Part shown: piece after piece, positions 1 to 64,000 of the stretch | Position numbering within the stretch: the stretch's first letter is position 1 | Layout of the letters: the number at the start of each line of letters is the position of its first letter | Assembly: GCA_038062675.1 (NCBI GenBank) | Contig: JBBTWP010000005.1 | Span: forward strand, 43,844-107,843 | Direction: 5' to 3' | From: Patescibacteria group bacterium | GTDB taxonomy: Bacteria; Patescibacteriota; Minisyncoccia; Phycocordibacterales; UBA1550 | DNA: 64,000 nt | The notes under the pieces: model-generated | What the model saw: the letters and a program-made list of their open reading frames with translations, nothing else | Databases searched by the model: none | Told to the model about the DNA's origin: nothing | Position numbers and translations under genes: made by a program

Positions 1-647
1 TTTCTATAGCTCCGGGACCATTTTCCATTTTCCGCAAAGAAGTCTTCGTAAAACTAGGACTCTATGAACAAGCTCACAATACTGAGGATATGGAAATTGC
101 GCTCCGCATGCAGTCAAACCACCTGCGTATCAGAAATATCCATACCGCACATGTTTACACTTCAGGACCTCGGACTTTCTACAAACTTTACCGCCAACGA
201 TTACGTTGGGCATACGGTGGTATAAAAAACATAATCGATTATCGCTTTATGCTCTTTCGTCGCACCTATGGCATTTTGGGAATGATCACACTTCCTCTCT
301 CCTTGTTTGGGATGATTATCTTTCTCTATAATTTTAGTTTTGTTGTGTTTTATGCAACAAAAAATATTCTCAGCAAACTCCTCGAAATTGGAACTGTTGG
401 CTTTTCTTTCACTCTCCCCACTATTGATTCCTTTTTCTTTAACACAAACTTTATAATGATTCTCTCCTACATCCTCCTCGGTTTTGCACTCGTTATTATT
501 TGGAATGGTACAAAACTTGCCGAAGGACGGTTCCGTCCAACATTCGGCATCTTTTATTTCTTAGTACTCTATGGTATTGTGGCACCAATCTGGATTGTAC
601 GCGCGTGGTGGAATGTCGCCTTTTCTCGACGCACCACATGGCGCTAA
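1..647 (+). CDS. GT2-family processive glycosyltransferase, C-terminal part (5' end lies outside window)
   Basis: Frame is open from nt 3 and translation upstream of the track Met reads ...FRKEVFVKLGLYEQAHNTEDMEIALR, a GT2 'ED' region. The QRLRW motif (QxxRW, as in cellulose/chitin-synthase-like GT2) is followed by 4-5 hydrophobic TM helices. Confidence 0.75.
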   Translation, partial: SIAPGPFSIFRKEVFVKLGLYEQAHNTEDMEIALRMQSNHLRIRNIHTAHVYTSGPRTFYKLYRQRLRWAYGGIKNIIDYRFMLFRRTYGILGMITLPLSLFGMIIFLYNFSFVVFYATKNILSKLLEIGTVGFSFTLPTIDSFFFNTNFIMILSYILLGFALVIIWNGTKLAEGRFRPTFGIFYFLVLYGIVAPIWIVRAWWNVAFSRRTTWR

Positions 648-665
648 CCCTCACCACTACTCATT

Positions 666-1373
666 ATGCGCACCAAAATCGAAACAAAAAAATATATCAC
701 CGTCTTTATCATCACTCTAGCGATATTTCTTGGTGCATTTGCTATCAGTAAACGCTTTGAGGAGAGACGTCTTGGGGAAGTAAGAACTATTGAAAACAAA
801 ATTTCACTCGATATCATTGCTTCCGAAACTCAATTTGCGCTTCTCAAGGAACTTTCCTGCAAAGCAATTGATCACAGTACCGCCTTCTCTGAAGAGCTCA
901 ACAACCTCGCGCAAAAACTGACCATCATGGAAAACAATCTGGGCGACAAGAACACTGATGTTACCAATCTCAAAAAATACTATTCACTGCTTCAAGTTAA
1001 AGACTATTTGCTGGTAAAACAAATCAATGAACGATGTCGTGTAAAACCAATTACGGTCATTTATTTTTATTCGAATGCGGGAGATTGCAACGACTGCAAG
1101 AAAGAGGGATATGTCCTCGATAGTTTGCGCGAAGAATACCCCGAGCTTCGTATTTATTCTTTTGACTACAATCTTGACCTCTCTGTTGTAAAAACCATGA
1201 AATCGATATACGGAGTTAAAAACACCCTCCCTGCACTTATTATTTCTGAAGATCCACACTACGGATTTCAAAGAGTTGAAGACATGGAAAGGCTTATTCC
1301 CGAGCTCCAGAGATTGCGTGCGCAACACGAAAAGGAAGCGCTCAAAAAAACTGGCACGAGTACTGCAGAGTAA
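666..1373 (+). CDS. hypothetical membrane-anchored protein with CxxC motif (possibly thioredoxin-like fold)
   Basis: 235-aa ORF with an N-terminal hydrophobic helix (ITVFIITLAIFLGAFAI) and a GDCNDC CxxC pair. No recognisable catalytic family. Followed directly by a strong terminator. Confidence 0.55.
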   Translation: MRTKIETKKYITVFIITLAIFLGAFAISKRFEERRLGEVRTIENKISLDIIASETQFALLKELSCKAIDHSTAFSEELNNLAQKLTIMENNLGDKNTDVTNLKKYYSLLQVKDYLLVKQINERCRVKPITVIYFYSNAGDCNDCKKEGYVLDSLREEYPELRIYSFDYNLDLSVVKTMKSIYGVKNTLPALIISEDPHYGFQRVEDMERLIPELQRLRAQHEKEALKKTGTSTAE

Positions 1374-1421
1374 CCACAGAAAAAGACCGCAGGGCGTACG
1401 CCCCGCGGTCTTTTTCTGTGG
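1374..1421. terminator. bidirectional rho-independent terminator between convergent genes
   Basis: Near-perfect 48-nt palindrome ccacagaaaaagaccgcagggcgtacgccccgcggtctttttctgtgg. A GC-rich core stem is flanked by A-run and T-run, and it lies between the + gene ending at 1373 and the - gene ending at 1431. Confidence 0.8.
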
Positions 1422-1430
1422 TTACTGCGA

Positions 1431-1955
1431 TTACCCACGAACATCAATGAGTTCCATAAACTCAAGAATTTCTCCTGTATAAGTAGGAACTACTGAAGTA
1501 TTATAGTGCCAAAGTTTTTCTTCTGTCGTCTTGCCTTTATAATAACGCTCTGTTTTGGGGTTACCCCCTCCAAGGTTACGTGCAACAGTCTCGATAGCTG
1601 TTTCCCATGCGTCAAACTTAATCTTACATGAACCCCATCCGAAAGGATTTTTTCCACATGCGAATTTACCACCCGTGGATTCTTTGATCGCAATAGCTGG
1701 CAAAAGACGCCAATCGATATTGTGTTCTTCTGCTGCGAGCACCATGGTCATACCATAGCCCACAAGAGGCATGTTGCGCTTCTCAAAGTACGTATCGATT
1801 TTATCGGCACGATCCTTAAGGACAAGTGTCTGGGCCTCTTTTGCATCTTTCTGGATAACTACTTGAGTGCTATTGGTCATCGCAAACGGAGACGAGGTGG
1901 TCAAAAAAGGAATGAACAACAAGCCTCGCACGAATTGTATTGTTTGTTTTTTCAT
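1431..1955 (-). CDS. secreted glucosaminidase/lysozyme-like (mannosyl-glycoprotein endo-beta-N-acetylglucosaminidase-type) domain protein
   Basis: N-terminal signal-like segment (LLFIPFLTTSSPFAMT). The central AIAIKESTGGKFACGKNPFGWGS resembles the LESGWG...NNLFGIK core of the FlgJ-type glucosaminidase domain. Confidence 0.55.
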   Translation of the reverse strand: MKKQTIQFVRGLLFIPFLTTSSPFAMTNSTQVVIQKDAKEAQTLVLKDRADKIDTYFEKRNMPLVGYGMTMVLAAEEHNIDWRLLPAIAIKESTGGKFACGKNPFGWGSCKIKFDAWETAIETVARNLGGGNPKTERYYKGKTTEEKLWHYNTSVVPTYTGEILEFMELIDVRG

Positions 1956-2007
1956 AAGGTAGCGATATGTGCTTCGCTAAACGCGTTGTCGTCTTTTCAC
2001 TACTTCA

Positions 2008-2036
2008 ACAAAAAAGCACCTAACTAAAGGTGCACG
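2008..2036 (-). terminator. candidate hairpin terminator (minus-strand orientation)
   Basis: gcacctaactaaaggtgc is an 18-nt hairpin. On the minus strand it is followed by TTTTTTGTTG. It sits between the sigma gene and the glucosaminidase-like gene and could also be an attenuator. Confidence 0.4.
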
Positions 2037-2251
2037 TGATTACTTCTTTAATAACTCTTATATACTAGCATGTCAAGGCAAAAAAGTCAAGGGTTTTGAG
2101 CTCATTGCTCATTGGTGTTTTGTATAAAATGAACGAAAACTCTATATTTTGCAAGGGTTTTTTAGAATAGCACTTTACAGTTTAAATTTCGTGTTTTTTA
2201 ATAAAAAAGACCTCCCCTTCAAAAGAAACTGCGGGTAAGCAATTCAAGGAA

Positions 2252-2287
2252 GATAGAAAATAAAAGCCATCTTGCGAGATGGCTTTT
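2252..2287 (-). terminator. rho-independent terminator downstream of sigma-factor gene
   Basis: Palindrome aaagccatcttgcgagatggcttt. On the minus strand it is followed by a T-rich run (TTTTATTTTCT). Confidence 0.75.
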
Positions 2288-2297
2288 TAAAGAAAAT

Positions 2298-3194
2298 CTA
2301 ATAAAACATTGCCCTTTCCAACGCTTCTTCAGTCTGAATCGAGTAATTTGCAATCAAATAAGCCCGAAGTTCCATTAAAACCTGTTGCTGTATCTGAGAA
2401 ACACGAGATTCACTTATTCCCAATTTCTCACCTAACTCCTTACAAGTGAATCTTTCCTCATCGCAAGACAGAGTACGACGCAGAAGAACTTCTTTTTCCC
2501 GTTCCGTTAACAAACTCAGCGCGCCAAGCAAAATCGGCAAAAACCTCTTTGCATCCTCATCTCGTTCCCAAGTAGCCATCCCTCCATCCCAAGAAACAGA
2601 ATGTTGAAGAGAGAACTGCCGGTCTTCCGTTTCGCAAATACAAGAGAGGCTGAAAGTCATGCGAAATTCTTGAACCAATCGCGCACCTTCAAACTTCTCT
2701 TGAACATGTACAGGGAGAGCATTTTTCCATTCCGCAAGTGTCGGACTTCGCAACAATGTCTGCTGAGCAAGCTGTACATAAATACGCTCAGCGGTACGCA
2801 CAGCTTTTGTGATCGCCTTTGGAAAAGGAGAGTCCTTTCTTAAGGCATCGATAATCGCCCCTTTGATGCGTAGTCCTGCGTAGGTGTCAAAGCTTGCGCC
2901 CCGAGACACATCGTAGTTATTTACCGCACTCAAGAGACCAATATTACCCTCCTGAACAAGGTCATTAAGAGGAAAGAAGCTCCCTGCCCCATGTCTTGCA
3001 ACACGATAAGCAACGGAATGAACAAGATCTGCAGAACGAACGACAATCTCATGCATTGCTTTCTCTTCCCCTTTTCGGGCTCGAACAATAAGCCTAAGCG
3101 CCTCTTCTTGTGGAAGCTTTTTGATTACCCGCTTCTCTATGTGTGAAGGAACTTGAGAAGACCTAACGTGCACAGTCTCATTTGCTGTTTCCAT
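2298..3194 (-). CDS. RNA polymerase sigma factor, sigma-70 family (group 3/4-like)
   Basis: Region 2 signature is DLVQEGNIGLLSAVNNYDVSRGASFDTYAGLRIKGAIIDALR. Region 4 helix-turn-helix is TEREKEVLLRR...ELGEKLGISESRVSQIQQQVLMELR. Confidence 0.85.
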   Translation of the reverse strand: METANETVHVRSSQVPSHIEKRVIKKLPQEEALRLIVRARKGEEKAMHEIVVRSADLVHSVAYRVARHGAGSFFPLNDLVQEGNIGLLSAVNNYDVSRGASFDTYAGLRIKGAIIDALRKDSPFPKAITKAVRTAERIYVQLAQQTLLRSPTLAEWKNALPVHVQEKFEGARLVQEFRMTFSLSCICETEDRQFSLQHSVSWDGGMATWERDEDAKRFLPILLGALSLLTEREKEVLLRRTLSCDEERFTCKELGEKLGISESRVSQIQQQVLMELRAYLIANYSIQTEEALERAMFY

Positions 3195-3288
3195 AACACC
3201 TCCTCATGATGGTTCGACTAATTAACAAAGTACCACAAAACTTCAAAAAAACAAACCTTCTCGGGCGTCTTTCTATGACGCACAATAC

Positions 3289-5760
3289 TTATTGTCCATG
3301 GCACTTCTTGTATTTTTTGCCACTACCGCAAGCACAGAGTTCGTTGCGTCCAACTTTGTCGGATTGTGCAGGCGCAGGTTTTGACGCAGACTCATCCGCA
3401 TCCTCGGCTCCGCCAATTTCAATAGCATTCTTCACTATCTCTCGTGCTTTTTCTTCTTCCTTCGCAAACGCGCCCGCGCCGACCCCCGGCAAAATACGTA
3501 AAATTTCACTCTGAACCGTCTCTTTCATTTCACGAAACAATCGCATTCCGTCTTTTTTGTATTCAATGAGAGGATCTCGCTGACCATACGCGCGGAGATT
3601 CACCGAGGACTTCAAGTATTCCATTGCTTCAAGGTGCTCCATCCACACCATATCGGTGACCTGCAAAATAAGGCGTTTGACGGTAGCATAAAATTCCGGC
3701 TCACCAAGAGCTGCCACCTTCTGAGCAACAAGCTCAGTGAGCGCAGTATCTCCTGCGATGATTTCCACGAGATACGCTTTTACCGCATCCTGTCCACCCA
3801 TGAGCACTTCGCGACGTTTGCCGTACACAAAAGCACGCTGTTTGGTCATGACGTCATCATAGGAAAGCACATGCTTGCGAGAATCAAAGTGAAAGCCTTC
3901 AATCTTCTCTTGCGCCGTTTCAAGCGAACGCGAAATGAGTTTGTTTTGTATCGCCTCATCTTCAGCTATGCCAAGTCTTCCCATCATGTTCTTTACCACA
4001 TCAGAAGCAAAGACGCGCATCAGGCTATCTTCCATGGAAACAAAAAACTGTGTCTCCCCCGGATCCCCTTGTCGTCCTGCGCGACCACGGAGCTGATTGT
4101 CGATGCGCCGCGCTTCATGACGTTCTGTTCCAAGCACAAACAAACCACCGAGCACCTTCACTTCGTCATACAACTCGGGAGTACTTGGATTTCCGCCAAG
4201 TTTAATATCCACACCGCGACCTGCCATATTGGTGGCAATCACCACGCTTCCCTTGCGCCCCGCCTGAGCGACAATTTCTCCTTCGCGTTCATGATTCTTT
4301 GCATTCAACAACTCATGAGGCACTCCTTCACGCTTGAGATATTCTGAAAGGAGTTCGTTTTTCTCAATAGAAACCGTACCAATAAGTACCGGCTGACCTT
4401 TTGCATTCAACTCTTTCACTTTTCGCGCAATTGCCTTAAATTTCCCTTGTTCTGTCTGGAAAATAAGATCCTGACGATCAATACGCGCCACACCACGATT
4501 GGTAGGAATTGATGAAACTTCCAATCCGTACACTTTGAAAAATTCTTCGCTTGAAGTTGCCGCCGTCCCCGTCATGCCGGCAAGTTTTGCATACAATCGG
4601 AAATAATTTTGAAATGTAATCGACGCAAATGTGCGTGACTCTTGCTGAATCTTGACTCCTTCTTGTGCTTCGACTGCTTGATGAAGCCCCTCGGACCAAC
4701 GGCGCCCCGGCTGAAGACGCCCCGTAAACTCATCGACAATAATGACCTCGCCATTTTGCACCACATACTCTTTGTCGTGATGAAACAATGCGCGTGCACG
4801 CACCGCAGTTTCTAAATGGTGCACATATTTCACTCCTCGCTCTGTATAGATGTTTTCAACACCCAAAAGCTCCTCTGCTTTAGTGATACCAGCATCAGTA
4901 ATCTGAATAGCTCGCAATTTTTCATCGATTGTGTAATGCTCCCCTTCTTTGAGTTTGTTTGCGATACCAGCAAACGTCTGATAGAGATTCTCTGCGTCGC
5001 CAGAGGGAGCCGAGATAATAAGCGGGGTACGCGCTTCATCAATCAAGATTGAGTCAATTTCATCCACAATAGCGTAGTGATATTCGCGTTGAGTAAGATC
5101 TTCGGGGCGATACGCAATATTGTTGCGCAAATAATCAAAACCAAATTCATTATTCGTACCATAGGTAATATCCGCCGCATACGCATCGCGCTTTGAGCAT
5201 GGTCGCATGAATTCGTGAATAACCTTAAACGAAGCAACTTCATCGCGTGTTTCATCCAAATTTTGATGATTAGGATCGTAGAGATATGAGGAATCATGAT
5301 TAAGTACGCCGACAGACAACCCAAGGAACGAATAAATCTGACCCATCCACACTGCATCACGACGCGAGAGATAATCATTCACCGTTACCACATGAACTCC
5401 TTTGCCCTCCAGCGCATTCAAGTATGCGGGGAGTGTTGCGACGAGTGTTTTTCCTTCTCCTGTCATCATCTCGGCAATCCTTCCCTCATGGAGCGCCATA
5501 CCTCCCATGAGTTGAACATCATAATGACGCTGGCCAAGCGTACGGCGGGCTGCTTCACGCACCGCTGCAAACGCCTCAGGAATGAGGTCGTTCAACAGTG
5601 CACCTCCCGCGAGGCGCGTACGAAATTCAGCAGTTTTTTGAGGAAATGCCTCATCGGAAAGAGCTTGGAATTGAGGCTCTAGGGCATTAACGCTCTTGAT
5701 AATGGGGGCGTAGAGTTTGGCAGCTCCTCCTCCCCCGATAAGATTCTTTAAAAATGACAT
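3289..5760 (-). CDS. secA: preprotein translocase ATPase SecA
   Basis: 823 aa. Contains the DEAD-like motor (MMTGEGKTLVATLPAYLNAL; HVVTVNDYLSRRDAVWMG) and the C-terminal zinc finger CACGSGKKYKKCHG. Confidence 0.97.
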   Translation of the reverse strand: MSFLKNLIGGGGAAKLYAPIIKSVNALEPQFQALSDEAFPQKTAEFRTRLAGGALLNDLIPEAFAAVREAARRTLGQRHYDVQLMGGMALHEGRIAEMMTGEGKTLVATLPAYLNALEGKGVHVVTVNDYLSRRDAVWMGQIYSFLGLSVGVLNHDSSYLYDPNHQNLDETRDEVASFKVIHEFMRPCSKRDAYAADITYGTNNEFGFDYLRNNIAYRPEDLTQREYHYAIVDEIDSILIDEARTPLIISAPSGDAENLYQTFAGIANKLKEGEHYTIDEKLRAIQITDAGITKAEELLGVENIYTERGVKYVHHLETAVRARALFHHDKEYVVQNGEVIIVDEFTGRLQPGRRWSEGLHQAVEAQEGVKIQQESRTFASITFQNYFRLYAKLAGMTGTAATSSEEFFKVYGLEVSSIPTNRGVARIDRQDLIFQTEQGKFKAIARKVKELNAKGQPVLIGTVSIEKNELLSEYLKREGVPHELLNAKNHEREGEIVAQAGRKGSVVIATNMAGRGVDIKLGGNPSTPELYDEVKVLGGLFVLGTERHEARRIDNQLRGRAGRQGDPGETQFFVSMEDSLMRVFASDVVKNMMGRLGIAEDEAIQNKLISRSLETAQEKIEGFHFDSRKHVLSYDDVMTKQRAFVYGKRREVLMGGQDAVKAYLVEIIAGDTALTELVAQKVAALGEPEFYATVKRLILQVTDMVWMEHLEAMEYLKSSVNLRAYGQRDPLIEYKKDGMRLFREMKETVQSEILRILPGVGAGAFAKEEEKAREIVKNAIEIGGAEDADESASKPAPAQSDKVGRNELCACGSGKKYKKCHGQ

Positions 5761-5823
5761 AGGGGTAGTTTAGCACAATCAAGCGCCACTTTAAAAGGGG
5801 TTATCTTTCTGAGGACAAAATAA

Positions 5824-5860
5824 CAAAAACGCTTTACCTTGAGGCAAAGCGTTTTTGTTT
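5824..5860 (-). terminator. hairpin terminator between Lys-rich sORF and secA
   Basis: aaacgctttaccttgaggcaaagcgttt stem-loop with one mismatch, flanked by A-run and T-run (gtttttgttt). Confidence 0.55.
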
Positions 5861-5870
5861 AGAGCGAAAT

Positions 5871-5960
5871 TTACTTTCGTCTTTTTGCAGTTTTTTTCTT
5901 TGCAACTTTCTTTGTAGTCTTTTTCTTTGCTACTTTCTTCGCTTTCTTTTTTGCTGCCAT
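5871..5960 (-). CDS. unannotated 29-aa lysine/alanine-rich small protein (MAAKKKAKKVAKKKTTKKVAKKKTAKRRK)
   Basis: Reverse complement of the aaga/cttt-rich stretch gives ATG...TAA with 29 codons. It is below the ORF-track length cutoff and is followed by the 5824-5860 hairpin. Composition resembles histone-H1/HU-tail-like basic peptides. Confidence 0.4.
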   Translation of the reverse strand: MAAKKKAKKVAKKKTTKKVAKKKTAKRRK

Positions 5961-6287
5961 ATTTTTATTGTGCTCGTATTTGCATTACTGCAAATACTTC
6001 GCGTATGCAAATTATTATCTACAATAACATTCGACCCAATCATCTGTGAAAAAAATTCTCAAATGATTGTGTGTAATTACCGGATCATTTACTATCATGG
6101 TGCTCGCATGAGACCGCTCTCATGCTCTGTACTCTGATCTATACTTATTATCGTACATCTGCAAACAAACGCAATACAAATTTACAAAAAACTGTGGATA
6201 ACTTTTTTTTAAAAAAAATATTTTTATAAAATGGTGATGATAAAAAATTAAAAATTAAAAATTAAATTCAAAAACAAATTTATTTTT

Positions 6288-7307
6288 TTATAAAATCACC
6301 ACTTCTTCCTCGAGAACAATCCCCGTTTTTTGAAAAAGACTGCCTCTCATTTTTTGCGCAAGATTTAAAATTTCTTGCGCCGACGCTCCACCATAATTCA
6401 CTAAAACAAGTGATTGTTTTTTGTACACTCCCACATTTCCACGCCGCACCCCACGCCAACCACACACTTTATCCAAAAGCCATGCAGCAGAAAGCTTTAT
6501 TGTTCCATCCCTTTGTACATAAGCCTTTATTTCAGGGTATGTTTTTTTAAGGCTCTCAAACACATCCACAGAAACAACGGGATTTTTAAAAAATGAGCCA
6601 GCCGTCCCGAGTGGGGGTGCCGGCATTTTTGCAGTGCGAATAGCAATAATTGCACAGCGGATATCTTCAAGTGACGGTGCATTATTATTTTGTGTTAAAA
6701 AATACTTCTTCACATCTTCGTAATCAGTTTGTGCTTTTTCTTCACGACCAAGTTCAAGCGCCGCACGTACGACAATTAAATTTCGATTTGTTTTAAAAAT
6801 ACTTGTACGATACCCAAACATACATTCACTGCGCAAAAAAATCTTTGTCTTCATTGTTTGCATGTCATATGCTTCGACCCAAAGGACACTGTCGCACACC
6901 TCAACACCATACGCGCCGATATTTTGTACTATGGCACCACCGAGAGTTCCTGGAACGAGCGAAAGATTTTCAATACCCCACAACCTCTCTAAAACTGCAG
7001 ACAGGACGACGTAGTCCCATCTTTCTCCCGCACCAACAATCATGCGTACGCGATTTCCCTCATCCAACTCAAAAGAAATACCCTTGCACTCTACCTTCAT
7101 AACAAGGCCTGAAAATCCCGTATCAGGAATCAGTACATTCGATCCACCACCAAGTACGAGTAGTGGAATGTTTTTTGCACGCGCGAACGAAACCACTTCA
7201 GATATTTGTGAGGCGCCAGTAATTCGCACAAAAAAACGCGCCGCACCTCCCACAAGCATCGTGGTCAAAGGGGCGAGCGCTACTCCTTCTTCGATTTGAA
7301 TATTCAT
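6288..7307 (-). CDS. murB: UDP-N-acetylenolpyruvoylglucosamine reductase MurB
   Basis: FAD-binding N-terminal domain (LAPLTTMLVGGAARFF, LVLGGGSNVL). The C-terminal MurB domain runs to ...GSLFQKTGIVLEEEVVIL. Confidence 0.9.
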   Translation of the reverse strand: MNIQIEEGVALAPLTTMLVGGAARFFVRITGASQISEVVSFARAKNIPLLVLGGGSNVLIPDTGFSGLVMKVECKGISFELDEGNRVRMIVGAGERWDYVVLSAVLERLWGIENLSLVPGTLGGAIVQNIGAYGVEVCDSVLWVEAYDMQTMKTKIFLRSECMFGYRTSIFKTNRNLIVVRAALELGREEKAQTDYEDVKKYFLTQNNNAPSLEDIRCAIIAIRTAKMPAPPLGTAGSFFKNPVVSVDVFESLKKTYPEIKAYVQRDGTIKLSAAWLLDKVCGWRGVRRGNVGVYKKQSLVLVNYGGASAQEILNLAQKMRGSLFQKTGIVLEEEVVIL

Positions 7308-7379
7308 ATAGTGAAAGATGAAAAATCTTTGTTGGAACCTCTATCCCCCCCCAAAAAAAATGTGGCAGAGGCAAATACT

Positions 7380-7526
7380 TACTTTGAGTTACGGAACTCG
7401 TCGACGACACTTGCTTTTAAGGGGGTTTCGAGCGTGACGACGCGAGAATTTCAGGATTTTTTAAGCTTTAAAAAATCCGTACCCTTAAAAGCAAGTGTCG
7501 AGTAAAGAGTTCCGTAAATCAAAGAT
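7380..7526. repeat. about 147-nt long imperfect inverted repeat (large hairpin or MITE-like) with a nested perfect 25-nt palindrome
   Basis: Arms are gttacggaactcgtcgacgacacttgcttttaaggg and cccttaaaagcaagtgtcgagtaaagagttccgtaa, with 19 nt perfect plus 11 nt perfect and a bulge. The loop contains ggattttttaagctttaaaaaatcc, a perfect palindrome on AAGCTT. Confidence 0.6.
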
Positions 7527-7542
7527 ACTTAATAATTCCCGT

Positions 7543-7607
7543 ACTCTTTTGGCCAGCGTGGGCGAACCCCAACAAATGTCTAATATGTGAGTGCAGACGC
7601 TGGCCAA
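7543..7607. repeat. 14-bp perfect inverted repeat hairpin (cttttggccagcgt / acgctggccaaaag) with about 37-nt loop
   Basis: Seen directly in sequence. Part of the hairpin-dense noncoding gap 7308-7863. Confidence 0.55.
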
Positions 7608-7799
7608 AAGAAAACAGGAGCTTCTTTTCTATTGTAGGTGATTTATGTCTTGGACGCAAACAGACGCGCAAAACCCCGCTTTCGCGGGGCCTTACGCAGA
7701 CATTCGTTTGTTGAATATGCCCTAAAGTTTCCTTCGGAACACTCACATAAAAAAAGTATATCAGATTTAACTTAAAAGTCAAGCTTTTCGATTCTGCGG

Positions 7800-7839
7800 A
7801 ATCGTGTCGCGTAAGTCCTTTAGACGCGACACGATTCCA
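7800..7839. repeat. 14-bp perfect inverted repeat hairpin (gaatcgtgtcgcgt / acgcgacacgattc)
   Basis: Immediately 3' of the stop of the 7864-10047 minus-strand gene. No flanking T-run, so this is not a classical intrinsic terminator. Confidence 0.5.
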
Positions 7840-7863
7840 CCCACGAGATGACTTGATGGGTTT

Positions 7864-9981
7864 TTAAAGATTTTTTCCTGCCTCAATCCCTCGAATAAAC
7901 GACTCCCCTTTCTCTTTGAAAGTCGGATCAATCTCGATCGCTTTGCGTATCTCGGCAAGTGCTTGTGGGCGCCTACCAGTGTTCAAGTACAAGGATGCAA
8001 GATTGAGACGCACATCGATGTTCATCGGGGTTCGCGCAAGATCTTCCTTAAAAACCCTTTCTATCTCATCGTATTTTTTCATCTCAACCAATATTTGTAT
8101 GTAGAACTTTTTAGCATCTACGTACAAAGGTTCGAGTTCGTATGCGGTACGAAACACTTTCTCTGCCTCAGCAAAATCTTTTTTCACATACTGTGCATTT
8201 GCAAGCTCAAAGAGAATCGTTTGTTTTTTTGGCGAAAGCTCTACCGCTTTTTTCAAATACGGAAGTGCGTCATCAATCGCCCCAACACGAGAAAGAAATG
8301 AGCCGGCAAACACTTGGTAGCGAGCATCGTTTGGCAAAAGTTTTGCTTGTGCAACAATCTCCTGTGTCGCAAGTCTCAAAAAATCCTCTTGGTCTTTGGT
8401 AATCGCTTTTGACCTGTCGAGTCCGTTTATCGAGATTTGCGCAAGCTGCTCACGCGTCTCGCTCGTGCCATACGAATTATATGCAATCGCCTCTTTGAAA
8501 AGTGCGATGTTATGCGGGAGTCCACCATTTGATGTTTGATTGCTCATTGCATTAAGAAGTGTGGTGTTTTGAGCGATTCCTTTATAGTTGACCCCGTACA
8601 CCAACACTACTGCGAGCACAACCGCTCCACCCAAGATAAATGGTGCGAACTCGGACAATGATTCTTGCATTCGAGATGCATGCTTTGCGGAGACAACTCC
8701 TTCATGACTCAAGCTTTCAATGTATGCCAAAATGGCAAAGAAAACCATGAGACTGGTGATATTGTCGAAGACAAAAAGGTTTTGAAAAAAGTATCCACCC
8801 AAAAGCCCTGTAAGAACGCTTTTCTCAACGACAGACAGGGTCTTGTTACGACGCCAAATAGCATAAAGCGCAAACCCAAACAACCCAAGGTATGCAAGAA
8901 GTGCTGGGAGTCCGCCTGCAATCAGCCAGTCGAAAAACACATTGTGTGCTCGGTCGAACCACTGCTCTTGGCTATACATTCGCGGATTGTAATATTCATT
9001 GAAAACATAATTAAAGTTTTCCATTCCCCATCCGAGTACCGGATGTTCTTTGAAACCCTCTATTGCCATTCCCCAAATCATGAAGCGAGACTTGGTTGTT
9101 TGCTCGTCGAGAGATATTGAAGCAAAGCGGTTGAGCACCGGACTTTCGCGAACAAATGTCGCGTCGCGAACTGCCATAAATCCTCCAACAAAGAGCGTCA
9201 GCGCAACAAGGATGCCAATAGCGCCACGGCGAAGCAGAGTGCGCTCACGCTCAAAAATCGCGATGAGTAGCGTTGCAAGACCAGCCCCCGCAAGAAAACC
9301 AAGTATCGCACCGCGGGTGGCAGTATGATAGAGCACAAATATTTGGAGCGCCACGAGAAGTCCGTACATTGCAACACGCACTCGTTCCCCTGTGGTGGTA
9401 AAACTTTCGCGCACCATCAAAAACGCAGCAAGAAAAATATTGAAAAGTGCGTATGAACCAAGATATGCCGCATTACCGAGCGTACCATTCACGCGATTGC
9501 CATCCTGAACAATCTCAACCATTCCCGCCCACTGAAGAACCCCATATCCTGCCATAATAGCGCCCGCGACAAGATGCAGATTGAGGTAAGGACGCCAGAG
9601 GCCACGCACTGTGAGCACTGTAGAAGCAACCAAAAAATATGCAGCGAGGTGAAAGTATGTGACTACCCCCTCCATGCGCTCAAAGTTTGACCAAAAACTT
9701 TTAGTTGGATTTTCGCCAAAAATTGCGGCAAGAGTAATGATGCCAATAAAGACAGCGAGCGTAGCGAGCAAATGGCTTTTCTTTGGGCGATATGCCGGAT
9801 CGAGAATCGCTAGCACGAGCCACGCAGAGAACATGACCTCAACCACAATTCGGAACGCAAAGTTTTTCCCAACAATAAAAGGGAAGAAAGTTGAATTCGA
9901 CAAAATAATAAAGGGAATAAACGGGATGACCGCAAACCCCACAAGCACCACCGCATTCGCCAACATTTTTTGGATATTCAT
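7864..9981 (-). CDS. O-antigen ligase (Wzy_C/WaaL-like) polytopic membrane protein fused to C-terminal TPR repeats
   Basis: About 10 TM helices with a large periplasmic loop in the Wzy_C pattern (RGAILGFLAGAGLATLLIAIF...). The C-terminal ~200 aa form TPR-like helical repeats (AEKVFRTAYELEP..., ALAEIRKAIEIDP). The start is uncertain: ATG at 9981 (MNIQKMLANAVVL...) or 10035, and the track start at 10047 is GTG. Confidence 0.75.
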   Translation of the reverse strand: MNIQKMLANAVVLVGFAVIPFIPFIILSNSTFFPFIVGKNFAFRIVVEVMFSAWLVLAILDPAYRPKKSHLLATLAVFIGIITLAAIFGENPTKSFWSNFERMEGVVTYFHLAAYFLVASTVLTVRGLWRPYLNLHLVAGAIMAGYGVLQWAGMVEIVQDGNRVNGTLGNAAYLGSYALFNIFLAAFLMVRESFTTTGERVRVAMYGLLVALQIFVLYHTATRGAILGFLAGAGLATLLIAIFERERTLLRRGAIGILVALTLFVGGFMAVRDATFVRESPVLNRFASISLDEQTTKSRFMIWGMAIEGFKEHPVLGWGMENFNYVFNEYYNPRMYSQEQWFDRAHNVFFDWLIAGGLPALLAYLGLFGFALYAIWRRNKTLSVVEKSVLTGLLGGYFFQNLFVFDNITSLMVFFAILAYIESLSHEGVVSAKHASRMQESLSEFAPFILGGAVVLAVVLVYGVNYKGIAQNTTLLNAMSNQTSNGGLPHNIALFKEAIAYNSYGTSETREQLAQISINGLDRSKAITKDQEDFLRLATQEIVAQAKLLPNDARYQVFAGSFLSRVGAIDDALPYLKKAVELSPKKQTILFELANAQYVKKDFAEAEKVFRTAYELEPLYVDAKKFYIQILVEMKKYDEIERVFKEDLARTPMNIDVRLNLASLYLNTGRRPQALAEIRKAIEIDPTFKEKGESFIRGIEAGKNL

Positions 9982-10102
9982 AATACTGGGAATTATACCG
10001 CGTAGGGAGCGAGGATGCAAACAAAGCGGCAACATTTCTTCGCACACAAGAATACCGACTCATGCTACCCAACAATGCCCGAATAGTGTAGCATATCCAT
10101 AT

Positions 10103-11404
10103 ATGAAAAATCTTATTGAGCGAGCCAAAATCACAGCATACCAGCTTCTCCGCAAAAGCGAGAAATATACCAAAACAGACATGGTCTATCTCACCAAGGG
10201 CGGTTTTTGGCTTGGAGTAGGGCAAATAATTTCCTCGGTAGCAATTTTTTCACTAGCAATCGCTTTTGCGAACCTTATGTCGCAAGAAACTTATGGAACA
10301 TACAAATATGTCTTATCAATAACAGGGCTCCTCACCATACTAACATTAAGGGGGGTGGACTCTGCAGTACTTCAATCAGTTGCCCGCAATTTTGAGGGAG
10401 TACTTATTCCTGCATTAAAGACGAGGATAAGGTGGGGGCTTCTCAGTGCCACCAGCAGTATATGTATTGCAATATATTATTACATCAACGGAAATAATAC
10501 ACTCGCTATATCCTTTTTGATTGCGTCAGGATTTTTACCTTTTATAGATTCATTCGGAATCTATAACGCCCTTTTAAACGGCAAGAAACTATTCCACCTG
10601 TCAGCCACTTATGCGGCAATCAGCCAGATCGGTAGCGCTATTACAATGGCTGGAAGTTTATTTTTTACAAAAAATTTATTCACCATTCTCTTTGTATATT
10701 TTTTATCATGGACATTATTTCGTTTTGTCTTTTTTATGGTCACCATAAAAAAATTCCCGCCGAACAACAAAATTGATCCAGAGACCATCCCCTATGGAAA
10801 GCACTCGAGTCTGATCAACATCTTTGACGCTCTTGTTAGCTCCGTGGATGGATTGATTGTGTTTCACTATCTTGGTTCAGTCAATCTGGCAATATATTCT
10901 TTTGCGCTTGCTCCTGTTGTCCAAATAAGAGGTCTTTTAAACAACATCCCTACTCTTGCCATACCAAAATTATCAGCTCGGTCCTCAATTGAAATTGAAG
11001 TGGTGCTCAGGAAAAGAATCCTTGCATTATTTGCACTAGGGGCTTTCATTTCTCTTGCGTACATTCTTGTTGCGCCATATATTTATCAAATATTTTTCCC
11101 CAAATATATTGACTCTGTATTTTCTTCACAATTATTCTCCCTCGCAATTGCATTATCCCTACCACAAGTGATTTTCGGCTCAACAGTAGGATCTAAGCTT
11201 ACGCTTATCCCAAAAAAAATGCTTTACTTGTGGAATATACCGGGGGTTATATTCATCATTTCTGTCCTAACTCTTATTGGAGCATTCGGCGTGAATGGCG
11301 TTATTTTCAGCAGACTACTTTCAATTACCTCTGGGTTTGTTATCAACTGCATTATCTGGAAAAAAATAAAAAAGATTGAAGCTGAAAGTATGCTGAAAAT
11401 CTAA
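10103..11404 (+). CDS. Wzx-type polysaccharide/oligosaccharide flippase (MOP superfamily)
   Basis: About 12 TM helices with MATE/Wzx-like topology. The start is set at the internal ATG 10103 (MKNLIERAK...), because the track ORF from 9659 overlaps the convergently coded O-antigen-ligase gene. A tataat-like box lies upstream. Confidence 0.75.
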   Translation: MKNLIERAKITAYQLLRKSEKYTKTDMVYLTKGGFWLGVGQIISSVAIFSLAIAFANLMSQETYGTYKYVLSITGLLTILTLRGVDSAVLQSVARNFEGVLIPALKTRIRWGLLSATSSICIAIYYYINGNNTLAISFLIASGFLPFIDSFGIYNALLNGKKLFHLSATYAAISQIGSAITMAGSLFFTKNLFTILFVYFLSWTLFRFVFFMVTIKKFPPNNKIDPETIPYGKHSSLINIFDALVSSVDGLIVFHYLGSVNLAIYSFALAPVVQIRGLLNNIPTLAIPKLSARSSIEIEVVLRKRILALFALGAFISLAYILVAPYIYQIFFPKYIDSVFSSQLFSLAIALSLPQVIFGSTVGSKLTLIPKKMLYLWNIPGVIFIISVLTLIGAFGVNGVIFSRLLSITSGFVINCIIWKKIKKIEAESMLKI

Positions 11405-11439
11405 ATTAGGAGAGATTTTCCACCTCGATATACTTATCA

Positions 11440-12258
11440 TTATTTCTTTAGTATATCTCGCTTCCAGCACTGCACCCCTTCAGATGGTTTAAGACCAGCA
11501 AACAATTCAACAAGAAACGCATCAAGTGACCGCATGAAAGCGTATTTAAACCCAAGAGCGCCATCTTTATAAAGCTTACGAGTAAAATAAATTTTCTTAA
11601 AACGAAAGGAGAAATACCATACACCGCGGACAAAGTGCCCAAAAAAAGACTTCGTCTTTGGGACACGGTCAATTTGAAGCTCCAACTGAAAGAAAATTCG
11701 CTGTGGCCGCATCACATAGTGGTTCCATCGTTGCTCGTGAGAAATAATTCCTGAAAAACTTTTTGTTGAAACTTGATGTGCGAGCTGCTCGTGTACCCTC
11801 GATAACTCATCAAGTCCATATTGTATGCCTGAGTCACGTTTTATGATACGCTCGGGATAATCGACGAGGTGCGGAAGCAATTCATCTTTTCGGGCAACAC
11901 TCGCCACAGTCGGACTCTCGACCAAAATGAAATCGTGCACCGTTTGCTTAAACTCATCTGTTAATCGCTCATCCGCATCAAGAACAATGACGTAATCTTT
12001 CGTCGCATTGTCTATGGAAAAATTCTTTGCAACACCGTAATGGAATCCTCCTGCAGACACATATTTAAGGAAGCGTATGTTTACTGATTTGTGTGCAGAA
12101 ATAAAATTCTCGATACACACAACAGTGTCATCTGTTGAACCAGTGTCAACAATAACAATTTCATCCGCGAACCCATCAAGCGAGGTAAGGAAATCCTCGA
12201 TGCGCTCGCGCTCGTTCTTAACAATCGTGCAAACTGAAATAGTTGGATTCTGTTTCAT
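11440..12258 (-). CDS. GT2 family glycosyltransferase
   Basis: The N-terminus has the GT-A fold signature ISVCTIVKNERERIEDFLTSL...IVIVDTGSTDDT and a DxD motif (VLDADE). Confidence 0.88.
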   Translation of the reverse strand: MKQNPTISVCTIVKNERERIEDFLTSLDGFADEIVIVDTGSTDDTVVCIENFISAHKSVNIRFLKYVSAGGFHYGVAKNFSIDNATKDYVIVLDADERLTDEFKQTVHDFILVESPTVASVARKDELLPHLVDYPERIIKRDSGIQYGLDELSRVHEQLAHQVSTKSFSGIISHEQRWNHYVMRPQRIFFQLELQIDRVPKTKSFFGHFVRGVWYFSFRFKKIYFTRKLYKDGALGFKYAFMRSLDAFLVELFAGLKPSEGVQCWKRDILKK

Positions 12259-12263
12259 AGTAA

Positions 12264-13364
12264 TTACTGCTTGAGAATCCTAGACCTTGCTTTCTCGTTT
12301 TTAGTTTTCAAAATCAGTTGGATTATTTTTTCATGCACATACTGTGCAATTTTTTTATGACTGAAATTATCTCTCACCATTCGTGTTCCCTCTTGCTGTA
12401 TACTCTTCAGCTTGTCAGGATTATTTAAGTAATAAGTGACCTTTTTTTTGAAATCATCAACATCAAACTCCCTATGTTTAATACAGTTAACGCCGTCGAT
12501 AAAACCGAGGTCTGAAAAACATTGATGATCCGAGCAAACCAAAACAGAACCACTTGCAGGACCTTCAAATGTTTTACCTGAAGGGAAATATTGCAAACTT
12601 TCGCAATTAACAAACATCTTATAGTCGTTGAGTATTTTAACGATATCGTATTTAAAGTTTTTTGTCTCTGGGTAATCGGGCAACCTGCTGTCCATTATAT
12701 CTTCTAAATTTCTTTCATTTTCCTTGAGCATCCGCCTGAATTTATGCATGAATTTTTCTCCTCGGCTCAAAAAAAAATTATTTGTCTCCTTGAGCTCATC
12801 TATGTTATGAACAGGGTCATCAAACGAATTAACCGAACCAAGCGCAACACACTTGTTTTTTCTCTCTTCAAAAAGTTTAACGTCCTTAAATCTTTCACCA
12901 AAACCAAACGGTACTGGAATAACCCTCCCTATAAAAGATGGGTACTTCTCTTTAAAAAAGTTGCAATATTTACCATGATCATTGTATCCAAACACATAAT
13001 CAACCCCATTTGCTTTTAAAATTTCATGACTCAGCGAAGGATAAAAAGTATAGTCCATGAGGTGATTCACTTTTAGTTTCCTAAATCCCTTTATTGGCCA
13101 ATTTTCTTCAAGATACGAATTACCGTTAAAACAGACGAGTGCGTCTGCCAGGATGTTTAATTTATTTTGAGAAAAAACAACCTTAAAAGAAAGCGGGTTT
13201 AATTTGTATTTATAAAAAAACTTCGGTAAATATCTTACATACTTTACATTCGAGACGAAGATGATGGGCTTGTACATCTTTATAAAATCTAGAGTCCATC
13301 CGTTAACATTCGTCAAGTCACAGAACATCGGATTTTGTATAGCAATTTTTATTTTGTGCTCCAT
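12264..13364 (-). CDS. putative glycosyltransferase (GT1/GT4-like C-terminal motif), low-GC
   Basis: The C-terminal FEGPASGSVLVCSD resembles the E-x-FG...EA-x-A-x-G-x-PV motif of GT-B enzymes. The N-terminal region is unrecognised and the gene lies in a ~33% GC block. Confidence 0.5.
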   Translation of the reverse strand: MEHKIKIAIQNPMFCDLTNVNGWTLDFIKMYKPIIFVSNVKYVRYLPKFFYKYKLNPLSFKVVFSQNKLNILADALVCFNGNSYLEENWPIKGFRKLKVNHLMDYTFYPSLSHEILKANGVDYVFGYNDHGKYCNFFKEKYPSFIGRVIPVPFGFGERFKDVKLFEERKNKCVALGSVNSFDDPVHNIDELKETNNFFLSRGEKFMHKFRRMLKENERNLEDIMDSRLPDYPETKNFKYDIVKILNDYKMFVNCESLQYFPSGKTFEGPASGSVLVCSDHQCFSDLGFIDGVNCIKHREFDVDDFKKKVTYYLNNPDKLKSIQQEGTRMVRDNFSHKKIAQYVHEKIIQLILKTKNEKARSRILKQ

Positions 13365-13396
13365 AATGATCCTTGTTTATATATGTACCTTATTTT

Positions 13397-14305
13397 TTAT
13401 TTAACCATTATAAACATTTCGTGATTTAATGGTTTTGAAATTTTCATCAATTCCACGAAACCTAAGTAGCAGTACGGAACTACCTTGCCAAAAGAACCTA
13501 TTTTTTTTATCAGAGAAAATTCGTTATTTAATTGGTAATCAATATAGTTAACCCTTGGTTCGATTTGAACATCTTCAGCCGTAACACTATTGCTCATGCC
13601 AAGTTTATATTTAATATATTTTTTTGTTTTCATATAAACATTTAGCAGGTAACTAAGTGCTTTTACTCTTAAAGCTACGCTTATGATTATGCCTTTAAAT
13701 AAATTTTTGATCCTTGTTTGTAAAGGTGTGTATATTGACCCAGAATAACCAAATAAATATTGGAAATCATTATCTATCCTTTCAATAAAAGTAAACCGCC
13801 TAGTAGTCGTTGGTTCATGCAAACCAACGTAAACACCGCCTGGTTTCAACATTGATTTTATTAACTGAACTCCCCCCTCGATGTCAACCAAATGGTGAAG
13901 AAATGATGCACTAAAAATTATGTCAAATTCGTTTTTATGTTTATCAGCAAAAAACTCCAGGGCTGCAACTTCATAAACAGCCTTTCTGTCTTTTGTTTTC
14001 AAACGAGCAACATTGATCATTTTGGGGCTCAAATCTATCCCGTAAAATTTTGAAGCGCCATTTAATAACACTAAGTCTGTGAAAGTTCCAGTTCCACATC
14101 CGACCTCAAGCACAGAAGCATCCTTAAAATCTTTACCTTTGTTATTGCACGCATCCTTTAATAACCGCCAGTAGTACGCGCGAGTGCTGGACCTATGTAT
14201 ATAGGGAACATTCCTGTCATGCATCTCTGCATGGAAATCGTGCGCTTTTGCATTTGCCTCATGAACCATAGCCACCACCTCATCGTCACTAAATTGTTTT
14301 TTCAT
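13397..14305 (-). CDS. class I SAM-dependent methyltransferase
   Basis: Motif I is VLEVGCGTGTFT. Motif post-I is GIDLS... Confidence 0.82.
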   Translation of the reverse strand: MKKQFSDDEVVAMVHEANAKAHDFHAEMHDRNVPYIHRSSTRAYYWRLLKDACNNKGKDFKDASVLEVGCGTGTFTDLVLLNGASKFYGIDLSPKMINVARLKTKDRKAVYEVAALEFFADKHKNEFDIIFSASFLHHLVDIEGGVQLIKSMLKPGGVYVGLHEPTTTRRFTFIERIDNDFQYLFGYSGSIYTPLQTRIKNLFKGIIISVALRVKALSYLLNVYMKTKKYIKYKLGMSNSVTAEDVQIEPRVNYIDYQLNNEFSLIKKIGSFGKVVPYCYLGFVELMKISKPLNHEMFIMVK

Positions 14306-14315
14306 GTTTTATAAA

Positions 14316-15134
14316 TTATTCTTTATCAATCAACAGAGATTCTGAAGCTAAGGTCATTTTTAATTTATCCGGATATGCAGTACATATACCATAAATTCCC
14401 CATTTATTCAAATCTCTCCAAACATTTTCATACCCATTTTCTGATTGCGGGTGACCATGTTCTCTGTGTAACTCTGGAGAAATAGCATAAATTTTTTTGC
14501 CGGTTTCGTGCACTTCATTAATTAATGCCTTATTCAAAACACTTCCTTGTATTTTCCACTCATCAAGCCAAATATAGTTAAAATTATCAAGATTAGAGAC
14601 TATTTCCTCCCATCGATAGACCGTAGGACTATAATTGCTCTCTCCAACAGACAGAGCTATGGGGATTTTGTCGTTTATTTTTTTAAGTTTTTTTGCATTT
14701 ACCAGAGTCAGGTCAAAAATAAGTGCTTTTTGGTACAAATCATAATTTCTGAAAACTTGAGCCATTGATTGTAGCATTTCTTCTGTCTGTTCTTCGTATT
14801 TTAAATGAATAGCAGCTTTTTGACCAACAGGTAAATCACTTGTTATAAGTTCACAAACTTCATCAATTGTTGGTATTCTGGCCCCCGCAAACTGCAGATT
14901 AAGGTGCCTACCAACATCTAGCCTGCGTAATTCTGCCAAAGACACCGAGGAGACATCCATGTGTTTCTCCGTAAATTTCCACAGATCACTATCATGGACG
15001 ACAACGACCTTTTTATCCATTGTCATCCTCACGTCAAACTCAATACCAAAACCACCCAAAAACGCTTTTTTGAACGCCGGTATCGTGTTCTCTGGCATTT
15101 CGTTCTTCATTCCGCGGTGAGCAAAAATAATCAT
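14316..15134 (-). CDS. glycerophosphodiester phosphodiesterase (GDPD) family protein
   Basis: IIFAHRGMKNEMPENTIPAF...GIEFDVRMTMDKKVVVVHDSDL gives the canonical GDPD catalytic motifs HRG, PENT and E-D...HD. Confidence 0.85.
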   Translation of the reverse strand: MIIFAHRGMKNEMPENTIPAFKKAFLGGFGIEFDVRMTMDKKVVVVHDSDLWKFTEKHMDVSSVSLAELRRLDVGRHLNLQFAGARIPTIDEVCELITSDLPVGQKAAIHLKYEEQTEEMLQSMAQVFRNYDLYQKALIFDLTLVNAKKLKKINDKIPIALSVGESNYSPTVYRWEEIVSNLDNFNYIWLDEWKIQGSVLNKALINEVHETGKKIYAISPELHREHGHPQSENGYENVWRDLNKWGIYGICTAYPDKLKMTLASESLLIDKE

Positions 15135-15154
15135 AAATAAAGACTTATTTTAAT

Positions 15155-16084
15155 CTACCGAACCCTACGCCACACACTACTAAATGACATTTTTATTTTA
15201 TACAAAAAAATGTCTACTGAATCTAAGAATGATGTATGGAAAATAATGATTTTTGCACTATCTTTATTTAAATAGCTTGTCAATGCCTTTTCTTCCAAAT
15301 CTGAGAGGTGTTTCTTTAATCTTGCTAGCGCAAAATATCTTGCGTGTATTTCCTCAATTTTAGCAAATAAACTAGCTTTATATTTTTGTAAATGCTTCCT
15401 TTGTAGCAAAGAAAAATTGCCGATATTTTCATCAATACACAAAGCATCATTGTTGGAAGCTAAATTAATATAAAACATATAGTCAGAAGTAAAATCAAAA
15501 CTCTCGTTAAAACGAATACCGCTTACTGCGTTTTTCGAAAACATACATGAAAGCGGGGCACCAACCCAATTTCCATTTTTTACAAAAAGCATCAGCCCGT
15601 CCCTTGGAGTTAAATATTTTTCCTCACTAAAAGTCTGAACTTTTTTTACTAAATCTTTTTCAGTAGCACGATATCCAGCAACAACAATCCCGAGCTTATC
15701 ATCGTACTTATTGAAACCATTCAGTAATATCTCAAGACCGGCTTTTTGTAGTGTATCGCCGGTAAACAAAAATTTTAAGTAATCAAAGTCACTCAATAAA
15801 AACAATTCGATGCATTTATTCCAGTTTTGAATCCGTCCAAGGTTTAAAGGATTAGCAACAAATTCTATTTTTTCAGAATTATCATTGACGCGACGCATGT
15901 TTTCAACAATACCAGCAGTCCTGTCAGTTGAACAATTATCAACGACCAAAATTTTATAGTTTTTTATTGATTGATTAAGGACGCTCTGAATGGTTACCAC
16001 AATAGACTCTTCTGCGTTATAAGAAGGGACGCACACAAGTATTTTATCTCGTTTCCTCGCATTTTTATTACTAGAAATATGCAT
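15155..16084 (-). CDS. GT2 family glycosyltransferase
   Basis: ILVCVPSYNAEESIVVTIQSVLNQ...ILVVDNCSTDRT is a GT-A signature with a DxD-like motif. Confidence 0.85.
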   Translation of the reverse strand: MHISSNKNARKRDKILVCVPSYNAEESIVVTIQSVLNQSIKNYKILVVDNCSTDRTAGIVENMRRVNDNSEKIEFVANPLNLGRIQNWNKCIELFLLSDFDYLKFLFTGDTLQKAGLEILLNGFNKYDDKLGIVVAGYRATEKDLVKKVQTFSEEKYLTPRDGLMLFVKNGNWVGAPLSCMFSKNAVSGIRFNESFDFTSDYMFYINLASNNDALCIDENIGNFSLLQRKHLQKYKASLFAKIEEIHARYFALARLKKHLSDLEEKALTSYLNKDSAKIIIFHTSFLDSVDIFLYKIKMSFSSVWRRVR

Positions 16085-16830
16085 TATATCTTTATTTTTC
16101 CTTCCTCTATTTTCTTCAGAAATGCGTCTAGATCTTCTGGAGTTCCGAGTCCATGCATTTTCCCTGCATCAATATTATAAATATAAATTTTATCTCCCTT
16201 AAGAATGAGCTCATTGTACACGGGGCAAACGTAGAATTCATTGTTATGGCGAATATCTTTATGGATCATCGACTGCGCTCCTTCTACAAAATCGCTACCT
16301 TTTTTGTAATAATAGATGCCCACAGTTGCTTTATCAGAAATCACTTTCTTTTCTGCAACTTCGAGCACCTTCCCTGAGTCATCAACACGAGAATAACTCC
16401 ACTTTGGGTGACTTGCTTTAAATGTCATCATAAGCCCATCCTTGTTATTCACCCTTGATTCTTTAATAAAATCATTAATATCAAATTCGATGAATTGGTC
16501 CGAGTTGGCGACAATTAATTCATCATCGTTATTGATATATTGCGCAGCCGTTAAAACAGTGCAAGCGGCTCCTTGCGTGATACCATTCAACAGGACAACT
16601 TCAAAGTTATTACCGGTCGCGTTCTTTAGGACATTATGAAGATCGTATTTTTCATAATGTCCTCTTTGGCAAATGAGAATAAACTTATGCTCACATTTAG
16701 GTTTTAGATTTCTAATAACGACTTCAATCATCGTTTCTCCATTAATATCAATAAGTGGCTTAGGAAATGCGTAGCCAGCATCTTGGAAACGAGAGCCTCT
16801 TCCGGCCATAGGGATGACAATATTAAGCAT
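16084..16830 (-). CDS. sugar-phosphate / phospho-alcohol nucleotidyltransferase (LicC/CTP-transferase-like)
   Basis: IVIPMAGRGSRF is the G-x-G-x-R NTP-transferase P-loop. Size and neighbours (GDPD, HAD, methyltransferases) resemble LicC-type CTP:phosphocholine or CDP-alcohol forming enzymes. Confidence 0.78.
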   Translation of the reverse strand: MLNIVIPMAGRGSRFQDAGYAFPKPLIDINGETMIEVVIRNLKPKCEHKFILICQRGHYEKYDLHNVLKNATGNNFEVVLLNGITQGAACTVLTAAQYINNDDELIVANSDQFIEFDINDFIKESRVNNKDGLMMTFKASHPKWSYSRVDDSGKVLEVAEKKVISDKATVGIYYYKKGSDFVEGAQSMIHKDIRHNNEFYVCPVYNELILKGDKIYIYNIDAGKMHGLGTPEDLDAFLKKIEEGKIKI

Positions 16831-16842
16831 AGAATAATTTAT

Positions 16843-17475
16843 TTATTTTAATAAAACGTTTTCAAACAAGGACAGGGTCACATCATCGACATCTCGGACT
16901 TCATATACGGTTGCACCACTTGCTTTCCCTGATGCAATACCATGAGGAGAGTCTTCGACAATAATGCACTCCTCAGGAGAGACGTGGAGCTTTCCAAACG
17001 CCACCTGATATATTTCAGGGCTTGGCTTCGGGTTTGCCACCTCATCGTTCCCAATGATTATATCAAAAAAATCGAATAACTGGGCAGATTTTAACATCAA
17101 ATGAAGTGTTTCTTTCGTTGAGTTTGAACAACACCCCAGCTTAAAGCCCTGCTCTTTGAGGTGGCGTAAGAGAATAATCTTTGAGTAGTCTGGTGCGCAA
17201 TATTGGGGAATAATTTCTTTTGTGTATTTTTGCTTTATGCCGTTAATGAACTCTCTTAAACCAATTGGTAAGCGTTTCTGCTGCTCAAGCGTTTCCAGCT
17301 TTTTTCTTGTAGGCAGACCATTAAAATGACCATAATGTTCTTCTTCGTTTATGTGTACACCAAAAAGCCCCAGGGCTTTATTGAGCGCTTCATAGTGCCC
17401 GACGGGCATATTTACCAGTACGCCGTCCAAATCAAATAGGACCGCCTTAATTTCTCCAAGGTTAACATTATTCAT
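16843..17475 (-). CDS. HAD-superfamily hydrolase (beta-phosphoglucomutase-like subfamily IA)
   Basis: Motif I is AVLFDLDGVLVN and the C-terminus has ...IIVEDSPHGIASGKASGA. The start is set at ATG 17475 (MNNVNLGEIK...), which removes the overlap with the upstream methyltransferase gene. Confidence 0.8.
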   Translation of the reverse strand: MNNVNLGEIKAVLFDLDGVLVNMPVGHYEALNKALGLFGVHINEEEHYGHFNGLPTRKKLETLEQQKRLPIGLREFINGIKQKYTKEIIPQYCAPDYSKIILLRHLKEQGFKLGCCSNSTKETLHLMLKSAQLFDFFDIIIGNDEVANPKPSPEIYQVAFGKLHVSPEECIIVEDSPHGIASGKASGATVYEVRDVDDVTLSLFENVLLK

Positions 17476-17509
17476 AAGATTGCACAGTAATAGATTACCA
17501 AAATACTGA

Positions 17510-18322
17510 CTATTTTTCAATCTCGAACGTGGTACCATACCCAAAATTCCTCAAAACGCCATTTTTTTTATGAGCATCAAAAAATTTTATGAACGGTAAT
17601 AAAAATTCAAAATAAGGCAAACAAATACTCGATGCTTCATACGAAATTAATTTATAGCCATTCTTTTTGATTTTTCTTTTCATAACCCAGGGGAATCTGA
17701 AAACATGCGGGACTCCATCATTCCCCGCATATGATTCGTCGACACCCTCCTGGTTCAATATGAGAGCACGGCACATTTTTAAAAAACCAAAAGGTAGTGC
17801 AACAAAAGACCTCACCCCTTTCAAATAAAACCATCCGTGCCCAACCTGTACCAAAGAACACATGTTCAAGATTGTTGGTATCGCAACAACAGCGCGTTTC
17901 TTAGTGACCCTCATTATCTCTCTTAACCCCTGATCAAAATCAGGGAGATGTTCAAGTACGTGTGAGCTCACCACGAGATCAAACGTACTATCTGGAAATG
18001 GCAATTTTTCTGCATCGCCAACCAAAAAATTCGTGTTCATTTCAACATTATTTTCAATTGCATACAATTTTGATTTTTCAACATTTGGCCTAGACAAATC
18101 ACAACCTGTCACCACTGCACCCTTTTTTGCCATCATTATAGAGAGCACTCCCTCACCACACCCTGCATCAAGCACCTTCATCCCGGGAGTAACGAAGTTC
18201 AGTATGCTTTCATATTGCTTAACGTGAGCATATTGTCGCAAACGATACGGTGAACGTAGCCTCTTATCTATAATTTCATCAGCATAATCGCTGTAAAAAT
18301 TTTTTATGTCTTTACTTTGCAT
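17510..18322 (-). CDS. class I SAM-dependent methyltransferase
   Basis: Motif I is VLDAGCGEGVLSIMM. An acidic motif follows: DLVVSSHVLEHLPD. Confidence 0.82.
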   Translation of the reverse strand: MQSKDIKNFYSDYADEIIDKRLRSPYRLRQYAHVKQYESILNFVTPGMKVLDAGCGEGVLSIMMAKKGAVVTGCDLSRPNVEKSKLYAIENNVEMNTNFLVGDAEKLPFPDSTFDLVVSSHVLEHLPDFDQGLREIMRVTKKRAVVAIPTILNMCSLVQVGHGWFYLKGVRSFVALPFGFLKMCRALILNQEGVDESYAGNDGVPHVFRFPWVMKRKIKKNGYKLISYEASSICLPYFEFLLPFIKFFDAHKKNGVLRNFGYGTTFEIEK

Positions 18323-19475
18323 TTCTTTTTGTAAGCGCAGTGTACACTTCTACGGTCTTTTTACCAATAGCGACCCAACTTAATTCTTGCTCCGCATATC
18401 GTAAGGCAGCGGACACTCGTTTACTGTCGGGGGTCAAGATACTTTCACTAATAGCATCCGCCAGTTCTTGATATCGCTCATTCTCAAGAGAGAGCGGTGC
18501 GTCGTAATTAGACCCTTCCCACGACACAAGCCGCACAAGTCTCCCCCTTTCTTCATTTTTACCAAGGAGTTCTGGAAGTCCTCCAACTCTACTTGCCACA
18601 ATACTCTTCCCCATCCCCATGGCCTCTGCGCACGCAATACTCGATGACTCCGCAGTCGATGGGAACACTACTGTATCAGCAAGCTTAAGATATGCAGGAA
18701 TTTTATCATTCTCGACTGACCCAAGTACATCAACGTACTCATGAATACCGAGGTCATTAATCCGACTTTCAATATATTCCCTCATTCTACCGTCTCCGAT
18801 CATAATATATTTTAAACTTGGAACCTTTTTCACAATAAAAGGAATTGCTTCCACTAAAAAATGAATTCCATTTTTGGGAACAAGGCGACGCACCGTAACA
18901 ACAACACGAGTATTCTCATATTGTCGTTTCAAGCTGACTGGTATTTCAACTTTTCTATTAAACATTTCTGTATTGTATCCATTCAAAACAATACTAATTT
19001 TTTTATTAGGGACATATTTTCGTGCAACCTGAGCAAGATCATCCGAAGTAGAAATAATATGCGTTGAAAAAACGAGAGATATGTATCGATACAATGAATG
19101 GGCGCTGCGATAAACAAATTCAGCGTTGGGAATATCAAGCGTACCAAGCCCGTGCAATACTACTACGACAGGAATATTGCGTAATCTCCCGACAATACTT
19201 GCAATGGCAGCAAGGCGATAAGAATAATGACAATGAATTATATCTACTCCTTTTGATTCACGCCAAAGTAACCCGAAGAGTGACGGGATTCCACTTCTAC
19301 TCCACGGGATTCTGACCACAGGGTGATTGTTTTCAAAATCGCTTGTCTTGATTTCGTTTGTTACTAAAGTAATCTTATGCCCACCTTTCTCAAGCTCTTC
19401 AATTAAATTTTTAACATGAATTTCCGCTCCGCCGATCAGAGGGAGGAATGTGTCGCTGGTCATCAATATTTTCAT
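18312..19475 (-). CDS. GT4 family glycosyltransferase (GT-B fold)
   Basis: The N-terminus is MKILMTSDTFLPLIGGAEIHVKNL. The C-terminal domain carries the E-x7-E-like sugar-donor motif region ...IACAEAMGMGKSIVASRVGGLPELL. Confidence 0.88.
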   Translation of the reverse strand: MKILMTSDTFLPLIGGAEIHVKNLIEELEKGGHKITLVTNEIKTSDFENNHPVVRIPWSRSGIPSLFGLLWRESKGVDIIHCHYSYRLAAIASIVGRLRNIPVVVVLHGLGTLDIPNAEFVYRSAHSLYRYISLVFSTHIISTSDDLAQVARKYVPNKKISIVLNGYNTEMFNRKVEIPVSLKRQYENTRVVVTVRRLVPKNGIHFLVEAIPFIVKKVPSLKYIMIGDGRMREYIESRINDLGIHEYVDVLGSVENDKIPAYLKLADTVVFPSTAESSSIACAEAMGMGKSIVASRVGGLPELLGKNEERGRLVRLVSWEGSNYDAPLSLENERYQELADAISESILTPDSKRVSAALRYAEQELSWVAIGKKTVEVYTALTKRNAK

Positions 19476-20575
19476 ATATGTTTCAAAATAATATCAAGCA
19501 TTTTTTGAGAAGCGTCCCCTTTTCCAAAAGGTGACCCCCATTTTATTGAGTGTTCATTGTCCATTATTTCCTGGACACACTTCAAAATGCGTTTTTGAGA
19601 AACACCAGCGATACGATTTCCTCCCCCTACAAGTGTTTCGGGTCGCTCTGTATTATCACGCAAGGTTACGCAGGGAACCCTTAGAATCGATGCCTCCTCT
19701 TGTAGTCCCCCTGAATCCGTGAGAACTATTCGAGCATTACTGCTCAATTGAAGAAAATCAAGATACCCAACAGGCTCAATAAACTTAATTGCATTATCAA
19801 CATGAAGTCCGAAATATTTGATCATCTTGCTTGCGCGGGGATGTATCGGGAAAATAACAGGCATACTATATTTCTGAGTAATAAGCATGAGTCCGTTGAG
19901 GACGGACTGGAATCGCGCTTTGTCATCAACATTTTCCTGACGATGCGCAGTCACTAAAAAATATCCCTTTGGGGATAATTCCATTTTTTTCAAGATGCGA
20001 GAAGCTCTGGCGGTTTTCGTGTTTTGCATCACTGCATCAACAACAGTATTTCCCACAAGAAATATTTTTTTAGTGCTGATGTTTTCTTTTATTAAATTAT
20101 TTTTTGAGTCTTTTGTTGGAGTGAACAAAAAATCGGAGATATGATCAACCATCACCCGATTTAACTCCTCAGGCATTTGGCGATCATAAGATCGTAACCC
20201 CGCCTCAATATGCCCAACTGGGATATGGAGCTTCACCGCAGCTAGTGCGCCCGCTAAAACAGTATTTGTATCCCCTTGAACAAGAACGATGCTTGGTTTT
20301 TCTTTTACCAAGATTTCTTCTATCTCGATAAGCATTTTCCCCGTTTGTCCACCATGGGACCCTGAACCAGTCTGTAAGTTGTATTTTGCGGATGGCAAAT
20401 TCAGGTCTTTAAAAAAAACTTTATCAAGATTCTCAGAATAGTGTTGGTGGGTATGCAGTACAAAAAATGGCACTTTTCGCTTGATGCATTCGTGAATAAC
20501 GGGTGCCATTTTGACTATTTCGGGTCGAGTCCCAAAGACAAAACAAATCTGTTTATTTTTAGTATTTTTCATCAT
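19472..20575 (-). CDS. wecB: UDP-N-acetylglucosamine 2-epimerase (non-hydrolysing), WecB/MnaA family
   Basis: ICFVFGTRPEIVKMAPV...LVQGDTNTVLAGALAAVKLHIPVGHIEAGLRSYDRQMPEELNRVMVDHISD is a canonical epimerase_2 core. The start is placed at ATG 20575 (MMKNTKNK...), giving an ATGA overlap with the upstream gene. Confidence 0.9.
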   Translation of the reverse strand: MMKNTKNKQICFVFGTRPEIVKMAPVIHECIKRKVPFFVLHTHQHYSENLDKVFFKDLNLPSAKYNLQTGSGSHGGQTGKMLIEIEEILVKEKPSIVLVQGDTNTVLAGALAAVKLHIPVGHIEAGLRSYDRQMPEELNRVMVDHISDFLFTPTKDSKNNLIKENISTKKIFLVGNTVVDAVMQNTKTARASRILKKMELSPKGYFLVTAHRQENVDDKARFQSVLNGLMLITQKYSMPVIFPIHPRASKMIKYFGLHVDNAIKFIEPVGYLDFLQLSSNARIVLTDSGGLQEEASILRVPCVTLRDNTERPETLVGGGNRIAGVSQKRILKCVQEIMDNEHSIKWGSPFGKGDASQKMLDIILKHI

Positions 20576-21717
20576 ATCCCAATAAATGATAGTATCGTAG
20601 CGGCTCGTCTGTCCCATGTATATCTCTGCACATCTTTGCATGCTTGTTCTGCAATACTAGCCGAAAAGTCTTTATTTTTCAAGAGAGACAGTATACCGTT
20701 CAACAGACCATCAATATCTTCATTCTTGACAACAAGAGCGTTGCTTTCATTTAATATTTCTCTCACCGACGGCAGGTCTGAAGTAATAATCGGCACACCG
20801 CTCGCCATATACTCAAAAAGCTTAAGTGGTGACATGTAAAGTGCATAGTGTGGCATATTAGGATAGTTCATCACAAGTACGTCAGACGCTTTCATATACA
20901 TGAATGCTTCTTTCTGGGGAATATGTGTAACGATTTTATAATATTCCTCATCTACTCCTGCTCGCTGAAATACTTTTTTCACCTCCTCGACTTCATTCTC
21001 ATTTATCCCGACGAGAAGCAAGAACGCTTTTGGTAAAGCAGGTAAAACTTTTGAAAAACTAACGATGAGGTCATCGACCCCTTTTGGCTCGCCCATAGTT
21101 TTGTACTTACCAATATAGCCGATAATTTTTTTATCCCAAGGCAAACCTAAACGTCCCCTCAATTCTACTTGATTTTCCCCCATATTGAACTGCTTGATAT
21201 CCACCCCATCCGGCGCAACAAGTATCTTTCCTTTATTTACATCTTTTGTGACGTAAAAATCTTTGAGCCCTTGTGTGATTGAGATAATACCAAGCGCGGT
21301 CTGCAATACGCGAGCAGCAAAGAAATTTTCTTTTTTAGTGTGCGTTTCCCAAAAAATATTCTTTTTGAAGAAACCGATAAGGAACAGCGTCAATTCGTCG
21401 CGGGAATAGATTACTTGGGCATTTTTCGACAAAAGTGTGTAAAAAAATGCAAAAAAAGCAAATGAGGATGTTTGTATCCAGAAGCCGATTCTCCCTAGCA
21501 TAATGAGGTCAAGTGATGGAATTTTAGTAATTGTGAATTTTTTCTCCACCCCATAGTAAACAAAGGGGTCTTCCTTTATTTTGTTGAAGCGCCACGGAAC
21601 AACGAGCTCAACGGTTGCCCCAGCCGTGTTCGCGAAAGCTTCACACATCTTCATAATCTGGATACCGTGTGCTTTTTCTGTGGGCAATCGTATATTTGCG
21701 AGATAAATTAATTTCAT
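20572..21717 (-). CDS. GT4 family glycosyltransferase
   Basis: The N-terminus is MKLIYLANIRLPTEKAHGIQIM. The GT-B C-terminal domain is ...LFEYMASGVPIITSDLPSVREIL. Confidence 0.85.
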   Translation of the reverse strand: MKLIYLANIRLPTEKAHGIQIMKMCEAFANTAGATVELVVPWRFNKIKEDPFVYYGVEKKFTITKIPSLDLIMLGRIGFWIQTSSFAFFAFFYTLLSKNAQVIYSRDELTLFLIGFFKKNIFWETHTKKENFFAARVLQTALGIISITQGLKDFYVTKDVNKGKILVAPDGVDIKQFNMGENQVELRGRLGLPWDKKIIGYIGKYKTMGEPKGVDDLIVSFSKVLPALPKAFLLLVGINENEVEEVKKVFQRAGVDEEYYKIVTHIPQKEAFMYMKASDVLVMNYPNMPHYALYMSPLKLFEYMASGVPIITSDLPSVREILNESNALVVKNEDIDGLLNGILSLLKNKDFSASIAEQACKDVQRYTWDRRAATILSFIGI

Positions 21718-21718
21718 C

Positions 21719-22516
21719 TTATTTTTTGACCTTTACCAGAGAAATGAAGGCTTCTTTTATCAGCCAAATATGATAACAAGCATTATACCATTCATACAAA
21801 AACGGCATCCTCTTCCCTGATCCTCTCATAAATGTTAGCGCGTATTTGATTAAGTACTTCACAAAAATCAAAGAATTACTAAGAAAAAGACCTGAGAACG
21901 TCTTGGGTGTGACCTTCATGGTGTGAATTTGCATTTGGGCGTAGTTGTACCATTTTTTCTTTAGGGTACTGATATCACCCATAGGAACATACTCCGGGTT
22001 TTTCAATATTCCTATTTCGTATCCTTCTTTTACACTGATTCTTTCGTGAATTTTTTTTATGAAACCAAAAGTTGCCGGAATATAGAAAAAACGTAGTTGG
22101 TAATTAGGATACATAGAGGAACGCTCAACAACCTCGCCGTTTACCACATATTTTCTTGGTAATTTATACGCGTAGTGGATGTTATTTTGTTCTTGATTCA
22201 CAATCTCACGCATCTCAGCTACCGCCTCAGGAGAGAGGTATTCATCGCTGTCGATAAAAAGAAACCACGGGTATCTCGCCTGCTTGACCCCCTTGTTGCG
22301 AACTGCTGAGAAATCGTTAATCTTCACCTCTTTTTCTCGTGCATCAGTTTGAGGGATAACGCAGGCACCGTATTTTTCTGCAAGCGCAACCGTCCCGTCA
22401 GTGCTACCGCCGTCAAGAATAATTATATCTTCAAAATCGCGTACACTTTCGAGACAACGCTTTAATGTCTTTTCAGAGTTTAGGGTCAAAATTTCTACAC
22501 TGCAAGGTATTTTCAT
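21719..22516 (-). CDS. GT2 family glycosyltransferase
   Basis: SVEILTLNSEKTLKRCLESV...IIILDGGSTDGT and a DxD motif (FIDSDE). Confidence 0.85.
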   Translation of the reverse strand: MKIPCSVEILTLNSEKTLKRCLESVRDFEDIIILDGGSTDGTVALAEKYGACVIPQTDAREKEVKINDFSAVRNKGVKQARYPWFLFIDSDEYLSPEAVAEMREIVNQEQNNIHYAYKLPRKYVVNGEVVERSSMYPNYQLRFFYIPATFGFIKKIHERISVKEGYEIGILKNPEYVPMGDISTLKKKWYNYAQMQIHTMKVTPKTFSGLFLSNSLIFVKYLIKYALTFMRGSGKRMPFLYEWYNACYHIWLIKEAFISLVKVKK

Positions 22517-22521
22517 AAAAA

Positions 22522-24399
22522 TTATTCCATAAAACGCTTATACCAAATTTGAAAAGTAAAAATTGACCACAGGGTGTTTAGAGCGTACTTTTGTCCTGAT
22601 TGATGATCTTTTAAAATTTTTTGAATTGCATTAAAGTCAAACATATCTTTCGTGCCCACACAATAAGAAGGGGACAAGACTTCTTCAAAATAACCCTTCA
22701 AGTCTCCTCGTATCCATTTCGCTGCAGGGGAAAACCACCCCCATTTTGGCTGATCTAGAACAAAGTCTGGCAAATATGCCGACATCGCCCTTTTGAGGAT
22801 ATCCTTTCCTTTATATCCAGTGCCTGCTTTTCCTATATGGATTCCTTTTCCTCCTATTTTGTATTCTAAAGGGATGCGGTCCGCCAATTCCACCAAACGA
22901 TGATCCAAAAAAGGAACGCGTTGCTCAAGCCCTGAGGCCATAGACATTTTGTCGGACCTCACGAGTGATTCGCTTGGCAACCACGAAAGCAGGTCAGTTC
23001 GCATAAACTGCCTCGTGAAATTCTTTTTATCTACGGTATTAAAATATAGTTTTTTATACCATTCTGCAGTCGCGGCAGGATTGTTGTATTCACGGCAAAG
23101 AAACAACTCTATCTGATCTTCTTTCTGAGAAAGGAAATTCAAATACCGAGAAACTCCTGGTGGTGTGTTTATTTTTTCATAGAGACTACTTTTGCCCACT
23201 ATATCAAAGATAATTTCTGTTACTATATTTTTTCTTAAAAACTTTGGTATTTTTTGGAAACGATCTATTAAATAATTATAATAATAGCGTTCATACCCCC
23301 CGAATAATTCATCTCCCCCATCCCCACCCAACACAACCGCTACCTGTTTTGAAGCTTCACGTGCAAGCAAAAGATTTACTGCCTGTACATGGTTTGAGAT
23401 TGGCTCATCCATGTGGTATATGGAGTCCTCCAGACTATTTTTAATATCTTTCGGCGAAAGAATATATTCGTTGTGAATTGTTCCAAAATGATGGGCTGTT
23501 TTTCGTGCAACTTTTGCATCATTATTATACTTCTCTGCCTGTGCTGTTTCCTCAAATCCAACGGAGAATGTTTTTATATTTTTTGAGAATGAGCTAGCTA
23601 CGCCGGCAATAATTGTTGAATCGATGCCACCAGACAAAAATACTCCTACAGGACGATCGGAGACCAACTGCATCTTGATTGAGTCAGTAAGTAAATTTGA
23701 GATTTCAGACTCTAAATATTCCCTGTCATAAATGAGTGGTTTCTCCTCCATCTCCCAATATCGCTTAATTTCCATTTTTCCTCTTTCAACAACAGCGTAA
23801 TGCCCTGGCTCAAGTTTGTAAACATTTTCCCAAATAGTAAGAGGGGCAGGAACGTATAAAAGGCGAAAGTAAATATTTAATGCATCTTTATTTATAGTTT
23901 TATCTATCTTGTGCTTAAAAATAGCTTTTGCTTCTGAAGAAAAGATAAATACTCCCTCCTTATGGTAATAATAAAGTGGTTTTATGCCTACTCTGTCGCG
24001 CGCCAAAAATAACCGGCCTGTTTGATTGTCCAATATAGCAAAAGCAAACATCCCATTGAATTTCTCAAGGCAATCACTCCCCCATTCTTCGTATGCACAC
24101 AAAATTACTTCTGTATCAGTATCTGACACAAAGACATACCCTTTCGCAATAAGTTCTTTTCTTATATCTAAAAAATTATAGATTTCTCCATTATAAACAA
24201 TGGTATATCGCTTATCCTTGCCATGCATTGGTTGATGACCAGCTTGGCTTAAGTCAATAATCGACAAACGATTATGGCCGAGGGAGTAATTTGCAGACAA
24301 AAACACGCCCGCATCGTCCGGACCACGATGCTTCGTTGTTTCATTCATTTCGTGAATCAAGCCCTTATCTATGAAATTGAATCCGTTTATGCCACACAT
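22522..24399 (-). CDS. asnB: asparagine synthase (glutamine-hydrolysing)-family amidotransferase
   Basis: N-terminal nucleophile MCGINGF, a GATase-2 domain, then an ATP-pyrophosphatase PP-loop (VGVFLSGGIDSTIIAG). In glycan clusters such AsnB-like enzymes commonly amidate uronic acids. Confidence 0.9.
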   Translation of the reverse strand: MCGINGFNFIDKGLIHEMNETTKHRGPDDAGVFLSANYSLGHNRLSIIDLSQAGHQPMHGKDKRYTIVYNGEIYNFLDIRKELIAKGYVFVSDTDTEVILCAYEEWGSDCLEKFNGMFAFAILDNQTGRLFLARDRVGIKPLYYYHKEGVFIFSSEAKAIFKHKIDKTINKDALNIYFRLLYVPAPLTIWENVYKLEPGHYAVVERGKMEIKRYWEMEEKPLIYDREYLESEISNLLTDSIKMQLVSDRPVGVFLSGGIDSTIIAGVASSFSKNIKTFSVGFEETAQAEKYNNDAKVARKTAHHFGTIHNEYILSPKDIKNSLEDSIYHMDEPISNHVQAVNLLLAREASKQVAVVLGGDGGDELFGGYERYYYNYLIDRFQKIPKFLRKNIVTEIIFDIVGKSSLYEKINTPPGVSRYLNFLSQKEDQIELFLCREYNNPAATAEWYKKLYFNTVDKKNFTRQFMRTDLLSWLPSESLVRSDKMSMASGLEQRVPFLDHRLVELADRIPLEYKIGGKGIHIGKAGTGYKGKDILKRAMSAYLPDFVLDQPKWGWFSPAAKWIRGDLKGYFEEVLSPSYCVGTKDMFDFNAIQKILKDHQSGQKYALNTLWSIFTFQIWYKRFME

Positions 24400-24423
24400 G
24401 ATTGCTTTGTATTATACAATGAG

Positions 24424-25176
24424 TTAATCATTATCCCCAAAACTTGGTTTAGAAAAAATATCGTCCAGACTTGCCTTTCGTGCAACTACACCTATTTGCT
24501 GCCCAGATTGAGGAAAAATCTTCATAAAGAGCTTGGCAAATATATTTCTGGTTTTCCCAACATAAGCAATATTCTCTATTTTGAATCCGTGCATATTGAG
24601 AATTTGCCGAAGCATTGCCGGTCCAAAAAATATTTTATGCTGTGGTTGAGTAAGCAACCTTTTTTCAGTATTACGCAACACCAAAAAATTGTCTTTTGTT
24701 TCATTGTAGGTTAATTCTGACACATCACCTAACGAATCTTTTTTTCTAAAATAAATACGAAATACATTGATATAGCTAAAAACATTAGGGGTATCTATAA
24801 TCAGCTGTCCATCATCCTTAAGTATGCGCGCGCACTCCGAAATAATTTCTCCTGGCCTCCACGAGTGTTCAATAATTTCTCCGGCATAAATACAATCAAA
24901 CATCTTGTCTGGCACAACTCCCGAAAGATTGTGCAGATCTCCGATGTATTGATTCTTAATACCAAGCTTTTCCGCCAGATTCTTGTTAACATCAAGCCCA
25001 AAATATTCACCGCCATTGGATTCAACCATTTTTTCTAAATCAATATTTTTTTCGCCATCGCCCAAATTGCCAACATCTAATAGTTTCACTTTCTTCCCAT
25101 TCAAAAAATGAGCGACGTACTCCGTCCTAGACGGAAAAAATAGTGCTTCTTTTATACTAAAAAAAATATTTCTCAT
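24424..25176 (-). CDS. class I SAM-dependent methyltransferase
   Basis: Motif I is LLDVGNLGDGE (degenerate), followed by a DxxxxxGxxE-like segment (YAGEIIEHSWRPGEII). Low-GC. Confidence 0.7.
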   Translation of the reverse strand: MRNIFFSIKEALFFPSRTEYVAHFLNGKKVKLLDVGNLGDGEKNIDLEKMVESNGGEYFGLDVNKNLAEKLGIKNQYIGDLHNLSGVVPDKMFDCIYAGEIIEHSWRPGEIISECARILKDDGQLIIDTPNVFSYINVFRIYFRKKDSLGDVSELTYNETKDNFLVLRNTEKRLLTQPQHKIFFGPAMLRQILNMHGFKIENIAYVGKTRNIFAKLFMKIFPQSGQQIGVVARKASLDDIFSKPSFGDND

Positions 25177-25190
25177 ACAGTAAATTATTA

Positions 25191-26246
25191 TTATTTAAAC
25201 CTAGTTAATATCTCCACAATTCTCTTAGCTGTTTTACCGTCCCATAAAGGTATCGCTGTTTTTTGTTGACCTATGCGACGCTTCTTATAAGCCTTAAGGA
25301 TGTCTGCCTTCCGCGTGCCAGCAACAATATTTGTGCCGCAAGTCACCGTAATTGGCCTTTCTGTCTCATCGCGCAGTGTTATGCATGGGGTTCCCAGAAA
25401 ACTTGATTCCTCTTGCACTCCACCAGAGTCTGTAAGAACAAGCTTTGCATTTTTTTGATAAAAAAGAGATTCCTTATAGGAAAGTGGCGGGAGTAAGGAA
25501 AAAATCTTTTTCATTCTTTCGGTTAACTTAAACTTCTTTGCCATTTTTTCTGTTCGCGGATGAAGGGGTAAGTAGACCTTGTTGTTCTGCGCGATAATTT
25601 CAAGCGCATCGAGTATCCCACTGAACCTTTCTTTGTCATCCACGTTTTCCGCTCGGTGAAGCGTGCAGAAATAAAATTCTTCATTTGTTTTTTTCACTTC
25701 AGGCAAAAACATTTTAAGAGTATCAATCATGATGTTGCCAACAAAATAAACAGCACCATTTATTTTTTCTTTCTTTAAATTTTCTATTCCATTTTCTTCA
25801 GTAACAAAAAGCACATCAGATATCTGGTCAACAATAATCCGATTGATTTCCTCTGGCATTGTTCGGTTAAATGAACGTAGCCCTGCCTCTATGTGTGCAA
25901 GGGGAATCCCCATTTTGTTTGCCACAATCGCCCCAGCAAGTGTTGAATTAACATCACCCACCACTGCAACAAAAGAAGGTTTTTCTTTTTCAAAAATCTT
26001 ACCGAGCTCTGCTACGATTGCCGAAAATTGCGCTATCGCAGATGTGCGGGGAGGGTTAATAGTATAATGTGGCTTAATCCCGAATTCCCTTAGCAAATCT
26101 TCTGACATCTCTGTAGTGAAATGTTGCCCAGTATTTATAAGTGAATGCTTAATGTTTAATCTTTTTAATTCATGACAAAGAGGCGCAACTTTCATAAAAT
26201 TTGGTCTTGCGCCCGCTATTATCATAATGTTGTCTTTATTTTTCAT
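25191..26246 (-). CDS. UDP-N-acetylglucosamine 2-epimerase, second WecB-family paralog
   Basis: MIIAGARPNFMKVAPL...VVGDVNSTLAGAIVANKMGIPLAHIEAGLRSFNRTMPEEINRIIVDQISD is alignable throughout with the 19472-20575 paralog but clearly diverged. Confidence 0.88.
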   Translation of the reverse strand: MKNKDNIMIIAGARPNFMKVAPLCHELKRLNIKHSLINTGQHFTTEMSEDLLREFGIKPHYTINPPRTSAIAQFSAIVAELGKIFEKEKPSFVAVVGDVNSTLAGAIVANKMGIPLAHIEAGLRSFNRTMPEEINRIIVDQISDVLFVTEENGIENLKKEKINGAVYFVGNIMIDTLKMFLPEVKKTNEEFYFCTLHRAENVDDKERFSGILDALEIIAQNNKVYLPLHPRTEKMAKKFKLTERMKKIFSLLPPLSYKESLFYQKNAKLVLTDSGGVQEESSFLGTPCITLRDETERPITVTCGTNIVAGTRKADILKAYKKRRIGQQKTAIPLWDGKTAKRIVEILTRFK

Positions 26247-26255
26247 GACGGAGCG

Positions 26256-27263
26256 CTAATTATCTTCTGCGATTAATTTGCCTATTTTGCCAACAAGAGA
26301 CTTGAGGCTGTGCCCCTCTTCAACAATATCCCTCAGTTGATTCGCCTTATATCGTGACAATTCTCCAGAAAGGATAAACTTTGCAATATCTTCAGGGTTC
26401 TCACTATTGGGACAAATCGAAAGTCCGATAGCTTTTGAATTTCTTGGGGTAGTAACTGGGTATATACCAAAAATCATACCCTCAAGCATTGTTTTATCTA
26501 TCGTTTCTCGGGCCATGTTAATCATCACTCTATATGATGGGTAAATATTTTTTAGGTTGCCCATAGAAACGGGTCCTTTGAAGATCACTCTTTCCCTAAG
26601 ACCCTCTTTTTTTACCAATGCCTCGAGTTCCGCGTAGTAATCCTTCTCCACATCTCTACCATAGACAGTAAGTGTATATTCCTCGGGGAGATACTTTAAC
26701 GTAAGAATTCCTAGCTCTAATCGTTTAGAGCGACAAATACGGTGAACAGAAACAAGGTCAAAGGGAGATGCATTATTTTCTTTAGGAATACCGTCTTTCC
26801 AAAAATCAATATCTATGCCATGCCCGACTATGGTCTTTTTTGGATTACCTTCGTATTGAGGTAAGCTCTGTGGTGTCGCTGCAAACATTCTCTTACATAA
26901 AATACCAGATATCCACAAATGTATGTGCGTAGTATAATGAGTGTACCAAAGATAGATTGGCTTACGCGAAAGGAACCAATACCAGCCACCAAGAGTGACA
27001 TATTCTGGATTCATGTGCACAAAGACCCTGTCATAGTCAAGAGAAAATATTAATTTTAAAAAAATAAAAATTCTTTTGATTTTTTTAAAGCCTTTTTCCT
27101 TTCCCAAAGAAAATACTGGGAACGAGCCATCAAAATCCCCTTTTTCAAGACATATAACCTTAACTGATGCACCTTGATTAATAAACTCCTTGATCCACAA
27201 AATAACAAAAGCTAAGTCATCGTCGTTCTCGTTGATTTTCTGAGTAATAAAAAGTAGCCGCAT
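26256..27263 (-). CDS. glycosyltransferase (GT-B-like), low-GC
   Basis: 335 aa. Its N-terminus MRLLFITQKINENDDDLAFVILWIKEF... is homologous to the remnant ORF at 27282-27542. A C-terminal GT-B-like region follows. Confidence 0.65.
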   Translation of the reverse strand: MRLLFITQKINENDDDLAFVILWIKEFINQGASVKVICLEKGDFDGSFPVFSLGKEKGFKKIKRIFIFLKLIFSLDYDRVFVHMNPEYVTLGGWYWFLSRKPIYLWYTHYTTHIHLWISGILCKRMFAATPQSLPQYEGNPKKTIVGHGIDIDFWKDGIPKENNASPFDLVSVHRICRSKRLELGILTLKYLPEEYTLTVYGRDVEKDYYAELEALVKKEGLRERVIFKGPVSMGNLKNIYPSYRVMINMARETIDKTMLEGMIFGIYPVTTPRNSKAIGLSICPNSENPEDIAKFILSGELSRYKANQLRDIVEEGHSLKSLVGKIGKLIAEDN

Positions 27264-27281
27264 ATAATTATACTAAATGAA

Positions 27282-27542
27282 TTACAAATATTTTACCACA
27301 GCACATACGCTCCTCAAACAGATCGACCTTTTTGAATTTCCGAGCCCACCTCTTTCTTGCGCGAATAATTCCTTACCCAACGAAAACACGCGCACGTTCT
27401 TCGGCAGATCATACTCACCAACCCCAAGTGCAATGACGGTCACCTGCTCTGCGTGCTTCGCAAACTCACGAATCCACCCATGGAAAAATCCGAGGATATC
27501 GTCATTCTGGTCGACTTTTTGGGTGAGGATAAGGAGTTTCAT
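27282..27542 (-). pseudogene. N-terminal remnant (about 60 aa homologous) of a glycosyltransferase paralogous to 26256-27263
   Basis: MKLLILTQKVDQNDDILGFFHGWIREFAKHAEQVTVIALGVGEYD...FSLGKE aligns with MRLLFITQKINENDDDLAFVILWIKEFINQGASVKVICLEKGDFD...FSLGKE, then goes out of frame. GC is about 50%, versus about 36% for the intact paralog. Confidence 0.7.
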
Positions 27543-27545
27543 TTT

Positions 27546-27815
27546 TTATTCAAAAAGGTCGGAATGGGTGCCAGTACGTACAAGTATAATATCATTATCA
27601 TCGTATTTCCAAATCAAAAGCCAATCAAATTCTATGTGGCATTCCCAGCACCCTTCATATTCACCATGTAACTTGTGCGGACGAAACCTATCAGTAAGCC
27701 GTCCATCATTTTCAAGAATAAGCACGACTGCTATCAGTTTTTCAATATCCTTGCCTCTACGTTTTATACGACGGATATCCTTATCAAACTGCGGTTTTGT
27801 AATACTGCGACGCAT
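27546..27815 (-). CDS. yafQ: type II toxin, YafQ/RelE-family mRNA interferase
   Basis: 89 aa. ...HKLHGEYEGCWECHIEFDWLLIWKYDDNDIILVRTGTHSDLFE matches the YafQ C-terminal catalytic region (H...EC HI..DWLLIY...RTG.HSDLF). Confidence 0.88.
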   Translation of the reverse strand: MRRSITKPQFDKDIRRIKRRGKDIEKLIAVVLILENDGRLTDRFRPHKLHGEYEGCWECHIEFDWLLIWKYDDNDIILVRTGTHSDLFE

Positions 27816-27818
27816 ATT

Positions 27819-28085
27819 TTAAAGTGAGCGCATGTGCTTTGCAAAATCCTCAAAAGTGTCAAATGACATTAGATTTTTCTCGGATCGAGCTTCTTCAATC
27901 GCCTTGCGCGTTTCTCTGTTGGGCATACTCAGAGAAAAAGGAATTTCTTTATCATTGGCAATGCGTCGGTAAAATACGTTAATCGCTTCTGAGGGAGATA
28001 TACCGATCTGGGACAATACCATCTCTGCCTTCTTTTTTACTGATGGCTCTATGCGAGCACGAACGAAAGCTGTTTTTGTAGTCAT
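27819..28085 (-). CDS. dinJ: type II antitoxin, DinJ/RelB family
   Basis: MTTKTAFVRARIEPSVKKKAEMVLSQIGISPSEAINVFYRRI is the DinJ ribbon-helix-helix N-terminus. It lies 4 nt upstream of yafQ. Start is taken at ATG 28085. Confidence 0.85.
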   Translation of the reverse strand: MTTKTAFVRARIEPSVKKKAEMVLSQIGISPSEAINVFYRRIANDKEIPFSLSMPNRETRKAIEEARSEKNLMSFDTFEDFAKHMRSL

Positions 28086-28092
28086 ATGTATA

Positions 28093-28114
28093 TTGTAGCA
28101 CATATGTGCTACAA
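28093..28114. promoter_or_regulatory. perfect 22-bp palindromic operator upstream of dinJ-yafQ
   Basis: ttgtagcacatatgtgctacaa lies 8 nt upstream of the dinJ start. This is typical of TA autoregulatory operators bound by the RHH antitoxin. Confidence 0.6.
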
Positions 28115-28122
28115 CGCAATAC

Positions 28123-29808
28123 TTACAAATATTTTACCATATATGTTCCCTCGAGCTGGTATCCTTGTTTGCGATAGTATTCGCGCACGCCGATACCCGA
28201 GATAACCGCGAGTTTTTTGTACCCTGCTTCGCGCGCAATGCGTTCTGCCTCCAAGAGGAGTCGTTTCCCAAACCCCATGTGCTGACTTTGTGTTCCCACC
28301 TCCCCTACTTGCGCCATGCGCCCATACGTGTGAAGCTCGCGCACGAGCGCCGCACCCTGGAGCACCTCAAGCCCTGTCCCCACAAACTCCTGCCCATGAT
28401 TTTTCGGCAACCGCAAGCGCAAAAACGACGCGAGCTTGCCTTCATTCGCCTCTTCAAACGAAAGGAAAATTTCCCGCCCACTTCTCGTACGATACTCTTT
28501 CACCGTCAGTGGAAATTTCTCGAGTTCGACTTCCATCCCGCGCACTTCACGACAGCGAATGCACTTGCATCGCCAATTATTTTTCTTCATATCGTTGAAC
28601 AACCACTGGCGCAGATTTGAAACTTTACTTCCTGCTTGAATGTAGGTCGCAGGAATATCGCGAATCACCCGAATGATGCGCACGTATTTTGGGATTTGTT
28701 TTTTTGCACCCGCAAGCACACTCATGAGCTCCTCATCCGTGTACGGTTTAAATTTCCCCGCTTTCCAAATATCAAAAAGTTCACTTCCTTCGAGCACCAT
28801 GCAGGGATACATCTTAATCATGTCGGGATGAAAATCCTCACTCGAAAAAAGCTCGCCAAACATTTCAATATCACGCTGGGGCGTGCTCCCCTCCAAGTTT
28901 GGCATCATGTGGTACACAATCTTAAATCCCGCATTGCGCAAAAGCTCGGTTGCTTCTTTCACCGCACCAATCTTCATGTCGCGCTTGGTGAGCTCGAGCA
29001 CATCGTCGTCGAGATGCTGCACACCAATCTCCACCTTGGTCACCCCGAGGCTACGCAACCGCTCAAGCTCCTTTGGATTGATATAGTCTGGACGCGTCTC
29101 AATCGAAAGCCCAATGAGGCGCGTTCGTGCAGTTTCGTTTTCGTGCATCATCTCAGCGAATGTTTTTTGCCCCTTCGGCGTCTGCATCTCGGGGGGCACG
29201 TCAAAGTTATTGCATGCACGGTAACACTCCGCAAGAAATTCTTCCTGATACTTCGGATGATAAAAACTCCACGTACCGCCAATGACAATCATTTCGATTT
29301 TGTCGGTCTCGTGGCCGTTCATACGAAGCGCGAGCAAGCGACTCGTGATCTGGTCGTACGGATCAAAATCGTTCGCAAGAGCACGCGCCGCCGCCGGCTC
29401 TTTTGAAAGATAGCTCTTGGGCATGTTTGCTTCGGTAGGGCAATACGTGCATCGCCCTGGGCACGGGTAGGGCTTCGTAAGAAGTGAGACCACCGCAACC
29501 CCTGAGTTGCTCCGCGTTTTGAGCTTCTTAAGCACCAGCTCTGCGTTGGAATTCTTCTCTTCTTCTCCCGCCTCCACAAGCGCCTTATAGAACGCCAAGA
29601 GCTCGGCATTGGTAGGCACATGTGACCCATAAAACTCCTCAGAAATGGCCTCCAAGGGCATCAATTGCCCCGCAGGAAGCACTTTATTCTCCCGTGCGTG
29701 AATCTGCCTCCGCAGATCCAAAATACGCCCATAGAGCGCCGGATCAACCATGATTTTCCGCTTCAGGTTCTGCAGGTCCTTTTCGGTTTTGATATCAGTA
29801 AAAAGCAT
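28123..29808 (-). CDS. Elp3-like radical SAM / GNAT acetyltransferase (Elongator catalytic subunit homolog)
   Basis: Radical SAM cluster motif CPGRCTYCP (C-x3-C-x2-C) and a TIM-barrel rSAM region (LSIETRPDYINPKELERLRSLGVTKVEIGVQHLDD). C-terminal GNAT fold (QHMGFGKRLLLEAERIAREAGYKKLAVISGIGVREYYRKQGY). About 55% GC. Confidence 0.85.
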   Translation of the reverse strand: MLFTDIKTEKDLQNLKRKIMVDPALYGRILDLRRQIHARENKVLPAGQLMPLEAISEEFYGSHVPTNAELLAFYKALVEAGEEEKNSNAELVLKKLKTRSNSGVAVVSLLTKPYPCPGRCTYCPTEANMPKSYLSKEPAAARALANDFDPYDQITSRLLALRMNGHETDKIEMIVIGGTWSFYHPKYQEEFLAECYRACNNFDVPPEMQTPKGQKTFAEMMHENETARTRLIGLSIETRPDYINPKELERLRSLGVTKVEIGVQHLDDDVLELTKRDMKIGAVKEATELLRNAGFKIVYHMMPNLEGSTPQRDIEMFGELFSSEDFHPDMIKMYPCMVLEGSELFDIWKAGKFKPYTDEELMSVLAGAKKQIPKYVRIIRVIRDIPATYIQAGSKVSNLRQWLFNDMKKNNWRCKCIRCREVRGMEVELEKFPLTVKEYRTRSGREIFLSFEEANEGKLASFLRLRLPKNHGQEFVGTGLEVLQGAALVRELHTYGRMAQVGEVGTQSQHMGFGKRLLLEAERIAREAGYKKLAVISGIGVREYYRKQGYQLEGTYMVKYL

Positions 29809-29837
29809 ATTCTGGTAAGATACTTACTATACTACGT

Positions 29838-30533
29838 ATGCGCCAAGAATATGCAAATAAAATCCTCGAGCAATCGCGCTCTGGGTACGAAACTATCGCC
29901 AGCGACTTCTCGCGTACCCGTGGCACATTTTGGCAAGAGCTGATGTTTGTTTACGACATGGTGCCACCCACGTCACGCATCCTCGACATCGGCTGTGGCA
30001 ATGGACGCTTTTTAAGCGCACTCAAAGACGACACGGTAGACTACACCGGCGTTGATTTTTCCAAAGGACTCATCGACATCGCAAAGGAACGCTACCGAGA
30101 ACGGCCACACGCCACATTTCAAACCGCCGACGCACTCGCCCTCCCTTTCTCCAACCACTCCTTCGACATAGCCGTATCGTTCGCCGTCCTCCACCACATT
30201 CCCTCGCGCGCGTATCGCATTCAATTTCTCAAAGAGGCCGCGCGCGTCATCAAACCGGGCAGCACCATCATCCTCACCGCGTGGAATGTCTGGCATTCCC
30301 GCCCATGGACCGTACTAAAATTCGCGCTTAAAAAATTACTCGGTCAAACACACACCGACGTTGGCGACGCACTCCTCGACTTCGGCAAAGAAAAAAACGT
30401 GCGCTTTGTGCACGCCCTCACCGCGCGCGAAATCCGCTCTCTCGCACGCGGTGCTGGCCTCACCATCACCCGCCTCGAGAAAATCCGCCGCCCGAGTGGT
30501 GAAGAAAATTTCTTTGTGGTACTCCAAGCGTAA
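29838..30533 (+). CDS. class I SAM-dependent methyltransferase (possibly Trm9/SmtA-like)
   Basis: Motif I is ILDIGCGNGRFLSAL, then VDFS, then DIAVSFAVLHHIP. Divergently transcribed from the Elp3-like gene with only 29 bp between the start codons. Confidence 0.8.
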   Translation: MRQEYANKILEQSRSGYETIASDFSRTRGTFWQELMFVYDMVPPTSRILDIGCGNGRFLSALKDDTVDYTGVDFSKGLIDIAKERYRERPHATFQTADALALPFSNHSFDIAVSFAVLHHIPSRAYRIQFLKEAARVIKPGSTIILTAWNVWHSRPWTVLKFALKKLLGQTHTDVGDALLDFGKEKNVRFVHALTAREIRSLARGAGLTITRLEKIRRPSGEENFFVVLQA

Positions 30534-30666
30534 CTCAAAAAACATCTGCCCAATTTGCTTGACGTACCCCCCCCCTCAAATGCTAGACTGCGCCGAGATG
30601 TACTTGCTTGCGCATTCCGCACGAGCATTTAGTTTGACAACGCAACAATACAGAAAGGGGTAATCT

Positions 30667-31935
30667 ATGAGACACTTGCAAAGGTGGTTTTTTGTTTTTA
30701 TGGTGAGTATGTGGTTCGCATCCTTGACACACGCCGACCAGATGACCTACCAACCGGGACCAGAAGGAACGGATGTTTGGATTACCAACACCTATGACTA
30801 TGGGAGTGACTATGGTGTTGATAACGACAAACTTGAGGCGGGCGGCTGGGGCGATGAGTATCGCTTTCTCTGGAAACCCGATTTCACGGGTTTCCCGCAA
30901 AATGCAACCTCGGCTGCTTTGTGGATGTTTCCTTACCCTCGCGGAGATGCTTCAACGCCAGTAAGCATGGCTGTTGATTTGATGACTACGCCATGGAACG
31001 AGGACACTGGGTGGTACAATACGGTAATGAATGGAATACCAGTTGGTGTTCTTTCAGCTCCAACACCAGGGCAATGGTACGGTATAAACATTACTCAAAT
31101 CTACAATCTGTGGAAGGCGGGAACGTACGCCAACCACGGCTTTAGATTTAGGCCGACGGGAATCAACAATCAGTTCTCGCAATTTTTGAGTTCTGATTTT
31201 TGGTACGGTCCGTATCGCCCGAAGGTTGTGGTTACCTACAAGGGCGCGGATTTACAATTTCCTCTTGCGAAACCGAGACCGGCGGGCTTTATTGGGCCAA
31301 TCATTCCTGTGTTCCTTTCACCGTATGCGGCACAGATTAATTCTGTGTTGGACCATTCGTTGACCACGGAAGCGTATTGCAAAGATGATGTCATTGTTGC
31401 ATATACGGGAGAGCGTGCGGAGGAGAAGTATGGAACATCTGGATGGATTGGTACGCCTTCGTCCACAAGATGTTCGGGCAAGACTTTAAACGGATACCGA
31501 CAAGACACCGTCGGAACACCTTTTGTTGTGAATGGAAACTATGGTGGAGGGGCATTTTTGTTCTATGACGGGCATGATGGGTATGACTTTCAAGCCGAGA
31601 ATGGAACAGATGTTCATGCTGCTGCGGATGGAAAAGTGTACAATTCAAACGCTGTTGGGGAAGAGAATGTGAGGATCGAGCATCCGAGCGGATATGTTAC
31701 TCAGTATTGGCACATGCCAAAACGATATGTAGTAGAGGGACAACTTGTTTCAAAAGGTCAAAAAATCGGTATCGTAGGAAAAGGGCACCTGCACTTTACG
31801 GTGAAGAAAGGTAAGCTTTCAGAACCAGCAAAACTGCAACTCGTCGACCCCTACGGCTGGAAAGGCGAGTATGGCACGGATCCACTCAAAGTTGACGGTA
31901 AAGACAATGCTTGTCTGTGGGCGGTTTGTCAGTAG
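30667..31935 (+). CDS. secreted M23-family (LytM-type) metallopeptidase with N-terminal accessory domain
   Basis: Signal peptide (WFFVFMVSMWFASLTHA). The C-terminal LytM domain carries HxxxD (YDGHDGYDF) and HxH (GHLHFTV) zinc ligands plus GQKIGIVG. RBS AAAGGGG lies 7 nt upstream. Confidence 0.85.
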   Translation: MRHLQRWFFVFMVSMWFASLTHADQMTYQPGPEGTDVWITNTYDYGSDYGVDNDKLEAGGWGDEYRFLWKPDFTGFPQNATSAALWMFPYPRGDASTPVSMAVDLMTTPWNEDTGWYNTVMNGIPVGVLSAPTPGQWYGINITQIYNLWKAGTYANHGFRFRPTGINNQFSQFLSSDFWYGPYRPKVVVTYKGADLQFPLAKPRPAGFIGPIIPVFLSPYAAQINSVLDHSLTTEAYCKDDVIVAYTGERAEEKYGTSGWIGTPSSTRCSGKTLNGYRQDTVGTPFVVNGNYGGGAFLFYDGHDGYDFQAENGTDVHAAADGKVYNSNAVGEENVRIEHPSGYVTQYWHMPKRYVVEGQLVSKGQKIGIVGKGHLHFTVKKGKLSEPAKLQLVDPYGWKGEYGTDPLKVDGKDNACLWAVCQ

Positions 31936-32016
31936 TTCCTTTGTGTTGTTGATGTTAAAAAGTTAAGCAATCATTCAATCTCCTTGCCGTTCGCGGTGAG
32001 GGGATTTTTTTTGTAA
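31842..32016. repeat. 175-bp direct repeat, copy 1 (3' end of M23-peptidase gene plus terminator region)
   Basis: Identical to 32719-32893 over 175 nt: tcgtcgacccctacggctggaaaggcgagtatggcacggatcc...gcggtgaggggattttttttgt. Confidence 0.9.
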
Positions 32017-32027
32017 ATATTTCCTTG

Positions 32028-32666
32028 TTATTCGAGGAATCTGAAGGTGGAGAGGACTGCATCAAGGAGTTTTTGTGATTCACTATTACTGAGAATATTG
32101 AACATAAAAGACTTTTCTTTGCGAAAAAAACTTGCCCGAGAAACACTCATGTTGTCATAATACTTTATTTTTTCTCCGTTCAAAATACTCTCTCTAGAAA
32201 TAATTTTCTCTTCTACTCCTAAATTTTTCCAATAGGTTGTTGTTGCCGCTCTTTCCCAGACTTCCTTAGAGGTAACTCTAAATCCCAAAGATGGTGGATC
32301 GTATCTCTGTCCAGTTAGTAGTTCTTGGTGAATGCTCAGAACAGGGCTACTGCATTCGAAAATTTGGGAGCTCATTGGCATATCGTCTTCGTAATTCCAT
32401 GATGTATCATACAAAAACCACCCCTTCGGATACTTAAACTCATACCCATACTTCTCATTTCGGCACACCGGCCAACTTGCGATTGCTTCAGGAGAAAGGT
32501 CGGGGAGTTGAATGGGTAGTTTTTCATATTCCGACAATGGTTCCACTGTTGTTTTTGCAGGTTCAGGAATCGGCTCAACAGATATTTGATTCTGTGAAAT
32601 CACCACCCCCACGACGACAACTGCCACAATAATCCCCCCGAGTAGTATTTTTTTCTTCTTTTCCAT
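32028..32666 (-). CDS. membrane-anchored hypothetical protein, paralog A (N-terminal 80 aa identical to paralog B)
   Basis: MEKKKKILLGGIIVAVVVVGVVISQNQISVEPIPEPAK...CRNEKYGYEFKYP, then a divergent middle and a related C-terminus (...LSTFRFLE). Confidence 0.7.
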   Translation of the reverse strand: MEKKKKILLGGIIVAVVVVGVVISQNQISVEPIPEPAKTTVEPLSEYEKLPIQLPDLSPEAIASWPVCRNEKYGYEFKYPKGWFLYDTSWNYEDDMPMSSQIFECSSPVLSIHQELLTGQRYDPPSLGFRVTSKEVWERAATTTYWKNLGVEEKIISRESILNGEKIKYYDNMSVSRASFFRKEKSFMFNILSNSESQKLLDAVLSTFRFLE

Positions 32667-32718
32667 AAAATGACTTTAGCATGTTTTGTTTGATATCCCA
32701 ACCACACTACACCCCAGT

Positions 32719-32893
32719 TCGTCGACCCCTACGGCTGGAAAGGCGAGTATGGCACGGATCCACTCAAAGTTGACGGTAAAGACAATGCTTGTCTGTGGGC
32801 GGTTTGTCAGTAGTTCCTTTGTGTTGTTGATGTTAAAAAGTTAAGCAATCATTCAATCTCCTTGCCGTTCGCGGTGAGGGGATTTTTTTTGTG
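32719..32893. repeat. 175-bp direct repeat, copy 2 (orphan copy of peptidase 3' end plus terminator)
   Basis: Exact copy of 31842-32016, 877 bp downstream. It is not part of any intact ORF. Confidence 0.9.
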
Positions 32894-32905
32894 AGTATTT
32901 TAGAA

Positions 32906-33553
32906 TTAGTCGAGGAATTTGAAGGTGGAAATAATCGCATTCATGAGTTTTTCTCCTTTGAGATTAGGTACTGTCAAAAAAATAAATTTGTCTTTTTTGT
33001 AGAAAATCCCTGCATTAATAGAAAATATAGCAATCTGATATTTTACTGTTTTTCCATGGAGTACAAATTCTTTGAAGATAACCTCTTTTTTCTTTAGCAG
33101 TCCAAATTCTTTTACAGAGTTTGCCACTATGTCCCAATCATCTATGTCCCTTATCGAAACCCCAATAGATAGAGGAGCAAAACTAGAATCAGCTAACCCC
33201 CCTTGAGAAACTATTATCATTAATCTATCACATTCGAGAATCTTAGGGACGGGTAACACATTGTTTCCGCGCATATCATAAAGTTCTTCTTCATCATGAA
33301 CCGTCCACCCCCTCGGATACTTAAACTCATACCCATACTTCTCATTTCGGCACACCGGCCAACTTGCGATTGCTTCAGGAGAAAGGTCGGGGAGTTGAAT
33401 GGGTAGTTTTTCATATTCCGACAATGGTTCCACTGTTGTTTTTGCAGGTTCAGGAATCGGCTCAACAGATATTTGATTCTGTGAAATCACCACCCCCACG
33501 ACGACAACTGCCACAATAATCCCCCCGAGTAGTATTTTTTTCTTCTTTTCCAT
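32906..33553 (-). CDS. membrane-anchored hypothetical protein, paralog B
   Basis: Same first 80 codons, nucleotide-identical and including about 20 nt upstream of the ATG. The middle is diverged and the C-terminus ...ISTFKFLD is homologous to paralog A. Confidence 0.7.
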   Translation of the reverse strand: MEKKKKILLGGIIVAVVVVGVVISQNQISVEPIPEPAKTTVEPLSEYEKLPIQLPDLSPEAIASWPVCRNEKYGYEFKYPRGWTVHDEEELYDMRGNNVLPVPKILECDRLMIIVSQGGLADSSFAPLSIGVSIRDIDDWDIVANSVKEFGLLKKKEVIFKEFVLHGKTVKYQIAIFSINAGIFYKKDKFIFLTVPNLKGEKLMNAIISTFKFLD

Positions 33554-33670
33554 AAAATGACTTTAGCATGTTTTGCATAGTGTTGCCATCTTAATTTTCG
33601 ATGTAGTATTTCGTCTACTCAAAAAACCTTACTCCATGAGCCTAGCTTCGAAATCTTTACCGGCACAAAA

Positions 33671-34576
33671 TCAACTATTTTTAGATAGTTTTTCTTCATG
33701 CAAAGATTCAATTTTTGTAAGGCGTTTTATTAAATCAGTAATTCTAATCAAAAGAACTGATATACCCTTATCATTTTCAGGAAAATATTTTCGAATATAA
33801 GATTCTACTGCCATTAGAACAAAAACATTAATCGGGCAAAGAAGCCTAGGGTCTGGAGTAACAGATTCGGGCGTCGGTCTAAATCCAGAATCAACTTCTT
33901 CTATATGGTGTTTTACTAAGTCTACCCAAGAACCATGAATGGAGTGAGATTGAATTCCTTGAAGCATCGGATAAATTGATTCCATATCAAGAGCAGTAAG
34001 AATAGTTTTATAATCCTTTCTCCTTGGGATTATTAATTTATCAATCTCCGTTTCTGCTATCCCTGAAATTTTAAAAACACCAGTAATAGATTTAAGCATT
34101 CTGGTTTCAATCGGCAAAATACTTCCTCTTCTTTTTATCTTCTCTTGAAGGAAAGCGTACATTTCTTTTTCTGGCTTAAGGCTTGATTTTATAAATTCTT
34201 CAAAGTCTTCGACATTTGCCTTTTCACAAAAAAACTTTAAATTTGTGGCTGATTCTGTAATACAACGATTGAGTGCCATAACTACTTCGCCATGCTCACT
34301 AACTTTATCAACTAATAAGGCCATAATGGCCTTCATAAATTTTACTATTCTAATAACTAATCCTGCCCCTATTGCTTGGTTGCGAGAAAGTACTCCCTCT
34401 TTTTGATCAAACGATTCATGCAAGCTAGCTGACAACACTATGACTATTGCTGTTTCTCGGTACAAATCAAAAACCACTTTTGAGAAAGCATCCTCTGAGC
34501 CTGCATTGATATCAGAAAAATCTGTGGCAGGACTTAGGAGATCTGCTATAGATTTTTCAGTAACTTTTGTATTCAT
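33671..34576 (-). CDS. hypothetical all-alpha protein, orphan gene in low-GC islet
   Basis: 301-aa ORF with about 36% GC and no recognisable motif. It sits between the duplicated paralogs and a GT4 gene. Confidence 0.5.
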   Translation of the reverse strand: MNTKVTEKSIADLLSPATDFSDINAGSEDAFSKVVFDLYRETAIVIVLSASLHESFDQKEGVLSRNQAIGAGLVIRIVKFMKAIMALLVDKVSEHGEVVMALNRCITESATNLKFFCEKANVEDFEEFIKSSLKPEKEMYAFLQEKIKRRGSILPIETRMLKSITGVFKISGIAETEIDKLIIPRRKDYKTILTALDMESIYPMLQGIQSHSIHGSWVDLVKHHIEEVDSGFRPTPESVTPDPRLLCPINVFVLMAVESYIRKYFPENDKGISVLLIRITDLIKRLTKIESLHEEKLSKNS

Positions 34577-34658
34577 AATTATAAGGCGAAAAGTATCGTT
34601 AATTTGTCATTTTTTCTTCTATACACTATTGCTTTTACGTAAAGAAGGGCACTCAACC

Positions 34659-35765
34659 CTACCCCAGCGCATCCTCCCACGACTTTTTGTAGAGGGCAAG
34701 GTATTCTGTTTTGGTCAAAAGTACGGGGGGTTTTTGTTTAAACTTTATTTCGTGAGCGGCGACTTTTAGAAGCACTTGAGCGAGAGCACTAGCGTCTCCC
34801 ACCGTCACCACGAATCCATTCCCACCATTTTCGATTACTTCTTTTGCGCATCCGACATTTGTGGCAATCACAGGACATCCAACCACAAGCGCCTCGACAA
34901 TGGTCATTCCATACCCTTCATAGTTTGAGGTGAGGAGAAAAGCATCAGCTGTTTTCATATACGATGCAACATCATCCTGCCACGGCAGGAGCACCACATT
35001 TCGTGAAAGCCCGTGCGCCTGCACCAAACTTTTTATCCATGCCTCTTCGGATCCTTCACCCACAACAACGAGCCCAACGCGCGGATATTTTCCCAACACT
35101 TCGCCAAACGCCTCGAGTGCAAGCGGAATATTTTTCTCAACGGATAACCTCGACGCCATGAGAAAATGTGTACTGAACTGCAGATATTCTTTTTTAATAT
35201 CACGAGATACCGGAGCATTCTTTATGCGTTCCACATCCACAAAAATAGGGAGAACAGTGACCATCACTTCTCTACGAACCAACCCCTCAACAGACTGCTT
35301 GATACGCGTCGACACTACACGCACCGCATGAGCACGTGGCAACAAGAACTTTGCAAGAACGACACGCGCACGATTCATGAACGACTCTCGTGCAAAATGT
35401 GGACTCAAAAAATCCGTATGAATCTGCAAATGTAATTTCGCTCCCAATATTCGCGCAATCAAAAAAGCGGTAAGACCTGTCTCGAAGGGATCTTGCGCGG
35501 TCACCACATCAACATGAACTCCTTGTTTCTTGAGTGTGACGACTTGCCTCAGAGCAGCTGGAATATATCCGAAGCGTGTGCGAGCATTTGTAGGATACAA
35601 AAAAATATTTGGTGGAAATGACTGCGCAGCTACACCCGCCGACCGTTTTGCAAAAACAATAATCCGGAGCTCATCTGCGAGACGACCATACTCAAGCAGG
35701 CGCGACCGCACCGCGCTCCCCTCTTCAAATACTTTGCGGTCCAACGAAACAGAAAGAATATTCAT
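34659..35765 (-). CDS. GT4 family glycosyltransferase
   Basis: GT-B C-terminal domain: FLMASRLSVEKNIPLALEAF...LLTSNYEGYGMTIVEALVVGCPVIATNVGCAKEVI. Confidence 0.88.
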   Translation of the reverse strand: MNILSVSLDRKVFEEGSAVRSRLLEYGRLADELRIIVFAKRSAGVAAQSFPPNIFLYPTNARTRFGYIPAALRQVVTLKKQGVHVDVVTAQDPFETGLTAFLIARILGAKLHLQIHTDFLSPHFARESFMNRARVVLAKFLLPRAHAVRVVSTRIKQSVEGLVRREVMVTVLPIFVDVERIKNAPVSRDIKKEYLQFSTHFLMASRLSVEKNIPLALEAFGEVLGKYPRVGLVVVGEGSEEAWIKSLVQAHGLSRNVVLLPWQDDVASYMKTADAFLLTSNYEGYGMTIVEALVVGCPVIATNVGCAKEVIENGGNGFVVTVGDASALAQVLLKVAAHEIKFKQKPPVLLTKTEYLALYKKSWEDALG

Positions 35766-35786
35766 AGTATCAGCAGTATAAAGCCA

Positions 35787-36902
35787 TTACTTCATCCACG
35801 CAAGTTCATAGGCGAGTTGCTTCAACATACGCTCATCGCTAAAGTCTTTCACGCGTGCCTGTGCGGACTCGGCGAGTTTTTTCGCAAACAAAGGGTCGTC
35901 ATGAAGCAGGGCGATTGCTTGAGATAGTAAGCCGACATTATTCGGTGGAACAAGTGTGCCATTTTTTTTGTTTTCAATAATTTCAGTATTACCACCGACC
36001 GCAGTCGTGACCACTGGCGTACCCAAAGCCATGACTTCAAGCAATTGATGGGAAAAACCCTCGTACGAAGTATTGAGCACAAACACATCAGCAGCCTTAA
36101 GATACGCAAACAATTCTTTCTGGGAAAGTTTTCCGACTAAACTGATACGATCTTCAAGGTGAAGAAGTTTTATCTTTTCACTGAGCATTTTTTTGTCCGG
36201 TCCGTCTCCAATAATAAAAAGGTGTACGTCAGGGATTTTTTGCAGGAGTGTGGGCATCATTTCCACAAGCTCCACGAATCCTTTCCATGGGACCAACCTC
36301 CCCACCGACACAATGACATGCCCGCTCATACCAAGTTTCTTGCGCGCGTCAACTTTTTCTTCTTGTATTACCGGCACGTCAAACCCATTATAGATTACTG
36401 CAATTCTTTCAGCAGGAACCCCCCATGCCGTCACAATTTTTTTAAGGTATTCACTCGGCACAATGACACGGTCAGAAGCGCACGCGATTCGACACTGCAC
36501 ACGCTTTAAACTTCTCACCAACCTTGGGTACTCTTTGTGCTTTAAAACAAATGCGTCGAGTGTATCCACGACCCCTGCACGTTGCACCCCCTGCTCCCAA
36601 GCATAGTCCCCCACAATCTTGACGTAAAATTTCTTGCGAAATAACTTTGCCACAAGCATTGCAGGAAGCCCGACAGAAACAGGGTCCTGTGCATAAACGA
36701 GGTCAGCGCGCACACTGCGCACCAATACCCAGAAAAAATACACAACGTGTCGTAAAATTTTTGGCAACCAAAGAAATGTTCCAAAATTCACAACCACCAC
36801 ATCAAACCCATATGAAGGAAGTTTGTCGTGAAGGAGTTTGCTATACGTCGCCGGCCCCCCTATCTGGGGTGGATAAATTCCGGTTGCAATAAGTATCTTC
36901 AT
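35787..36902 (-). CDS. GT4 family glycosyltransferase
   Basis: The start is set at ATG 36902 (MKILIATGIYPPQIGGPATY). C-terminal ...VLNTSYEGFSHQLLEVMALGTPVVTTAVGGNTEII. The track start at 37001 adds 33 non-GT residues. Confidence 0.85.
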   Translation of the reverse strand: MKILIATGIYPPQIGGPATYSKLLHDKLPSYGFDVVVVNFGTFLWLPKILRHVVYFFWVLVRSVRADLVYAQDPVSVGLPAMLVAKLFRKKFYVKIVGDYAWEQGVQRAGVVDTLDAFVLKHKEYPRLVRSLKRVQCRIACASDRVIVPSEYLKKIVTAWGVPAERIAVIYNGFDVPVIQEEKVDARKKLGMSGHVIVSVGRLVPWKGFVELVEMMPTLLQKIPDVHLFIIGDGPDKKMLSEKIKLLHLEDRISLVGKLSQKELFAYLKAADVFVLNTSYEGFSHQLLEVMALGTPVVTTAVGGNTEIIENKKNGTLVPPNNVGLLSQAIALLHDDPLFAKKLAESAQARVKDFSDERMLKQLAYELAWMK

Positions 36903-37027
36903 ACTTATGAAGATACCATTGTTGGGAAGTTTTGAGAAGCATTGACGTTGCGCGCATAACATGCAAGAATCAAAAAAGAACCTGTCGTTGAACCTTTTCA
37001 CTCAAGAAGCAACAAAGGAGATATGTC

Positions 37028-37666
37028 ATGACACGAGTTATTAAAGCAATTGTTTTTGACTACAACGTCTTAGTCAACCACGATAACCGAAAAGTCTCCG
37101 CAATATTGGGAACATGGAGCTCTCAGAAGCTGAGCAGCGACCAAATACATCACGAGGTTTTTGATAGTCCGAAGCTATCTATATTTGAACGAGGAGAGAT
37201 CCCGCATGAAAGCTTCTACAACATTGTCATGTCCGCAATACTTGCCATGGACAAGAAACCAACTCTCGCAGAGTTTAGTGACCTATGGGGCAATGTTTTT
37301 AGTCAACGGAACAATGCAGACAATATGCTCGAACGACTCCATGTCCCTGACGCCATATTCTTGATGGGTAATGTTGACAAAATCCGCTCAGAACACTTAC
37401 GACAAATCCCGGCTATTGATACTTTCTTTGAGGGACAGTCGAGGTTAATTCTTTCTTGCGACAACAAGTCGCGCATGCCAGAGATTGGATTATGCTCTAC
37501 AGCAATCAAGCGTACCCGATGTGTCCCCAGCGAAATTTTATACGTTGGGACAAACCTTAAGTACACGGAACGATTTGAGCGATGCGGAACTGACATCCTT
37601 TTACATGACCCTCAACAACCGCTGACGTCCCTCATAAAGGAACTCCGCGCATTCAATGTTTTGTAA
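37028..37666 (+). CDS. HAD-like hydrolase (divergent)
   Basis: AIVFDYNVLVNHDN is a motif I-like D-x-N variant. A Rossmannoid core follows, with ...ILYVGTNLKYTERFERCGTDIL in the motif III/IV region. Confidence 0.5.
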   Translation: MTRVIKAIVFDYNVLVNHDNRKVSAILGTWSSQKLSSDQIHHEVFDSPKLSIFERGEIPHESFYNIVMSAILAMDKKPTLAEFSDLWGNVFSQRNNADNMLERLHVPDAIFLMGNVDKIRSEHLRQIPAIDTFFEGQSRLILSCDNKSRMPEIGLCSTAIKRTRCVPSEILYVGTNLKYTERFERCGTDILLHDPQQPLTSLIKELRAFNVL

Positions 37667-37684
37667 CAAAACAAGTTAGAGCAA

Positions 37685-37717
37685 GGCGGTCGTTTCATAC
37701 GACCGCCCTATTTTTTG
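37685..37717 (+). terminator. rho-independent terminator
   Basis: ggcggtcgtttcatacgaccgcc hairpin followed by ctattttttg. Confidence 0.85.
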
Positions 37718-37759
37718 TACAATATCCCTTTTTTCTCAAAAACATGCTAGATTGAATAG

Positions 37760-38299
37760 ATGAAAATCGTCATCGCGACCCCACTCTATCCGCCTGACAT
37801 TGAACCCACAGCACTCTACTGCAAAGAATTTGCGCGCCGATTAGCGGGGGCTGGGCACAGTGTAGTCGTTGCAACGTATGGAAACATCCCTGAAGATGTG
37901 CCGGGTGTTACCGTGACAACAACAGACAAACGTCAATTCCTTCTTGTGCGCATCATCCTCTACACAATGAGTCTTTGGAAAAGCATAAAAGATGCTAATG
38001 TGATTTATGTACAAAATGGCGCTTCTGTGGAATTCCCACTCTTCATCCTTTCCTTTGTCGCAAAGAAACCAATCGTACTGCTCTCGACGGACACGAACGC
38101 AACAGAGCGTGCTGAAAAAAACCTTTTTTTAAAAAAACTCAGACAAGCGATTGAACACCGCGCGCATCTCATAATCAAAAAACTTCCACCACAAAAACCT
38201 GAGATACTCCCCTTTGTTCCACAACCCACGCACGCCCTCACTGAATACGAAACAGCATGGCAACAACACATACAACAACTCACGCACATCACCCCATGA
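37760..38299 (+). CDS. glycosyltransferase family 4 N-terminal-domain-only protein
   Basis: MKIVIATPLYPPDIEPTALYCKEFARRLAGAGHSVVVATYG matches the GT4 N-domain. The ORF ends after 179 aa with no GT-B C-terminal donor-binding domain. The stop overlaps the next start (ATGA). Confidence 0.6.
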   Translation: MKIVIATPLYPPDIEPTALYCKEFARRLAGAGHSVVVATYGNIPEDVPGVTVTTTDKRQFLLVRIILYTMSLWKSIKDANVIYVQNGASVEFPLFILSFVAKKPIVLLSTDTNATERAEKNLFLKKLRQAIEHRAHLIIKKLPPQKPEILPFVPQPTHALTEYETAWQQHIQQLTHITP

Positions 38300-39399
38300 A
38301 CAAACCAGCGACAGAAAAAGAAATATGGGAACAGTACTGCGCAAGTGGAATCGCGATAGTCCGGCCATTGCTCACAAAGCATGGAGTGATTCTCGACGAA
38401 GCTCAACCGCACATTGCCGGAGAACGTTACCTCACACGCCCGCTCGCCGGCGCAAAAAAACTTCTCTTGTTAGGCAAGAGGAGTTCAGATAAAATGCGTG
38501 TGGTGATCAAGGTGGCGAGTGATACCGCTGGCATTGCCGAGATCCAACATGAACGCACTTGCCGCGAGATGTTGAGTTCTATGGAATTTGCGCACAGCAT
38601 ACTGCATTCGCCGGACGAGCTACTATTTATACACGAACAAAATCGAGCAATCCTCGTCAGTGAATTTATCGAACAGCCATGCTCGTTCACCGAGCGCCCA
38701 ATTTCGGAACAATTCACCCTCGCTCTCTCAATTCTCAAAGCACAAGAACAGGCACATGCGACCACTCATGGACACATAAAAACAGTACGCAAAACTTTTG
38801 GGGAGGTGCATGCGGACGACTATCTCACAAAATGCCAGACATACATCACAGAAATTAATGCGAGTGCAAAAAATCAAACCTTAGAGCAAACACTCGGGCA
38901 GAGCCTCCAGCTTTTCAAGGAGAGTACAAAGACTATCGAACAATACACCGGGTTTCTCACGAACTGGGACCTCACCCCACAAAATATTCGTGTCACCAAC
39001 GAGCGTATTTATTTCCTCGACCATGCATCATTTCATTTTGGTAATAAGCACGAAAGCTGGGCGCGCTTTATCAATTTCATGTCGCTCTACGAACCGCAGG
39101 TTGCGCAAGCGTTAATGGAATATGTTCACAGCAACCGCGCACATGAGGAGGTTGCCTCTCTTAAACTTATGCGCATCTACCGCCTCGTTGAACTCATACG
39201 CTTTTACACCGAATGGCTCATGCGTGCCGAAGGGAACGTACGCGAACTCGCATTGGCAAGAATCGACTTTTGGCAGGAAGTACTAAAAGCAACAATCAGC
39301 GACACATTCATTTCCGAAGAAACAAGGAAAGAGTATATGAAAAAACGTGATTCGCTTCGAAGCGACGATGAGAAGAAGCGACAAATTGGTTTACACTAA
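38296..39399 (+). CDS. phosphotransferase-family (APH/choline-kinase-like) putative kinase
   Basis: The catalytic-loop-like NWDLTPQNIRV aligns with HGDLHPGNI of the APH/ChoK family. A downstream IYFLDHASFHFG gives the D-x-A/D metal-binding motif. The start is placed at ATG 38296 (MNKPATEKE...). Confidence 0.6.
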   Translation: MNKPATEKEIWEQYCASGIAIVRPLLTKHGVILDEAQPHIAGERYLTRPLAGAKKLLLLGKRSSDKMRVVIKVASDTAGIAEIQHERTCREMLSSMEFAHSILHSPDELLFIHEQNRAILVSEFIEQPCSFTERPISEQFTLALSILKAQEQAHATTHGHIKTVRKTFGEVHADDYLTKCQTYITEINASAKNQTLEQTLGQSLQLFKESTKTIEQYTGFLTNWDLTPQNIRVTNERIYFLDHASFHFGNKHESWARFINFMSLYEPQVAQALMEYVHSNRAHEEVASLKLMRIYRLVELIRFYTEWLMRAEGNVRELALARIDFWQEVLKATISDTFISEETRKEYMKKRDSLRSDDEKKRQIGLH

Positions 39400-39944
39400 A
39401 GCGCTTTCATCTCTACTACGAGTCCTTCATATTCATCAACCATCGAATGAGTAAGTGAGGCACGAAACATATCGAGCATCGCCTCCTCAAACCAAATTTT
39501 CTTTTCACGTCCAGCATTGAAATAACTCCAAATGGTAGAACCCTGAGCTTGATGTGCAGCAATCAAACTATATGCATTTGCAATTTTGTCTGCCAGTGAA
39601 GCTGCCTTTGCTTCACTCCCGGCACCACGCACCGACTCAATGTACGCTTTTTTCTTTTCCTCCCACGACAGGGTGTCGTCGTGCGTAACGGGTACGACAA
39701 TATCCGTCACATCATCGCCAAGCAGATGGCGCAACTCATCAGCAGTGATATTTGTATCTTCCACCAGATCATGAACAATCCCTGCCGCAATAACGACATC
39801 TGAAAAACCGTGCCGAGCAAGAATAAGTCCGACTTCAATGGGGTGCACGATGTATGGCATTGGTGCCTCTTTGCGCATCTGTCCATCATGAGCGCGAACC
39901 GCAAGCGCAACCGCCCGCTCAATTAAACTATGATTTCGATTCAT
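39396..39944 (-). CDS. HD-domain protein, RelA/SpoT-type (p)ppGpp hydrolase-like (small alarmone hydrolase)
   Basis: YIVHPIEVGLILARHGFSDVVIAAGIVHDLVEDT carries the HD motif of the RelA/SpoT N-terminal hydrolase. At 182 aa it has no synthetase domain. Confidence 0.75.
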   Translation of the reverse strand: MNRNHSLIERAVALAVRAHDGQMRKEAPMPYIVHPIEVGLILARHGFSDVVIAAGIVHDLVEDTNITADELRHLLGDDVTDIVVPVTHDDTLSWEEKKKAYIESVRGAGSEAKAASLADKIANAYSLIAAHQAQGSTIWSYFNAGREKKIWFEEAMLDMFRASLTHSMVDEYEGLVVEMKAL

Positions 39945-39974
39945 AAAAAATAACTAAATTTAACATCATCGTGT

Positions 39975-41171
39975 TTATGACTGCAATGAATTACCGCGCT
40001 TAAGCACAGCGTCGAACACCCGCGTGCGCATTTGTTTCGCAATATTGTCCCAGTCATATTTTTCTTCAACCATTTTACGAGCATGTTCTGAAATCTTTTT
40101 TGCCTTTTCAGGATTTGCTAAAATCTCTTGCACTTTCGCAACAATTTGGTCCGGCGCATCCGGGTCAACCACCCACGCCGTTGGTTGTTTGTCAGGATTA
40201 TGTTTTTCATCAAAGACATAATCCGCCATTCCCCCGACCTGCGTCGCAATGAGTGGCAAACGTGACGCAAGTGCAGAAATGAATGCATTTCCCAACCCCT
40301 CTGACCGACTCGGTGCGACGAAAATATCTGACGCACGACGATAGAGTGTCACCACCCCCCGATCCACCTTGCCAGTAAAAATAACTCTGTCCGCAACACC
40401 AAGGTCTTCCGCAAGTTTTTTGAGCATTGGCGCATCTCCCCCGTCTCCTACTGCGAGGAATTTAATATGCACGGGAAGTTTTACTAAAGCCCGAATCGTA
40501 TCGTCAAACGCTTTTTGATGCACCAAGCGAGAAGTGTTGACCAAAAAAATGTCGCCGGGGTTTTTCCCAAGCTTTTCTTTCATTGCTTCAATCTCAGCAA
40601 CCTCAACCTTGTCTTTAATGTCACGAGGGTTTGCGCCGTTATAAATAAGTTCAATCGGACCTTTGTACCCGCGTTTCCGTGGCCACTCTGCTAAAAAAAC
40701 AGAAATTGCCTGAACCATTGATGCGGTACGAAAACCGTAGTCGAGAATCGGTGCGACAGGGCGAATAAACCATCGTTCAAAGACCTTCTCGTAAGGGTCG
40801 CCGTCTTGCAAAGTAAGGATGTGTGGCGTGCGCACCCCGCATATACGCGCCATTACAACAGGAAAGAGCATGTAGGTCATCATCGCCCACAGTGCGCCAA
40901 AATGATGTTCTTTGTCGAGTGAGCGCGCCTTAAGCCCTGCAAGTGGCACAAAAAATATTTTAGAAAGGTACGCACCGCCAAAACCAACACGGTGCACCAC
41001 AACATTACCAATACGTTCTTCGCGTGGCGCATTTTTGTCGAAAAGGAGTGTCACCATATGAAATTCAATATCAGATGGATTGATGCGCTCCGTGATTTCC
41101 TTGATTGCCGCCTCGGCTCCTGAAACAAAGCTCGGATAATATGCGAGTGAGAAAATAAGGATTTTTTTCAT
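39975..41171 (-). CDS. GT4 family glycosyltransferase
   Basis: N-terminus MKKILIFSLAYYPSFVSGAEAAIKEI. C-terminal ...FVAPSRSEGLGNAFISALASRLPLIATQVGGMADYV. Confidence 0.88.
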   Translation of the reverse strand: MKKILIFSLAYYPSFVSGAEAAIKEITERINPSDIEFHMVTLLFDKNAPREERIGNVVVHRVGFGGAYLSKIFFVPLAGLKARSLDKEHHFGALWAMMTYMLFPVVMARICGVRTPHILTLQDGDPYEKVFERWFIRPVAPILDYGFRTASMVQAISVFLAEWPRKRGYKGPIELIYNGANPRDIKDKVEVAEIEAMKEKLGKNPGDIFLVNTSRLVHQKAFDDTIRALVKLPVHIKFLAVGDGGDAPMLKKLAEDLGVADRVIFTGKVDRGVVTLYRRASDIFVAPSRSEGLGNAFISALASRLPLIATQVGGMADYVFDEKHNPDKQPTAWVVDPDAPDQIVAKVQEILANPEKAKKISEHARKMVEEKYDWDNIAKQMRTRVFDAVLKRGNSLQS

Positions 41172-41195
41172 AACACCCCCATTGTACCAATATCT

Positions 41196-41236
41196 GCATA
41201 AAAATAAAGGGCGGGTCGCGCATGCGCGACCCGCCC
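41196..41236 (-). terminator. rho-independent terminator
   Basis: Perfect 28-nt palindrome gggcgggtcgcgcatgcgcgacccgccc, followed on the minus strand by TTTATTTTTATG. Confidence 0.85.
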
Positions 41237-41245
41237 CACTACTAA

Positions 41246-41956
41246 CTAAACATCTTTTTTCGACAACTCTCCAGCTTGAGTGATTGCCATTTCCTGACTT
41301 GTGACAAAATCCGACAACGACTGCAAGAATGCCTCACCGCCAGGACTACGAGACAATTTCATGGCTCTTTTGGTTGTTACACTGAGTGGGTTTGTCTGCA
41401 CACGATCGCCACGATGAGGTGGTTCAACAATAACCACATCTTGCGGACCAGAGTTTGCATAACTCACATCTGACCCAACAGTAAAGACTTGAAACCCACA
41501 ATCAGCAAACTCGCCGAGTCGCAAAACTTCCGCTTCAGTGAAACAGCGACCGCCGTGCGTGGGTGAAGAGACAATAAACAGACACCTCGTGTCGAGTGGT
41601 TTCAAAAACTCCATCACTGCACGAATTTCCTGCCGCGTATTTTGTGCAGTTGTGTGAACCACCGAGCGATAAACAATAAGTCCTTCGGCTTCGGCGTAGC
41701 TCACACTAAGATGTGCTGCAATTTCCGACAAATGGCATAGAGCATAGTCCAAAATATACTGCCCTTCTTTCACACCATCACGTTCCGACGCGCCTGTTCC
41801 CCAAAAGATATATTTCGCGTCTTCTTCGTACGCGACTTTAAGTCCGCGCAAAATCCGACCTACTTTGCCATATTGGTTTTGCCCAAGGACAATGTTGTCC
41901 CAATCGTCAGCCCCCAAATGAAGCCCGTGAATCAGCACAGCAGACGAACCATTCAT
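41246..41956 (-). CDS. DUF218 (YdcF/ElyC/SanA) family protein
   Basis: HTTAQNTRQEIRA matches the S-x-NT-x-EN motif and IVSSPTHGGR matches the VTS-x-HM-x-R motif of DUF218 Rossmann-like proteins. Confidence 0.6.
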   Translation of the reverse strand: MNGSSAVLIHGLHLGADDWDNIVLGQNQYGKVGRILRGLKVAYEEDAKYIFWGTGASERDGVKEGQYILDYALCHLSEIAAHLSVSYAEAEGLIVYRSVVHTTAQNTRQEIRAVMEFLKPLDTRCLFIVSSPTHGGRCFTEAEVLRLGEFADCGFQVFTVGSDVSYANSGPQDVVIVEPPHRGDRVQTNPLSVTTKRAMKLSRSPGGEAFLQSLSDFVTSQEMAITQAGELSKKDV

Positions 41957-42043
41957 ACCTTTCTCCTTGTGTTGTGTGTCGTGTAGTTAAAAAGCAAATA
42001 CTGGGAAAACTATAACATGTAGATTTCAAAAAACAAGGTCAAA

Positions 42044-42940
42044 TTACGCCTGTTTCTCTTTCACACTCTTCACGTAGTCTTCAAGTTTATATTGCTGTTT
42101 CCAGCCAAGCATCTCTATTTTTGATGTGTCAGTAGTTCCTGTTGAACGCGTTGATTTTGTTTGTGGGAGCATTTCAATTTCACCACCAAACATATTCGCA
42201 ACATCAAGAAGTGAGTGCACTTCTTTGGCGCTAATGCCGTATTCTTCATGTTCCCCTTTTTCTCCTACAAGCACAATCCCCGCGACAGTATCGGAGACGT
42301 GCGTAAATGCGCGTGTCTGAGTACCCGGCGAAGCAATTTTGTGTGGTACTCCCTGCAAATAATTTTGTCGACACGTTTCGATAAATGTTCCTCGCTCGGT
42401 TGCCGATCGTTCTCGAGGGCCATACACATTGTAAAAATATGTAATCGCATACGGGAGCTTGTACCATCGTCCATAGTTTGCAACGAGATCGGAGTTTGCT
42501 GCTTTTGCCCACGTGTACGGCGAGAGGTTTCGCCCCAAAACACCATCGGCGCGCTCATCTGCTTGTTTTGTCGATGACCCCGCATACACCAGTTTGCATT
42601 TTCGCTTGCGCCAAAACTCAAGAACTCCCAATGTCCCCAACATATTGAGCGCAAACACTGTTTCCGGCTCCTCGAGACTTTTTGCAACACGTGCATATTC
42701 GCCAAGGTGGTAAACAATATCAACCTGCTCGGGGATATATTGTTCAATATCTTTGGTATGCCCTTCGCGATACTCCACCCCCAGAACGTGATTTTCTTTT
42801 GACCCAGCAAAATAATTGTCGAGTGAAATAACATGATGCCCCTCCTTCGCGAGTCGTTCACACAAATGAGACCCGATGAATCCCGCGCCGCCGGTTACAA
42901 GTATCGTTTTTTTAGCTTCTTTTTCCATAGATTTCATCAT
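42044..42940 (-). CDS. NAD-dependent epimerase/dehydratase (extended SDR; UDP-sugar epimerase/decarboxylase-like)
   Basis: ILVTGGAGFIGSHLCERLAKEGHHVISLDN is the GxxGxxG Rossmann motif. Catalytic Y-x3-K region in ...YTWAKAANSDL. Confidence 0.88.
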   Translation of the reverse strand: MMKSMEKEAKKTILVTGGAGFIGSHLCERLAKEGHHVISLDNYFAGSKENHVLGVEYREGHTKDIEQYIPEQVDIVYHLGEYARVAKSLEEPETVFALNMLGTLGVLEFWRKRKCKLVYAGSSTKQADERADGVLGRNLSPYTWAKAANSDLVANYGRWYKLPYAITYFYNVYGPRERSATERGTFIETCRQNYLQGVPHKIASPGTQTRAFTHVSDTVAGIVLVGEKGEHEEYGISAKEVHSLLDVANMFGGEIEMLPQTKSTRSTGTTDTSKIEMLGWKQQYKLEDYVKSVKEKQA

Positions 42941-43009
42941 AGCACATTAGGGCATATCTCAAAATAAAAACGACCCCCAGAAAAAATGGGGGCCGGTACT
43001 ACAAAAAAT

Positions 43010-43552
43010 TTAGATTTCGAGGACAACACAACCCTGCACGGTCATAAAGTTCCCTTTTTCTGCAGCAGAAAGAACTTTTGCTACTGCTTCGTTGGTCAAA
43101 CGTTCAAGTGAATCACGCTTCATAAACACAGCGTAGTGAATACCGAGTCCACTTCGCAAATAACGCAAAGCATGATGCTTTGCATCCTGAATCAAAGAAT
43201 CGTTGACCTCGTCGCCATCACCGGAAACGCCTGAAACGCCTGAAACGCCGACAACTTTGACATTGCTGTCATGCGTCAGCTTGTACGCATTTTTATGTAA
43301 CCGCAAAAAATCACGTAATAAATCAGCCGATCCCGGTAGATTTATGCAAGAAGGGAGGATAAATAAAGAAATATGTTGATCTCCGATTTTTCGCACAGCG
43401 GCAATGTCTTCAACCGCTTCATCAAAAACCGTTTCCGATGGAACTCTCAAAGTGTTCAAGCAAAACACAAACCCGATCTGAGGAGCTTGTCGACTGCCGA
43501 CGTGGTCGCTCTCACCAAAATCAATTACATTGCTATCTTTTCCACTCGTCAT
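43010..43552 (-). CDS. hypothetical protein with GVSGVSGVSG in-frame microsatellite
   Basis: 180-aa ORF with no recognised family. Contains a 3x 9-bp tandem repeat (43223-43249) encoding GVSGVSGVS. Confidence 0.45.
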   Translation of the reverse strand: MTSGKDSNVIDFGESDHVGSRQAPQIGFVFCLNTLRVPSETVFDEAVEDIAAVRKIGDQHISLFILPSCINLPGSADLLRDFLRLHKNAYKLTHDSNVKVVGVSGVSGVSGDGDEVNDSLIQDAKHHALRYLRSGLGIHYAVFMKRDSLERLTNEAVAKVLSAAEKGNFMTVQGCVVLEI

Positions 43553-43646
43553 AGAACTCTCCTTCTGGTTGAACGGAAATTTTACTGATCTGTATCCAAT
43601 ATTACTTATACCACAAATTCATAATTTTGCAATACTTTTGGAAAAT

Positions 43647-45080
43647 TTATTTCTCTTCCGTTATTTCAAAATCCTCAGCTGAGATTTCATCGGACTTCTT
43701 TTGCCCTCTCCCAAAGCGTAGCCCTACAAGCGCAAATACGCCCAAAAAAGCAACCGCAATATACCAGACCAAAAGACTTTCTTTTTTAGGCTGAACACTA
43801 GTAGCCCCGATTGCAATAACATCAGACAAAGGTTCTAGAGCAGTAGCAAACTGAGTATCACCTTTTAGCCGAGGAGGGACTTTTTGCACAGACACCACCG
43901 GCAAGGATGCCTGCGTCACTATGGAAACATCTTTTTGCACAGATGTTTCTGTTAAAATCATCGGCTTTTCTTTAAGAGAAATAACGGCTGTGCCATTTGG
44001 ATACCGAAGCTCCGCAACACTCCCATCCGGTGTTGAAAGTCTCGTCACCTCAGAAGGAAGCGTCAAAGTCTTTCGAGCTCCCACAAGTGTATTTTTGGGA
44101 AGTACGAATGCGCTGTTCCCAACACCCACCAACCACAAAGACAAATCAATTTCGTCGCTGCCAAGATTTTCAACAGCAACAAAAGAACGCAAAGCATCTC
44201 CGCCTGTCCGAAGAATCAATTCGGGCTTTACCACCGTCACCCACACACGGTCAGATGCGGAATAATATCCCGACGAAGCATCGAGCACCACCACATACTC
44301 GCCCGGATAATAATAGGTATGTAAAACTGATTGCCCTTCGGCTGAGCCTCCGTCACCAAACGACCACACCATGCGCGCGTTTTCAATCGGTTCTTTTTTG
44401 AGACCAAACACTTTGCCGGAAAAAGTCATCGGCGCACCCGTTACGACAGTGCGCGCTGACGCACCCGCATCCACAATTATTTGTGAATCGACAGGAAATG
44501 TCGAGGTGTTTGCCACCGATGTGTTTGATGAAGCGCTCGCAGATGAATTTGAAGACGAAATATTTGATCCTGCCACAAATGTGTCGGCAGAGACTCCGAT
44601 CCCGGGAGTAGGGACTCCTCCTTTCCATATACCCCCCATTTTCTGCAGTGATTTTCCATCCTCCGTCGCACCCATGTCGCTTGCATACACTACCGTATCC
44701 GAAACAGTACCATCCGGCATCTTGAATGCAATCGTTTCGCCTCCATTTTTTAAAGAGAAAGAACTATCGAGGACAATTCCCGAAAATCCAGAATGGTCAC
44801 TTAAAAATATCCCTGCGTTGTCAGCAATAATTGCGTATGCATTTGGCGCCAACGCACCATCCCCTTTTTCTGTAGTCAACCCATGACTGCTTCCACCCTC
44901 TACAAATTTTGATTTTAAAAGATCAACAGCACTTCCTCCACTATTCCAAACTTCCACCCACTCATGCCCCGTATCCGCCCCTTTGGGGTCGTACATAATT
45001 TCTGAAATAACAACCTGCGCAGAAACCATCCTTGCAAACAAAAATAAAAAAAATAATATAATCCACCGCATACTATTCAT
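43647..45080 (-). CDS. secreted/membrane-anchored surface protein with lamin-tail domains (LTD) and a PKD-like domain
   Basis: Signal peptide (ILFFLFLFARMVSAQ). LTD signature VVISEIMYDPKGADTGHEWVEVWNSG. PKD-like WSFGDGGSAEGQSVLHTYYYPGEYVVVLDAS. A second LTD-like segment and a C-terminal TM anchor (LLVWYIAVAFLGVFALVGL). Confidence 0.72.
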   Translation of the reverse strand: MNSMRWIILFFLFLFARMVSAQVVISEIMYDPKGADTGHEWVEVWNSGGSAVDLLKSKFVEGGSSHGLTTEKGDGALAPNAYAIIADNAGIFLSDHSGFSGIVLDSSFSLKNGGETIAFKMPDGTVSDTVVYASDMGATEDGKSLQKMGGIWKGGVPTPGIGVSADTFVAGSNISSSNSSASASSNTSVANTSTFPVDSQIIVDAGASARTVVTGAPMTFSGKVFGLKKEPIENARMVWSFGDGGSAEGQSVLHTYYYPGEYVVVLDASSGYYSASDRVWVTVVKPELILRTGGDALRSFVAVENLGSDEIDLSLWLVGVGNSAFVLPKNTLVGARKTLTLPSEVTRLSTPDGSVAELRYPNGTAVISLKEKPMILTETSVQKDVSIVTQASLPVVSVQKVPPRLKGDTQFATALEPLSDVIAIGATSVQPKKESLLVWYIAVAFLGVFALVGLRFGRGQKKSDEISAEDFEITEEK

Positions 45081-46947
45081 CCCCCTTCAAAATCGCTTTT
45101 AAAACATCTTCGGGAACTTCTTTTATTTCTGCGCGCCGTGGTTCTTCGGGTTTTGGTGTAGGTGCTGGTGTAGGTCGAGGCACAAATGGTGGAGGTGTGG
45201 GTGGTTTGCTTTTTGCAGGTTCCTGATCTTTGAGTACGCCGGCGAGCGCAGACTTGAGTGAATCCATATTTTTTTCACTGGGACCCTTTGTTGGTGCCGG
45301 TGGAATCGCTCCCTTTTCAACTGTTTTTTGGGCAAGAGTGGAAAGAGGAGCACGTGGTGCAGGCGCAGGTGTTTGGCGAGGGGTAGGAGTACTAGTTACC
45401 ACTGGTTCTCGTGCAAGCTCTTTAAATGCCTGTGCAAAAGGTTTTTCAGCTTGTGGTAGTTCTTCTCGTTTTGAGGGAGGTGGAGTTTGATACGTTGATT
45501 TTTGCGGAGAGGATGTCGACAATACCGCAGGTGCATCGGTAGCACGCCGACCATACGAAGGGTTGGCCCCAACAGCGACAGCCCCTTGAGGAGGGCGCAC
45601 AGGAACTGGTTGAGGAGAGGAGGGTGTTGCTGGAGAAATCGAACCACCTCCCTCTGCATACCATTTTGCAATCGCATCTTCGATCAGTGGACGGGGGTGA
45701 CCATAGAGCAAACGCGAGGATTCAATAACTGCTTGTTTGCTTGATTTTGCTGGAGGTGCAATCGGACCCATAGTGACAGAGGAAAACGGATGCGACGCCA
45801 CGCCGTCAATCATGAGCTTTAAATATATTTGCGTAAACCCAAGACTCACCATGTCCTCCGCCGTAAAGACCGGCGCATATTCTTTTTCAAGCATCTCTGC
45901 ATCGGGCGCACCAACGCGAAACATAATCTGCGTCCCGACGTTGCCAAAAATAGCATCGGCGACTTTTTCATCCATCTGCTTGATATACTGATGTGCAACC
46001 ACGAGCGCAAGTTTGTATTTTCGCGCTTCAGACAAAATGTCGGCAAAAGATTCGTTGGCAAACGACTGAAACTCATCCACATACATATAAAAATTGGGGA
46101 GTTTTTTCAGGTCACTCTCCACCAAGTCTGCGCGTGACATCGCCGCAAGATAAATCTTGGTAATAATCATACCTCCCAAAAGATTTGCATTCCCTTCACC
46201 AAGTTGTCCTTTGGAAAGATTCACAATGAGAATCTTTCTCTCATCCATCATCTTACGCAAGTCGAAACTTGAATGGGGCTGTCCGATGATATTTCGGATG
46301 AGCGGATTTGAGGTAAATTGCCCCAACTTGTTTTGAATACCCGGGACGGCATCCTTTGCATAGTTCTCACTATATTTTGCAAATTCGTCAACCCAATATG
46401 CCTTCACCGATGGGTCTTTCACGTTGTCAACAACTTTCTTGCGGTACACTTTATCGGTGAGCAATCGACTTACACCCAGAAGCGTTGACTCCGGATACTC
46501 GAGAAGTGCAAGGAGTGAATTCATGAGAATATATTCCATGCGTGCTGAAAAAGTCTCCGGACCCCAAATCTTTTTGAACGCAGACAAAAGCCCGTTGGCG
46601 ATGAGGTGACGCTTGTCAGGACCCACGTCCTCCATTACGTTGAAAGAGACCGGGTTGTCGGTATCAAACGGCGCAAAATAAACAACGTCCTTTACGCGCT
46701 CTGGTGGAATATAATCCAAAATCATCGCGGCGGATTTGCCGTGCGGGTCGATGAACGCAAACCCTTCCCCATTTCTAATATCCTGCACCACCATGTTCTC
46801 AATCAGTGTAGACTTTCCCATCCCCGTCTTGCCAATGATGTACATGTGGCGCGTGCGGTCTTCGGCTTTGATGCCAAACGGGATGCGCTTGTTGCGCCGA
46901 TCCGTCTCCGCAAAATACGTTATGCGATTTTTATCGTAGAGATACAT
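45073..46947 (-). CDS. TraD/VirD4-like (T4SS-DNA-transfer-type) P-loop ATPase with long Pro-rich C-terminal tail
   Basis: Walker A YIIGKTGMGKSTLIENM plus the FIDPHG motif typical of type IV coupling-protein-like ATPases. Walker B LVVAHQ. The C-terminal ~230 aa are P/T/A-rich low complexity (PPTPPPFVPRPTPAPTPKPEEP). Confidence 0.7.
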   Translation of the reverse strand: MYLYDKNRITYFAETDRRNKRIPFGIKAEDRTRHMYIIGKTGMGKSTLIENMVVQDIRNGEGFAFIDPHGKSAAMILDYIPPERVKDVVYFAPFDTDNPVSFNVMEDVGPDKRHLIANGLLSAFKKIWGPETFSARMEYILMNSLLALLEYPESTLLGVSRLLTDKVYRKKVVDNVKDPSVKAYWVDEFAKYSENYAKDAVPGIQNKLGQFTSNPLIRNIIGQPHSSFDLRKMMDERKILIVNLSKGQLGEGNANLLGGMIITKIYLAAMSRADLVESDLKKLPNFYMYVDEFQSFANESFADILSEARKYKLALVVAHQYIKQMDEKVADAIFGNVGTQIMFRVGAPDAEMLEKEYAPVFTAEDMVSLGFTQIYLKLMIDGVASHPFSSVTMGPIAPPAKSSKQAVIESSRLLYGHPRPLIEDAIAKWYAEGGGSISPATPSSPQPVPVRPPQGAVAVGANPSYGRRATDAPAVLSTSSPQKSTYQTPPPSKREELPQAEKPFAQAFKELAREPVVTSTPTPRQTPAPAPRAPLSTLAQKTVEKGAIPPAPTKGPSEKNMDSLKSALAGVLKDQEPAKSKPPTPPPFVPRPTPAPTPKPEEPRRAEIKEVPEDVLKAILKGDE

Positions 46948-47074
46948 TGGTTCTATTGTATCACGACCTAAACAAAAAATCGCGCTGGAGGCGCTATTTT
47001 TTGTTTAGGCTGGGCTGAATGGCGGATTCAACCCACCAACGCAACACCTTGTTGGCATCTGTGTCATATTTTCA

Positions 47075-47623
47075 CTAAAACAAAATCTCTACGAGCAACG
47101 AAATTGCGAGATATGTAAGAGGAAAAACAAAAGCGACAAATAAGACTATGTACGATAATCTTCCTATTTTTTTATTCGTGTCCGCAGAAATATTAGGTTC
47201 GAGGTGAGCAGGCCAGAAAAAATAAGCAAATATGGAAGATATGATGCAGAGAAAAAAAGCACCGTAAAGATACACTATGCCGAGACTCCATGCCAAAGAT
47301 TCATTCGGGTCGGAAGATGAAGAAGCTAAAAATAAGAATAAGAGAAAGAGTATGTCAAGAAATAAAGTCACATATCCAATACTTAAAAAACTATTTTTTG
47401 ATCCATATTTTTTTGCAAAATAAAAAGGAGGAACAGTGCATGCGATAAATCCTCCGATTGGTAAAATCAGGTTAAAACCAGAAGTTAGAAAGAGTGTTGT
47501 TAGGATTGAGGAGATCCCCAACACATACCAAAAACTTTTTGAGCCAAGTCCTCTTTGTCCATTATTTGATTCCACAATGAATACATCATACCTGAAACGC
47601 CCCGCAGGCGCAATATTTTGCAT
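47075..47623 (-). CDS. hypothetical polytopic membrane protein
   Basis: 182 aa with 4-5 hydrophobic helices and no recognised motif. Confidence 0.5.
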   Translation of the reverse strand: MQNIAPAGRFRYDVFIVESNNGQRGLGSKSFWYVLGISSILTTLFLTSGFNLILPIGGFIACTVPPFYFAKKYGSKNSFLSIGYVTLFLDILFLLFLFLASSSSDPNESLAWSLGIVYLYGAFFLCIISSIFAYFFWPAHLEPNISADTNKKIGRLSYIVLFVAFVFPLTYLAISLLVEILF

Positions 47624-47646
47624 GACACATTTCGTATAGCAAAACT

Positions 47647-48810
47647 CTATTTCAAAAGCGCTGCGGGTGTGTACCTATTGTTCGGATCCCAGAGCATCCA
47701 GCTCGTCAATCCGGAGTCGTAGGTTGCCTGAATTTGTGCGCGAACTTCTACTGCACCATAGTCTCCGCCGTAATCAAAATCTTGAAGCCATGGGCGAAGC
47801 TTGAGCGGTGTGGTGGAAGCAACCTTTGCGCGCGCGACGGCTTTGTCCATTGAATATTTTATGACCCCGTACACATGTTCGTTCGGATTCGCCCAGCCAT
47901 TAAAATTCGGCGGATAATGTGATGGGTAAACCATGGGCGCAACGTAGTCAAAATGGCGGAGTGCCGGCTCAAGGACTTGTCCAATATTCAAATCATCAGT
48001 GTTTGTCGTTGTCATGCCGAACAAATCCGCTGAAATGACGGCGCCGGACGGCTTTACCTCTTCCTCAAGGTAAGCAAAAAACTTTTCAAGGGCGACTGAC
48101 TTTGTGGTGGTTGCCGTCCATGGATACGCAATGTCTTTCATGTTGCCATCTGAAGGAAACCGAATGTAGTCAAAATTGATTTCATCAAAACCAATTGCGT
48201 ATGCATCTTGAGCAAGAGCGCTAACGTACTCCCAGTAGGGTTTTGCACTCACATCAATAAACGAGAGTCCTTTGCGGTCCTTCCAAATACCACCATCACT
48301 TTTGCGTTTTACCGCAAGTTCGGGATGCGCATGCGTATAGAGAGGGTCTTGAAATACCGTCACGCGTGCAATGACATAGATACCCTTTTCATGAAGTGTT
48401 GCAACAAAAGCCTGCATATCAGCAACGCGACAACCAGCCACTTTTTCCTGCACTAACTTCGGAACAACTGAGCGATACGCAATGGTTCCAGAATAATCTT
48501 TCACGTCAATCATAACTGCGTTTAACTCTGTCGTTTCGATGAGATGCACTAATTTTGCACGAAGTGACGGAGCACTCGCATAACATGCGGACATGTAGAC
48601 CGCCTTGAGAGGTTCGGGAGTTTGTATGTGTGTCACAATTATTTTTGGGAGAGCTAAGGTCGTGCTTGCCATTTCAGTTTGTACACCGACTTTATCACTT
48701 AGTGGATAATACGTCACGGGGAAAAGTACTGGAACGGCAAAATAAAAGGCGGAAAAAGTTCCGACCGAAAGAGCTCCCGTAATAAATACTGTTTTCTTTA
48801 ACTGCATCAT
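47647..48810 (-). CDS. membrane-anchored putative glycoside-hydrolase-like (GHL/DUF4015-type TIM-barrel) protein
   Basis: N-terminal TM segment. A TIM-barrel-like region carries INFDYIRFPSDGN, resembling the GHL family motif. About 50% GC. Confidence 0.6.
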   Translation of the reverse strand: MMQLKKTVFITGALSVGTFSAFYFAVPVLFPVTYYPLSDKVGVQTEMASTTLALPKIIVTHIQTPEPLKAVYMSACYASAPSLRAKLVHLIETTELNAVMIDVKDYSGTIAYRSVVPKLVQEKVAGCRVADMQAFVATLHEKGIYVIARVTVFQDPLYTHAHPELAVKRKSDGGIWKDRKGLSFIDVSAKPYWEYVSALAQDAYAIGFDEINFDYIRFPSDGNMKDIAYPWTATTTKSVALEKFFAYLEEEVKPSGAVISADLFGMTTTNTDDLNIGQVLEPALRHFDYVAPMVYPSHYPPNFNGWANPNEHVYGVIKYSMDKAVARAKVASTTPLKLRPWLQDFDYGGDYGAVEVRAQIQATYDSGLTSWMLWDPNNRYTPAALLK

Positions 48811-49049
48811 TCCATCGATTTAATTTCGCGTGAAAATAAACTTGGCGGTTTTTCATCGAGCGCTCGACCAGCATCATCAATGAGCTTTTTGCAATTGCTA
48901 CAATAAATAACAGATGAAAAATAAGCGAGAGTCGCAATAGAGAGACCGCTCACCACAAAAAGCGCCGTGCGAAACCAACCGGGGAATCCCAGAAACGGCA
49001 AGACCGCCATAAATATCGCCAAGAAGATTATCGCTGCGTGTTTTGACAT
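48807..49049 (-). CDS. small hypothetical membrane protein
   Basis: 80 aa with two hydrophobic helices and a CxxC (CSNC). ATGA-type overlap with the downstream gene. Confidence 0.45.
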   Translation of the reverse strand: MSKHAAIIFLAIFMAVLPFLGFPGWFRTALFVVSGLSIATLAYFSSVIYCSNCKKLIDDAGRALDEKPPSLFSREIKSME

Positions 49050-49111
49050 ATGATTAGTATACTCGTTTATTAGAATTTTTCAAAATACCTTAAAAATCAC
49101 CTTCCGTCATA

Positions 49112-49162
49112 CAGCCAACACCAGAAAACCCGCCTTTTTGGCGGGTTTTCTGGTGTTGGCTG
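49112..49162. terminator. strong bidirectional intrinsic terminator
   Basis: 23-bp perfect inverted repeat cagccaacaccagaaaacccgcc-tttttg-ggcgggttttctggtgttggctg. The core is a GC stem with flanking A-run and T-run. Confidence 0.85.
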
Positions 49163-49188
49163 TTCAAATAGAGAATATGTATTTTTAA

Positions 49189-49521
49189 TTACAGAGAAGA
49201 TGAAACGTCTGCAAGTCCGGCATCTAGATCAGAAAAATCGGTTGCTTGTAAATCTTTTTCAATTTCCAAAATGTCAGTTGAAGCTCCTTGTTCCGAGAGT
49301 GCGGAGAGCGTCGCGTCAGTGGTCATCGTTCCCGCATTAACTTGTTGCTCCATAACTGCAGGCTGTTCCATTATAGATTTTTTAGAATCCATAAAAACAT
49401 ATACCGCTCCGGCAATAAGTACCAGTACCACAATAACAATACCCACCAATGGCCCTACTGACTTCTTTTCTTCGGGCATTCCACCCATGTTCATATTTTG
49501 ATCCATAATGAATGTGTACAA
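49189..49521 (-). CDS. small hypothetical membrane-anchored protein
   Basis: 110 aa with one TM helix (LVGIVIVVLVLIAGAVYVF) and an acidic C-terminus. Confidence 0.45.
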   Translation of the reverse strand: MYTFIMDQNMNMGGMPEEKKSVGPLVGIVIVVLVLIAGAVYVFMDSKKSIMEQPAVMEQQVNAGTMTTDATLSALSEQGASTDILEIEKDLQATDFSDLDAGLADVSSSL

Positions 49522-49529
49522 ATTAACGA

Positions 49530-50303
49530 TTATTGATTCGATGTGCTTGTTGCAGTACTTGTTGGCGTTGTGGTGGCACGAAGCTTGTTGACGCCCGGCT
49601 TCACAGAAGCAATCGCCTCAGCTACACTACGATGCGCTCCTTGAATACTCTTGATTGCTTCTTTTACCAAAGCTTCAACTTTCTTCATTTCTTCGCGAGG
49701 TGCCTCACTTGCGAGAGCGGCAAGAGTAGCTGTTTTTACTTGAGCAACTTTCACACGCGCTGCATCAAGTTTTACCTTTGCGTCAGCAAGTTTTGCGCGA
49801 GCGACAGCAACATTGATTCCTTGCGTGGTAAGTTTATCGAGTGACATTCCTACGCGATCAGCAAGTTTCTGCACGCGTGCAATTGCCGCATCCAAACGAG
49901 CCCCAACGAGCTCTGCATGTTTCTTTGCAATCTCGAGGCGTTTCTCTTTAAATCCGTCTCTCATTTGTCCACGTGCTTCCGTGGTAGATGCCCGACGATT
50001 TTTCATATCATCACGCATATCTCCGCGCGCCTCAGTGGTCGAAGCACGAAGATTTTTAATATCTCCACGCATGTTTTCACGCGCCGCTGTCGTAGATGCG
50101 AGAGTTGCTTTTGCATCCATGCGCACTTCTTTGCGTGCTTCATTTATTTCTTTGCGCGCTTCGGCAGTAGGACGAGGAACTGGGCGAGTATCGTTCTGCT
50201 CCATGGCTGGAACAATAGCGACAAGATTTCTTGTGTCCGCACTTGCCGAAAAAGCACCGAATGCGAGCAACGTAACAAGAGCGATATTTATTTTCTGATA
50301 CAT
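49530..50303 (-). CDS. secreted coiled-coil protein with three 18-aa tandem repeats
   Basis: The start is placed at ATG 50303 (MYQKINIALVTLLAFGAFSASA, a signal peptide). Repeats are ASTTAARENMRGDIKNLR, ASTTEARGDMRDDMKNRR and ASTTEARGQMRDGFKEKR. The rest is Ala/Lys-rich coiled coil, with a C-terminal Thr/Ser-rich tail. Confidence 0.65.
   Translation of the reverse strand: MYQKINIALVTLLAFGAFSASADTRNLVAIVPAMEQNDTRPVPRPTAEARKEINEARKEVRMDAKATLASTTAARENMRGDIKNLRASTTEARGDMRDDMKNRRASTTEARGQMRDGFKEKRLEIAKKHAELVGARLDAAIARVQKLADRVGMSLDKLTTQGINVAVARAKLADAKVKLDAARVKVAQVKTATLAALASEAPREEMKKVEALVKEAIKSIQGAHRSVAEAIASVKPGVNKLRATTTPTSTATSTSNQ
49938..50099. repeat. 3 x 54-bp in-frame tandem repeat inside CDS
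   Basis: Encodes the three 18-aa ASTT(A/E)AR..MR....R units of the 49530-50303 protein. Confidence 0.8.
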
Positions 50304-50475
50304 AACGAATAATAATTTAATTGCAATATCGCCCTCAACGAGAGACGACAAAAACAACACCAACGACTAATAAAGCGCACATTTCATCTGATACCCATCA
50401 AGTATAGCAAACGACTCAACTCACGCAAGAGCACCCCCTCAAAAAAAGAGCTTTCGCGCAACAAACAAAAGCCCT

Positions 50476-51162
50476 TTAGGCAACCGGCTCAACAATTACC
50501 ACAAACTCTCCTCGGATACGATCGGGGTTTTGAGTAAAATGTGCCTGCACCTCAGAAACCGTTCCTCGCACAAATTCTTCATAAATTTTTGTGAGTTCGC
50601 GCGCAACAATCACCTTGCGTTCTGCCCCACAAAATTTTTCAAGCGATGCAAGCGTCTTTTCAATACGATGCGGAGATTCATAAAAAACAATCGTGCGTTC
50701 TGCATCTCTAATTTCTTTAAAAAGTGTTTCGCGCCCTTTTTTGTGAGGAAAGAATCCGAGGAATGTAAACTCTGCAACAGAAATTCCAGCAGCGGAGAGA
50801 GCAGTGACAAGCGCCGACGGACCCGGAATGGGAACGATTGCGACCGCATCCCCAAACTTTTCTCGCACTTGAGAAACGAGAAGTACTCCCGGATCAGAAA
50901 TACATGGCGTGCCCGCATCGGACACAAGCGCCAAATTTTTTCCCTCTTCGAGCAGACCGAATATTTTTTCTACTTTGGTAAACTTCGATTGTGTGTGATA
51001 GCTCAAGGTCGGGGTCGTGATCTCATATTTTGAAAGCAAACGATGAGTAACCCGCGTATCTTCACACAAAACAACATCAACTTCCTTGAGCACGCGAAGT
51101 GCCCGCAAGGTAACATCCTCGAGATTGCCGATTGGTGTGCCAATAATAAAAAGTGTTGCCAT
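50476..51162 (-). CDS. rsmI: 16S rRNA (cytidine1402-2'-O)-methyltransferase RsmI
   Basis: LFIIGTPIGNLEDVTLRALRVLKEVDVVLCEDTR is the tetrapyrrole-methylase-fold RsmI signature. Confidence 0.9.
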   Translation of the reverse strand: MATLFIIGTPIGNLEDVTLRALRVLKEVDVVLCEDTRVTHRLLSKYEITTPTLSYHTQSKFTKVEKIFGLLEEGKNLALVSDAGTPCISDPGVLLVSQVREKFGDAVAIVPIPGPSALVTALSAAGISVAEFTFLGFFPHKKGRETLFKEIRDAERTIVFYESPHRIEKTLASLEKFCGAERKVIVARELTKIYEEFVRGTVSEVQAHFTQNPDRIRGEFVVIVEPVA

Positions 51163-51167
51163 GATTG

Positions 51168-52472
51168 TTACACAGAGTCCGAAACAAGCGCCTCCCCTAC
51201 TTTGTAAATATCCCCTGCTCCCATAGTGACCATAATATCACCTTTTTGCACGGTTTTCCTCAAATACGTTTCGATAGCAGGAAAATCGCCACCAAAGCGC
51301 ACACTGTTGTGATGCTCCGAAATAACCCTCACTAATGTTTCTGCACTTATTTCAGGATCCGGCTTTTCGCGAGCTGCATAAATAGGTGCCACAATCACCT
51401 CATCGGCATCGCTAAAACTTTGCGCAAAATCATTGAGCAAAAGTTTTGTCCGTGAATACAGGTGAGGCTGAAACACAATACGAATACGCCCAACAGGATA
51501 CCGTGCACGAAAACCCTGCAGGGTCGCGCGAACTTCTGTTGGATGGTGTGCGTAGTCATCATACACCAAAGCCCCCGACGGGGTCTCCCCTTTGTACTCC
51601 ATACGTCGCCACGTGCCTTCAAACATTGACAAAGATTTCATTGCGTCTTTTTCTGAAACATCAAGCAATCGCGCAACCGCAAGCGCCGCTTGAGCATTTT
51701 TTTTGTTGTGTTCTCCGGAAACAGCGAGTGGCAACATGAGAACTCCTTTTGTATAATCAACGACACGCGCGACAGCCCATTGAAGAATAGGTGCGACCAA
51801 TGGATCATTCGGATTGCAAACGATCATGCCCGTCGTGGGTACTTTTTCAGCCAACTCTGTAAATGCTTTCTGCACACCTTCAATCGTTCCATAATAATCC
51901 AGATGATCATTGTCGATATTCGTAATAACCAAAATCTCTGGAGAAAGACTCAGGAATGACCGCTTGTACTCACACGCCTCAACCACAAAAAGATTGCTGA
52001 CGCCCCCAATAAAATTTGAACCTGAACCTTTAAGAAGACTCCCCACGATAACGGTGGGGCTGCGCTTTGCCCCCACCAGCACCCCCGCGATCATGGCTGT
52101 GGTCGTCGTTTTGCCATGCGTCCCCGAAATGGCAATGGTACGCATTCCCTGAGAAATCTTCCCGAGCGCCTCGGGATATGAATACGTCAAAACTCCCCGC
52201 TCGCGCGCCATAAGGAGTTCGGGATTGTCGTCCGCTATCGCCGGCGAATACACCACAAGGTCAAGTTCCTCCGGAAGATGTTTTTGTTCATGACTGAAAA
52301 AAACTTTCGCACCTTCCATTTCAAGTTTTTCTGTTATGAGTGACGAGGTGCGATCGGAACCACTCACCGAAATCCCCCGCGCAAGCATAAGTCGAACCAA
52401 AGCAGAGACGCCAATGCCGCCAATGCCAATAAAATGAGCCCTATGGATACTATCGAGAAATGTTTGATTCAT
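51168..52472 (-). CDS. murC: UDP-N-acetylmuramate--L-alanine ligase MurC
   Basis: HFIGIGGIGVSALVRLMLARGISVSGSD is the MurC N-terminal domain. P-loop ISGTHGKTTTTAMIAGVL is the Mur ligase centre. C-terminal domain follows. Confidence 0.92.
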   Translation of the reverse strand: MNQTFLDSIHRAHFIGIGGIGVSALVRLMLARGISVSGSDRTSSLITEKLEMEGAKVFFSHEQKHLPEELDLVVYSPAIADDNPELLMARERGVLTYSYPEALGKISQGMRTIAISGTHGKTTTTAMIAGVLVGAKRSPTVIVGSLLKGSGSNFIGGVSNLFVVEACEYKRSFLSLSPEILVITNIDNDHLDYYGTIEGVQKAFTELAEKVPTTGMIVCNPNDPLVAPILQWAVARVVDYTKGVLMLPLAVSGEHNKKNAQAALAVARLLDVSEKDAMKSLSMFEGTWRRMEYKGETPSGALVYDDYAHHPTEVRATLQGFRARYPVGRIRIVFQPHLYSRTKLLLNDFAQSFSDADEVIVAPIYAAREKPDPEISAETLVRVISEHHNSVRFGGDFPAIETYLRKTVQKGDIMVTMGAGDIYKVGEALVSDSV

Positions 52473-53157
52473 GTTGTATATTCAAAAGTGCTTCTTCTGC
52501 GCGTTCTATATCTTCTGGGTATGCAATGGGCATCCAAAAACTACTTTCGACTGCATGCGTTGGATTGTCACGCACAAAACCAGCAATCATGTCAGTCAGA
52601 TAATACTCACCATTTTTTTGATCCGCAATATCATAATCAAAAATCCCAAAAGGCAAAATGTAGACTCCGACCGCCGCAAGATTTGACCTCGGATGTGTCG
52701 GCTTCTCTTCGATATCACGTATGGTACCGTCATCTTTTTTAACCACCACCCCGAAACGGCGAGGGTCTTCTACTGATGACACCAGTAAAGCAGCCTCGTA
52801 CGCGCAGCATTTCAAAATTGCCATTTTGTCATGCAGATCATCTGCATACATTACAATAAATTTTTCCTCCCGTGCGAGATATTCACGACAAAGATTGACA
52901 GCATGTCCTGTTCCTTTTGGTTCATCTTGCTCTACGTACGTGACCCGTTTGCCCAAAAATTTTTCACCCAAAAATTCACGTATTAAATCACTTTTGTATC
53001 CCACCACCACAATCACCTCATCGACCACATCAGGGAGAACCTCCCATGCATGCTGAATAAGTGGCTTGTCCAAAACCTTCACCAAAGGTTTTGGGATTTC
53101 AAGAGTAAGCGGGTGTAAGCGCTTCCCTTCCCCTGCTGCAAGAATAATAGCTTTCAT
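52450..53157 (-). CDS. sugar-phosphate nucleotidyltransferase (NTP_transferase family)
   Basis: MKAIILAAGEGKRLHPLTLEIPKPLV gives the G-x-G-x-R-L P-loop. The YVEQDEPKGTGHAV segment matches the sugar-nucleotidyltransferase signature. 23-nt overlap with murC. Confidence 0.85.
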   Translation of the reverse strand: MKAIILAAGEGKRLHPLTLEIPKPLVKVLDKPLIQHAWEVLPDVVDEVIVVVGYKSDLIREFLGEKFLGKRVTYVEQDEPKGTGHAVNLCREYLAREEKFIVMYADDLHDKMAILKCCAYEAALLVSSVEDPRRFGVVVKKDDGTIRDIEEKPTHPRSNLAAVGVYILPFGIFDYDIADQKNGEYYLTDMIAGFVRDNPTHAVESSFWMPIAYPEDIERAEEALLNIQHESNISR

Positions 53158-53217
53158 GAGAATATGGTGCCCATCATAACAAAAAAACAGAGAAAGAGAC
53201 AGTCTTCACAAAAGTAG

Positions 53218-54573
53218 TTAAGTGAGTTTTTTCACAAGCGCAACAAACTGATCACCACGATCAAATTCATTTTTAAATACGCCAAAACTTGCCGTGCCTG
53301 GGGAAAGAAGAACGATGTCTCCTTTCTGGGCGTTATGCTGCGCTAGTTGGATCGCCTCTGCCATACTCCCCGCAATAAAAAACGGGTATTTTTTATTCAT
53401 TGAAAGCGCAGCGGCTATTTTGTCGGTACCCGCACCTTTAAATAAAATAAGTGCTTTTACTGTTTTATTTATCCGTTGCGCCATCGGGCGATAGTCGAGC
53501 TGTTTATCGGCACCCCCCGCAAGCAAGATAACATTTTTTGCTTTTTTATCAGAAAACACATCAAGCGCCGCAAACAACCCCGCAGGGCTTGTTGCCGTTG
53601 TGTCGTTTATGTACTGAACCGCACGCACTGTCCGCACCAACTCCTGTCGCCCCGGCACACCCATAAACGTTTCTACCCCACGCTTGATATCTTTTTCCAA
53701 AATCCCCAAGGCTCGACACGCTTCCATGGCACAAGCAATATTTGCGAGGTTATGTTCACCGAGAATTTTTATCTTCCACGTTTTTGGCACGACACTTTTT
53801 CGTGCAACCTGTACTTCACTTTTTATGTTTCCCTTAAACCTCAATTTAATCTCCCCTGCTGCCTGCTCTCCCGCAATAAGAATTTCACCTTTTTTTTGAT
53901 ATTTAAAAATGTTCGCTTTATCGCGGAAATACCAATCCATGCGCCCTTGATAATAATTCATATGGTCAGGAAAAAAATTCGTAAACACAGAGATATGCGG
54001 AGAAATTTTTGCATCACCAAAACCCTGAAGTTTCCATGAATCAAGTTCCATTACCATAATGTCGCCTTTTCGCACTTTGCCCAAAAGTGGCAGTGTGGCT
54101 TTTCCTCTCACATTACCACCCAAAAATACCGACCTTCCTGCCTGTTCTAATATGTGATGAATTAAACCTGTCACCGTAGACTTCCCCCGTGTTCCCGTAA
54201 CACCCACGACAGTTACCTCGGGTGCAAGTTTCAAAAAGAGAGTTTCATCTGTTCTAACCTCAATATGATTTTGTTTCGCCTCCGCTACGTATTTTGATCC
54301 AAGAGGAAGACCTGCTGCCCGAACAATAATATCTTTTTCTTTAAAATCTTGAAGTCGGTGCCCACCAAGAGCGAATGAAATATTATCGTACTTTTTCAGA
54401 CGCAAAACACTCTGTTGCAACATCTTTTCATCTTTTAAATCGGTAACGATGACTTCCGCTCCATGTTGAGCAAGAAATAGAGCATCTTGAACCCCCCGCC
54501 CTTCGGGGTCGATCCCCATGACGGTAATTCTTTTTCCTTTCAAAAAAGTTTTGTAGTTTTCGCCAGACATCAT
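53218..54573 (-). CDS. murD: UDP-N-acetylmuramoylalanine--D-glutamate ligase MurD
   Basis: Rossmann-like N-domain (ITVMGIDPEGRGVQDALFLAQHGAEVIVTD). Mur ligase P-loop VGVTGTRGKSTVTGLI. The start is set at ATG 54573 to avoid running into the tRNA-Ile gene; track start 54657 is an alternative. Confidence 0.88.
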   Translation of the reverse strand: MMSGENYKTFLKGKRITVMGIDPEGRGVQDALFLAQHGAEVIVTDLKDEKMLQQSVLRLKKYDNISFALGGHRLQDFKEKDIIVRAAGLPLGSKYVAEAKQNHIEVRTDETLFLKLAPEVTVVGVTGTRGKSTVTGLIHHILEQAGRSVFLGGNVRGKATLPLLGKVRKGDIMVMELDSWKLQGFGDAKISPHISVFTNFFPDHMNYYQGRMDWYFRDKANIFKYQKKGEILIAGEQAAGEIKLRFKGNIKSEVQVARKSVVPKTWKIKILGEHNLANIACAMEACRALGILEKDIKRGVETFMGVPGRQELVRTVRAVQYINDTTATSPAGLFAALDVFSDKKAKNVILLAGGADKQLDYRPMAQRINKTVKALILFKGAGTDKIAAALSMNKKYPFFIAGSMAEAIQLAQHNAQKGDIVLLSPGTASFGVFKNEFDRGDQFVALVKKLT

Positions 54574-54658
54574 ATGGGATAGATTGTACCATATCAGGAC
54601 TTTAAAAAACCTCTTGTAAGAAAGCCCATTTTCTGATATATTCTCAAAGTGTTCCATT

Positions 54659-54732
54659 GCGCGTGTAGCTCAGGTGGTTAGAGCGCGTCACTGATAATGA
54701 CGAGGTCCCAGGTTCGAGTCCTGGCATGCGCA
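54659..54732 (+). tRNA. tRNA-Ile (anticodon GAT)
   Basis: GCGCGTGTAGCTCAGGTGGTTAGAGCGCGTCACTGATAATGACGAGGTCCCAGGTTCGAGTCCTGGCATGCGCA folds as a cloverleaf: 7-bp acceptor, D-arm AGCTCAGGTGGTTAGAGC, anticodon loop CTGATAA, T-arm CCAGG-TTCGAGT-CCTGG. No encoded CCA. Confidence 0.93.
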
Positions 54733-54964
54733 CAAAGTTTTAACAACAACCGCTATTTGTCAGGTGGTTGATTGGGGGAAAGATGCGAGCGCTCCTTTCA
54801 CCCTAATATGGAGTACCATATATTCTGCCATCGCTCGGGAATGAAAGTAGCTACTTTCATTTCGCTCGCTCTGTTGAATATAATGACGAGGTTAAAGGCT
54901 TCGAGTGCCTTCCTTGTGCACCAAATTTTGAGGCGAGCAAAACACAAGAACTCAGCACAACCAC

Positions 54965-54994
54965 TTGACAAGTTGTATGGTTTAGGTGTATAAT
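54965..54994 (+). promoter_or_regulatory. sigma-70-type promoter (TTGACA-18-TATAAT)
   Basis: ttgaca at 54965-54970 and tataat at 54989-54994, about 35 nt upstream of the RBS (AAGGAGGG) and ATG at 55029. Confidence 0.65.
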
Positions 54995-55028
54995 ATACAG
55001 AGTAGTAAATCCCAATCAAGGAGGGAAA

Positions 55029-55409
55029 ATGAAAAAAATTATCGAGGTAGTGATGTTTGTCGTGATTACGACGATGCTGGTCTTGGCAGCTGTTGGCCTC
55101 GCACATTATGCATTCGATATCGGGACCGCGTGGTACCCGTTTAGTTTTGCAACGTACCTCAGAGTTGCGGGGTGTGTGTATGTGCTGGCGATAGTCGCGG
55201 AGATCTGTCTCCAGCAAAACACGATGGGGCGGTGGACTTTCGTGTTTCTCCTCTCGACACCAGCATACTGGGCGTTGGTGCCGGAGAACCTACCGATAGA
55301 ATTCCCTGTCACTCCTCGCGGTCAGTTTGGATTGGCAATCCACACTATTCTGTTAAGTTTTGGGGCTATGCACCTACAGTACCGGCTCAAAGAAGCTCGA
55401 CAAGGATAA
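55029..55409 (+). CDS. hypothetical small polytopic membrane protein
   Basis: 126 aa with 4 TM helices. Strong RBS caAGGAGGgaaaATG. Consensus promoter upstream and intrinsic terminator downstream. Confidence 0.6.
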   Translation: MKKIIEVVMFVVITTMLVLAAVGLAHYAFDIGTAWYPFSFATYLRVAGCVYVLAIVAEICLQQNTMGRWTFVFLLSTPAYWALVPENLPIEFPVTPRGQFGLAIHTILLSFGAMHLQYRLKEARQG

Positions 55410-55422
55410 CATGTTCCGTAAA

Positions 55423-55458
55423 GGGCGGCATCGCAAGATGACCGCCTTTTTTATTTTC
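55423..55458 (+). terminator. rho-independent terminator
   Basis: gggcggcatcgcaagatgaccgcc hairpin followed by ttttttatttt. Confidence 0.85.
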
Positions 55459-55655
55459 CCGAAAAAACAAAATCTCTCGAGTTTTTCTTAAATCTTCATG
55501 GCAACAAGCTTACCAAACTCTTTGAGCGTCTTGTTTACTTACCTCTCTAACTTGGCATAGCAAAGACACCAAGTTTTAACGACAACCGCTTTTTGCCAGA
55601 TGGTTAGGACGAGCAAAAAATACGTACACTTCTGTCTACTTCGTTCTGTACAAAG

Positions 55656-55742
55656 CGGAGGCGGCGGGATTCGAACCCGCGAGAGGTTTAACCCCCTACT
55701 CGCTTTCCAAGCGAGCGCACTCGACCACTATGCGACGCCTCC
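55656..55742 (-). tRNA. tRNA-Ser (anticodon GGA), type II with long variable arm
   Basis: Minus strand reads GGAGGCGTCGCATAGTGGTCGAGTGCGCTCGCTTGGAAAGCGAGTAGGGGGTTAAACCTCTCGCGGGTTCGAATCCCGCCGCCTCCG. 3-bp D-stem with 11-nt D-loop, anticodon loop TTGGAAA, T-arm GCGGG-TTCGAAT-CCCGC, G73 discriminator. The acceptor could extend to 9 bp (55654-55744). Confidence 0.88.
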
Positions 55743-55838
55743 GCTTTACACAGAAATATAAAGTGCATCAACATATTGAGCTGGTGCAACGAATAAATGT
55801 ACTGTACCAGAAACTCTCTTCCTTCGCAAAATAAATCT

Positions 55839-56804
55839 TTATTCCTCTTCTGCATCCCCCACTGTTCCCAGAGCACACGCAGTAAGAATTTGTTCAATAT
55901 TGCCTAAAAATATCTTTTCTAAATTACTCCACGACTGCTTGATGCGATGATCGGTAATACGGTCCTGCAAAATATTGTACGTACGAATTTTTTCCGATCG
56001 GTCACCGGTACCAATCTGGTTTTTGCGTTCCGTAGAGAGTGCTGCTGCCGTACGTTCGCGCTCTTGGTCTTCTATTCTTGCAACAAGAATAGACATCGCT
56101 TTTTCGCGATTTTTTTGCTGACTTCGCTCACTCGTACATCTGACCGCAAGACCCGTCGGTTTATGAATAAGGCGAACTGCGGTTTCTACTTTATTCACAT
56201 TTTGCCCACCCGCGCCACCCGAACGAGAGAATTCCATTTCAATATCTGCAGGATTGATGTCGGTGTTTTTTGCTTCTCGGACAGGGAGAACTACTACAGA
56301 CGCTGTTGAGGTATGGATACGTCCCGACTTTTCAGTTGCAGGAACACGTTGCACGCGATGCACTCCTGTCTCATGACGGAGAAGTGGGTATGCGTCCTTC
56401 CCGCTAATCTCAAAAGATGCTTCTTTGTACCCACCCATTTCACTTTCTGAAGCATCGATTTTTTTCCACCCCCACCCTTTCTTTTCCGCAAATTTTTCAT
56501 ACATCATAGCAAGGTCTTGCGCAAAAATAGCCGCTTCCTCTCCGCCCGTACCTGCGCGCACTTCCAGAATGAGTTGTTTTGGTATCTCTTCCTCTTCTTT
56601 GGAGGACTCGATGATTTCTGTCATTTGTGCTTCGAGCGTATCAATCTGAGGACGAAGAACTGCAAGCTCTCCTTGCCCGAGTTCATTTAAAGCAGGGTCA
56701 CCTGCCATCATAGTTTTTATCTGCGCTTCCTCGCCAAGCAAGCGCTCATATTCTTGAGCCAAGTACATTGTCTTTGGATTTTTTTTGAATTCTTCAAGGT
56801 TCAT
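55839..56804 (-). CDS. prfA: peptide chain release factor 1
   Basis: [25 protein letters not shown] contains the RF1 PAT stop-codon-recognition tripeptide. GGQ motif at [18 protein letters not shown]. Confidence 0.9.
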
Positions 56805-56877
56805 ACGTTAAGTATACAGAGCACAGACAAACAAGGCAAAAGCCCGCGGGAAAAGATTCCGCGGGCTTTTAACGTCG

Positions 56878-57087
56878 CTATTTCTTGACTGCTGCTTGGC
56901 GCTTCTTGAAACGCTCCACACGCCCACCGCGATCGAGCACTTTTTCCTCACCCGTAAAGAATGGGTGGCAAGAACTGCAGATTTCGATATCAATCTTTGG
57001 CATTATTGACCCAACCGTAAACTTCTCGCCACATGAGCACGAGACGGCTGATTGAATATGGTATTCAGGATGTATTTCTTTCTTCAT
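56878..57087 (-). CDS. rpmE: 50S ribosomal protein L31 (zinc-binding type)
   Basis: MKKEIHPEYHIQSAVSCSCGEKFTVGSIMPKIDIEICSSCHPFFTGEEKVLDRGGRVERFKKRQ. The start is set at ATG 57087 with a GGAG RBS. The track ORF carries a spurious His/Lys-rich extension. Confidence 0.9.
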   Translation of the reverse strand: MKKEIHPEYHIQSAVSCSCGEKFTVGSIMPKIDIEICSSCHPFFTGEEKVLDRGGRVERFKKRQAAVKK

Positions 57088-57144
57088 GCTCCGTACTCTA
57101 TCAAATAAAGGGATATTTTGCAAGATGCAGGGTATAATAGCGAA

Positions 57145-57717
57145 ATGAGAAACATCGTGCTTGGTTTTGTGCTTGTGGCGCTTGTGGGTTTTGGCTTTCA
57201 AGAGCAGGCAACCCTCTCTCCCGTGAATTCTTTGGAGGGGATCAAAGAATTCACGGAAACCCCTACAAAAGCAGTAAAAAATAAACCACCAGCACCCCTA
57301 ACGCGTGTCATTCGCGTTGTTGACGGTGACACCATTGTTATCGAGGAAAACGGCGTCCAAGAAAAAGTGCGGCTCATAGGAGTGAATACACCCGAATCGG
57401 TCGACCCACGGCGTACTGTTGAGTGTTTTGGGAAAGAGGCTTCCAACTTTACAACCATGCTTCTCTTGGACAAGAATGTGCGCATTGAGAGCGACCCTTC
57501 ACAAGGCAACCGCGACAAGTACGGACGCCTTCTACGCTTTGTATTCCTCTCCGACGGAACACTTGCAAACCGCACTATTCTCGCCGAAGGTTACGGGTAT
57601 GAATACACCTACAAAACTCCGTATCGCTATCAAGATGATTTTAAATCTGCAGAAAAGAATGCTCGACGGGGACAAAAAGGGCTTTGGGCAGAAGACGCGT
57701 GCCTGACAATACGCTAA
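57145..57717 (+). CDS. secreted thermonuclease (staphylococcal nuclease, SNase-like)
   Basis: TM/signal segment (IVLGFVLVALVGFGF). The SNase core is VIRVVDGDTIVIEENGVQEKVRLIGVNTPE...GKEASNFT...DKYGRLLRFVF. Confidence 0.85.
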   Translation: MRNIVLGFVLVALVGFGFQEQATLSPVNSLEGIKEFTETPTKAVKNKPPAPLTRVIRVVDGDTIVIEENGVQEKVRLIGVNTPESVDPRRTVECFGKEASNFTTMLLLDKNVRIESDPSQGNRDKYGRLLRFVFLSDGTLANRTILAEGYGYEYTYKTPYRYQDDFKSAEKNARRGQKGLWAEDACLTIR

Positions 57718-57742
57718 AAAAATCGACACCCTTGAAAGGAAA

Positions 57743-58273
57743 CTACTGTCGAGAAGAATTTTTGTACTCGTTAATTACTTTAATGACTTCTGAATCAGGT
57801 TCCAACTCTTGAATGAAAAGAATATGACTTCGTTCTAACTCAATCGCATCAGTTGGTTTATGAAATTCCAGACCAATTTTTACCAATTTTAAATCCGGCA
57901 CTTTGATCTGTTTCCCCTCTTTGGTATTTTGAAGCTGTTCGGTGACACGCAAATAGTATGCATCTTTCAAAACAACAAATGTTCCTTCTTTGTTTGAAAG
58001 TTTACCAAAATAGACATCACCATTTTCCAAAAATACACCGTGGTATTTATCGTCATAAAAAGAAAACGTAGTAGTTGTGGTATTAGTAGAATTTTTGTAC
58101 CACCAGTATCCTCCATATAGAGCACCAAGAACAAAGATTAACCCAAAAAAGAATTTCCCCCACTTCTTGCCTCCTTTTTTAGGACCCTTGTCATGATGAA
58201 AGGACTCGTCATGCGCTTGCGCACTTGTATCCACGTGTTGATTCTGCATATTGTTTTGTGTTTGTATAAACAT
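57743..58273 (-). CDS. hypothetical membrane-anchored protein
   Basis: 176 aa with one TM helix (FFFGLIFVLGALYGGYWWY) and a poly-Thr linker. No recognised motif. Confidence 0.5.
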   Translation of the reverse strand: MFIQTQNNMQNQHVDTSAQAHDESFHHDKGPKKGGKKWGKFFFGLIFVLGALYGGYWWYKNSTNTTTTTFSFYDDKYHGVFLENGDVYFGKLSNKEGTFVVLKDAYYLRVTEQLQNTKEGKQIKVPDLKLVKIGLEFHKPTDAIELERSHILFIQELEPDSEVIKVINEYKNSSRQ

Positions 58274-58329
58274 GGTAAATTATTATGATTGATAAATGTT
58301 TCTAATATTATAACAAAAAATCAAAAATC

Positions 58330-58899
58330 CTACCACGTCATTTTTATCATCATCTCACCAAGAACAGTCCCTCCTCCAAAATCCAACCCGTTAGCTCGAG
58401 CATTTCCCGTACTTAAGTCCCCGTCATCCAGTATCCTATCAATCTCAAGCAACACATTCGTCGGAATGCGCCCCCCATTATCCCCACCCCCCATACCGGG
58501 ACGATCATCATTAAGATCGACAACATAATCATTTCCTCCCCCGTCAATGTCATAATCGTCCGTCGGTCCAAATGCACCCCCCCATGGATGAACCTTGCCG
58601 TACATAACTCCATACGGTCCTGCCCATCCGGAAACACCGAGACTATTCATGAGCGGATCATTTATTGCCGAGCACGGAAATGCGCACTGCGGATTAATCC
58701 CTGTATCAACATAATATTGATACACACTTTTAGAAAGTTCTTTAACCTCAATGACAGTTTTAGCTATTTGGGCTTTCTCCCGAGCTTTTGATATTGCAGC
58801 CAGAATAATCCCCGCAAGAAGACCGATGATTGCAATGACAATCAGGAGTTCGGTGAGGGTAAAGCCTCGAGAAGTATTCGATTTCATAAAACTGGTCAC
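58330..58899 (-). CDS. type IV pilin / pseudopilin (prepilin-type N-terminal cleavage-methylation domain)
   Basis: SRGFTLTELLIVIAIIGLLAGIILAAI is the class III signal peptide with G-F-T-L-T-E. Gly/Asp-rich C-terminal globular part. Confidence 0.88.
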   Translation of the reverse strand: MTSFMKSNTSRGFTLTELLIVIAIIGLLAGIILAAISKAREKAQIAKTVIEVKELSKSVYQYYVDTGINPQCAFPCSAINDPLMNSLGVSGWAGPYGVMYGKVHPWGGAFGPTDDYDIDGGGNDYVVDLNDDRPGMGGGDNGGRIPTNVLLEIDRILDDGDLSTGNARANGLDFGGGTVLGEMMIKMTW

Positions 58900-58905
58900 A
58901 CAAGC

Positions 58906-61900
58906 TTAGTTCGTTAAAATATCTTCACCAACATCTTGCGTGCTAGTAGCAGTGATTGCCGGCGTTGTTGTGGCAATAGGGACTACAATAGGATTTGGGT
59001 CAACCACATTCACTATACGCATTGCTTCTGCGAGCATCGCTCCTGCGCCGTTAATAACTTTGTAAACAATTTCGTGCGTACCCGTCACGCTTGTATCGAT
59101 AATTGGGGTTGTCACCTCTGCGCCATTTTGAAACGCCCGTACTCCCAAATTCACAAGTACCAAATCCGTCGAACTTGCAGTGGCACCAAGATCCCCCCAT
59201 GCTGTTTTCAAATTAACCGTCTGTGGGTTATTCCCGCTAACGATAATTTCTACAGGAGCAGTGGTTGTTGCAATCGGCATAACACTCGCAACCACGCCCG
59301 CATTTTGAGAACCCGGAGTCGTGGCGCCCGAAAGCAATTTATCAAGCTCCACCTTGGTAACACACGTCTCCCCGCTTACACTATCCCCCACGCAGAGCGT
59401 CTTCGTGTGAACACGGTTTGCAAAGAAATCTCCTATGCCATTTGCAACACTTGCGAATTTCTCCGTAATCTGCGCAAAAATATTCGAGAAGAAACTTGAA
59501 GCAAATGAACGAGATTCAGGGGTCGAGCTTGCGGTGGTACCTGCGATGGTTTCAAGGTTGAGGTTAAGCTCTTGCACCGCACCTACCGTGAGGCCCGTGA
59601 TGCGCTCAAAATGAAGCGTGAGTGGCAACCCATCGTAACCATAATCAACGAGCCGAGGATCAACCTTCTCCACTTCTTCCGCAATCAAACCAACAGATGC
59701 AGGACTCTCTTCAGGGCTTGCATATTCGCTTTTATAATCAAACGATACGACTCGCAACTTACCTAATGTCGAAAGTGCCTCTCGAGGAGTGAGTGCCTGA
59801 ATATTCTCTTTGAAACGTTGCGAGGATGGCGTACAGGTACCACCACCGGCGTCGGTGATGTCTTTCCCTGTTGTAATACAGAGCGCATTCCCCGTTGCGG
59901 AAGACGTCAGTCCGTTAAGTGCCACCGTACCATTCACTGAAAACGTACGCCATGGCGTAGTAGAAGCAATACCAATATTCCCGAGGAAATACCCCGTTCC
60001 ATTGTCATTAAACTTTGCAATGGTTGTTGAAGCATTGTTGGCGATCTCGAATGCTTGACCAGTGCCGGTACCACTTCCCCAGACAGAGAGCTTAGAATAA
60101 GGGGTCGTGGTGCCGATGCCCATAAGCCCCCCTACGGTAATCGCGGCCCGCGTACCACCATTAGTGAGGAATCGCAAATCATGATTACTCTTAGTGCCAA
60201 GAACTCCCACACCACCATTACTATTTGTTCCAGCGCAAGATGAACCAGCATGACCATGACAATCACCGATTACCATATCCACAGTACTATCGTTATTGCG
60301 TACTGTCAACGTAACATCAGTCGTGGAATTCCCTTCAAAAAGAAACTGTGTTGTAGCATTGGGACTTTGGTAGGTAGTTCCATTTGCAAGCACTGCCAAA
60401 GCAGCATACCCCGCATCATTTGTATTAATTCCCACAAAAGGATCGCCACCATAACCACTTCCTGTATAAATAAGAGGCTTTGAAGTGTTCCCCGAGCTAT
60501 TGTACACTGCAAACGGAGAATTCTGCCCCGTCTTCGCCTGCACTGCAAAGCGGTTTCTTCCCGGCGTCGTGGTCCCCACAAAGAATGAACCCATCGCGGT
60601 GGAGGTTGCCGTGGTACTCGTCGCCGTAAAGTACCCTGCGATGGCTTCGTTGCCCAACGTGGAGGAACCTTCAACGGAGAGGGTGTAGGCAGGGGTTGAA
60701 GTGGAAAGACCCAATCTACCTGCCGCGCTTAATGTAAGGTACTCCACAGCATTATTGCGAAGGTTTAAAAGTTTACCTGTTGTTGCTGCGCCTGATGAAT
60801 CAAGAAAGATGCCTTGAGCTGCTGACGCTGTTGAAGTGGAAGTGAGGAGCAAGCTAAGGGCAGACGCATTTGTGTCGACACCAGAACCATTGTGTGTGAT
60901 TTTCACTGTTCCTTTGCCTATTTCATTCCCCGTCACACCAAATGCTGAGTAATCTTCTTTTACTGAAGTGACGGTCGCGCATTCAAGGCTACTCCCTGTC
61001 ACAAGATCGCAGTTTACAACCAACGCACCACTCGTTCCATCTTGGTCAAAATAAGCTACCTGCTGGTCAAAGGCGGAATTATCCGCTGTTATTGCCAAGA
61101 GTCTGCCCGAAGCTGTAGCTCCTTGATTGTTATAAATAACTAACCCTGCCCCTGTTGAGTTGGTCGTCGTAAGGTTCACCACGCCTCCTGTTGAAACCGA
61201 CGCTGAATAATCTTTTCCTGACGGAGCAATAATTCCTAAAAGGTTTTGATTTGTTGAGTCAGTTCCAATACGGAGAGTATTCGCAAACGTACTCGTGGCG
61301 GTGGTAGAAGTGGCAATAATATAGTTTACCGTAGGAGATGTGGATGCCGTCAGTGTAGAGCCGTCGCTATGCAACCACCCCTGACCAAACGAGGTTTGCC
61401 CTGTTCCACCTCGCGCAACAGAGATTGTGCCACCATTCCAAGTACCTGATGTGATCGTACCCAACGTGGTGAGGTTGGTCGAACCCGCCCACGTGGAGAG
61501 TGCAGTGTTTTCAACATTGTTGAGTGCTAGAGATGATTTGAGGTTTGCGGTGGAGGTGCCTGCGAGGGTTCCCGTGCCGGATGCATAGAGAAGGTCACCG
61601 AGTGTATAAGAAGAGAGGCCGGTACCACCACGAGCGACCGAGAGCTGCCCACTCCAGCCCAGCGCATGTGCTGTTCCTGAGCTTGCAATGGTAACATTGG
61701 TGTCGTCCGTGAATGTTTGAGTGGCACCGGTAAGTCCATTTAACGACGTGAGACCACTGCTCCCTCCCCCCAGTGCTGTGCCATTAAAATAGAGCGAACC
61801 TCCGGTGTTGTAGAGACGATTTGTTGTCACCGATGGTGCGCTCACTTGCGCAAAATATGCAGGTCCGTTTACTGAAAGTGTGTCCGAAGGAGATGAAGTG

Positions 61901-62841
61901 CCCACACCTACACGACTGTTCACAGAATCGACATAGAGCGTACTTCCAAAATTTGACGCTCCAGTGAATGATGCGGTTGCTCCCGACACAGCACCAGTAA
62001 AAGCACCACTGGAACCCGAAAGAGTTCCATCGAAAGTGGAGCTGGTGATGGTGGCACCCGAAATGGTGACGTTGGAGAGGTTGTTAATACGGTTTGTGAG
62101 TGCAATAGCAGCATAGTTGTCATTTGCGCGCGTGTTGGCATTTGATGCGACGCGATATATTTCTGTCTTGAGTGCATTCTCAAGTTGATTGAGGCGCTCA
62201 GTAAGTGATGTTTCAGAAACACCACTCACTGTTGTGGTCGGCACCTCCACGGTACGCTCGATGACGCGCTCGATGACAGTGCGGACGGGGGCACTCACCG
62301 TAACAGGTACATCCCGTTTTACGGGAATCGAAACAGGCTCATCTTTTTTGACATCTTGCTCGGGAGGTAATTCTCTCTGAGGAGGAGTTTGTTGAGTTGG
62401 AGTAATTTCAATCGGTGGCGGAATTTCTTGCAGTGGTTCAGGTGCGGATTGGGTATTATTTTCTTCCGGCGATCCGAAAAAGAGATTACTAAAAAAACTC
62501 CTAATACTGCTCCATACAGATGCTCCCATCCCGTCTACGGTCGCGAGCAAGTTTTGTCCCACTTCAGTTGTCCTCGAATCAAAAATTGATAAATTGCTAT
62601 CTTGAATTATTTCTGGCTCAACTGTCTCTTCTGATACAAAAGAAAAACTGGTGCGATCTGACAGCACTTCTCGAAAACGATTCTCAGTATTTACCCAAAT
62701 ATCTCTAACTGAGTTTTGCGAAACTATATTTTTCAAAAAAGAACCATCTTGAGCAAATGAAACATTGAACGGCGCAAAGCATACACTTATGGTAAAAATA
62801 CCAAAAATTACATAATGTAAAAATGCGTGCGTAGCGCGCAT
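58906..62841 (-). CDS. giant (about 1,300 aa) secreted fibre-like surface protein, with S/T/G/A-rich beta-rich repeats and an internal peptidase-S74 intramolecular-chaperone-like domain
   Basis: Signal peptide (MRATHAFLHYVIFGIFTISVCFAPFNVSFA, start placed at ATG 62841), then a Pro/Glu linker. About 850 aa are low-complexity G/S/T/A/N-rich, as in tail-fibre or collagen-like proteins. The S74-like domain is SSQRFKENIQALTPREALSTLGKLRVVSFDYK...GLIAEEVEKVDPRLVDYGYDGLPLTLHFERITGLTVGAVQELNL, followed by about 250 further residues. Confidence 0.8.
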   Translation of the reverse strand: MRATHAFLHYVIFGIFTISVCFAPFNVSFAQDGSFLKNIVSQNSVRDIWVNTENRFREVLSDRTSFSFVSEETVEPEIIQDSNLSIFDSRTTEVGQNLLATVDGMGASVWSSIRSFFSNLFFGSPEENNTQSAPEPLQEIPPPIEITPTQQTPPQRELPPEQDVKKDEPVSIPVKRDVPVTVSAPVRTVIERVIERTVEVPTTTVSGVSETSLTERLNQLENALKTEIYRVASNANTRANDNYAAIALTNRINNLSNVTISGATITSSTFDGTLSGSSGAFTGAVSGATASFTGASNFGSTLYVDSVNSRVGVGTSSPSDTLSVNGPAYFAQVSAPSVTTNRLYNTGGSLYFNGTALGGGSSGLTSLNGLTGATQTFTDDTNVTIASSGTAHALGWSGQLSVARGGTGLSSYTLGDLLYASGTGTLAGTSTANLKSSLALNNVENTALSTWAGSTNLTTLGTITSGTWNGGTISVARGGTGQTSFGQGWLHSDGSTLTASTSPTVNYIIATSTTATSTFANTLRIGTDSTNQNLLGIIAPSGKDYSASVSTGGVVNLTTTNSTGAGLVIYNNQGATASGRLLAITADNSAFDQQVAYFDQDGTSGALVVNCDLVTGSSLECATVTSVKEDYSAFGVTGNEIGKGTVKITHNGSGVDTNASALSLLLTSTSTASAAQGIFLDSSGAATTGKLLNLRNNAVEYLTLSAAGRLGLSTSTPAYTLSVEGSSTLGNEAIAGYFTATSTTATSTAMGSFFVGTTTPGRNRFAVQAKTGQNSPFAVYNSSGNTSKPLIYTGSGYGGDPFVGINTNDAGYAALAVLANGTTYQSPNATTQFLFEGNSTTDVTLTVRNNDSTVDMVIGDCHGHAGSSCAGTNSNGGVGVLGTKSNHDLRFLTNGGTRAAITVGGLMGIGTTTPYSKLSVWGSGTGTGQAFEIANNASTTIAKFNDNGTGYFLGNIGIASTTPWRTFSVNGTVALNGLTSSATGNALCITTGKDITDAGGGTCTPSSQRFKENIQALTPREALSTLGKLRVVSFDYKSEYASPEESPASVGLIAEEVEKVDPRLVDYGYDGLPLTLHFERITGLTVGAVQELNLNLETIAGTTASSTPESRSFASSFFSNIFAQITEKFASVANGIGDFFANRVHTKTLCVGDSVSGETCVTKVELDKLLSGATTPGSQNAGVVASVMPIATTTAPVEIIVSGNNPQTVNLKTAWGDLGATASSTDLVLVNLGVRAFQNGAEVTTPIIDTSVTGTHEIVYKVINGAGAMLAEAMRIVNVVDPNPIVVPIATTTPAITATSTQDVGEDILTN

Positions 62842-62961
62842 TTTTTTTCTCTGTATTCGAATAAAAAGATTACTCCCCATACATTTCATTTTATCATACT
62901 TATGCACAATAAAAAACAAATTTCTGTGCATAAGTATCGCAATAAACAAAATGTGCCCCAC

Positions 62962-63009
62962 ACAACCCAAACCCCCATATCACTGGCGTGATATGGGGGT
63001 TTGGGTTGT
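62962..63009. terminator. hairpin terminator (22-bp stem)
   Basis: acaacccaaacccccatatcac-tggcg-tgatatgggggtttgggttgt, lying downstream of the minus-strand gene that ends at 63031. Confidence 0.7.
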
Positions 63010-63030
63010 CGGAGGTATCCCCTCTTTTTG

Positions 63031-64000
63031 TTACATCGTATTCAACTTCCCTCTCGTCTTGGGCCCGAGGTTCCCATACCCCGGAAGGTTAGGTCCCGAG
63101 ATTTGGTACTTCTCCTGGAAGAGCTTGAGGGCTTTGAGGGTAAGTGGTCCAAAGTACTGAGTAGGAGTTGCGGTAAAGAATCCTTCTTGTGCGAGTACTT
63201 GCTGGAGTGCCATGACGTCAGCGCCACGGGATCCCACAAAGAGCATGCGCTTGAAGGTGGTGCCGGTAGGTGCTGGGGTCGACGCACCCGGAGTGACGGT
63301 TGTGGTGGTAATTGACCTCTGTGCCAGAATGCTGTTTGCTTTGGCGCGGGTGGTGGTTGCAAAAGTGCCATCGGAGACTGCTTGTCCTCCTCCACCAATC
63401 TCACTTCGGTATTTTGCTTGGAATTTGACGAGGGCTGTTTTGGTTGCAGGACCAAAGTAGCCGGTGGGTGTTGCAGTCAGAAGCTTCTCTGATACCAAGA
63501 GATTTTGGAGGGTGGTGACGAGTGGTCCTTTGTCCCCTACTTTAAGCTCGGTGGTGAAGACTGGAGTGAAAGTGACAGTCGGTGCAGGGCAAAGTTGTCC
63601 CGTGGTGGTACTGAAGCGGTTGGTGCCGGCACAGCCAGGAATGGATGCTCCGCCACCTTGTGTGGGAGTGGGAACAATGACAGGTTGCCCTGTGGCGGCT
63701 ACGGAAGACGTGACCGTCACGACGTTACTTTGTATAGAAGGAGGGGTCACAACGACAGGAGCAGGTGCAATGCTACCTCCTCCGCCCCCTGACGAACCGC
63801 CACCAGAACTTCCACCTCCGGCACCACTTAGAGCGGGTGCGGGTGCAGCCACAGAGACATTGGTTGACTGGGTTGCTGTGCCACAGGTTAAGGTAAAGCT
63901 TGCAGCAGAGCCAATGGAGCTAATGGTTTCCGTACCACTCAAACCTTTTGTACCACTCCAGCCACCGGATGCAGAACAAGTGCTTGCATTGGCGGATGAC
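63031..64000 (-). CDS. peptidoglycan-binding-domain (PG_binding_1 x2) protein, 5' end outside window
   Basis: Two PGBD repeats: LKVGDKGPLVTTLQNLLVSEKLL...GYFGPATKTALVKFQAKY and LFVGSRGADVMALQQVLAQEGFF...QYFGPLTLKALKLFQEKYQI. A Gly/Ser-rich linker and Thr-rich N-terminal region. The frame stays open to the window edge, and the track start at 63942 is TTG. Confidence 0.75.
   Translation of the reverse strand, partial: SSANASTCSASGGWSGTKGLSGTETISSIGSAASFTLTCGTATQSTNVSVAAPAPALSGAGGGSSGGGSSGGGGGSIAPAPVVVTPPSIQSNVVTVTSSVAATGQPVIVPTPTQGGGASIPGCAGTNRFSTTTGQLCPAPTVTFTPVFTTELKVGDKGPLVTTLQNLLVSEKLLTATPTGYFGPATKTALVKFQAKYRSEIGGGGQAVSDGTFATTTRAKANSILAQRSITTTTVTPGASTPAPTGTTFKRMLFVGSRGADVMALQQVLAQEGFFTATPTQYFGPLTLKALKLFQEKYQISGPNLPGYGNLGPKTRGKLNTM

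Follow-up and report, generated by a model that had tools for sequence, protein, structure and literature searches.

The 556-bp gap between a wzy-like gene and murB in a groundwater Patescibacteria genome (7308–7863 of the window, by which we mean the whole 64-kb stretch of DNA that was analysed) is a composite of separate elements rather than a single one, all of them read on the minus strand together with both flanking genes. Its sequence points to two conserved, unannotated small RNA genes, sRNA-1 and RNA-2, which are candidate new RNA regulators and appear to base-pair with each other. The best explanation of the gap, to which we assign a probability of roughly 60%, is that sRNA-1 and RNA-2 are paired regulatory RNAs that control murB–secA and that a long hairpin was inserted beside them at a later stage.

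Patescibacteria (CPR) represent a very large, almost entirely uncultivated share of bacterial diversity and have tiny genomes, and to our knowledge almost no RNA regulators have been described in them. Literature searches for CPR/Patescibacteria structured RNAs or for a murB-associated motif returned nothing relevant, and no description of regulatory RNAs of the sRNA-1/RNA-2 kind in Patescibacteria was found in Rfam 15 or the searchable literature. A conserved RNA pair situated before the core envelope genes murB and secA, with mutual pairing apparently held by co-evolution, offers a directly testable hypothesis; both RNAs are of small size, their contacts are predicted explicitly and natural variants allow the design of compensatory mutants.

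Composition of the gap

The gene upstream of the gap (7864..10047, minus strand) encodes Wzy_C (O-antigen-ligase-like) and TPR domains (Pfam PF04932, 9.7e-22, plus TPR families); its stop codon occupies 7864–7866 and its product is called as 700 aa in public contigs. Downstream lie murB (UDP-N-acetylenolpyruvoylglucosamine reductase; 6288..7307, minus strand; Pfam PF02873 and PF01565) and then secA, and a protein identical to the window MurB carries the murB name in a Patescibacteria MAG. These assignments confirm the murB and O-antigen-ligase flanks named in an initial annotation made from the sequence. The gap folds far more stably than shuffled sequence on both strands (minus, −213.9 kcal/mol, z = −11.6; plus, −191.7 kcal/mol, z = −10.4; 0/100 shuffles as good in either case), and it harbours 4 of the 15 strongest inverted repeats of the window.

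All four structures described in the initial annotation are present in the sequence, with small corrections to coordinates and lengths given below. In the arrangement that we propose, the minus strand would carry, in order, a lineage-specific hairpin after the wzy-like gene (hairpin 4), the sRNA-1 gene (containing hairpin 3), the RNA-2 gene or leader (containing hairpin 2), a 143-bp MITE-like insertion (hairpin 1) and murB. The initial suggestion that the gap as a whole is a structured ncRNA or a MITE-like element thus holds in both its halves, each for a different part, with the weighting misplaced: the conserved RNAs are hairpin 2 and the GC hairpin, while the ~147-nt hairpin put forward as the lead ncRNA candidate is the non-conserved part, and hairpin 4 fits neither idea. 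On which strand the two RNA genes lie had been overlooked, as had the promoter and the terminator T-run.

An Rfam scan, proposed at the outset as a check and run on the window, the gap and eight homologous loci, gave noise only. No Rfam 15 family reaches its gathering threshold in the gap or in the eight loci, and the best sub-threshold scores in the gap at permissive E-values were 21.9 bits for MIR6450 (threshold 70) and 19 bits for RsmY (threshold 57). Hallmark motifs of tmRNA, RNase P, SRP, 6S, 5S, T-box and CsrB/RsmY RNAs are likewise absent.

The initial annotation saw no credible ORF across the structures. An 87-aa ORF (7519–7782, minus strand) does cross hairpins 2 and 3, and it is spurious because its homologues differ by 1-nt indels and by a variable spacer of 68–1624 nt. 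A protein-coding reading, either of this ORF or of a peptide that might begin within the RNA-2 stem, was rejected given the 1-nt indels of the loop in L021–L025 and L054, the unconserved start codons and the covarying stems. For annotation, this means that the call at 7519–7782 and others like it are spurious.

The two candidate RNA genes and their conservation

Judged from its sequence, sRNA-1 (~83 nt, 7748→7666, minus strand; delimited by the covariance model R1, folding, a terminator scan and covariation in the hairpin and the terminator) is built like a base-pairing small RNA, with a strong conserved promoter, a 5′ hairpin, a 13–18-nt single-stranded seed and an intrinsic terminator. The 5′ hairpin is capped by a GAAA tetraloop and its 5′ arm constitutes the A-box AUGUGAGUG (7748–7740); the predicted single-stranded seed, or B-box, is UUCAACAAACGAAUGUCU (7715–7698); and the terminator hairpin GCGUAAGG-CCCCGC-GAAA-GCGGGG-UUUUGCGC (7697–7666) corresponds to hairpin 3. 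The predicted fold (−37 kcal/mol, z = −5.3) is alike in 23 of 23 homologues, with the seed single-stranded in every one of them. R1, built without the window, recovers the RNA at 7751–7666 on the minus strand with 90.4 bits (E = 6.9e-20).

The GC hairpin placed by the initial annotation at about 7675–7692 is present, with its core CCCCGC-TTTC-GCGGGG at 7674–7689 and an extension to a 14-bp stem spanning 7666–7697. The accompanying claim that none of the structures has a T-run fails here, since on the minus strand the GC-rich hairpin is followed by TTTT and was scored as terminator-like (7698..7665, 15 pairs of which 9 are G–C, 4-nt loop), so that a GC-rich stem-loop and a U-tract both lie on the transcribed strand, as in an intrinsic (Rho-independent) terminator. 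Three pairs of this stem have changed on both sides, and the U-runs that follow it are longer in relatives and good in most. Upstream, the sRNA-1 promoter (7755..7782, minus strand) comprises a −35 box TTGACT (7782–7777), a 16-nt spacer ending in TGA (extended −10) and a −10 box TATACT (7760–7755); in a promoter scan it gave 10 of 12 matches plus TG. The arrangement TTGAC(T/A)-16..18-TAnnnT recurs in 28 of 34 unique homologous loci, 25 of these with TGn. On such motif evidence sRNA-1 has a conserved promoter and terminator of its own that would bound a short non-coding transcript.

RNA-2 (~91 nt, 7624→7534, minus strand; delimited by the model R2, folding and compensatory changes) consists of a 20-bp stem bearing a near-invariant 39-nt apical loop. 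The stem comprises P1 (CUCCUGU/ACGGGAA) and P2 (CUUUUGGCCAGCG/CGCUGGCCAAAAG), and the loop contains the segments A′ GCACUCACAUA (7594–7584) and B′ AGACAUUUGUUGG (7581–7569) and a mini-hairpin P3, GGG-UUCG-CCC (7569–7560). Hairpin 2 had been described as a 14-bp perfect repeat at 7543–7607 with a 37-nt loop; the 37 nt between the arms are correct, and the arms themselves lie at 7537–7559 and 7597–7619 (23 nt, 87%) with a perfect core of 15 bp (7545–7559/7597–7611). RNA-2 folds with −42.1 kcal/mol (z = −6.0), compensatory double changes occur at 15 of its 20 stem pairs, and R2, from which the window was likewise left out, reaches 96.9 bits on the minus strand (E = 9.8e-27) against 40.8 bits on the plus strand. 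With both R1 and R2 the minus strand of the window scores far above the plus strand. A putative promoter read from the sequence (7631..7659, minus strand; −35 TTGCGT at 7659–7654, 17-nt spacer, −10 TACAAT at 7636–7631) is backed by weaker evidence than that of sRNA-1: counted by eye, about 22 of 29 unique loci have a TACAAT, TATACT or TATAAT hexamer 8–20 nt ahead of the RNA-2 stem. A separate canonical terminator follows RNA-2 in at least 12 of 30 unique loci. Some stem variants (UAUGG/CCUUAAG) resemble an 11-nt GAAA-tetraloop receptor, which was rejected as a simple stem variant. From the conserved promoter and terminator motifs we infer that both RNAs are transcribed; were they not, the finding would shrink to a conserved intergenic motif and one insertion.

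The two RNAs probably form a module conserved across the class Paceibacteria (Patescibacteria). Both occur once per locus in about 50 Paceibacteria loci; with the window and its close relative left out of model building, a single sRNA-1 and a single RNA-2 are each recovered in 49 of 54 loci. The 24-nt motif of the RNA-2 loop matched 17 GTDB species representatives, all of them Patescibacteria and with one match each, and the sRNA-1 motif matched 33 metagenome loci. In relatives, where the initial annotation had proposed to look for conservation and covariation, hairpins 2 and 3 are strongly conserved and show both. Of the 45 pairs that RNAalifold predicts, 21 show compensatory double changes. 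With the intermolecular helices described below added, 94.6% of cells are paired, against 38–52% when the partners are slid by 1–3 columns, and 25 pairs have changed on both sides, against 5–10 in the slid controls; none of 500 shuffles reaches the observed values.

This pattern bears on the question of whether the hairpins act as RNA at all. They might instead function as DNA, as operator-like protein-binding repeats, an invertible switch or REP/MITE-type repeats throughout, and it is true that hairpin 1 really is a DNA-level insertion, that hairpin 4 has no RNA-type support, that the inverted repeats fold nearly equally on either strand and that other MITE-like hairpins cluster here in relatives. 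However, substitutions in hairpins 2 and 3 keep G–U pairs on the minus strand only, as seen in 13–14 G–U/A–U alternations in the terminator and P2, an A-to-G change in the seed of L011 and a SNP in L002; the structure-aware model likewise prefers the minus strand (97 bits against 41), the stems vary in sequence yet stay paired, as operators would not, and the interior of hairpin 1 has one orientation in all contigs of the strain. We consider a DNA-level function very improbable.

From the start of one conserved core to the start of the other, sRNA-1 and RNA-2 are 68–94 nt apart in most loci, over a full range of 68–1624 nt. The short spacing would suit a single ~215-nt pseudoknotted, riboswitch-like murB leader in which the sRNA-1 terminator is an internal hairpin and the pairings between the two RNAs are intramolecular, the more so as the U-tract after the sRNA-1 hairpin is weak in the window (UUUU), read-through would place both RNAs on one molecule and the element is conserved upstream of one gene. 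We regard such a leader as improbable: spacings reach 923–1624 nt where other sequence has come in between, most loci have a conserved −10 box ahead of RNA-2, the U-runs after the sRNA-1 hairpin are good in most relatives, sRNA-1 stands alone, without an adjacent RNA-2, in L041/L057, and the two pairings would cross each other as well as P1/P2, an awkward intramolecular topology.

Predicted pairing and its proposed relation to murB–secA

Complementarity to the RNA-2 loop is found in two parts of sRNA-1, the seed (B·B′, about 12–20 bp) and the 5′ hairpin arm (A·A′, about 9–15 bp). In the alignment, A·A′ is 95.9% paired, with three pairs changed on both sides, and B·B′ is 85% paired. Compensated variants are explicit: AUGUGAGUG/CACUCACAU becomes AAGUGAGUG/CACUCACUU in L009, L012 and L015; 2-nt deletions match between A and A′, as do 2-nt insertions between B and B′ (CCAAAACAAA/UUUGUUUUGG), in L031, L043, L045 and L050; and further compensated forms are found in L061 and in L054, the latter also counted among the matched insertions. 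Phylogenetically these inter-RNA events are few and may represent perhaps 4–6 independent changes. A common sRNA-1 variant, CAUCCAACGAAAGUCU (L013, L016, L021, L022, L025, L035, L039), alters the seed with RNA-2 unchanged and pairs only through a register shift with one A·A mismatch.

Cognate duplexes have calculated energies of −9 to −25 kcal/mol for A and −15 to −24 kcal/mol for B, compared with −6 to −10 kcal/mol for shuffled loops (0–7 of 500 as good). A comparison of cognate with non-cognate energies for seven divergent pairs separates them only modestly (113 of 5040 permutations as good) because the pairing cores are conserved, and more is learned about co-evolution from the table of explicit variants and from the column counts. 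In these models the seed thus behaves as expected of a base-pairing sRNA, being accessible, complementary to its partner and maintained in its pairing during evolution, and we infer that sRNA-1 and RNA-2 bind each other in vivo.

The reverse complement of the 5′ part of sRNA-1, circularly permuted, gives the RNA-2 loop, which raises the question of whether the complementarity is a relic of an inverted duplication from which both RNAs arose, with each RNA acting on other targets. The uncompensated seed variant would fit such an origin, and the target scan covered only the 64 kb of the window, where neither RNA finds other complementarity above the chance level of 10–12 nt. A relic would be expected to decay, whereas matched indels and double substitutions maintain the pairing across deep lineages, and we judge this to be the least probable of the readings considered.

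The complex formed by the two RNAs is predicted, on a paper model, to be a four-way junction similar to that of CopA–CopT. Contact of the sRNA-1 seed with the RNA-2 loop would be followed by a strand exchange that opens the base of the sRNA-1 hairpin and the small P3 hairpin of RNA-2, giving a two-RNA junction of RNA-2 P2, A·A′, the sRNA-1 hairpin and B·B′. In CopA–CopT, pairing on both sides of the loop is described as leading to side-by-side helices and not to a full duplex (Kolb et al. 2000, as cited in PMC10798244). In that system of plasmid R1, and in the related attenuation of pT181/pIP501, a small RNA made of a hairpin and a single-stranded segment attaches to the apical loop of a leader hairpin, as predicted here; with pairing at both flanks of the loop, an extended kissing complex or four-way junction is expected, and the outcome is control of the downstream gene, as we suppose for sRNA-1 and RNA-2. 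Unlike CopA and CopT, which are antisense transcripts of one locus, sRNA-1 and RNA-2 are encoded in tandem on the same strand, 68–1624 nt apart. Their complementarity is therefore partial and permuted, in two blocks of permuted order in contrast to a cis-antisense countertranscript, and must be maintained by co-evolution. They are, furthermore, chromosomal and conserved across a class of Patescibacteria, and the linked genes are murB–secA and not a replication initiator, so the resemblance to CopA–CopT concerns mechanism and not membership. It would be an unusual design, in which the kissing four-way junction of plasmid antisense control arises from two tandem same-strand genes.

Two further classes invite comparison. 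With trans-encoded base-pairing sRNAs and sponge pairs sRNA-1 shares exactly the 5′ hairpin, the seed, the Rho-independent terminator and a strong promoter of its own, and the partner would pair with the best conserved of its single-stranded stretches; it differs in that this partner is a short, highly structured and more strongly conserved neighbouring RNA and not the ribosome-binding site of an mRNA, and in that the second pairing site requires its own hairpin to be opened. With T-box leaders RNA-2 would share the recognition of another RNA at two sites by a structured leader, with a terminator or Shine–Dalgarno helix downstream in some lineages; it has neither the T-box sequence nor the Stem I architecture, nor an Rfam match, and its ligand would be a dedicated sRNA and not a tRNA.

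RNA-2 occupies a conserved place immediately upstream of murB, as a cis leader would: murB lies 9–225 nt downstream of RNA-2 in 39 of 44 informative loci, including lineages in which MurB is only 38–39% identical. The 3′ arm of P1, GGGGAG, is found 5 nt before the AUG in L061, and in L022, L058 and L062 the RNA-2 hairpin and a U5–6 run end 13–15 nt before the AUG. We suggest control of murB–secA on these grounds, namely that RNA-2 lies directly before these genes and in some lineages forms the 5′ UTR, its 3′ arm carrying the only Shine–Dalgarno-like sequence or being followed by a U-run. The complex would then set how much transcript or translation reaches murB–secA, whether by termination, by RNase cleavage of the long duplex or by the access given to ribosomes. 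In several loci a separate RNA-2 terminator is followed by a −10-like TATGAT/TATAAT box 7–12 nt before the murB ATG, and an independent RNA-2 gene and a leaderless murB therefore fit these loci better than a leader. The gene after RNA-2 is one other than murB in L013 and L016, and secA follows directly in L017, L045 and L050; in the window itself, a 143-bp insertion and 225 nt lie between RNA-2 and murB. These arrangements speak against the proposed control. No alternative (antiterminator) fold was identified.

Some of these observations would also suit a stable two-part structural RNA or RNP with a housekeeping or catalytic role, its adjacency to murB being merely inherited gene order, a reading that we hold to be unlikely though still worth weighing. 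The conservation is very high for a regulator, with the RNA-2 loop almost invariant where MurB is only 55–63% identical and an AACGAA in the seed that is more invariant than pairing alone needs; GNRA tetraloops on two hairpins, the UUCG-type mini-hairpin, the synteny of the whole wzy–RNAs–murB–secA block and the dedicated terminator after RNA-2 in many loci point the same way. Against this, neither a protein partner nor a catalytic motif can be made out, sRNA-1 is found in places with no RNA-2 beside it, insertions build up freely in the space separating the RNA genes while RNA-2 stays close to the murB start, and RNA-2 overlaps the ribosome-binding region in the most divergent lineages. A broader and more speculative proposal, which we advance with little confidence, is that sRNA-1 and RNA-2 constitute a previously unrecognised class-wide two-RNA device of Patescibacteria, either such a stable RNA/RNP or an RNA-sensing attenuator in which the sRNA serves as the "ligand" of a murB–secA leader and couples cell-wall synthesis and secretion to a global signal.

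The 143-bp insertion and hairpin 4

Hairpin 1 is a later, MITE-like insertion of 143 bp (7382..7524). Its terminal inverted repeats read CTTTGA(T/G)TTACGGAACTC and its terminal sequence is CTTTGAKTTACGGAACTC; the outer arms lie at 7382–7399 and 7507–7524 (18 nt, 94%), the inner arms at 7405–7423 and 7482–7500 (19 nt, perfect), and a central 11-bp hairpin at 7454–7478. This last feature is the 25-nt perfect palindrome of the initial annotation, which is present and really consists of perfect 11-nt arms around a 3-nt centre. The element folds with −67.6 kcal/mol (z = −12.8) and is non-coding, all six frames being short or interrupted. Two direct copies of TAAGTAT (minus-strand reading), at 7525..7531 and 7375..7381, flank it as a target-site duplication. 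The closest available relative (L008; MurB 88% identical) has an empty site with a single TAAGCAT and otherwise colinear flanks; the same pattern could arise through a microhomology deletion in this relative, but the element is missing from more distant relatives too. The insertion would have come to lie just 3′ of RNA-2, where relatives carry the RNA-2 terminator.

The element resembles bacterial MITEs (Correia, RUP, ERIC and other non-autonomous IS derivatives) in its size of ~150 bp, the lack of an ORF, the terminal inverted repeats and direct target duplication, its intergenic position beside a terminator-like structure and its absence from a close relative. It differs from them in being known in one copy and in having no known parent IS with matching ends, and the 7-bp duplication identifies no transposase family. 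The initial description as MITE-like is upheld by the repeats, the duplication and the empty site in L008 and not by copy number; the element is a candidate MITE. The search for extra copies that the initial annotation had proposed was negative in the 64-kb window and ~350 kb of related loci (blastn), in viral contigs (exact-arm scan) and in a protein collection (queried with the longest open frame), and no transposase stood out among the gene calls of public contigs at this locus. All assembled contigs that span it (L001, L002, L003, L063, L064) carry hairpin 1 in the same orientation, with no inverted form, contig breaks occur at 7444, and the contigs of the same population that contain murB or the wzy-like gene share an identical arrangement, with no empty-site allele among them. 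Long hairpin insertions are frequent around this locus in relatives.

Hairpin 4 (7798..7838), 25 nt after the wzy-like stop codon, has a perfect 15-bp stem (7798–7812/7824–7838) and an 11-nt loop, with no U-tract on either strand; the initial annotation had it as perfect, with 14 bp at 7800–7839. Together with a small neighbouring hairpin it folds with −34 kcal/mol (z = −5.9). It is found only in contigs of the same strain and by this sequence comparison is lineage-specific; in relatives, the wzy-like stop abuts the sRNA-1 −35 box. At the other end of the gap, ~38 nt upstream of the murB start codon and outside the conserved RNAs, the minus strand carries a T8G8 homopolymer tract (7345..7360), at the place of which L008 has T7-AG-A7.

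Setting and composition of the gap

The 556-bp gap (7308–7863) is flanked by a wzy-like gene and murB, both encoded on the minus strand, and it therefore comprises the 3′ flank of the former and the 5′ flank of the latter, read on the minus strand. Pfam identifies MurB downstream, a Wzy_C and TPR protein upstream and SecA after MurB. The MurB encoded at 6288–7307 is identical to that of a 'Patescibacteria group bacterium' MAG, and contigs assembled from Hainich groundwater (well H41) carry it too, one of them spanning the whole window. Predicted folding of the gap is much more stable than that of shuffled sequence (minus strand, z = −11.6; plus strand, z = −10.4), and 4 of the 15 strongest inverted repeats of the 64-kb window fall inside it. 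We estimate a probability of about 85% that the gap consists of two conserved, mutually complementary small RNAs and one insertion, while the full composite explanation set out here has somewhat better than even odds. The candidate RNAs, both on the minus strand, are sRNA-1 (∼83 nt, 7748→7666) and RNA-2 (∼91 nt, 7624→7534).

The initial annotation described four inverted repeats, all of which are present within a few bases of its positions, and proposed a structured ncRNA or a MITE-like element; both kinds do occur, assigned to other hairpins than those it had stressed. Its 25-nt perfect palindrome is in fact a hairpin of 11-bp arms with a 3-nt loop, and hairpin 4 (7798–7838) exists with a stem of 15 pairs rather than as a 14-bp repeat. 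Its remark that T-runs are lacking is incorrect for the minus strand, where TTTT lies directly 3′ of the GC hairpin (hairpin 3); 57 nt upstream of this hairpin, on the same strand, is TTGACT-16-TATACT with an extended −10 TG. An 87-aa ORF at 7519–7782 (minus), whose first codon is the TTG within the −35 box of sRNA-1 and which crosses both RNA genes, was rejected as an annotation trap.

A palindromic insertion and other long hairpins

The murB neighbourhoods of relatives were retrieved and their gap regions aligned. In L008, the closest available relative (MurB 88% identical), hairpin 2 is nearly unchanged and the large hairpin is absent: the empty site reads ...GGGAATCATTAAGCAT|TTGCCTCTGC..., and the occupied site in the window reads ...TAAGTAT[143 bp]TAAGTAT TTGCCTCTGC.... 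The 143-bp segment (7382–7524) has an 18-nt inverted repeat at both ends and lies between exact 7-bp direct repeats. This combination of terminal inverted repeats and a duplicated target is characteristic of transposon-type insertion. The same arrangement would also result from a microhomology deletion in L008; the element is, however, likewise missing from more distant relatives. The additional copies that the initial annotation had suggested looking for did not appear in the 64-kb window, ∼350 kb of related loci or viral contigs, and no ORF called from the element turned up in the protein collection. The insertion is therefore MITE-like by anatomy, but it is known as one copy, and a MITE is by definition multi-copy. 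It starts 10 nt after RNA-2, where relatives carry a terminator.

Between L002, a contig of the same strain, and the other strain contig, the sole difference in the gap is a SNP at 7469 (minus-strand A-to-G), located in the 11-bp hairpin at the centre of the insertion; in RNA of the minus strand the position still pairs, as G-U, and the opposite strand would have a C-A mismatch. Four Logan contigs (L004–L007), each from a different sequencing run, all terminate exactly at 7444, which is 9 nt away from the middle of the 143-bp hairpin. The SNP at 7469 does not account for this; low coverage across the hairpin or a hidden variant may be the cause.

Among the fetched loci, hairpin 4 was seen only in contigs of the same strain. 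In relatives the wzy-like stop codon directly adjoins the sRNA-1 −35 box, so hairpin 4 is extra sequence; neither a U-tract nor a recognisable target duplication was found at it. Long-hairpin insertions of other sequence families surround the same locus in relatives, lying between promoter and RNA-2 (L023, L026) or between RNA-2 and murB (L023, L043, L054). A second MITE-like family of ∼138 bp, CCCCCACACCTACTTTTGCAT...TGCAAAAGTAGGTGTGGGGG, adjoins the RNA locus in two species (L012, 2068–2205; L017, ∼939–968, 1175–1209 and 1270–1304), and the contig L017, 5.5 kb long, carries at least two copies. This clade evidently has active MITE-like long-hairpin elements. Very long (19–29 bp) near-perfect hairpins also stand at gene ends in the window (1369–1426, 46967–47009, 49111–49163 and 62962–63009), at least some with A- and T-runs inside the stem. 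Such hairpins seem to be the usual form of terminator in this genome, and the extended terminator stem of sRNA-1 conforms to it.

Two conserved and mutually complementary candidate RNAs

Relatives with MurB ∼60% identical retain hairpins 2 and 3 and their flanking sequence at ∼85–90% identity. A 24-nt motif from the hairpin-2 loop matched 17 species-representative genomes, once each and all Patescibacteria (Paceibacterota, Yonath-, Nomurabacteria, Minisyncoccia), and a degenerate motif from the hairpin-3 region matched 33 metagenome contigs, two or three apparently by chance. Covariance models built for each RNA from matched relatives, with the window and L008 left out, recover sRNA-1 at 7751–7666 (90.4 bits, E = 7e-20) and RNA-2 at 7623–7534 (96.9 bits, E = 1e-26; just 40.8 bits on the plus strand), and each finds one copy per locus in 49 of 54 loci. 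The structured ncRNA idea is thus supported for hairpin 2, which corresponds to RNA-2, and for hairpin 3, the predicted terminator of sRNA-1; both are conserved in relatives and have covarying stems. With no family matching either RNA in Rfam 15 (window gap and homologous loci scanned) and no description of either found in the literature, both appear undescribed and absent from that collection.

Of 34 unique loci, 28 have a promoter of the form TTGAC(T/A)-16..18-TAnnnT ahead of sRNA-1, and 25 of those also have an extended −10 TGn; the predicted start is ∼7 nt past the −10, at the A of AUGUGAGUG. All homologues share one predicted fold: a 5′ hairpin with a GNRA tetraloop, then an 11–17-nt single-stranded stretch (CAACAAACGAAUGUCU or a variant) and a terminator hairpin of 14 bp that has a GNRA loop and ends in a U-run, with covariation in both hairpins. 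The RNA-2 stem (P1 and P2) has 20 pairs, 15 with both-sided changes, and encloses a near-invariant 39-nt loop, GCUGCACUCACAUAUUAGACAUUUGUUGGAG-YUCG-CACC; a −10-like hexamer precedes it in most loci. RNA-2 as coding sequence is excluded, as the loop length varies by single nucleotides among lineages.

On sequence comparison, the two RNAs are complementary and co-evolving. The sRNA-1 5′ end (A) is complementary to the 5′ half of the RNA-2 loop (A′), and the seed with the 3′ arm of the sRNA-1 hairpin (B) to the 3′ half (B′), running into the loop mini-hairpin P3; cognate duplexes reach −9 to −25 (A) and −15 to −24 kcal/mol (B), against about −7 to −10 for shuffled loops. Compensatory U-to-A and A-to-U changes link AAGUGAGUG in sRNA-1 to CACUCACUU in RNA-2 (L009, L012, L015), and matched indels shorten A and A′ by 2 nt while lengthening B and B′ by 2 nt (CCAAAACAAA and UUUGUUUUGG; L031, L043, L045, L050); further variants in both RNAs preserve pairing (L054, L034/L042, L061). 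In a concatenated alignment of 27 genomes, 94.6% of cells are paired in the full structure including both intermolecular helices (A·A′ 95.9%, B·B′ 85%), compared with 38–52% when the partners are slid by 1–3 columns. Both-sided pair changes number 25 versus 5–10 in the slid controls, the observed values being reached by none of 500 shuffles, and few independent evolutionary events lie behind this co-variation. One frequent sRNA-1 seed variant keeps pairing through a register shift with RNA-2 unchanged, and the duplex-energy permutation test is modest (113 of 5040 permutations as good).

The complex would form a two-RNA four-way junction, with the strands around the RNA-2 loop in the order P2 5′ strand, A′ (with A), sRNA-1 hairpin, B (with B′) and P2 3′ strand, and the two intermolecular helices linked at their far ends by 0–3 nt of RNA-2. 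For the CopA–CopT antisense pair, an initial loop contact is described that develops into a four-way junction whose helices lie side by side (Kolb et al. 2000, as cited in PMC10798244), a solution that sRNA-1 and RNA-2 are predicted to share. In contrast to CopA–CopT, they are tandem same-strand genes 68 to 1624 nt apart rather than antisense transcripts, and sRNA-1 is able to stand alone: homologues scoring 84 and 56 bits occur without RNA-2 in the available downstream sequence of L041 (5298–5384), where a large protein gene comes next, L057 (2532–2618) and L037 (636–708). The partner in these loci may be elsewhere in the genome or lost. A base-pairing sRNA with a structured partner is of a known kind; what is new is the tandem, co-evolving, predicted four-way-junction design conserved across a Patescibacteria class.

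Relation to murB and secA

In 39 of 44 informative loci, among them lineages with MurB merely 38–39% identical, RNA-2 precedes the murB start by 9–225 nt. In L061 the GGGGAG that forms the 3′ arm of P1 comes 5 nt before the AUG, and in L034/L042 the stem ends 13 nt from it; in L022, L058 and L062 a U5–6 directly follows the stem and the AUG is 13–15 nt further, leaving no space for a separate promoter. Many of the remaining loci have a canonical terminator of its own after RNA-2 (by strict scan at least 12 of 30, more by eye), and such loci have a TATGAT/TATAAT box 7–12 nt ahead of the AUG, suggesting that murB is leaderless there and transcribed from its own promoter. The post-terminator sequence GGGGCTTTTCGTTATGAT, common to several species (L014, L018, L026, L031, L043), ends 7–12 nt before the murB ATG and suggests the promoter of a leaderless murB mRNA or a conserved terminator–promoter cassette. 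Where murB is missing, secA is directly next (L017, L045, L050), and other genes intervene after RNA-2 in L013 and L016. Given these mixed layouts, the murB–secA link is plausible, not established, and regulation of murB–secA by the RNA pair is put forward tentatively.

A T8G8 tract (7345–7360, minus), which precedes the start codon of murB by ∼38 nt, has identical length in the three strain contigs examined and reads T7-AG-A7 in L008; it could be slippage-prone or form a weak A-U/G-U hairpin. The AT-rich 528-bp murB–secA gap contains a 29-aa lysine-rich ORF (MAAKKKAKKVAKKKTTKKVAKKKTAKRRK; 5871–5960, minus) followed by a hairpin at 5822–5859, and a 29–33-aa gene is called at the position of this ORF in public contigs, including L009 (MurB 63% identical).

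Follow-up and report, generated by a model that had tools for sequence, protein, structure and literature searches.

The nearest described counterpart of the toxin–antitoxin (TA) pair considered here is the type II system DinJ–YafQ of E. coli, and the rearrangement beside the pair recalls displacement events known from other variable loci. In the T6SS effector–immunity arrays of V. cholerae, displacement of the type called homology-facilitated illegitimate recombination (HFIR) is accompanied by retention of the protective gene (PMC5361080); there, as in Rhs/CDI C-terminal displacement, an incoming module displaces residents beside a conserved anchor, the immunity gene stays, and gene stubs carrying short duplicated homologies remain. 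O-antigen and capsule-type clusters, for their part, are low-GC blocks that are swapped wholesale between relatives next to a conserved flank.

The window analysed here, a stretch of 64,000 nucleotides from a Patescibacteria group bacterium, contains an Elp3-type gene followed by dinJ, yafQ, a short glycosyltransferase (GT) fragment, termed the stub, and a low-GC glycan-biosynthesis module (Table 1). With a probability of about 0.5, we regard this arrangement as the scar of a recombination event at the proximal boundary of a hypervariable island of cell-surface glycan genes, the module having come in by an illegitimate, HFIR-like joint. The resemblance to the T6SS and Rhs/CDI scars would then extend to the conserved anchor, to the protective gene that stays (here the antitoxin together with its toxin) and to the stub with its short duplicated homology. 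In contrast to those systems, it is a TA pair that is retained and glycan-biosynthesis genes that would have been displaced, the stub derives from the 5′ end of a gene and not from the 3′ end, each genome has a single scar in place of an array, and the selective role of the TA pair is conjecture. With the O-antigen and capsule-type clusters the locus shares the low-GC block and the conserved flank (Elp3), but the host belongs to the Patescibacteria (CPR), the flank is a tRNA-modification gene, and the junction appears to be illegitimate instead of a clean homologous crossover.

Table 1. Features at the junction between the Elp3 gene and the low-GC glycan module (positions in the window).
Feature	Coordinates	Strand	Remarks
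Elp3-type radical-SAM/GNAT tRNA-modification gene	28123..29808	(-)	561 aa, 51% GC; conserved gene anchoring the locus
Direct repeat, copy 1 (E)	28123..28139	(-)	last 17 nt of Elp3, TGGTAAAATATTTGTAA (..V-K-Y-L-stop)
Perfect palindrome	28093..28114		22 nt, TTGTAGCACATATGTGCTACAA; upstream of dinJ, likely DinJ–YafQ operator
dinJ/relB-family antitoxin	27819..28085 (longest ORF to 28103)	(-)	88 aa; Pfam RelB PF04221
yafQ-family toxin (RelE/ParE fold)	27546..27815	(-)	89 aa; Pfam YafQ_toxin PF15738
Stub ORF, GT-derived part (codons 1 to ~75)	27318..27542	(-)	5′ part of the native GT-B glycosyltransferase gene next to Elp3/TA
Elp3 3′-end copy fused to the stub (E′)	27282..27320	(-)	supplies the last codons and the stop of the stub
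Intact low-GC GT-B glycosyltransferase	26256..27263	(-)	335 aa; first gene of the putative incoming module; Pfam Glycos_transf_1
Low-GC glycan-biosynthesis module	16861..27270	(-)	extent by blastn against L056

The TA pair closely follows the E. coli pattern, with the antitoxin first, a gap of 3 nt between the dinJ stop and the co-oriented yafQ start, products of corresponding size and a palindrome in the promoter region. DinJ scores 56.4 bits against PF04221 (cutoff 22.4) and 68.5 bits against TIGR02384 RelB_DinJ (cutoff 45.65), matches E. coli DinJ (PDB 4ml0, 4q2u) at E 1e-08, and thus belongs to the RelB/DinJ family by sequence score as well as by gene order and palindrome. YafQ scores 107.4 bits against PF15738 (cutoff 30), 71.5 bits against TIGR02385 RelE_StbE (cutoff 27.9) and E 1.6e-13 against E. 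coli YafQ (PDB 4ml2); on the other hand, both proteins are only ~30% identical to their E. coli counterparts, and the score of YafQ against the narrow TIGR00053 YafQ model (61.4 bits) stays under the cutoff of 87.25. The catalytic residues of E. coli YafQ, which we take to be His50, His63, Asp67, His87 and Phe91, have their His/His/Asp/His/Phe equivalents conserved in the 4ml2 alignment (KDHPL/RPHKL, DAHVE/ECHIE, EPDW/EFDW, GTHAALF/GTHSDLF). The palindrome overlaps a TACAAT box, 6 nt ahead of the ATG at 28085, and recurs in imperfect versions at the same position in the related loci L058, L137 and L139. Taken together, the pair is probably functional, a classical autoregulated type II module in which YafQ would act as a ribosome-dependent mRNA endonuclease neutralised by DinJ. 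Its GC content is 39–41%, and its setting differs from that in E. coli, as it lies within a glycan operon of closely spaced genes, flanked by Elp3 and a GT. This position recurs in several Patescibacteria, and TA-type genes directly follow Elp3 in four lineages. Across diverse Patescibacteria the DinJ–YafQ family is 70–94% identical, the closest pair (L138; 89% and 94%) occurring in a different context.

The anchor gene is a member of the Elp3 family of tRNA U34 modification enzymes by score (TIGR01211 ELP3, 545 bits, cutoff 350) and by architecture, with Pfam Radical_SAM and Radical_SAM_C domains and a weak Acetyltransf_1 match; its GC3 is 59%, and its orthologs in L001, L058 and L137 are 70–77% identical. 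The last 17 nt of this gene are repeated exactly at 27282–27298, a feature absent from the earlier, sequence-only reading of this DNA. The two copies, spaced by 841 bp, bracket dinJ, yafQ and the stub; an exact 17-nt repeat is expected by chance 0.02–0.04 times per window, and, one gene duplication aside, this is the only such repeat within it. The ~22 nt that precede the exact copy are weakly similar to the Elp3 end as well: the 24 nt upstream compare with the Elp3 end at p~0.02 and with the Elp3-end copy of L058 at p~0.04, and the similarity of the 5′ part of E′ to a loop of the L137 GT is not significant (p 0.19). Judged from these alignments, the exact joint lies somewhere within 27299–27320, and the true junction is the far side of the stub, about 27282–27320, not the TA side.

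Several further elements at the junction were considered. A promoter-like sequence, TTGAGG-16-TGgTAAAAT, lies inside E′, but the scan as a whole showed no enrichment over shuffles (6 sites vs 3.5±1.9). The scan for terminators found none, and no tRNA or Rfam features were present at the junction. A 14-nt perfect inverted repeat (27324–27337 / 27548–27561) is compatible with chance, 1.85 being expected per window. The idea of a microhomology, in which the native GT was cut at its conserved K-Y motif by way of the Elp3 VKYL, was dropped, since the 30-nt copy in L058 follows a stub cut at a different codon.

The stub ORF starts 3 nt past the yafQ stop and comprises the first β-α-β units of a GT-B N-terminal domain. 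The sequence-only reading had taken the 86-aa ORF at 27282–27542 (minus strand), with dinJ and yafQ directly upstream, for a remnant homologous to the adjacent intact GT; the ORF is real, its residues 1–58 match the N-terminus of the 335-aa protein (28/58 identity, 48%, E 2e-14), and the Pfam RelB and YafQ_toxin matches bear out its neighbours. The best relatives of the stub are, however, the intact GTs of L001, L137, L058 and L053, to whose N-termini it is 74–86% identical (over 58 aa: L001 74%, L137 84%, L058 86%), values that match or exceed those of Elp3 in the same relatives (73–77%). The claim that the stub goes out of frame past ~60 residues did not hold, as it remains in frame to about codon 75, residues 62–74 (QERGGLGNSKRSI) being an in-frame match to a variable loop of some intact orthologs (P0002, P0011). 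The GC contrast between stub and intact GT stood on quantitative analysis, in GC as well as GC3, though with corrected figures: 46.7% (GC3 54%) instead of ~50% for the stub, and 37.7% (GC3 36%) instead of ~36% for the intact GT. Only ~75 of ~350 GT residues are covered, and the whole C-terminal nucleotide-sugar-binding domain is missing. As a GT-B enzyme comprises two Rossmann-like domains including a C-terminal Glycos_transf_1, the stub lies outside that family; it has no match in Pfam or NCBIfam, whereas the intact GT matches Glycos_transf_1, and so do its native-type counterparts in L001, L058 and L137, as expected of GT4-like enzymes (Glycos_transf_1 / Glyco_trans_4). Lacking the catalytic C-terminal domain, the stub cannot have GT activity and is a gene fragment, not an enzyme.

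The intact GT next to the stub is full length relative to its orthologs and is assigned to GT-B (PF00534, 33.1 bits, cutoff 26.4). It has more than 1300 full-length homologs at 60–85% identity, including orthologs in L055 and L056 (84–85%) and in many classes of Patescibacteria (60–77%), and is just 30–35% identical to the native-type GTs; by these identities it is placed in a different, low-GC orthogroup from that of the stub. It heads a module of GT, wecB, methyltransferase, asnB-like amidotransferase, GT2, GT4, wecB, GT, methyltransferase and HAD genes, whose order is the same in L055 and L056 (proteins 85–96% identical). At the nucleotide level the identity to contig L056 (SRR22387972_433038) is 87% over 21743–27270 and 75% over 16861–21721; the homology ends 7 nt upstream of the start codon of the intact GT and runs to at least 16861, the end of the compared L056 locus. 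The module is conserved in other low-GC Patescibacteria contigs (75–87% nucleotide identity). Its GC3 of 33–42% stands against 59% in Elp3. The limits first proposed for the low-GC cassette, 22522–27263, proved too narrow: the operon-like low-GC block, with GTs, sugar-modifying enzymes, a Wzy-like ligase and a flippase, begins at ~10–12 kb, ends at 28.1 kb and takes in the TA pair, with a step to 50% GC at the Elp3 stop codon. Native-type downstream genes do not survive within the window.

Comparison with related loci bears on the order of events. In L001, only 1 nt separates the stop of Elp3 from the start of the native GT that follows it. L137 (SRR22387808_167624) has the order Elp3–dinJ–yafQ–full GT, with the TA pair at the same site and no repeat, and L139 has dinJ–yafQ–GT; the junction sequences on either side of the TA pair are homologous to those of the window. 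This comparison, which the sequence-only reading had proposed, shows the ancestral order in L137 and speaks against the TA pair as a marker of the junction; by these orders, the pair was resident before the event. L058, so far represented by a single contig for this feature, shows the order yafQ, a 39-codon stub, a 30-nt copy of the Elp3 end (28/30 match; its own frame translates to GILFEGTYMVKYL-stop) and, past a MazF-like gene, an intact GT. As L058 keeps the intact native GT beside a stub and Elp3-end copy, the earlier proposal stands insofar as the stub is a remnant of a native, Elp3-adjacent GT, not in the part that would make it necessarily the leftover of a replaced gene. The stub of L058 has its closest match in the full GT of the same genome (84–89% at the nucleotide level), and the two stubs are 76% identical to each other. 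Window and L058 share a divergent methyltransferase upstream of Elp3 (68%) and look like sister lineages. In L055 and L056, a UDP-glucose-dehydrogenase-like gene, not Elp3, lies upstream of the ortholog of the intact low-GC GT. The other Elp3 loci compared (42 from reference genomes, 77 from metagenomes) have no adjacent GT or TA and are thus uninformative for the junction. An assembly artefact is unlikely, since the arrangement is identical in at least seven assemblies (ENA/Logan) made independently for the same groundwater population; contigs of this population are 99.9–100% identical across the locus, and intermediate haplotypes were found among none of them.

Homologies, direct repeat and ancestral haplotype are observed, as are a module of foreign-like character and a scar of the same type in L058; from these we infer the order of events, their direction and the mechanism of recombination as follows. 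The resident order would have been Elp3, dinJ–yafQ, native GT and further glycan genes, and the donor a TA-less haplotype in which Elp3 was directly followed by the glycan module headed by the GT at 26256–27263. With a homologous anchor at the distal end, as in HFIR, the donor DNA would have replaced everything downstream of the resident joint; the proximal crossover would have fallen outside Elp3, the incoming DNA beginning ~17–40 nt before the Elp3 stop codon and being fused, by an illegitimate joint, to the resident GT near codon 75–80. The outcome would be a chimeric in-frame ORF, with GT codons 1 to ~75 followed by the last Elp3 codons and stop, a 17-nt repeat of the Elp3 end around 841 bp, and an intact TA pair. 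A novel joint between non-homologous sequences, with a short duplicated sequence beside conserved DNA, is one feature expected of HFIR and is found here, and the retention of a protective gene has the precedent in V. cholerae already mentioned (PMC5361080). Further support comes from the orthology of the stub to the Elp3-adjacent GTs of L001, L137 and L058, the rarity of the exact repeat, the homologous TA junctions of L137, the similar stub and Elp3-end copy of L058, the end of the L056 homology just before the GT ATG, the contrast in GC and GC3 together with the loss of native downstream genes, and the conserved catalytic residues of the toxin. The stub is, moreover, no more diverged than the intact orthologs are among themselves (84–86% vs 79–84%), which fits a recent event. 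Against this reading, the postulated TA-less donor haplotype was not found, the low-GC GT being preceded by another gene in L055 and L056; and the joint can be placed only to within 27299–27320, with the L058 copy known from its one contig.

The same final structure would also result if the 841-bp segment itself had been the incoming DNA. Here Elp3 and the low-GC module would have been neighbours first, and a piece consisting of the Elp3 3′ end, dinJ, yafQ and the first ~75 GT codons would have entered later from a TA-bearing relative. Elp3 could have served as the homologous anchor of an HFIR event, or the fragment could have circularised and integrated through one crossover within the short homology of the Elp3 end; in both cases a second copy of that end results. 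We hold this reversal to be unlikely. The repeat brackets exactly dinJ, yafQ and the stub, as a Campbell-type or duplicative insertion predicts, the exact last 17 nt and the diverged 5′ part of E′ fit a crossover inside that stretch, and the identity of the TA family across Patescibacteria, with its closest member in another context, suggests horizontal mobility. However, 17–40 nt are very short for homologous integration, and in each of the closest Elp3 relatives (L001, L058, L137) Elp3 or the TA pair is followed by a native-type GT, while the stub is core-like in composition (GC3 54%) and the module is the compositional outlier; it is thus more likely that the backbone carried the TA–GT arrangement.

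Since both the window and L058 are scarred, the joint between stub and Elp3 end may instead predate the arrival of the low-GC module. It would have formed once in the common ancestor of the two, by an unequal or illegitimate crossover between two haplotypes that produced a tandem duplication of the segment from Elp3 end to GT start, and the sequence past E′ would have been swapped later and independently, for a MazF-like gene and native GT in L058 and for the low-GC module in the window. Besides the divergent methyltransferase (68%), both lineages share the TA pair, the stub and the E′ copy; both copies read CT(G/T)TTTGAGG at a site that is CTCGA(G/A)GG in the resident Elp3 genes, both seem to begin at the same position (p~0.04), and the 76% identity between the stubs is compatible with two relaxed branches. 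Nevertheless, the stubs differ in length (~75 vs 37–39 codons), that of L058 is nearest to the full GT of its own genome, and the 3′ part of each E′ matches the Elp3 allele of its own genome at 3–4 lineage-specific sites, for which a shared origin would need gene conversion. On balance we find an older, shared scar doubtful.

We consider it very improbable that the 86-aa ORF, instead of being a pseudogene remnant, has been kept as a working small gene, which might encode, say, a piece of a GT-B N-domain with a regulatory or scaffolding role and be translationally coupled to yafQ. Its 86 codons are intact, it begins 3 nt past the yafQ stop, its sequence does not vary among the population's assemblies, and its divergence is like that of intact orthologs; on the other hand, it matches no Pfam or NCBIfam family, and its counterpart in L058 differs in length and in the terminal reading frame. 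Conservation elsewhere as an independent small gene, which the sequence-only reading had raised, is not seen: the homolog search returned short proteins only, a bias that is apparently a property of the search, and these other short matches are halves of full-length genes that are split or truncated. Those on long contigs (P0003, P0004), which had been considered as recurrent stubs, are N-terminal halves of split GT genes away from Elp3, and none of the 50 matches has an Elp3-like tail. Hardly credible, finally, is a site-specific integrative cassette with the Elp3 3′ end as attachment site and the repeats as attL/attR: direct repeats of a gene 3′ end around inserted DNA are typical of integrase-mediated insertion, and TA-type genes do recur after Elp3 in four lineages, but the repeats enclose nothing except dinJ, yafQ and the stub, with no integrase or recombinase within or adjoining the segment and no tRNA or known RNA nearby, the segment carries a fragment of a neighbouring chromosomal GT, unexpected for such a cassette, and L137 has the TA pair after Elp3 without any repeat.

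The families and the process are already known, and the scar is instructive but essentially ordinary. Its practical consequence lies in annotation, where "chimeric pseudogene fragment" is the appropriate label for the 86-aa ORF in place of "hypothetical protein". More generally, it offers a base-pair-resolved case of glycan-island exchange in ultra-small, uncultivated Patescibacteria, in which the mode of exchange appears to be wholesale replacement of a module beside a conserved gene via an illegitimate joint, and in which several lineages stably keep a DinJ–YafQ pair at the start of these glycan operons. Along these lines, one may speculate, although we think it unlikely, that the TA pair acts as a guard shaping island exchange, such that joints survive only downstream of yafQ. 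A homologous crossover in Elp3 would delete dinJ–yafQ and lead to post-segregational killing; the survivors would be rare recombinants with a proximal joint past yafQ, and chimeric stubs, made of a GT 5′ fragment and an Elp3 3′ end, would arise repeatedly in TA-bearing lineages, such as those of the window and L058. On the same speculative reading, the Elp3-end copy might have been kept as well for a promoter that it would carry for the incoming glycan operon. If TA pairs did bias the surviving joints in this manner, this would be a simple and testable way by which addiction modules shape the evolution of genome islands.

From ~11.4 kb to 29.8 kb of the window every gene lies on the minus strand in close packing, and the genes around the junction discussed here are compiled in the table.

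Genes at and beyond the Elp3 junction, in gene order (GT, glycosyltransferase)
Feature	Coordinates	Strand	Remarks
Elp3-type radical-SAM/GNAT gene	28123-29808	-	TIGR01211, 545 bits
dinJ	27819-28085	-	next after Elp3
yafQ	27546-27815	-	next after dinJ
86-codon ORF (stub)	27282-27542	-	next after yafQ
GT-B glycosyltransferase, 335 aa	26256-27263	-	next after stub
wecB, methyltransferase, asnB-like amidotransferase, further glycan genes		-	beyond the 335-aa GT

The measured GC content is 50.9% for Elp3 (GC3 59%), 39-41% for the toxin-antitoxin (TA) genes, 46.7% for the stub (GC3 54%) and 37.7% for the intact GT. The sequence-only reading proposed a remnant of a native GT beside a foreign low-GC block, and this outline holds, but the 4.7 kb allotted to the block are too narrow: the low-GC tract reaches from ~10-12 kb to the Elp3 stop codon at 28.1 kb and forms along its whole length a glycan-biosynthesis island that encodes, among others, a Wzy-like ligase, a flippase, GT2 and GT4 enzymes and a nucleotidyltransferase. 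Misassembly is ruled out, since the same arrangement occurs at 99.9-100% identity in seven independent assemblies (ENA and Logan) from Hainich groundwater. On contig L053 (ERZ1286166 contig_2437), many GT genes are split into two adjacent ORFs (221+165, 239+140, 97+218 aa), which suggests indel errors of long-read assembly rather than real pseudogenes.

The special feature of the stub, which is related to the N-terminus of the adjoining GT (28/58 identity, E 2e-14), is its end. The final 17 nt of the ORF (27282-27298, TGGTAAAATATTTGTAA, encoding ..VKYL-stop) repeat exactly the final 17 nt of Elp3 (28123-28139); the Elp3 copy of this direct repeat lies 841 bp upstream. Dinucleotide-preserving shuffles give 0.02 expected matches of this kind. 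For perfect direct repeats of 17 nt or longer and no more than 2 kb apart, first-order Markov simulations give an expectation of 0.04, and apart from this one the window has a single case, a gene duplication at 31.8-32.8 kb. Exactly dinJ, yafQ and the stub are thus bracketed by the repeat. This duplicated Elp3 end (E') is the key structural clue and had been missed. The stub had also been described as going out of frame; instead, residues 62-74 (QERGGLGNSKRSI) align in frame with the variable loop that follows the conserved SLGKE motif in some intact orthologs (P0002, ..EEQLRKRTDLKNSKRSV..; P0011, ..RKRPDLGNFKRSV..), with an E of 0.002 for the tail alone. The GT-derived part therefore extends to about codon 75, and the remaining codons and the stop come from E'. 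As the 24 nt upstream of the exact 17-mer show weak similarity to the Elp3 end (p~0.02), the joint can be placed only within 27299-27320. With a 1-nt deletion and a 5-nt insertion repaired, E' reads LFEGAYVVKYL-stop.

Two small indels separating E' from the true Elp3 end also create the 16-nt spacing of a promoter-like TTGAGG-16 nt-TGgTAAAAT inside the copy (27290-27317, minus strand); promoter-like sites are no more numerous in this region than in shuffles. A perfect 14-nt inverted repeat between the stub loop (27324-27337) and the yafQ 3' end (27548-27561) is probably coincidental, ~1.9 being expected per window by chance. The duplication at 31.8-32.8 kb is a 234-nt direct repeat (31841-32074 and 32719-32952, 92.7% identical) that links the 3' end of an M23-peptidase gene and a paralogous pair of ~212-aa genes (ORFs 32028-32666 and 32906-33553), for which no Pfam or NCBIfam match was found. 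It is assembly-variable, because contig L044 departs from the window only there (around 33367-33521).

Related contigs place the stub in its native setting. In L001 (Elp3 72-74% identical) 1 nt separates the Elp3 stop from a full 351-aa GT, whose N-terminus is 74% identical to the stub; the intact GT of the window is 34% identical to this enzyme. L137 (Elp3 70-73%) has the order Elp3, dinJ (83%), yafQ (79%) and a full 355-aa GT with an N-terminus 84% identical to the stub, and both its Elp3-stop/dinJ-palindrome and its yafQ-stop/GT-start junctions are homologous to those of the window; dinJ-yafQ-GT recurs in L139. In this clade the TA pair therefore already had its place between Elp3 and the native GT, and it does not mark the exchange junction, as had been proposed earlier. 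Neither this GT nor the TA pair adjoins Elp3 at 42 other reference-genome and 77 metagenome Elp3 loci, so that the adjacency is peculiar to the clade, and the best reading of the stub is as native sequence inherited vertically. The stub is not visibly decayed, since it is as similar to intact orthologs (84-86% identity) as these are to one another (79-84%). No ortholog-level counterpart of the native downstream genes of L001, L137, L139 or L058 is present in the window. Sequence on the other side of Elp3 varies as well, because in L137 and L001 the GT of the window's pair at 34659-37001 abuts Elp3 directly, while in the window ~5 kb intervene (29838-34576: a methyltransferase, an M23 peptidase, two paralogs and a DUF5677 protein), of which L058 has the methyltransferase in common.

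The intact GT, in turn, is a member of a large orthogroup whose proteins share 60-85% identity across many classes of Patescibacteria. Its closest relatives, on contigs L055 and L056 (~38% GC throughout), stand in the same order GT, wecB, methyltransferase, asnB, GT2, GT4, wecB, GT, methyltransferase, with module proteins 85-96% identical and, for L056, 87% DNA identity over 21743-27270 and 75% over 16861-21721. Homology to L056 ends 7 nt upstream of the GT start codon. A donor haplotype with Elp3 directly before the low-GC GT was not seen, since the upstream gene in L055 and L056 is UDP-glucose-dehydrogenase-like, not Elp3.

A second scar was found in L058 (Elp3 76-77%), which shares with the window a divergent methyltransferase upstream of Elp3 (68%). 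Here an oppositely oriented DUF4143 ATPase gene comes after Elp3, and then dinJ, yafQ, a GT stub of 37-39 codons, 30 nt that copy the 3' end of the contig's own Elp3 (28/30), a gene for a PemK/MazF-like toxin and an intact native-type GT. Translated in the frame set by the stop codon, this E' gives GILFEGTYMVKYL-stop; the resident Elp3 reads GYALEGTYMVKYL-stop, and E' is an intact Elp3-type C-terminus from an allele other than the resident one. The succession of yafQ, GT 5' fragment, Elp3 3' fragment and next gene is thus present in two lineages, as would be expected from unequal or illegitimate crossover between a TA-bearing haplotype and one with Elp3 directly before other genes. The scars may share a single origin, in line with the CT(G/T)TTTGAGG common to both E' copies and their seemingly identical starting position, or may have arisen independently, in line with the unequal stub lengths, the match of the 3' part of each E' to the Elp3 allele of its own genome, and the L058 stub being nearest to the GT of L058 itself. 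The L058 YafQ (9735-10019) looks mosaic: its C-terminal half is ~89% identical to that of the window and its N-terminal half unrelated in sequence, and it still matches the whole YafQ model.

The best-supported account of the junction is an event of the type of homology-facilitated illegitimate recombination (HFIR). DNA of a TA-less haplotype, starting 17-40 nt before the Elp3 stop, would have been fused with the resident GT around codon 75-80, replacing all distal genes and retaining the TA pair. A close published analogue is the V. cholerae T6SS, where displacement of effectors with retention of immunity genes was attributed to HFIR (PMC5361080), and retention of homologous recombination genes and competence machinery has been reported for Patescibacteria (PMC12455944). 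The reverse direction, with TA and stub as the incoming piece, remains an alternative that yields the same end product, and the scar may be older than the low-GC module. Insertion as a site-specific cassette is unlikely, given that the repeats enclose no recombinase, that part of a chromosomal GT is included in the segment, and that the TA pair occurs in L137 without the repeats.

DinJ and YafQ score above Pfam and the broader NCBIfam thresholds, YafQ falling under the narrow TIGR00053 cutoff. In alignment to 4ml2, the positions matching the catalytic residues His50, His63, Asp67, His87 and Phe91 of E. coli YafQ are conserved. A perfect 22-nt palindrome (28093-28114) overlaps a TACAAT box that lies 6 nt ahead of the dinJ ATG (28085); it is conserved in L058, L137 and L139 and may be a DinJ-YafQ operator, with a leaderless or near-leaderless transcript. 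Judged from sequence, the pair is probably an active type II module with autoregulation. Members of the family from diverse Patescibacteria share 70-94% identity, and in 5/6 contexts examined (L137, L139, L140, L058 and the window) the pair directly precedes a GT gene, in L140 a GT of different type and without Elp3; the closest homolog, L138, has a different context (AbiEii/NYN). TA-type genes also follow Elp3 in L059 (AbrB/MazE-like 62-aa ORF, 4663-4851) and L058 (a solitary PemK/MazF-like toxin), which suggests that the region after Elp3 is a hot spot for TA- or defence-type genes in relatives. The DUF4143/AAA_14 ATPase and the PemK/MazF-like toxin of L058 occupy 7680-8849 and 10183-10575.

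Speculatively, and with low probability, the TA pair might act as a guard: its loss through a normal crossover in Elp3 would be lethal, so that only joints downstream of yafQ would survive. All components come from families already known, and genome-island exchange of this kind is known too; the value of the locus lies mainly in the clean anatomy of the junction, in its reappearance in a second lineage, and in the idea of a TA guard, which can be tested.

Follow-up and report, generated by a model that had tools for sequence, protein, structure and literature searches.

A divergent Elp3 and Trm9-like methyltransferase gene pair in a Patescibacteria bacterium: a predicted two-step tRNA wobble-uridine module

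The window, a stretch of 64,000 nucleotides from a Patescibacteria (CPR) bacterium, carries a gene for a homologue of Elp3 head to head with a gene for a class I S-adenosylmethionine (SAM) dependent methyltransferase. The pair is kept in dozens of uncultured bacteria. From the sequences we consider it likely that the genes make up a module of archaeal and eukaryotic type that modifies the tRNA wobble uridine (U34) in two steps. The original prediction had proposed such a module; the kinship of the methyltransferase with Trm9, the conservation of the pair and the retention of the radical SAM cysteines have all been tested and none argues against it.

To our knowledge mcm5U and its makers, Elp3 and then Trm9, are regarded as a feature of archaea and eukaryotes. 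Bacterial Elp3 has so far been mainly a structural model (DmcElp3). Literature searches found no paper on a bacterial Elp3-Trm9 pair and no relevant paper on Elp3 in Patescibacteria, CPR or Parcubacteria. Already known are the annotation of the window gene as Elp3 at NCBI and the clustering of Elp3 and Trm9 genes in Sulfolobus (S. solfataricus, PMC6144793).

The Elp3 homologue

The Elp3 gene (28123..29808, minus strand) encodes a protein of 561 amino acids with radical SAM and KAT/GNAT domains, a predicted tRNA U34 carboxymethylase. Residues 78-561 match the NCBIfam model TIGR01211 with 545 bits, where 350 are required (E-value 1.4e-163). In Pfam, Radical_SAM maps to residues 116-311 and Radical_SAM_C to residues 328-408; Acetyltransf_1, on residues 506-550, scores 18.9 bits, slightly short of the 20.7 cutoff. 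An identical protein is present at NCBI (MEK7538918.1), where it carries the name Elp3. The nearest relatives of known structure are archaeal MinElp3 (PDB code 6ia8, E-value 2e-119) and bacterial DmcElp3 (5l7j, E-value 2e-111).

The motif for the radical SAM [4Fe-4S] cluster, CPGRCTYC (29440..29463, minus strand), provides Cys116, Cys120 and Cys123 in the spacing C116-x3-C120-x2-C123. Loss of these cysteines in close homologues was checked for and they are invariant in 120 of 120. All bacterial Elp3 sequences examined have this Cx3Cx2C arrangement, whereas all the archaeal ones examined have Cx4Cx2C. The linker cysteines that bind zinc (Cys414, Cys416 and Cys419 of CKCIRC; 28552..28569, minus strand) are likewise invariant in 120/120 homologues, and conservation of such a zinc motif, with three cysteines in the linker at the centre of the protein, has been described for bacterial and archaeal Elp3 (PMC6367351). 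In the KAT/GNAT domain (28126..28521, minus strand) the alignment with 6ia8 places the acetyl-CoA pocket at Glu491, His493, Q509-x2-G-x-G and Tyr544. Lys150, Lys266, Gln461, His463 and Tyr517 of MinElp3, where the roles of the acetyl-CoA pocket residues have been described (PMC6367351), correspond in that alignment to Lys170, Lys296, Glu491, His493 and Tyr544, again invariant in all 120 homologues. The full Elp3 architecture that had been read from the sequence, with the CxxxCxxC cysteines and a C-terminal GNAT domain, is intact.

DmcElp3, the reference among bacterial Elp3 proteins (Dehalococcoides mccartyi, PDB codes 5L7J and 5L7L), displays the same stand-alone rSAM-KAT fold and zinc cysteines as the window protein, and both have a glutamate (Glu386 in DmcElp3) where MinElp3 has Gln461. 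They differ at the N-terminus, where the window protein has an extension of 93 residues (residues 1-93; 29530..29808, minus strand; alignments to PDB entries start at residues 65-94) that DmcElp3 lacks (PMC6367351). The first 42 residues include ten lysines or arginines; the extension as a whole, with 12 Lys/Arg and 15 Asp/Glu, is not net basic. Its length is conserved. Nearly every one of the 120 homologues spans the entire query, and over residues 1-30 an average of 52% of sequences match the query at each position. Elp3 N-termini have a role in tRNA binding (PMC6367351) and by analogy the extension may be a tRNA-binding arm.

The idea that bacterial Elp3 homologues are sparse, also part of the original prediction, fails for Patescibacteria. 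Elp3 is abundant there. The window protein has 7264 matches at E-values of 1e-20 or better, and the best 120 clusters are nearly all full length, share 58-100% identity with the window protein and have Patescibacteria-type MAGs as their named members.

The methyltransferase and its kinship with Trm9

The second gene (29838..30533, plus strand) encodes a Trm9-like class I SAM methyltransferase of 231 amino acids, a predicted cm5U34 carboxyl methyltransferase. At NCBI the protein (MEK7538919.1) is labelled merely 'class I SAM-dependent methyltransferase'. It matches Methyltransf_11 in Pfam (E-value 7e-25), and an AF2 model with a pLDDT of 93 has the alternating strand-helix pattern of the class I fold. 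No Trm9-specific model occurs among its Pfam or NCBIfam matches, and none of the best 25 of the 50 NCBIfam families matched reaches its cutoff; UbiE/MenG (TIGR01934, 62.3 bits against 158) and BioC fall far short.

To which methyltransferases, then, is it most closely related? A profile of the family searched against 177,635 sequences of solved structures placed Yarrowia lipolytica Trm9 (5cm2_Z) first, with an E-value of 2.4e-26 and 95.6 bits against 85.2 for the runner-up. In the reverse direction yeast Trm9, used as a phmmer query (with a sequence verified indirectly, by its length and 17 residue identities, which agree with PMC4678810, and by its 243 bits to 5cm2_Z), gives 63 bits with the window methyltransferase. 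Across the ORFs of the window and of collected metagenomic loci (L001-L051, later L001-L133) it matched only the Elp3-paired methyltransferases, at 30-92 bits, with class I paralogues at 15 bits or less; in the PDB its best relative besides Trm9 itself scores 29 bits. Some homologues of the window methyltransferase are named TRM9 or ALKBH8 in JGI annotation.

Other rankings do not discriminate Trm9 from the remaining class I methyltransferases. These are the single-sequence PDB search, where phmmer puts Trm9 only about 30th, the NCBIfam and Pfam matches, and the Foldseek E-values, by which 5cm2_Z is 11th against the AF2 model. Among the 50 Foldseek matches listed, 5cm2_Z has the lowest RMSD (2.6 Å) and the highest target TM-score (0.84). 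A PDB search with residues 1-62 alone, aimed at the N-terminal helix that resembles Trm9, produced no match better than background, as this part is missing from the crystallised Trm9. Assignment of the enzyme as a relative of Trm9, grouping with it instead of with methyltransferases that do not act on tRNA, is supported by the sequence comparisons.

The functional residues point the same way. The SAM-binding motif I, DIGCGNG (residues 50-56; 29985..30005, plus strand, as are all features of this gene), has Asp50, Gly52, Cys53 and Gly54 invariant. In Saccharomyces cerevisiae Trm9 (ScTrm9) eight residues (Tyr18, Arg29, Asp72, His115, His116, Trp145, Arg241 and Asn271) have been shown or proposed to act in catalysis or in binding cm5U or uracil; seven were mutated, Tyr18 being the exception (PMC4678810). 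Arg29 is proposed to position the cm5U carboxylate, as are His116 and Arg241, and His115, Asn271 and Trp145 are assigned to uracil recognition (PMC4678810). All eight are kept in 16 of 16 Elp3-paired orthologues. As a control, 13 paralogous methyltransferases of the same loci keep between none and four of them.

In the window protein Tyr17 and Arg28 belong to the N-terminal helix Y17-x6-FS-x-TR28-x3-W32 (29886..29933), which corresponds to Y18...FSQTR29...W33 of ScTrm9 and is invariant in the 16 paired orthologues. His119 and His120 (30192..30197) match His115 and His116, the pair linked to catalysis and to a uracil O4 contact. Trp149 (30282..30284) matches Trp145, which stacks on U34; Arg189 (30402..30404) matches Arg241, in contact with the carboxylate; and Asn224 (30507..30509) matches Asn271, which makes a bidentate contact to uracil O2 and N3 (roles from PMC4678810). 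Trp149 and Arg189 are invariant, as is Asn224 (16/16). When ten functional residues of ScTrm9 are considered, eight are identical in the window's clade. The exceptions are Tyr243, replaced by valine or leucine (valine in the window protein) and retained as tyrosine in a Peribacteria-type clade, and Trp168, part of a eukaryote-specific insert with no counterpart in the window's clade.

Arrangement, conservation and composition of the gene pair

As originally described, the start of Elp3 lies 29 bp from that of a divergently oriented class I methyltransferase with a GCGNG motif I, and both ORFs are found at the coordinates given above; the spacer, read from the sequence, occupies 29809..29837. 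The pairing is not peculiar to the window. Of the 58 methyltransferase-anchored metagenomic loci whose upstream flank extends for 2 kb or more, 50 have Elp3 in that flank, and wherever both genes occur at one locus they are divergent (73 of 73). A Chloroflexi MAG, other than D. mccartyi, has the identical arrangement with a spacer of 19 bp. The gene pair is conserved, a point that the original prediction had named for checking.

The genes flanking the pair vary by lineage. No conserved third gene (Trm112 or a thiolase, for example) accompanies it, as no family is common to more than 16 of the 73 loci, and apparent neighbour families proved to be antisense shadow ORFs or lineage-specific genes. 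A scan of genome contigs with the single Elp3 protein yielded mostly distant relatives and one close relative; loci of close relatives were obtained via the contigs that encode the homologues. In a neighbour-joining tree without support values the Elp3 sequences that have a Trm9 neighbour group together. Two close relatives (loci L048 and L001) have Elp3 with no neighbouring methyltransferase, and no Trm9-like gene occurs within 6 kb of Elp3 in code-25 CPR, DPANN or Methanosarcinales-labelled archaeal loci. Seven of the code-25 CPR loci have weak methyltransferase matches about 5 kb upstream, considered as a displaced partner and rejected at 14 bits or less to Trm9. With so many Elp3 lineages lacking a nearby Trm9, Elp3 can function without an adjacent methyltransferase.

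On the plus strand of the spacer a -10-like TATACT (29828-29833) ends 4 nt ahead of the methyltransferase ATG, and -10-like hexamers are seen on the opposite strand also. In aligned spacers ATACTAC recurs 4-5 nt ahead of the ATG at L044, L053 and L101 (spacers of 22-35 bp) and at L046 (114 bp). A sigma-70 scan detected no full consensus promoter in or around the 29 bp spacer. Given the head-to-head genes and the very short distance between them, expression is probably coupled by overlapping divergent promoters.

The G+C content of the region 28123-30533 is 51.8% (50.9% for Elp3 and 54.9% for the methyltransferase) compared to 43.4% for the window. It had been called the GC-richest coding stretch, at about 55%; this is incorrect, both in the figure and in the ranking, since the ORF at 63031-63942 reaches 55.2% and so equals the methyltransferase. 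At third codon positions the pair does rank first: its values are 0.59 and 0.63, and no other ORF of the window exceeds 0.51. Horizontal transfer as a cause of the excess is unsupported in general because the G+C content of the pair follows that of its flanks (54 loci, mean difference -0.003), and the excess is limited to the window's sub-clade.

Proposed pathway, alternatives and known systems

In the proposed pathway stand-alone Elp3 would bind tRNA and cleave SAM at the [4Fe-4S] cluster. The KAT domain, with acetyl-CoA, would serve to carboxymethylate U34 at C5 and so give cm5U, a step suggested by family membership and the intact catalytic residues. The Trm9-like enzyme would transfer the methyl group of SAM to the cm5U carboxylate, producing mcm5U; here the conserved Trm9 substrate-binding residues and the conserved pairing with Elp3 are the guide. 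Should the cell also 2-thiolate these tRNAs then mcm5s2U would be the end product. Since the Elp3-Trm9 pair is conserved we predict that these bacteria produce mcm5U.

Might both enzymes act on tRNA and yet carry out a different chemistry? The product of Elp3 could be turned into ncm5U or stay cm5U, the methyltransferase could act on another atom, nucleotide or RNA, or it could be inactive for want of a partner missing from the genome. Eukaryotic and archaeal Trm9 require Trm112, and phmmer with an Escherichia coli YcaR sequence plus a motif scan, a weak test, identified no Trm112-like activator in the window or the loci. The replacement of Tyr243 and the absence of Trp168 in the window's clade would also fit a different product, as would the Elp3 loci of code-25 CPR, DPANN and Methanosarcinales-labelled archaea with no Trm9 nearby. 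Moreover, trm9 mutants of Haloferax volcanii build up no cm5U (PMC6144793), nor do those of yeast, in which ncm5U accumulates instead (PMC3110198), which indicates that the pathway branches. Against this, the residues for the carboxylate (Arg29, His116 and Arg241 of ScTrm9) and for uracil (His115, Asn271 and Trp145) are all invariant, and the tight linkage with Elp3 across lineages fits a common substrate. We regard a different end product as improbable.

A second possibility is that the methyltransferase acts on an unrelated small molecule, on a quinone in the manner of UbiE/MenG, or as a glycan O-methyltransferase of the surrounding polysaccharide locus, the adjacency to Elp3 being meaningless. 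The top NCBIfam and Pfam names are indeed generic or UbiE-like, and in the window and several relatives the pair sits amid glycosyltransferase, epimerase and other Methyltransf_11 genes. However all NCBIfam matches listed are well short of their cutoffs (62 bits against 158 for UbiE/MenG), Trm9 does not match the paralogues of the glycan loci and its residues are missing from them, the pair is kept where GatB, WecG and signal peptidase genes take the place of glycan genes and in Chloroflexi, and finding Elp3 adjacent in 50 of 58 loci goes beyond coincidence. This explanation, already largely refuted, is very unlikely.

Elp3 was historically put forward as a histone or protein acetyltransferase, and the locus context is non-translational, so one might imagine an Elp3 homologue working on a protein, a metabolite or some other non-tRNA target with the methyltransferase next in that pathway. 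This is scarcely credible, because Elp3 from bacteria, archaea and eukaryotes becomes active in response to tRNA and not to peptides (PMC6367351), the catalytic features of the window Elp3 are all intact, as those related to tRNA appear to be, and its partner keeps the uracil-recognition residues.

The two-step U34 module favoured here can be compared with known systems. In eukaryotes Elongator, with Elp3 as its catalytic subunit, and then Trm9-Trm112 or ALKBH8-TRMT112 make mcm5U34, and the same two chemistries are predicted for the window pair. The domain architecture and catalytic residues of Elp3 agree, and the methyltransferases have in common the Y...FSxTR...W helix, the histidine pair, Trp145, Arg241 and the C-terminal Asn271 motif. 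In contrast to Elongator, the window Elp3 is stand-alone and Elp1, 2, 4, 5 and 6 are not expected; the methyltransferase has valine for Tyr243 and no Trp168 insert; and the genes adjoin, whereas in eukaryotes they are unpaired.

The archaeal system, in which Trm9-Trm112 makes mcm5U in H. volcanii (PMC6144793), likewise has a stand-alone Elp3, and MinElp3 is the closest solved structure to the window protein. The host here is bacterial, however, and the cysteine spacing differs (Cx3Cx2C as opposed to Cx4Cx2C). The bacterial paired Elp3 sequences form a cluster of their own apart from those of archaea (in the tree without support values), and the strictly divergent layout with a short spacer is a feature of the bacterial pairs seen here.

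The MnmE-MnmG(-MnmC) and CmoM pathways act at the same U34 C5 position with the same general purpose in decoding, but their enzymes and chemistry are unrelated to those of the pair. CmoM, also a class I methyltransferase, methyl-esterifies a wobble-uridine carboxylate (cmo5U to mcmo5U) and is thereby a functional analogue of Trm9. No MnmE, MnmG or CmoA/B gene is visible within the 64 kb window.

The conserved bacterial Elp3-Trm9 pair leads to a concrete, testable prediction of an end product. As a two-gene system that could be expressed in a foreign host, it would allow the pathway to be studied without the six-subunit Elongator, and it offers a natural test of Trm9 action without Trm112. Hundreds of CPR genes whose present name is 'class I SAM-dependent methyltransferase' could be re-annotated. 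A broader suggestion, tentative and one we would not favour at present, is that much of the Patescibacteria, together with at least some Chloroflexi, decodes with mcm5U34 by means of a compact, vertically inherited and Trm112-free Elp3-Trm9 module, possibly in place of MnmE/MnmG. If the lineages with the pair do lack MnmE and MnmG, this would represent a clear displacement of one pathway by another in reduced genomes.

The Elp3 protein

The gene at 28123-29808 (minus strand) encodes a protein of 561 residues that, judged by sequence, is unambiguously Elp3, matching NCBIfam TIGR01211 with 545 bits (cutoff 350). Pfam assigns Radical_SAM and Radical_SAM_C domains, with a GNAT match slightly below threshold. 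The closest solved structures are archaeal MinElp3 (PDB code 6ia8, E 2e-119) and bacterial DmcElp3 from Dehalococcoides mccartyi (5l7j, E 2e-111); eukaryotic Elp3 structures follow at about E 1e-90. An identical NCBI sequence from a Patescibacteria MAG, MEK7538918.1, is already named Elp3.

Alignment to 6ia8, with residue roles taken from PMC6367351, places K150, K266, Q461, H463 and Y517 of MinElp3 at K170, K296, E491, H493 and Y544 of the window protein. DmcElp3 also carries glutamate at the position of Q461. These five residues, the cluster cysteines (C116, C120, C123) and the linker zinc cysteines (C414, C416, C419) are unchanged in 120 of the 120 closest database clusters, which share 58-100% identity. 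The loss of cysteines in relatives that was to count against the original prediction is not seen in this set, and the enzyme appears intact. Whereas DmcElp3 has no N-terminal extension, the window protein has one of 93 residues, with a basic segment over its first 42. An extension of this kind drives tRNA binding in MinElp3 (PMC6367351), and by analogy may do so here.

The iron-sulfur motif is CPGxCxxC (Cx3Cx2C) in all 36 bacterial Elp3s examined and CPHGKCTFC (Cx4Cx2C) in all seven archaeal ones, both from the homologous loci L001-L132, a one-residue difference that cleanly separates the two groups as collected. Two homologues of 647-651 residues, P0032 and P0106, one of them from a Nomurabacteria MAG, have an additional GIY-YIG nuclease domain (PF01541), which could represent a homing endonuclease inserted in, or fused to, the Elp3 gene.

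Bacterial Elp3 has been called rare (PMC6367351) and, in 2026, was placed in 'numerous bacteria' (PMC13315578). The original prediction took it to be sparse, but Elp3 is common in this bacterial radiation.

Identity of the methyltransferase

The divergent gene (29838-30533, plus strand) encodes 231 residues and its product, MEK7538919.1, is named by NCBI 'class I SAM-dependent methyltransferase' and nothing more specific. To judge from sequence matches, generic libraries are unable to place it. Methyltransf_11/25 and many other Pfam families match, and all NCBIfam matches listed fall far under cutoff, the best being UbiE/MenG with 62 bits against 158. Trm9 ranks only about 30th in a single-sequence PDB search.

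Four tests, a profile search, a yeast Trm9 search, functional residues and superposition of an AF2 model, agree on Trm9. A family profile (A1), built from 16 members and searched against 177,635 PDB sequences, has Yarrowia lipolytica Trm9 (5cm2_Z) as its best match at 95.6 bits, the second scoring 85.2. This result is independent of the query used in the second test, a sequence that we take to be yeast Trm9, which was compared with every ORF of at least 120 residues in the window and L001-L051, later L001-L133. The query agrees with PMC4678810 in length and in 17 residue identities, and matches 5cm2_Z with 243 bits. Elp3-adjacent methyltransferases score 30-92 bits, the window copy 63, and many other Methyltransf_11 paralogues in the window and loci at most 15; within the same ORF set the Trm9-like query loci are matched also. 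Against the PDB, the top non-Trm9 relative reaches only 29 bits.

In yeast Trm9 (ScTrm9), Y18, R29, D72, H115, H116, W145, W168, R241, Y243 and N271 are implicated in catalysis or cm5U/uracil recognition, by mutagenesis or as proposed from a model (PMC4678810). Eight of the ten are identical here (Y17, R28, D73, H119, H120, W149, R189 and N224) and unchanged in 16 of 16 Elp3-paired orthologues. As a control, 13 paralogous methyltransferases of the same loci match zero to four of these eight positions. Of the remaining two, Y243 corresponds to Val or Leu in the clade of the window but to Tyr in the other, Peribacteria-type clade, and W168 falls in a eukaryote-specific insert. Among the 50 Foldseek matches listed for the AF2 model (pLDDT 93), Trm9 gives the lowest rmsd (2.6 Å) and the highest target TM-score (0.84), although it is only 11th by E-value. 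Some homologues carry the name TRM9 or ALKBH8 in JGI's automatic annotation. With 5cm2_Z as best profile match and the eight residues retained, the protein is a Trm9 relative, as had been suggested.

Conservation and setting of the gene pair

Conservation was examined from both genes. Among close Elp3 relatives (62-79% identity; Yonathbacteria-type and other Paceibacteria-like MAGs), the same divergent methyltransferase adjoins Elp3 in L044/45, L046/47 and L051, and is absent from that position in L048 and L001. A second methyltransferase gene intervenes in L049, and a bAvd and reverse-transcriptase cassette in L050. The latter (L050 1485-3965; bAvd PF22296, RVT_1 and small ORFs) looks like a diversity-generating retroelement. 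The pair is present in 10 of 10 MAGs labelled Peribacteria or Gracilibacteria with Elp3 44-49% identical. No Trm9-like gene lies within 6 kb of Elp3 in code-25 CPR lineages or in archaeal loci (DPANN and Methanosarcinales-labelled).

A metagenome scan from the methyltransferase yielded 80 loci. The sequence reaches 2 kb or more upstream in 58 of them, and 50 of these 58 have Elp3 there. Orientation is divergent in all 73 loci containing both genes. Across 81 sources matching both, the median distance between the 5' alignment ends is 109 bp, with 64 sources at 150 bp or less; wherever the two starts can be placed clearly, the spacer measures 19-114 bp. In a MAG labelled Chloroflexi by NCBI the orthologue diverges from a 547-residue Elp3, 19 bp away. 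Conservation of the pair in relatives, a check named with the original prediction, is borne out. Any third gene family is confined to at most 16 of the 73 loci; larger apparent families were antisense shadow ORFs within the two genes. In a rough NJ tree without support values all Trm9-paired Elp3s, including two that lost the neighbour, group together, apart from code-25 CPR and archaeal Elp3s.

The start codons are separated by 29 bp, as first noted. This is too short for two separate full promoters, and a consensus promoter scan of the spacer found none; the shared bidirectional promoter first suggested is putative. In several relatives a -10-like TATACT/ATACTAC lies 4-5 nt ahead of the methyltransferase ATG, and -10-like hexamers in the spacer face the Elp3 start. 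Such elements hint that the divergent promoters overlap and that the mRNAs are leaderless or nearly so.

Over 54 loci of 23-64% GC the GC content of the pair follows that of its flanks, with a mean difference of -0.003, which fits long residence in these genomes rather than repeated recent transfer. The GC content of the region is 51.8%, not the 55% or so first claimed, and an ORF at 63031-63942 is just as rich in GC; by GC3, though, the pair ranks highest in the window (Elp3 0.59, methyltransferase 0.63, every other ORF at most 0.51). In the two nearest genomes (L044, L046) its GC content exceeds that of the flanks by 7-10 points. This may reflect unusually AT-rich glycan and toxin-antitoxin flanks, or entry of the pair into this sub-clade from a relative with a GC content near 50%.

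Neighbours vary with lineage: the window's clade has glycan genes beside the pair, whereas the other clade has GatB, WecG and signal peptidase. Outside the pair, the window has the typical content of a candidate-phyla bacterium (SecA, a sigma-70 factor, MurB, Mur ligases, release factor), including an extended series of genes for glycosyltransferases, epimerases and flippase. In its clade the pair lies repeatedly within cell-surface glycan loci (window 11440-27263 and 34659-42940; L044, L046, L048-L051) containing GT1/GT2/GT4 glycosyltransferases, UDP-GlcNAc 2-epimerases, asparagine synthase, flippase, UDP-glucose dehydrogenases and several other Methyltransf_11 genes. Nothing evident connects the pair functionally with these glycan loci. 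On the minus strand at 27546-28103 and 27282-27542 lie a YafQ toxin (PF15738, E 5e-31) and RelB antitoxin (PF04221, E 3e-15), directly downstream of Elp3, and beside them an 86-residue ORF. The latter resembles a piece of the N-terminus of the neighbouring glycosyltransferase (26256-27263), as if an insertion had split or duplicated that gene. Directly downstream of the methyltransferase, 30667-31935 (plus strand) encodes a secreted-looking protein of 422 residues with a DNRLRE/CBM96-like domain and a C-terminal M23 peptidase domain. At 31841-33575 a stretch of about 880 bp is duplicated in tandem; the copies have stayed alike at their ends (271 nt at 100%, 234 nt at 93%), have diverged in between, and yield paralogous ORFs at 32028-32666 and 32906-33553. 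These ORFs share an identical N-terminus of some 80 residues with a membrane-anchor-like segment, their C-terminal domains differ, and neither has a Pfam match. Elsewhere on the minus strand are a TrwB/TraG-like coupling protein adjoining a Lamin-tail/PKD protein (43647-46947), a gene pair syntenic with L046, and a phage-tail-fibre-like protein of 1354 residues (58906-62970) with hyaluronidase (HylP) and endosialidase-chaperone (Peptidase_S74) domains.

Proposed function

From the family assignments and residue conservation observed for both proteins we infer their activities, the tRNAs they act on and the nucleoside finally formed, 2-thiolated or not. Most likely Elp3 alone would carboxymethylate U34 at C5, and its product would be methyl-esterified to mcm5U by the Trm9-like enzyme, so that the bacterial pair would work as the Elp3-to-Trm9 pathway does in archaea and eukaryotes. 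Archaeal Trm9-Trm112 produces mcm5U (PMC6144793), and that paper cites an earlier note of Elp3 and Trm9 gene clustering in Sulfolobus. No Trm112-like ORF was found in the window or the loci, a weak test with 64 kb of genome visible. Within incomplete journal coverage, we found no paper on Elp3 in Patescibacteria or on a bacterial Elp3-Trm9 pair. The pair is well supported computationally and directly testable, and public records give a specific name to just one of its two genes.
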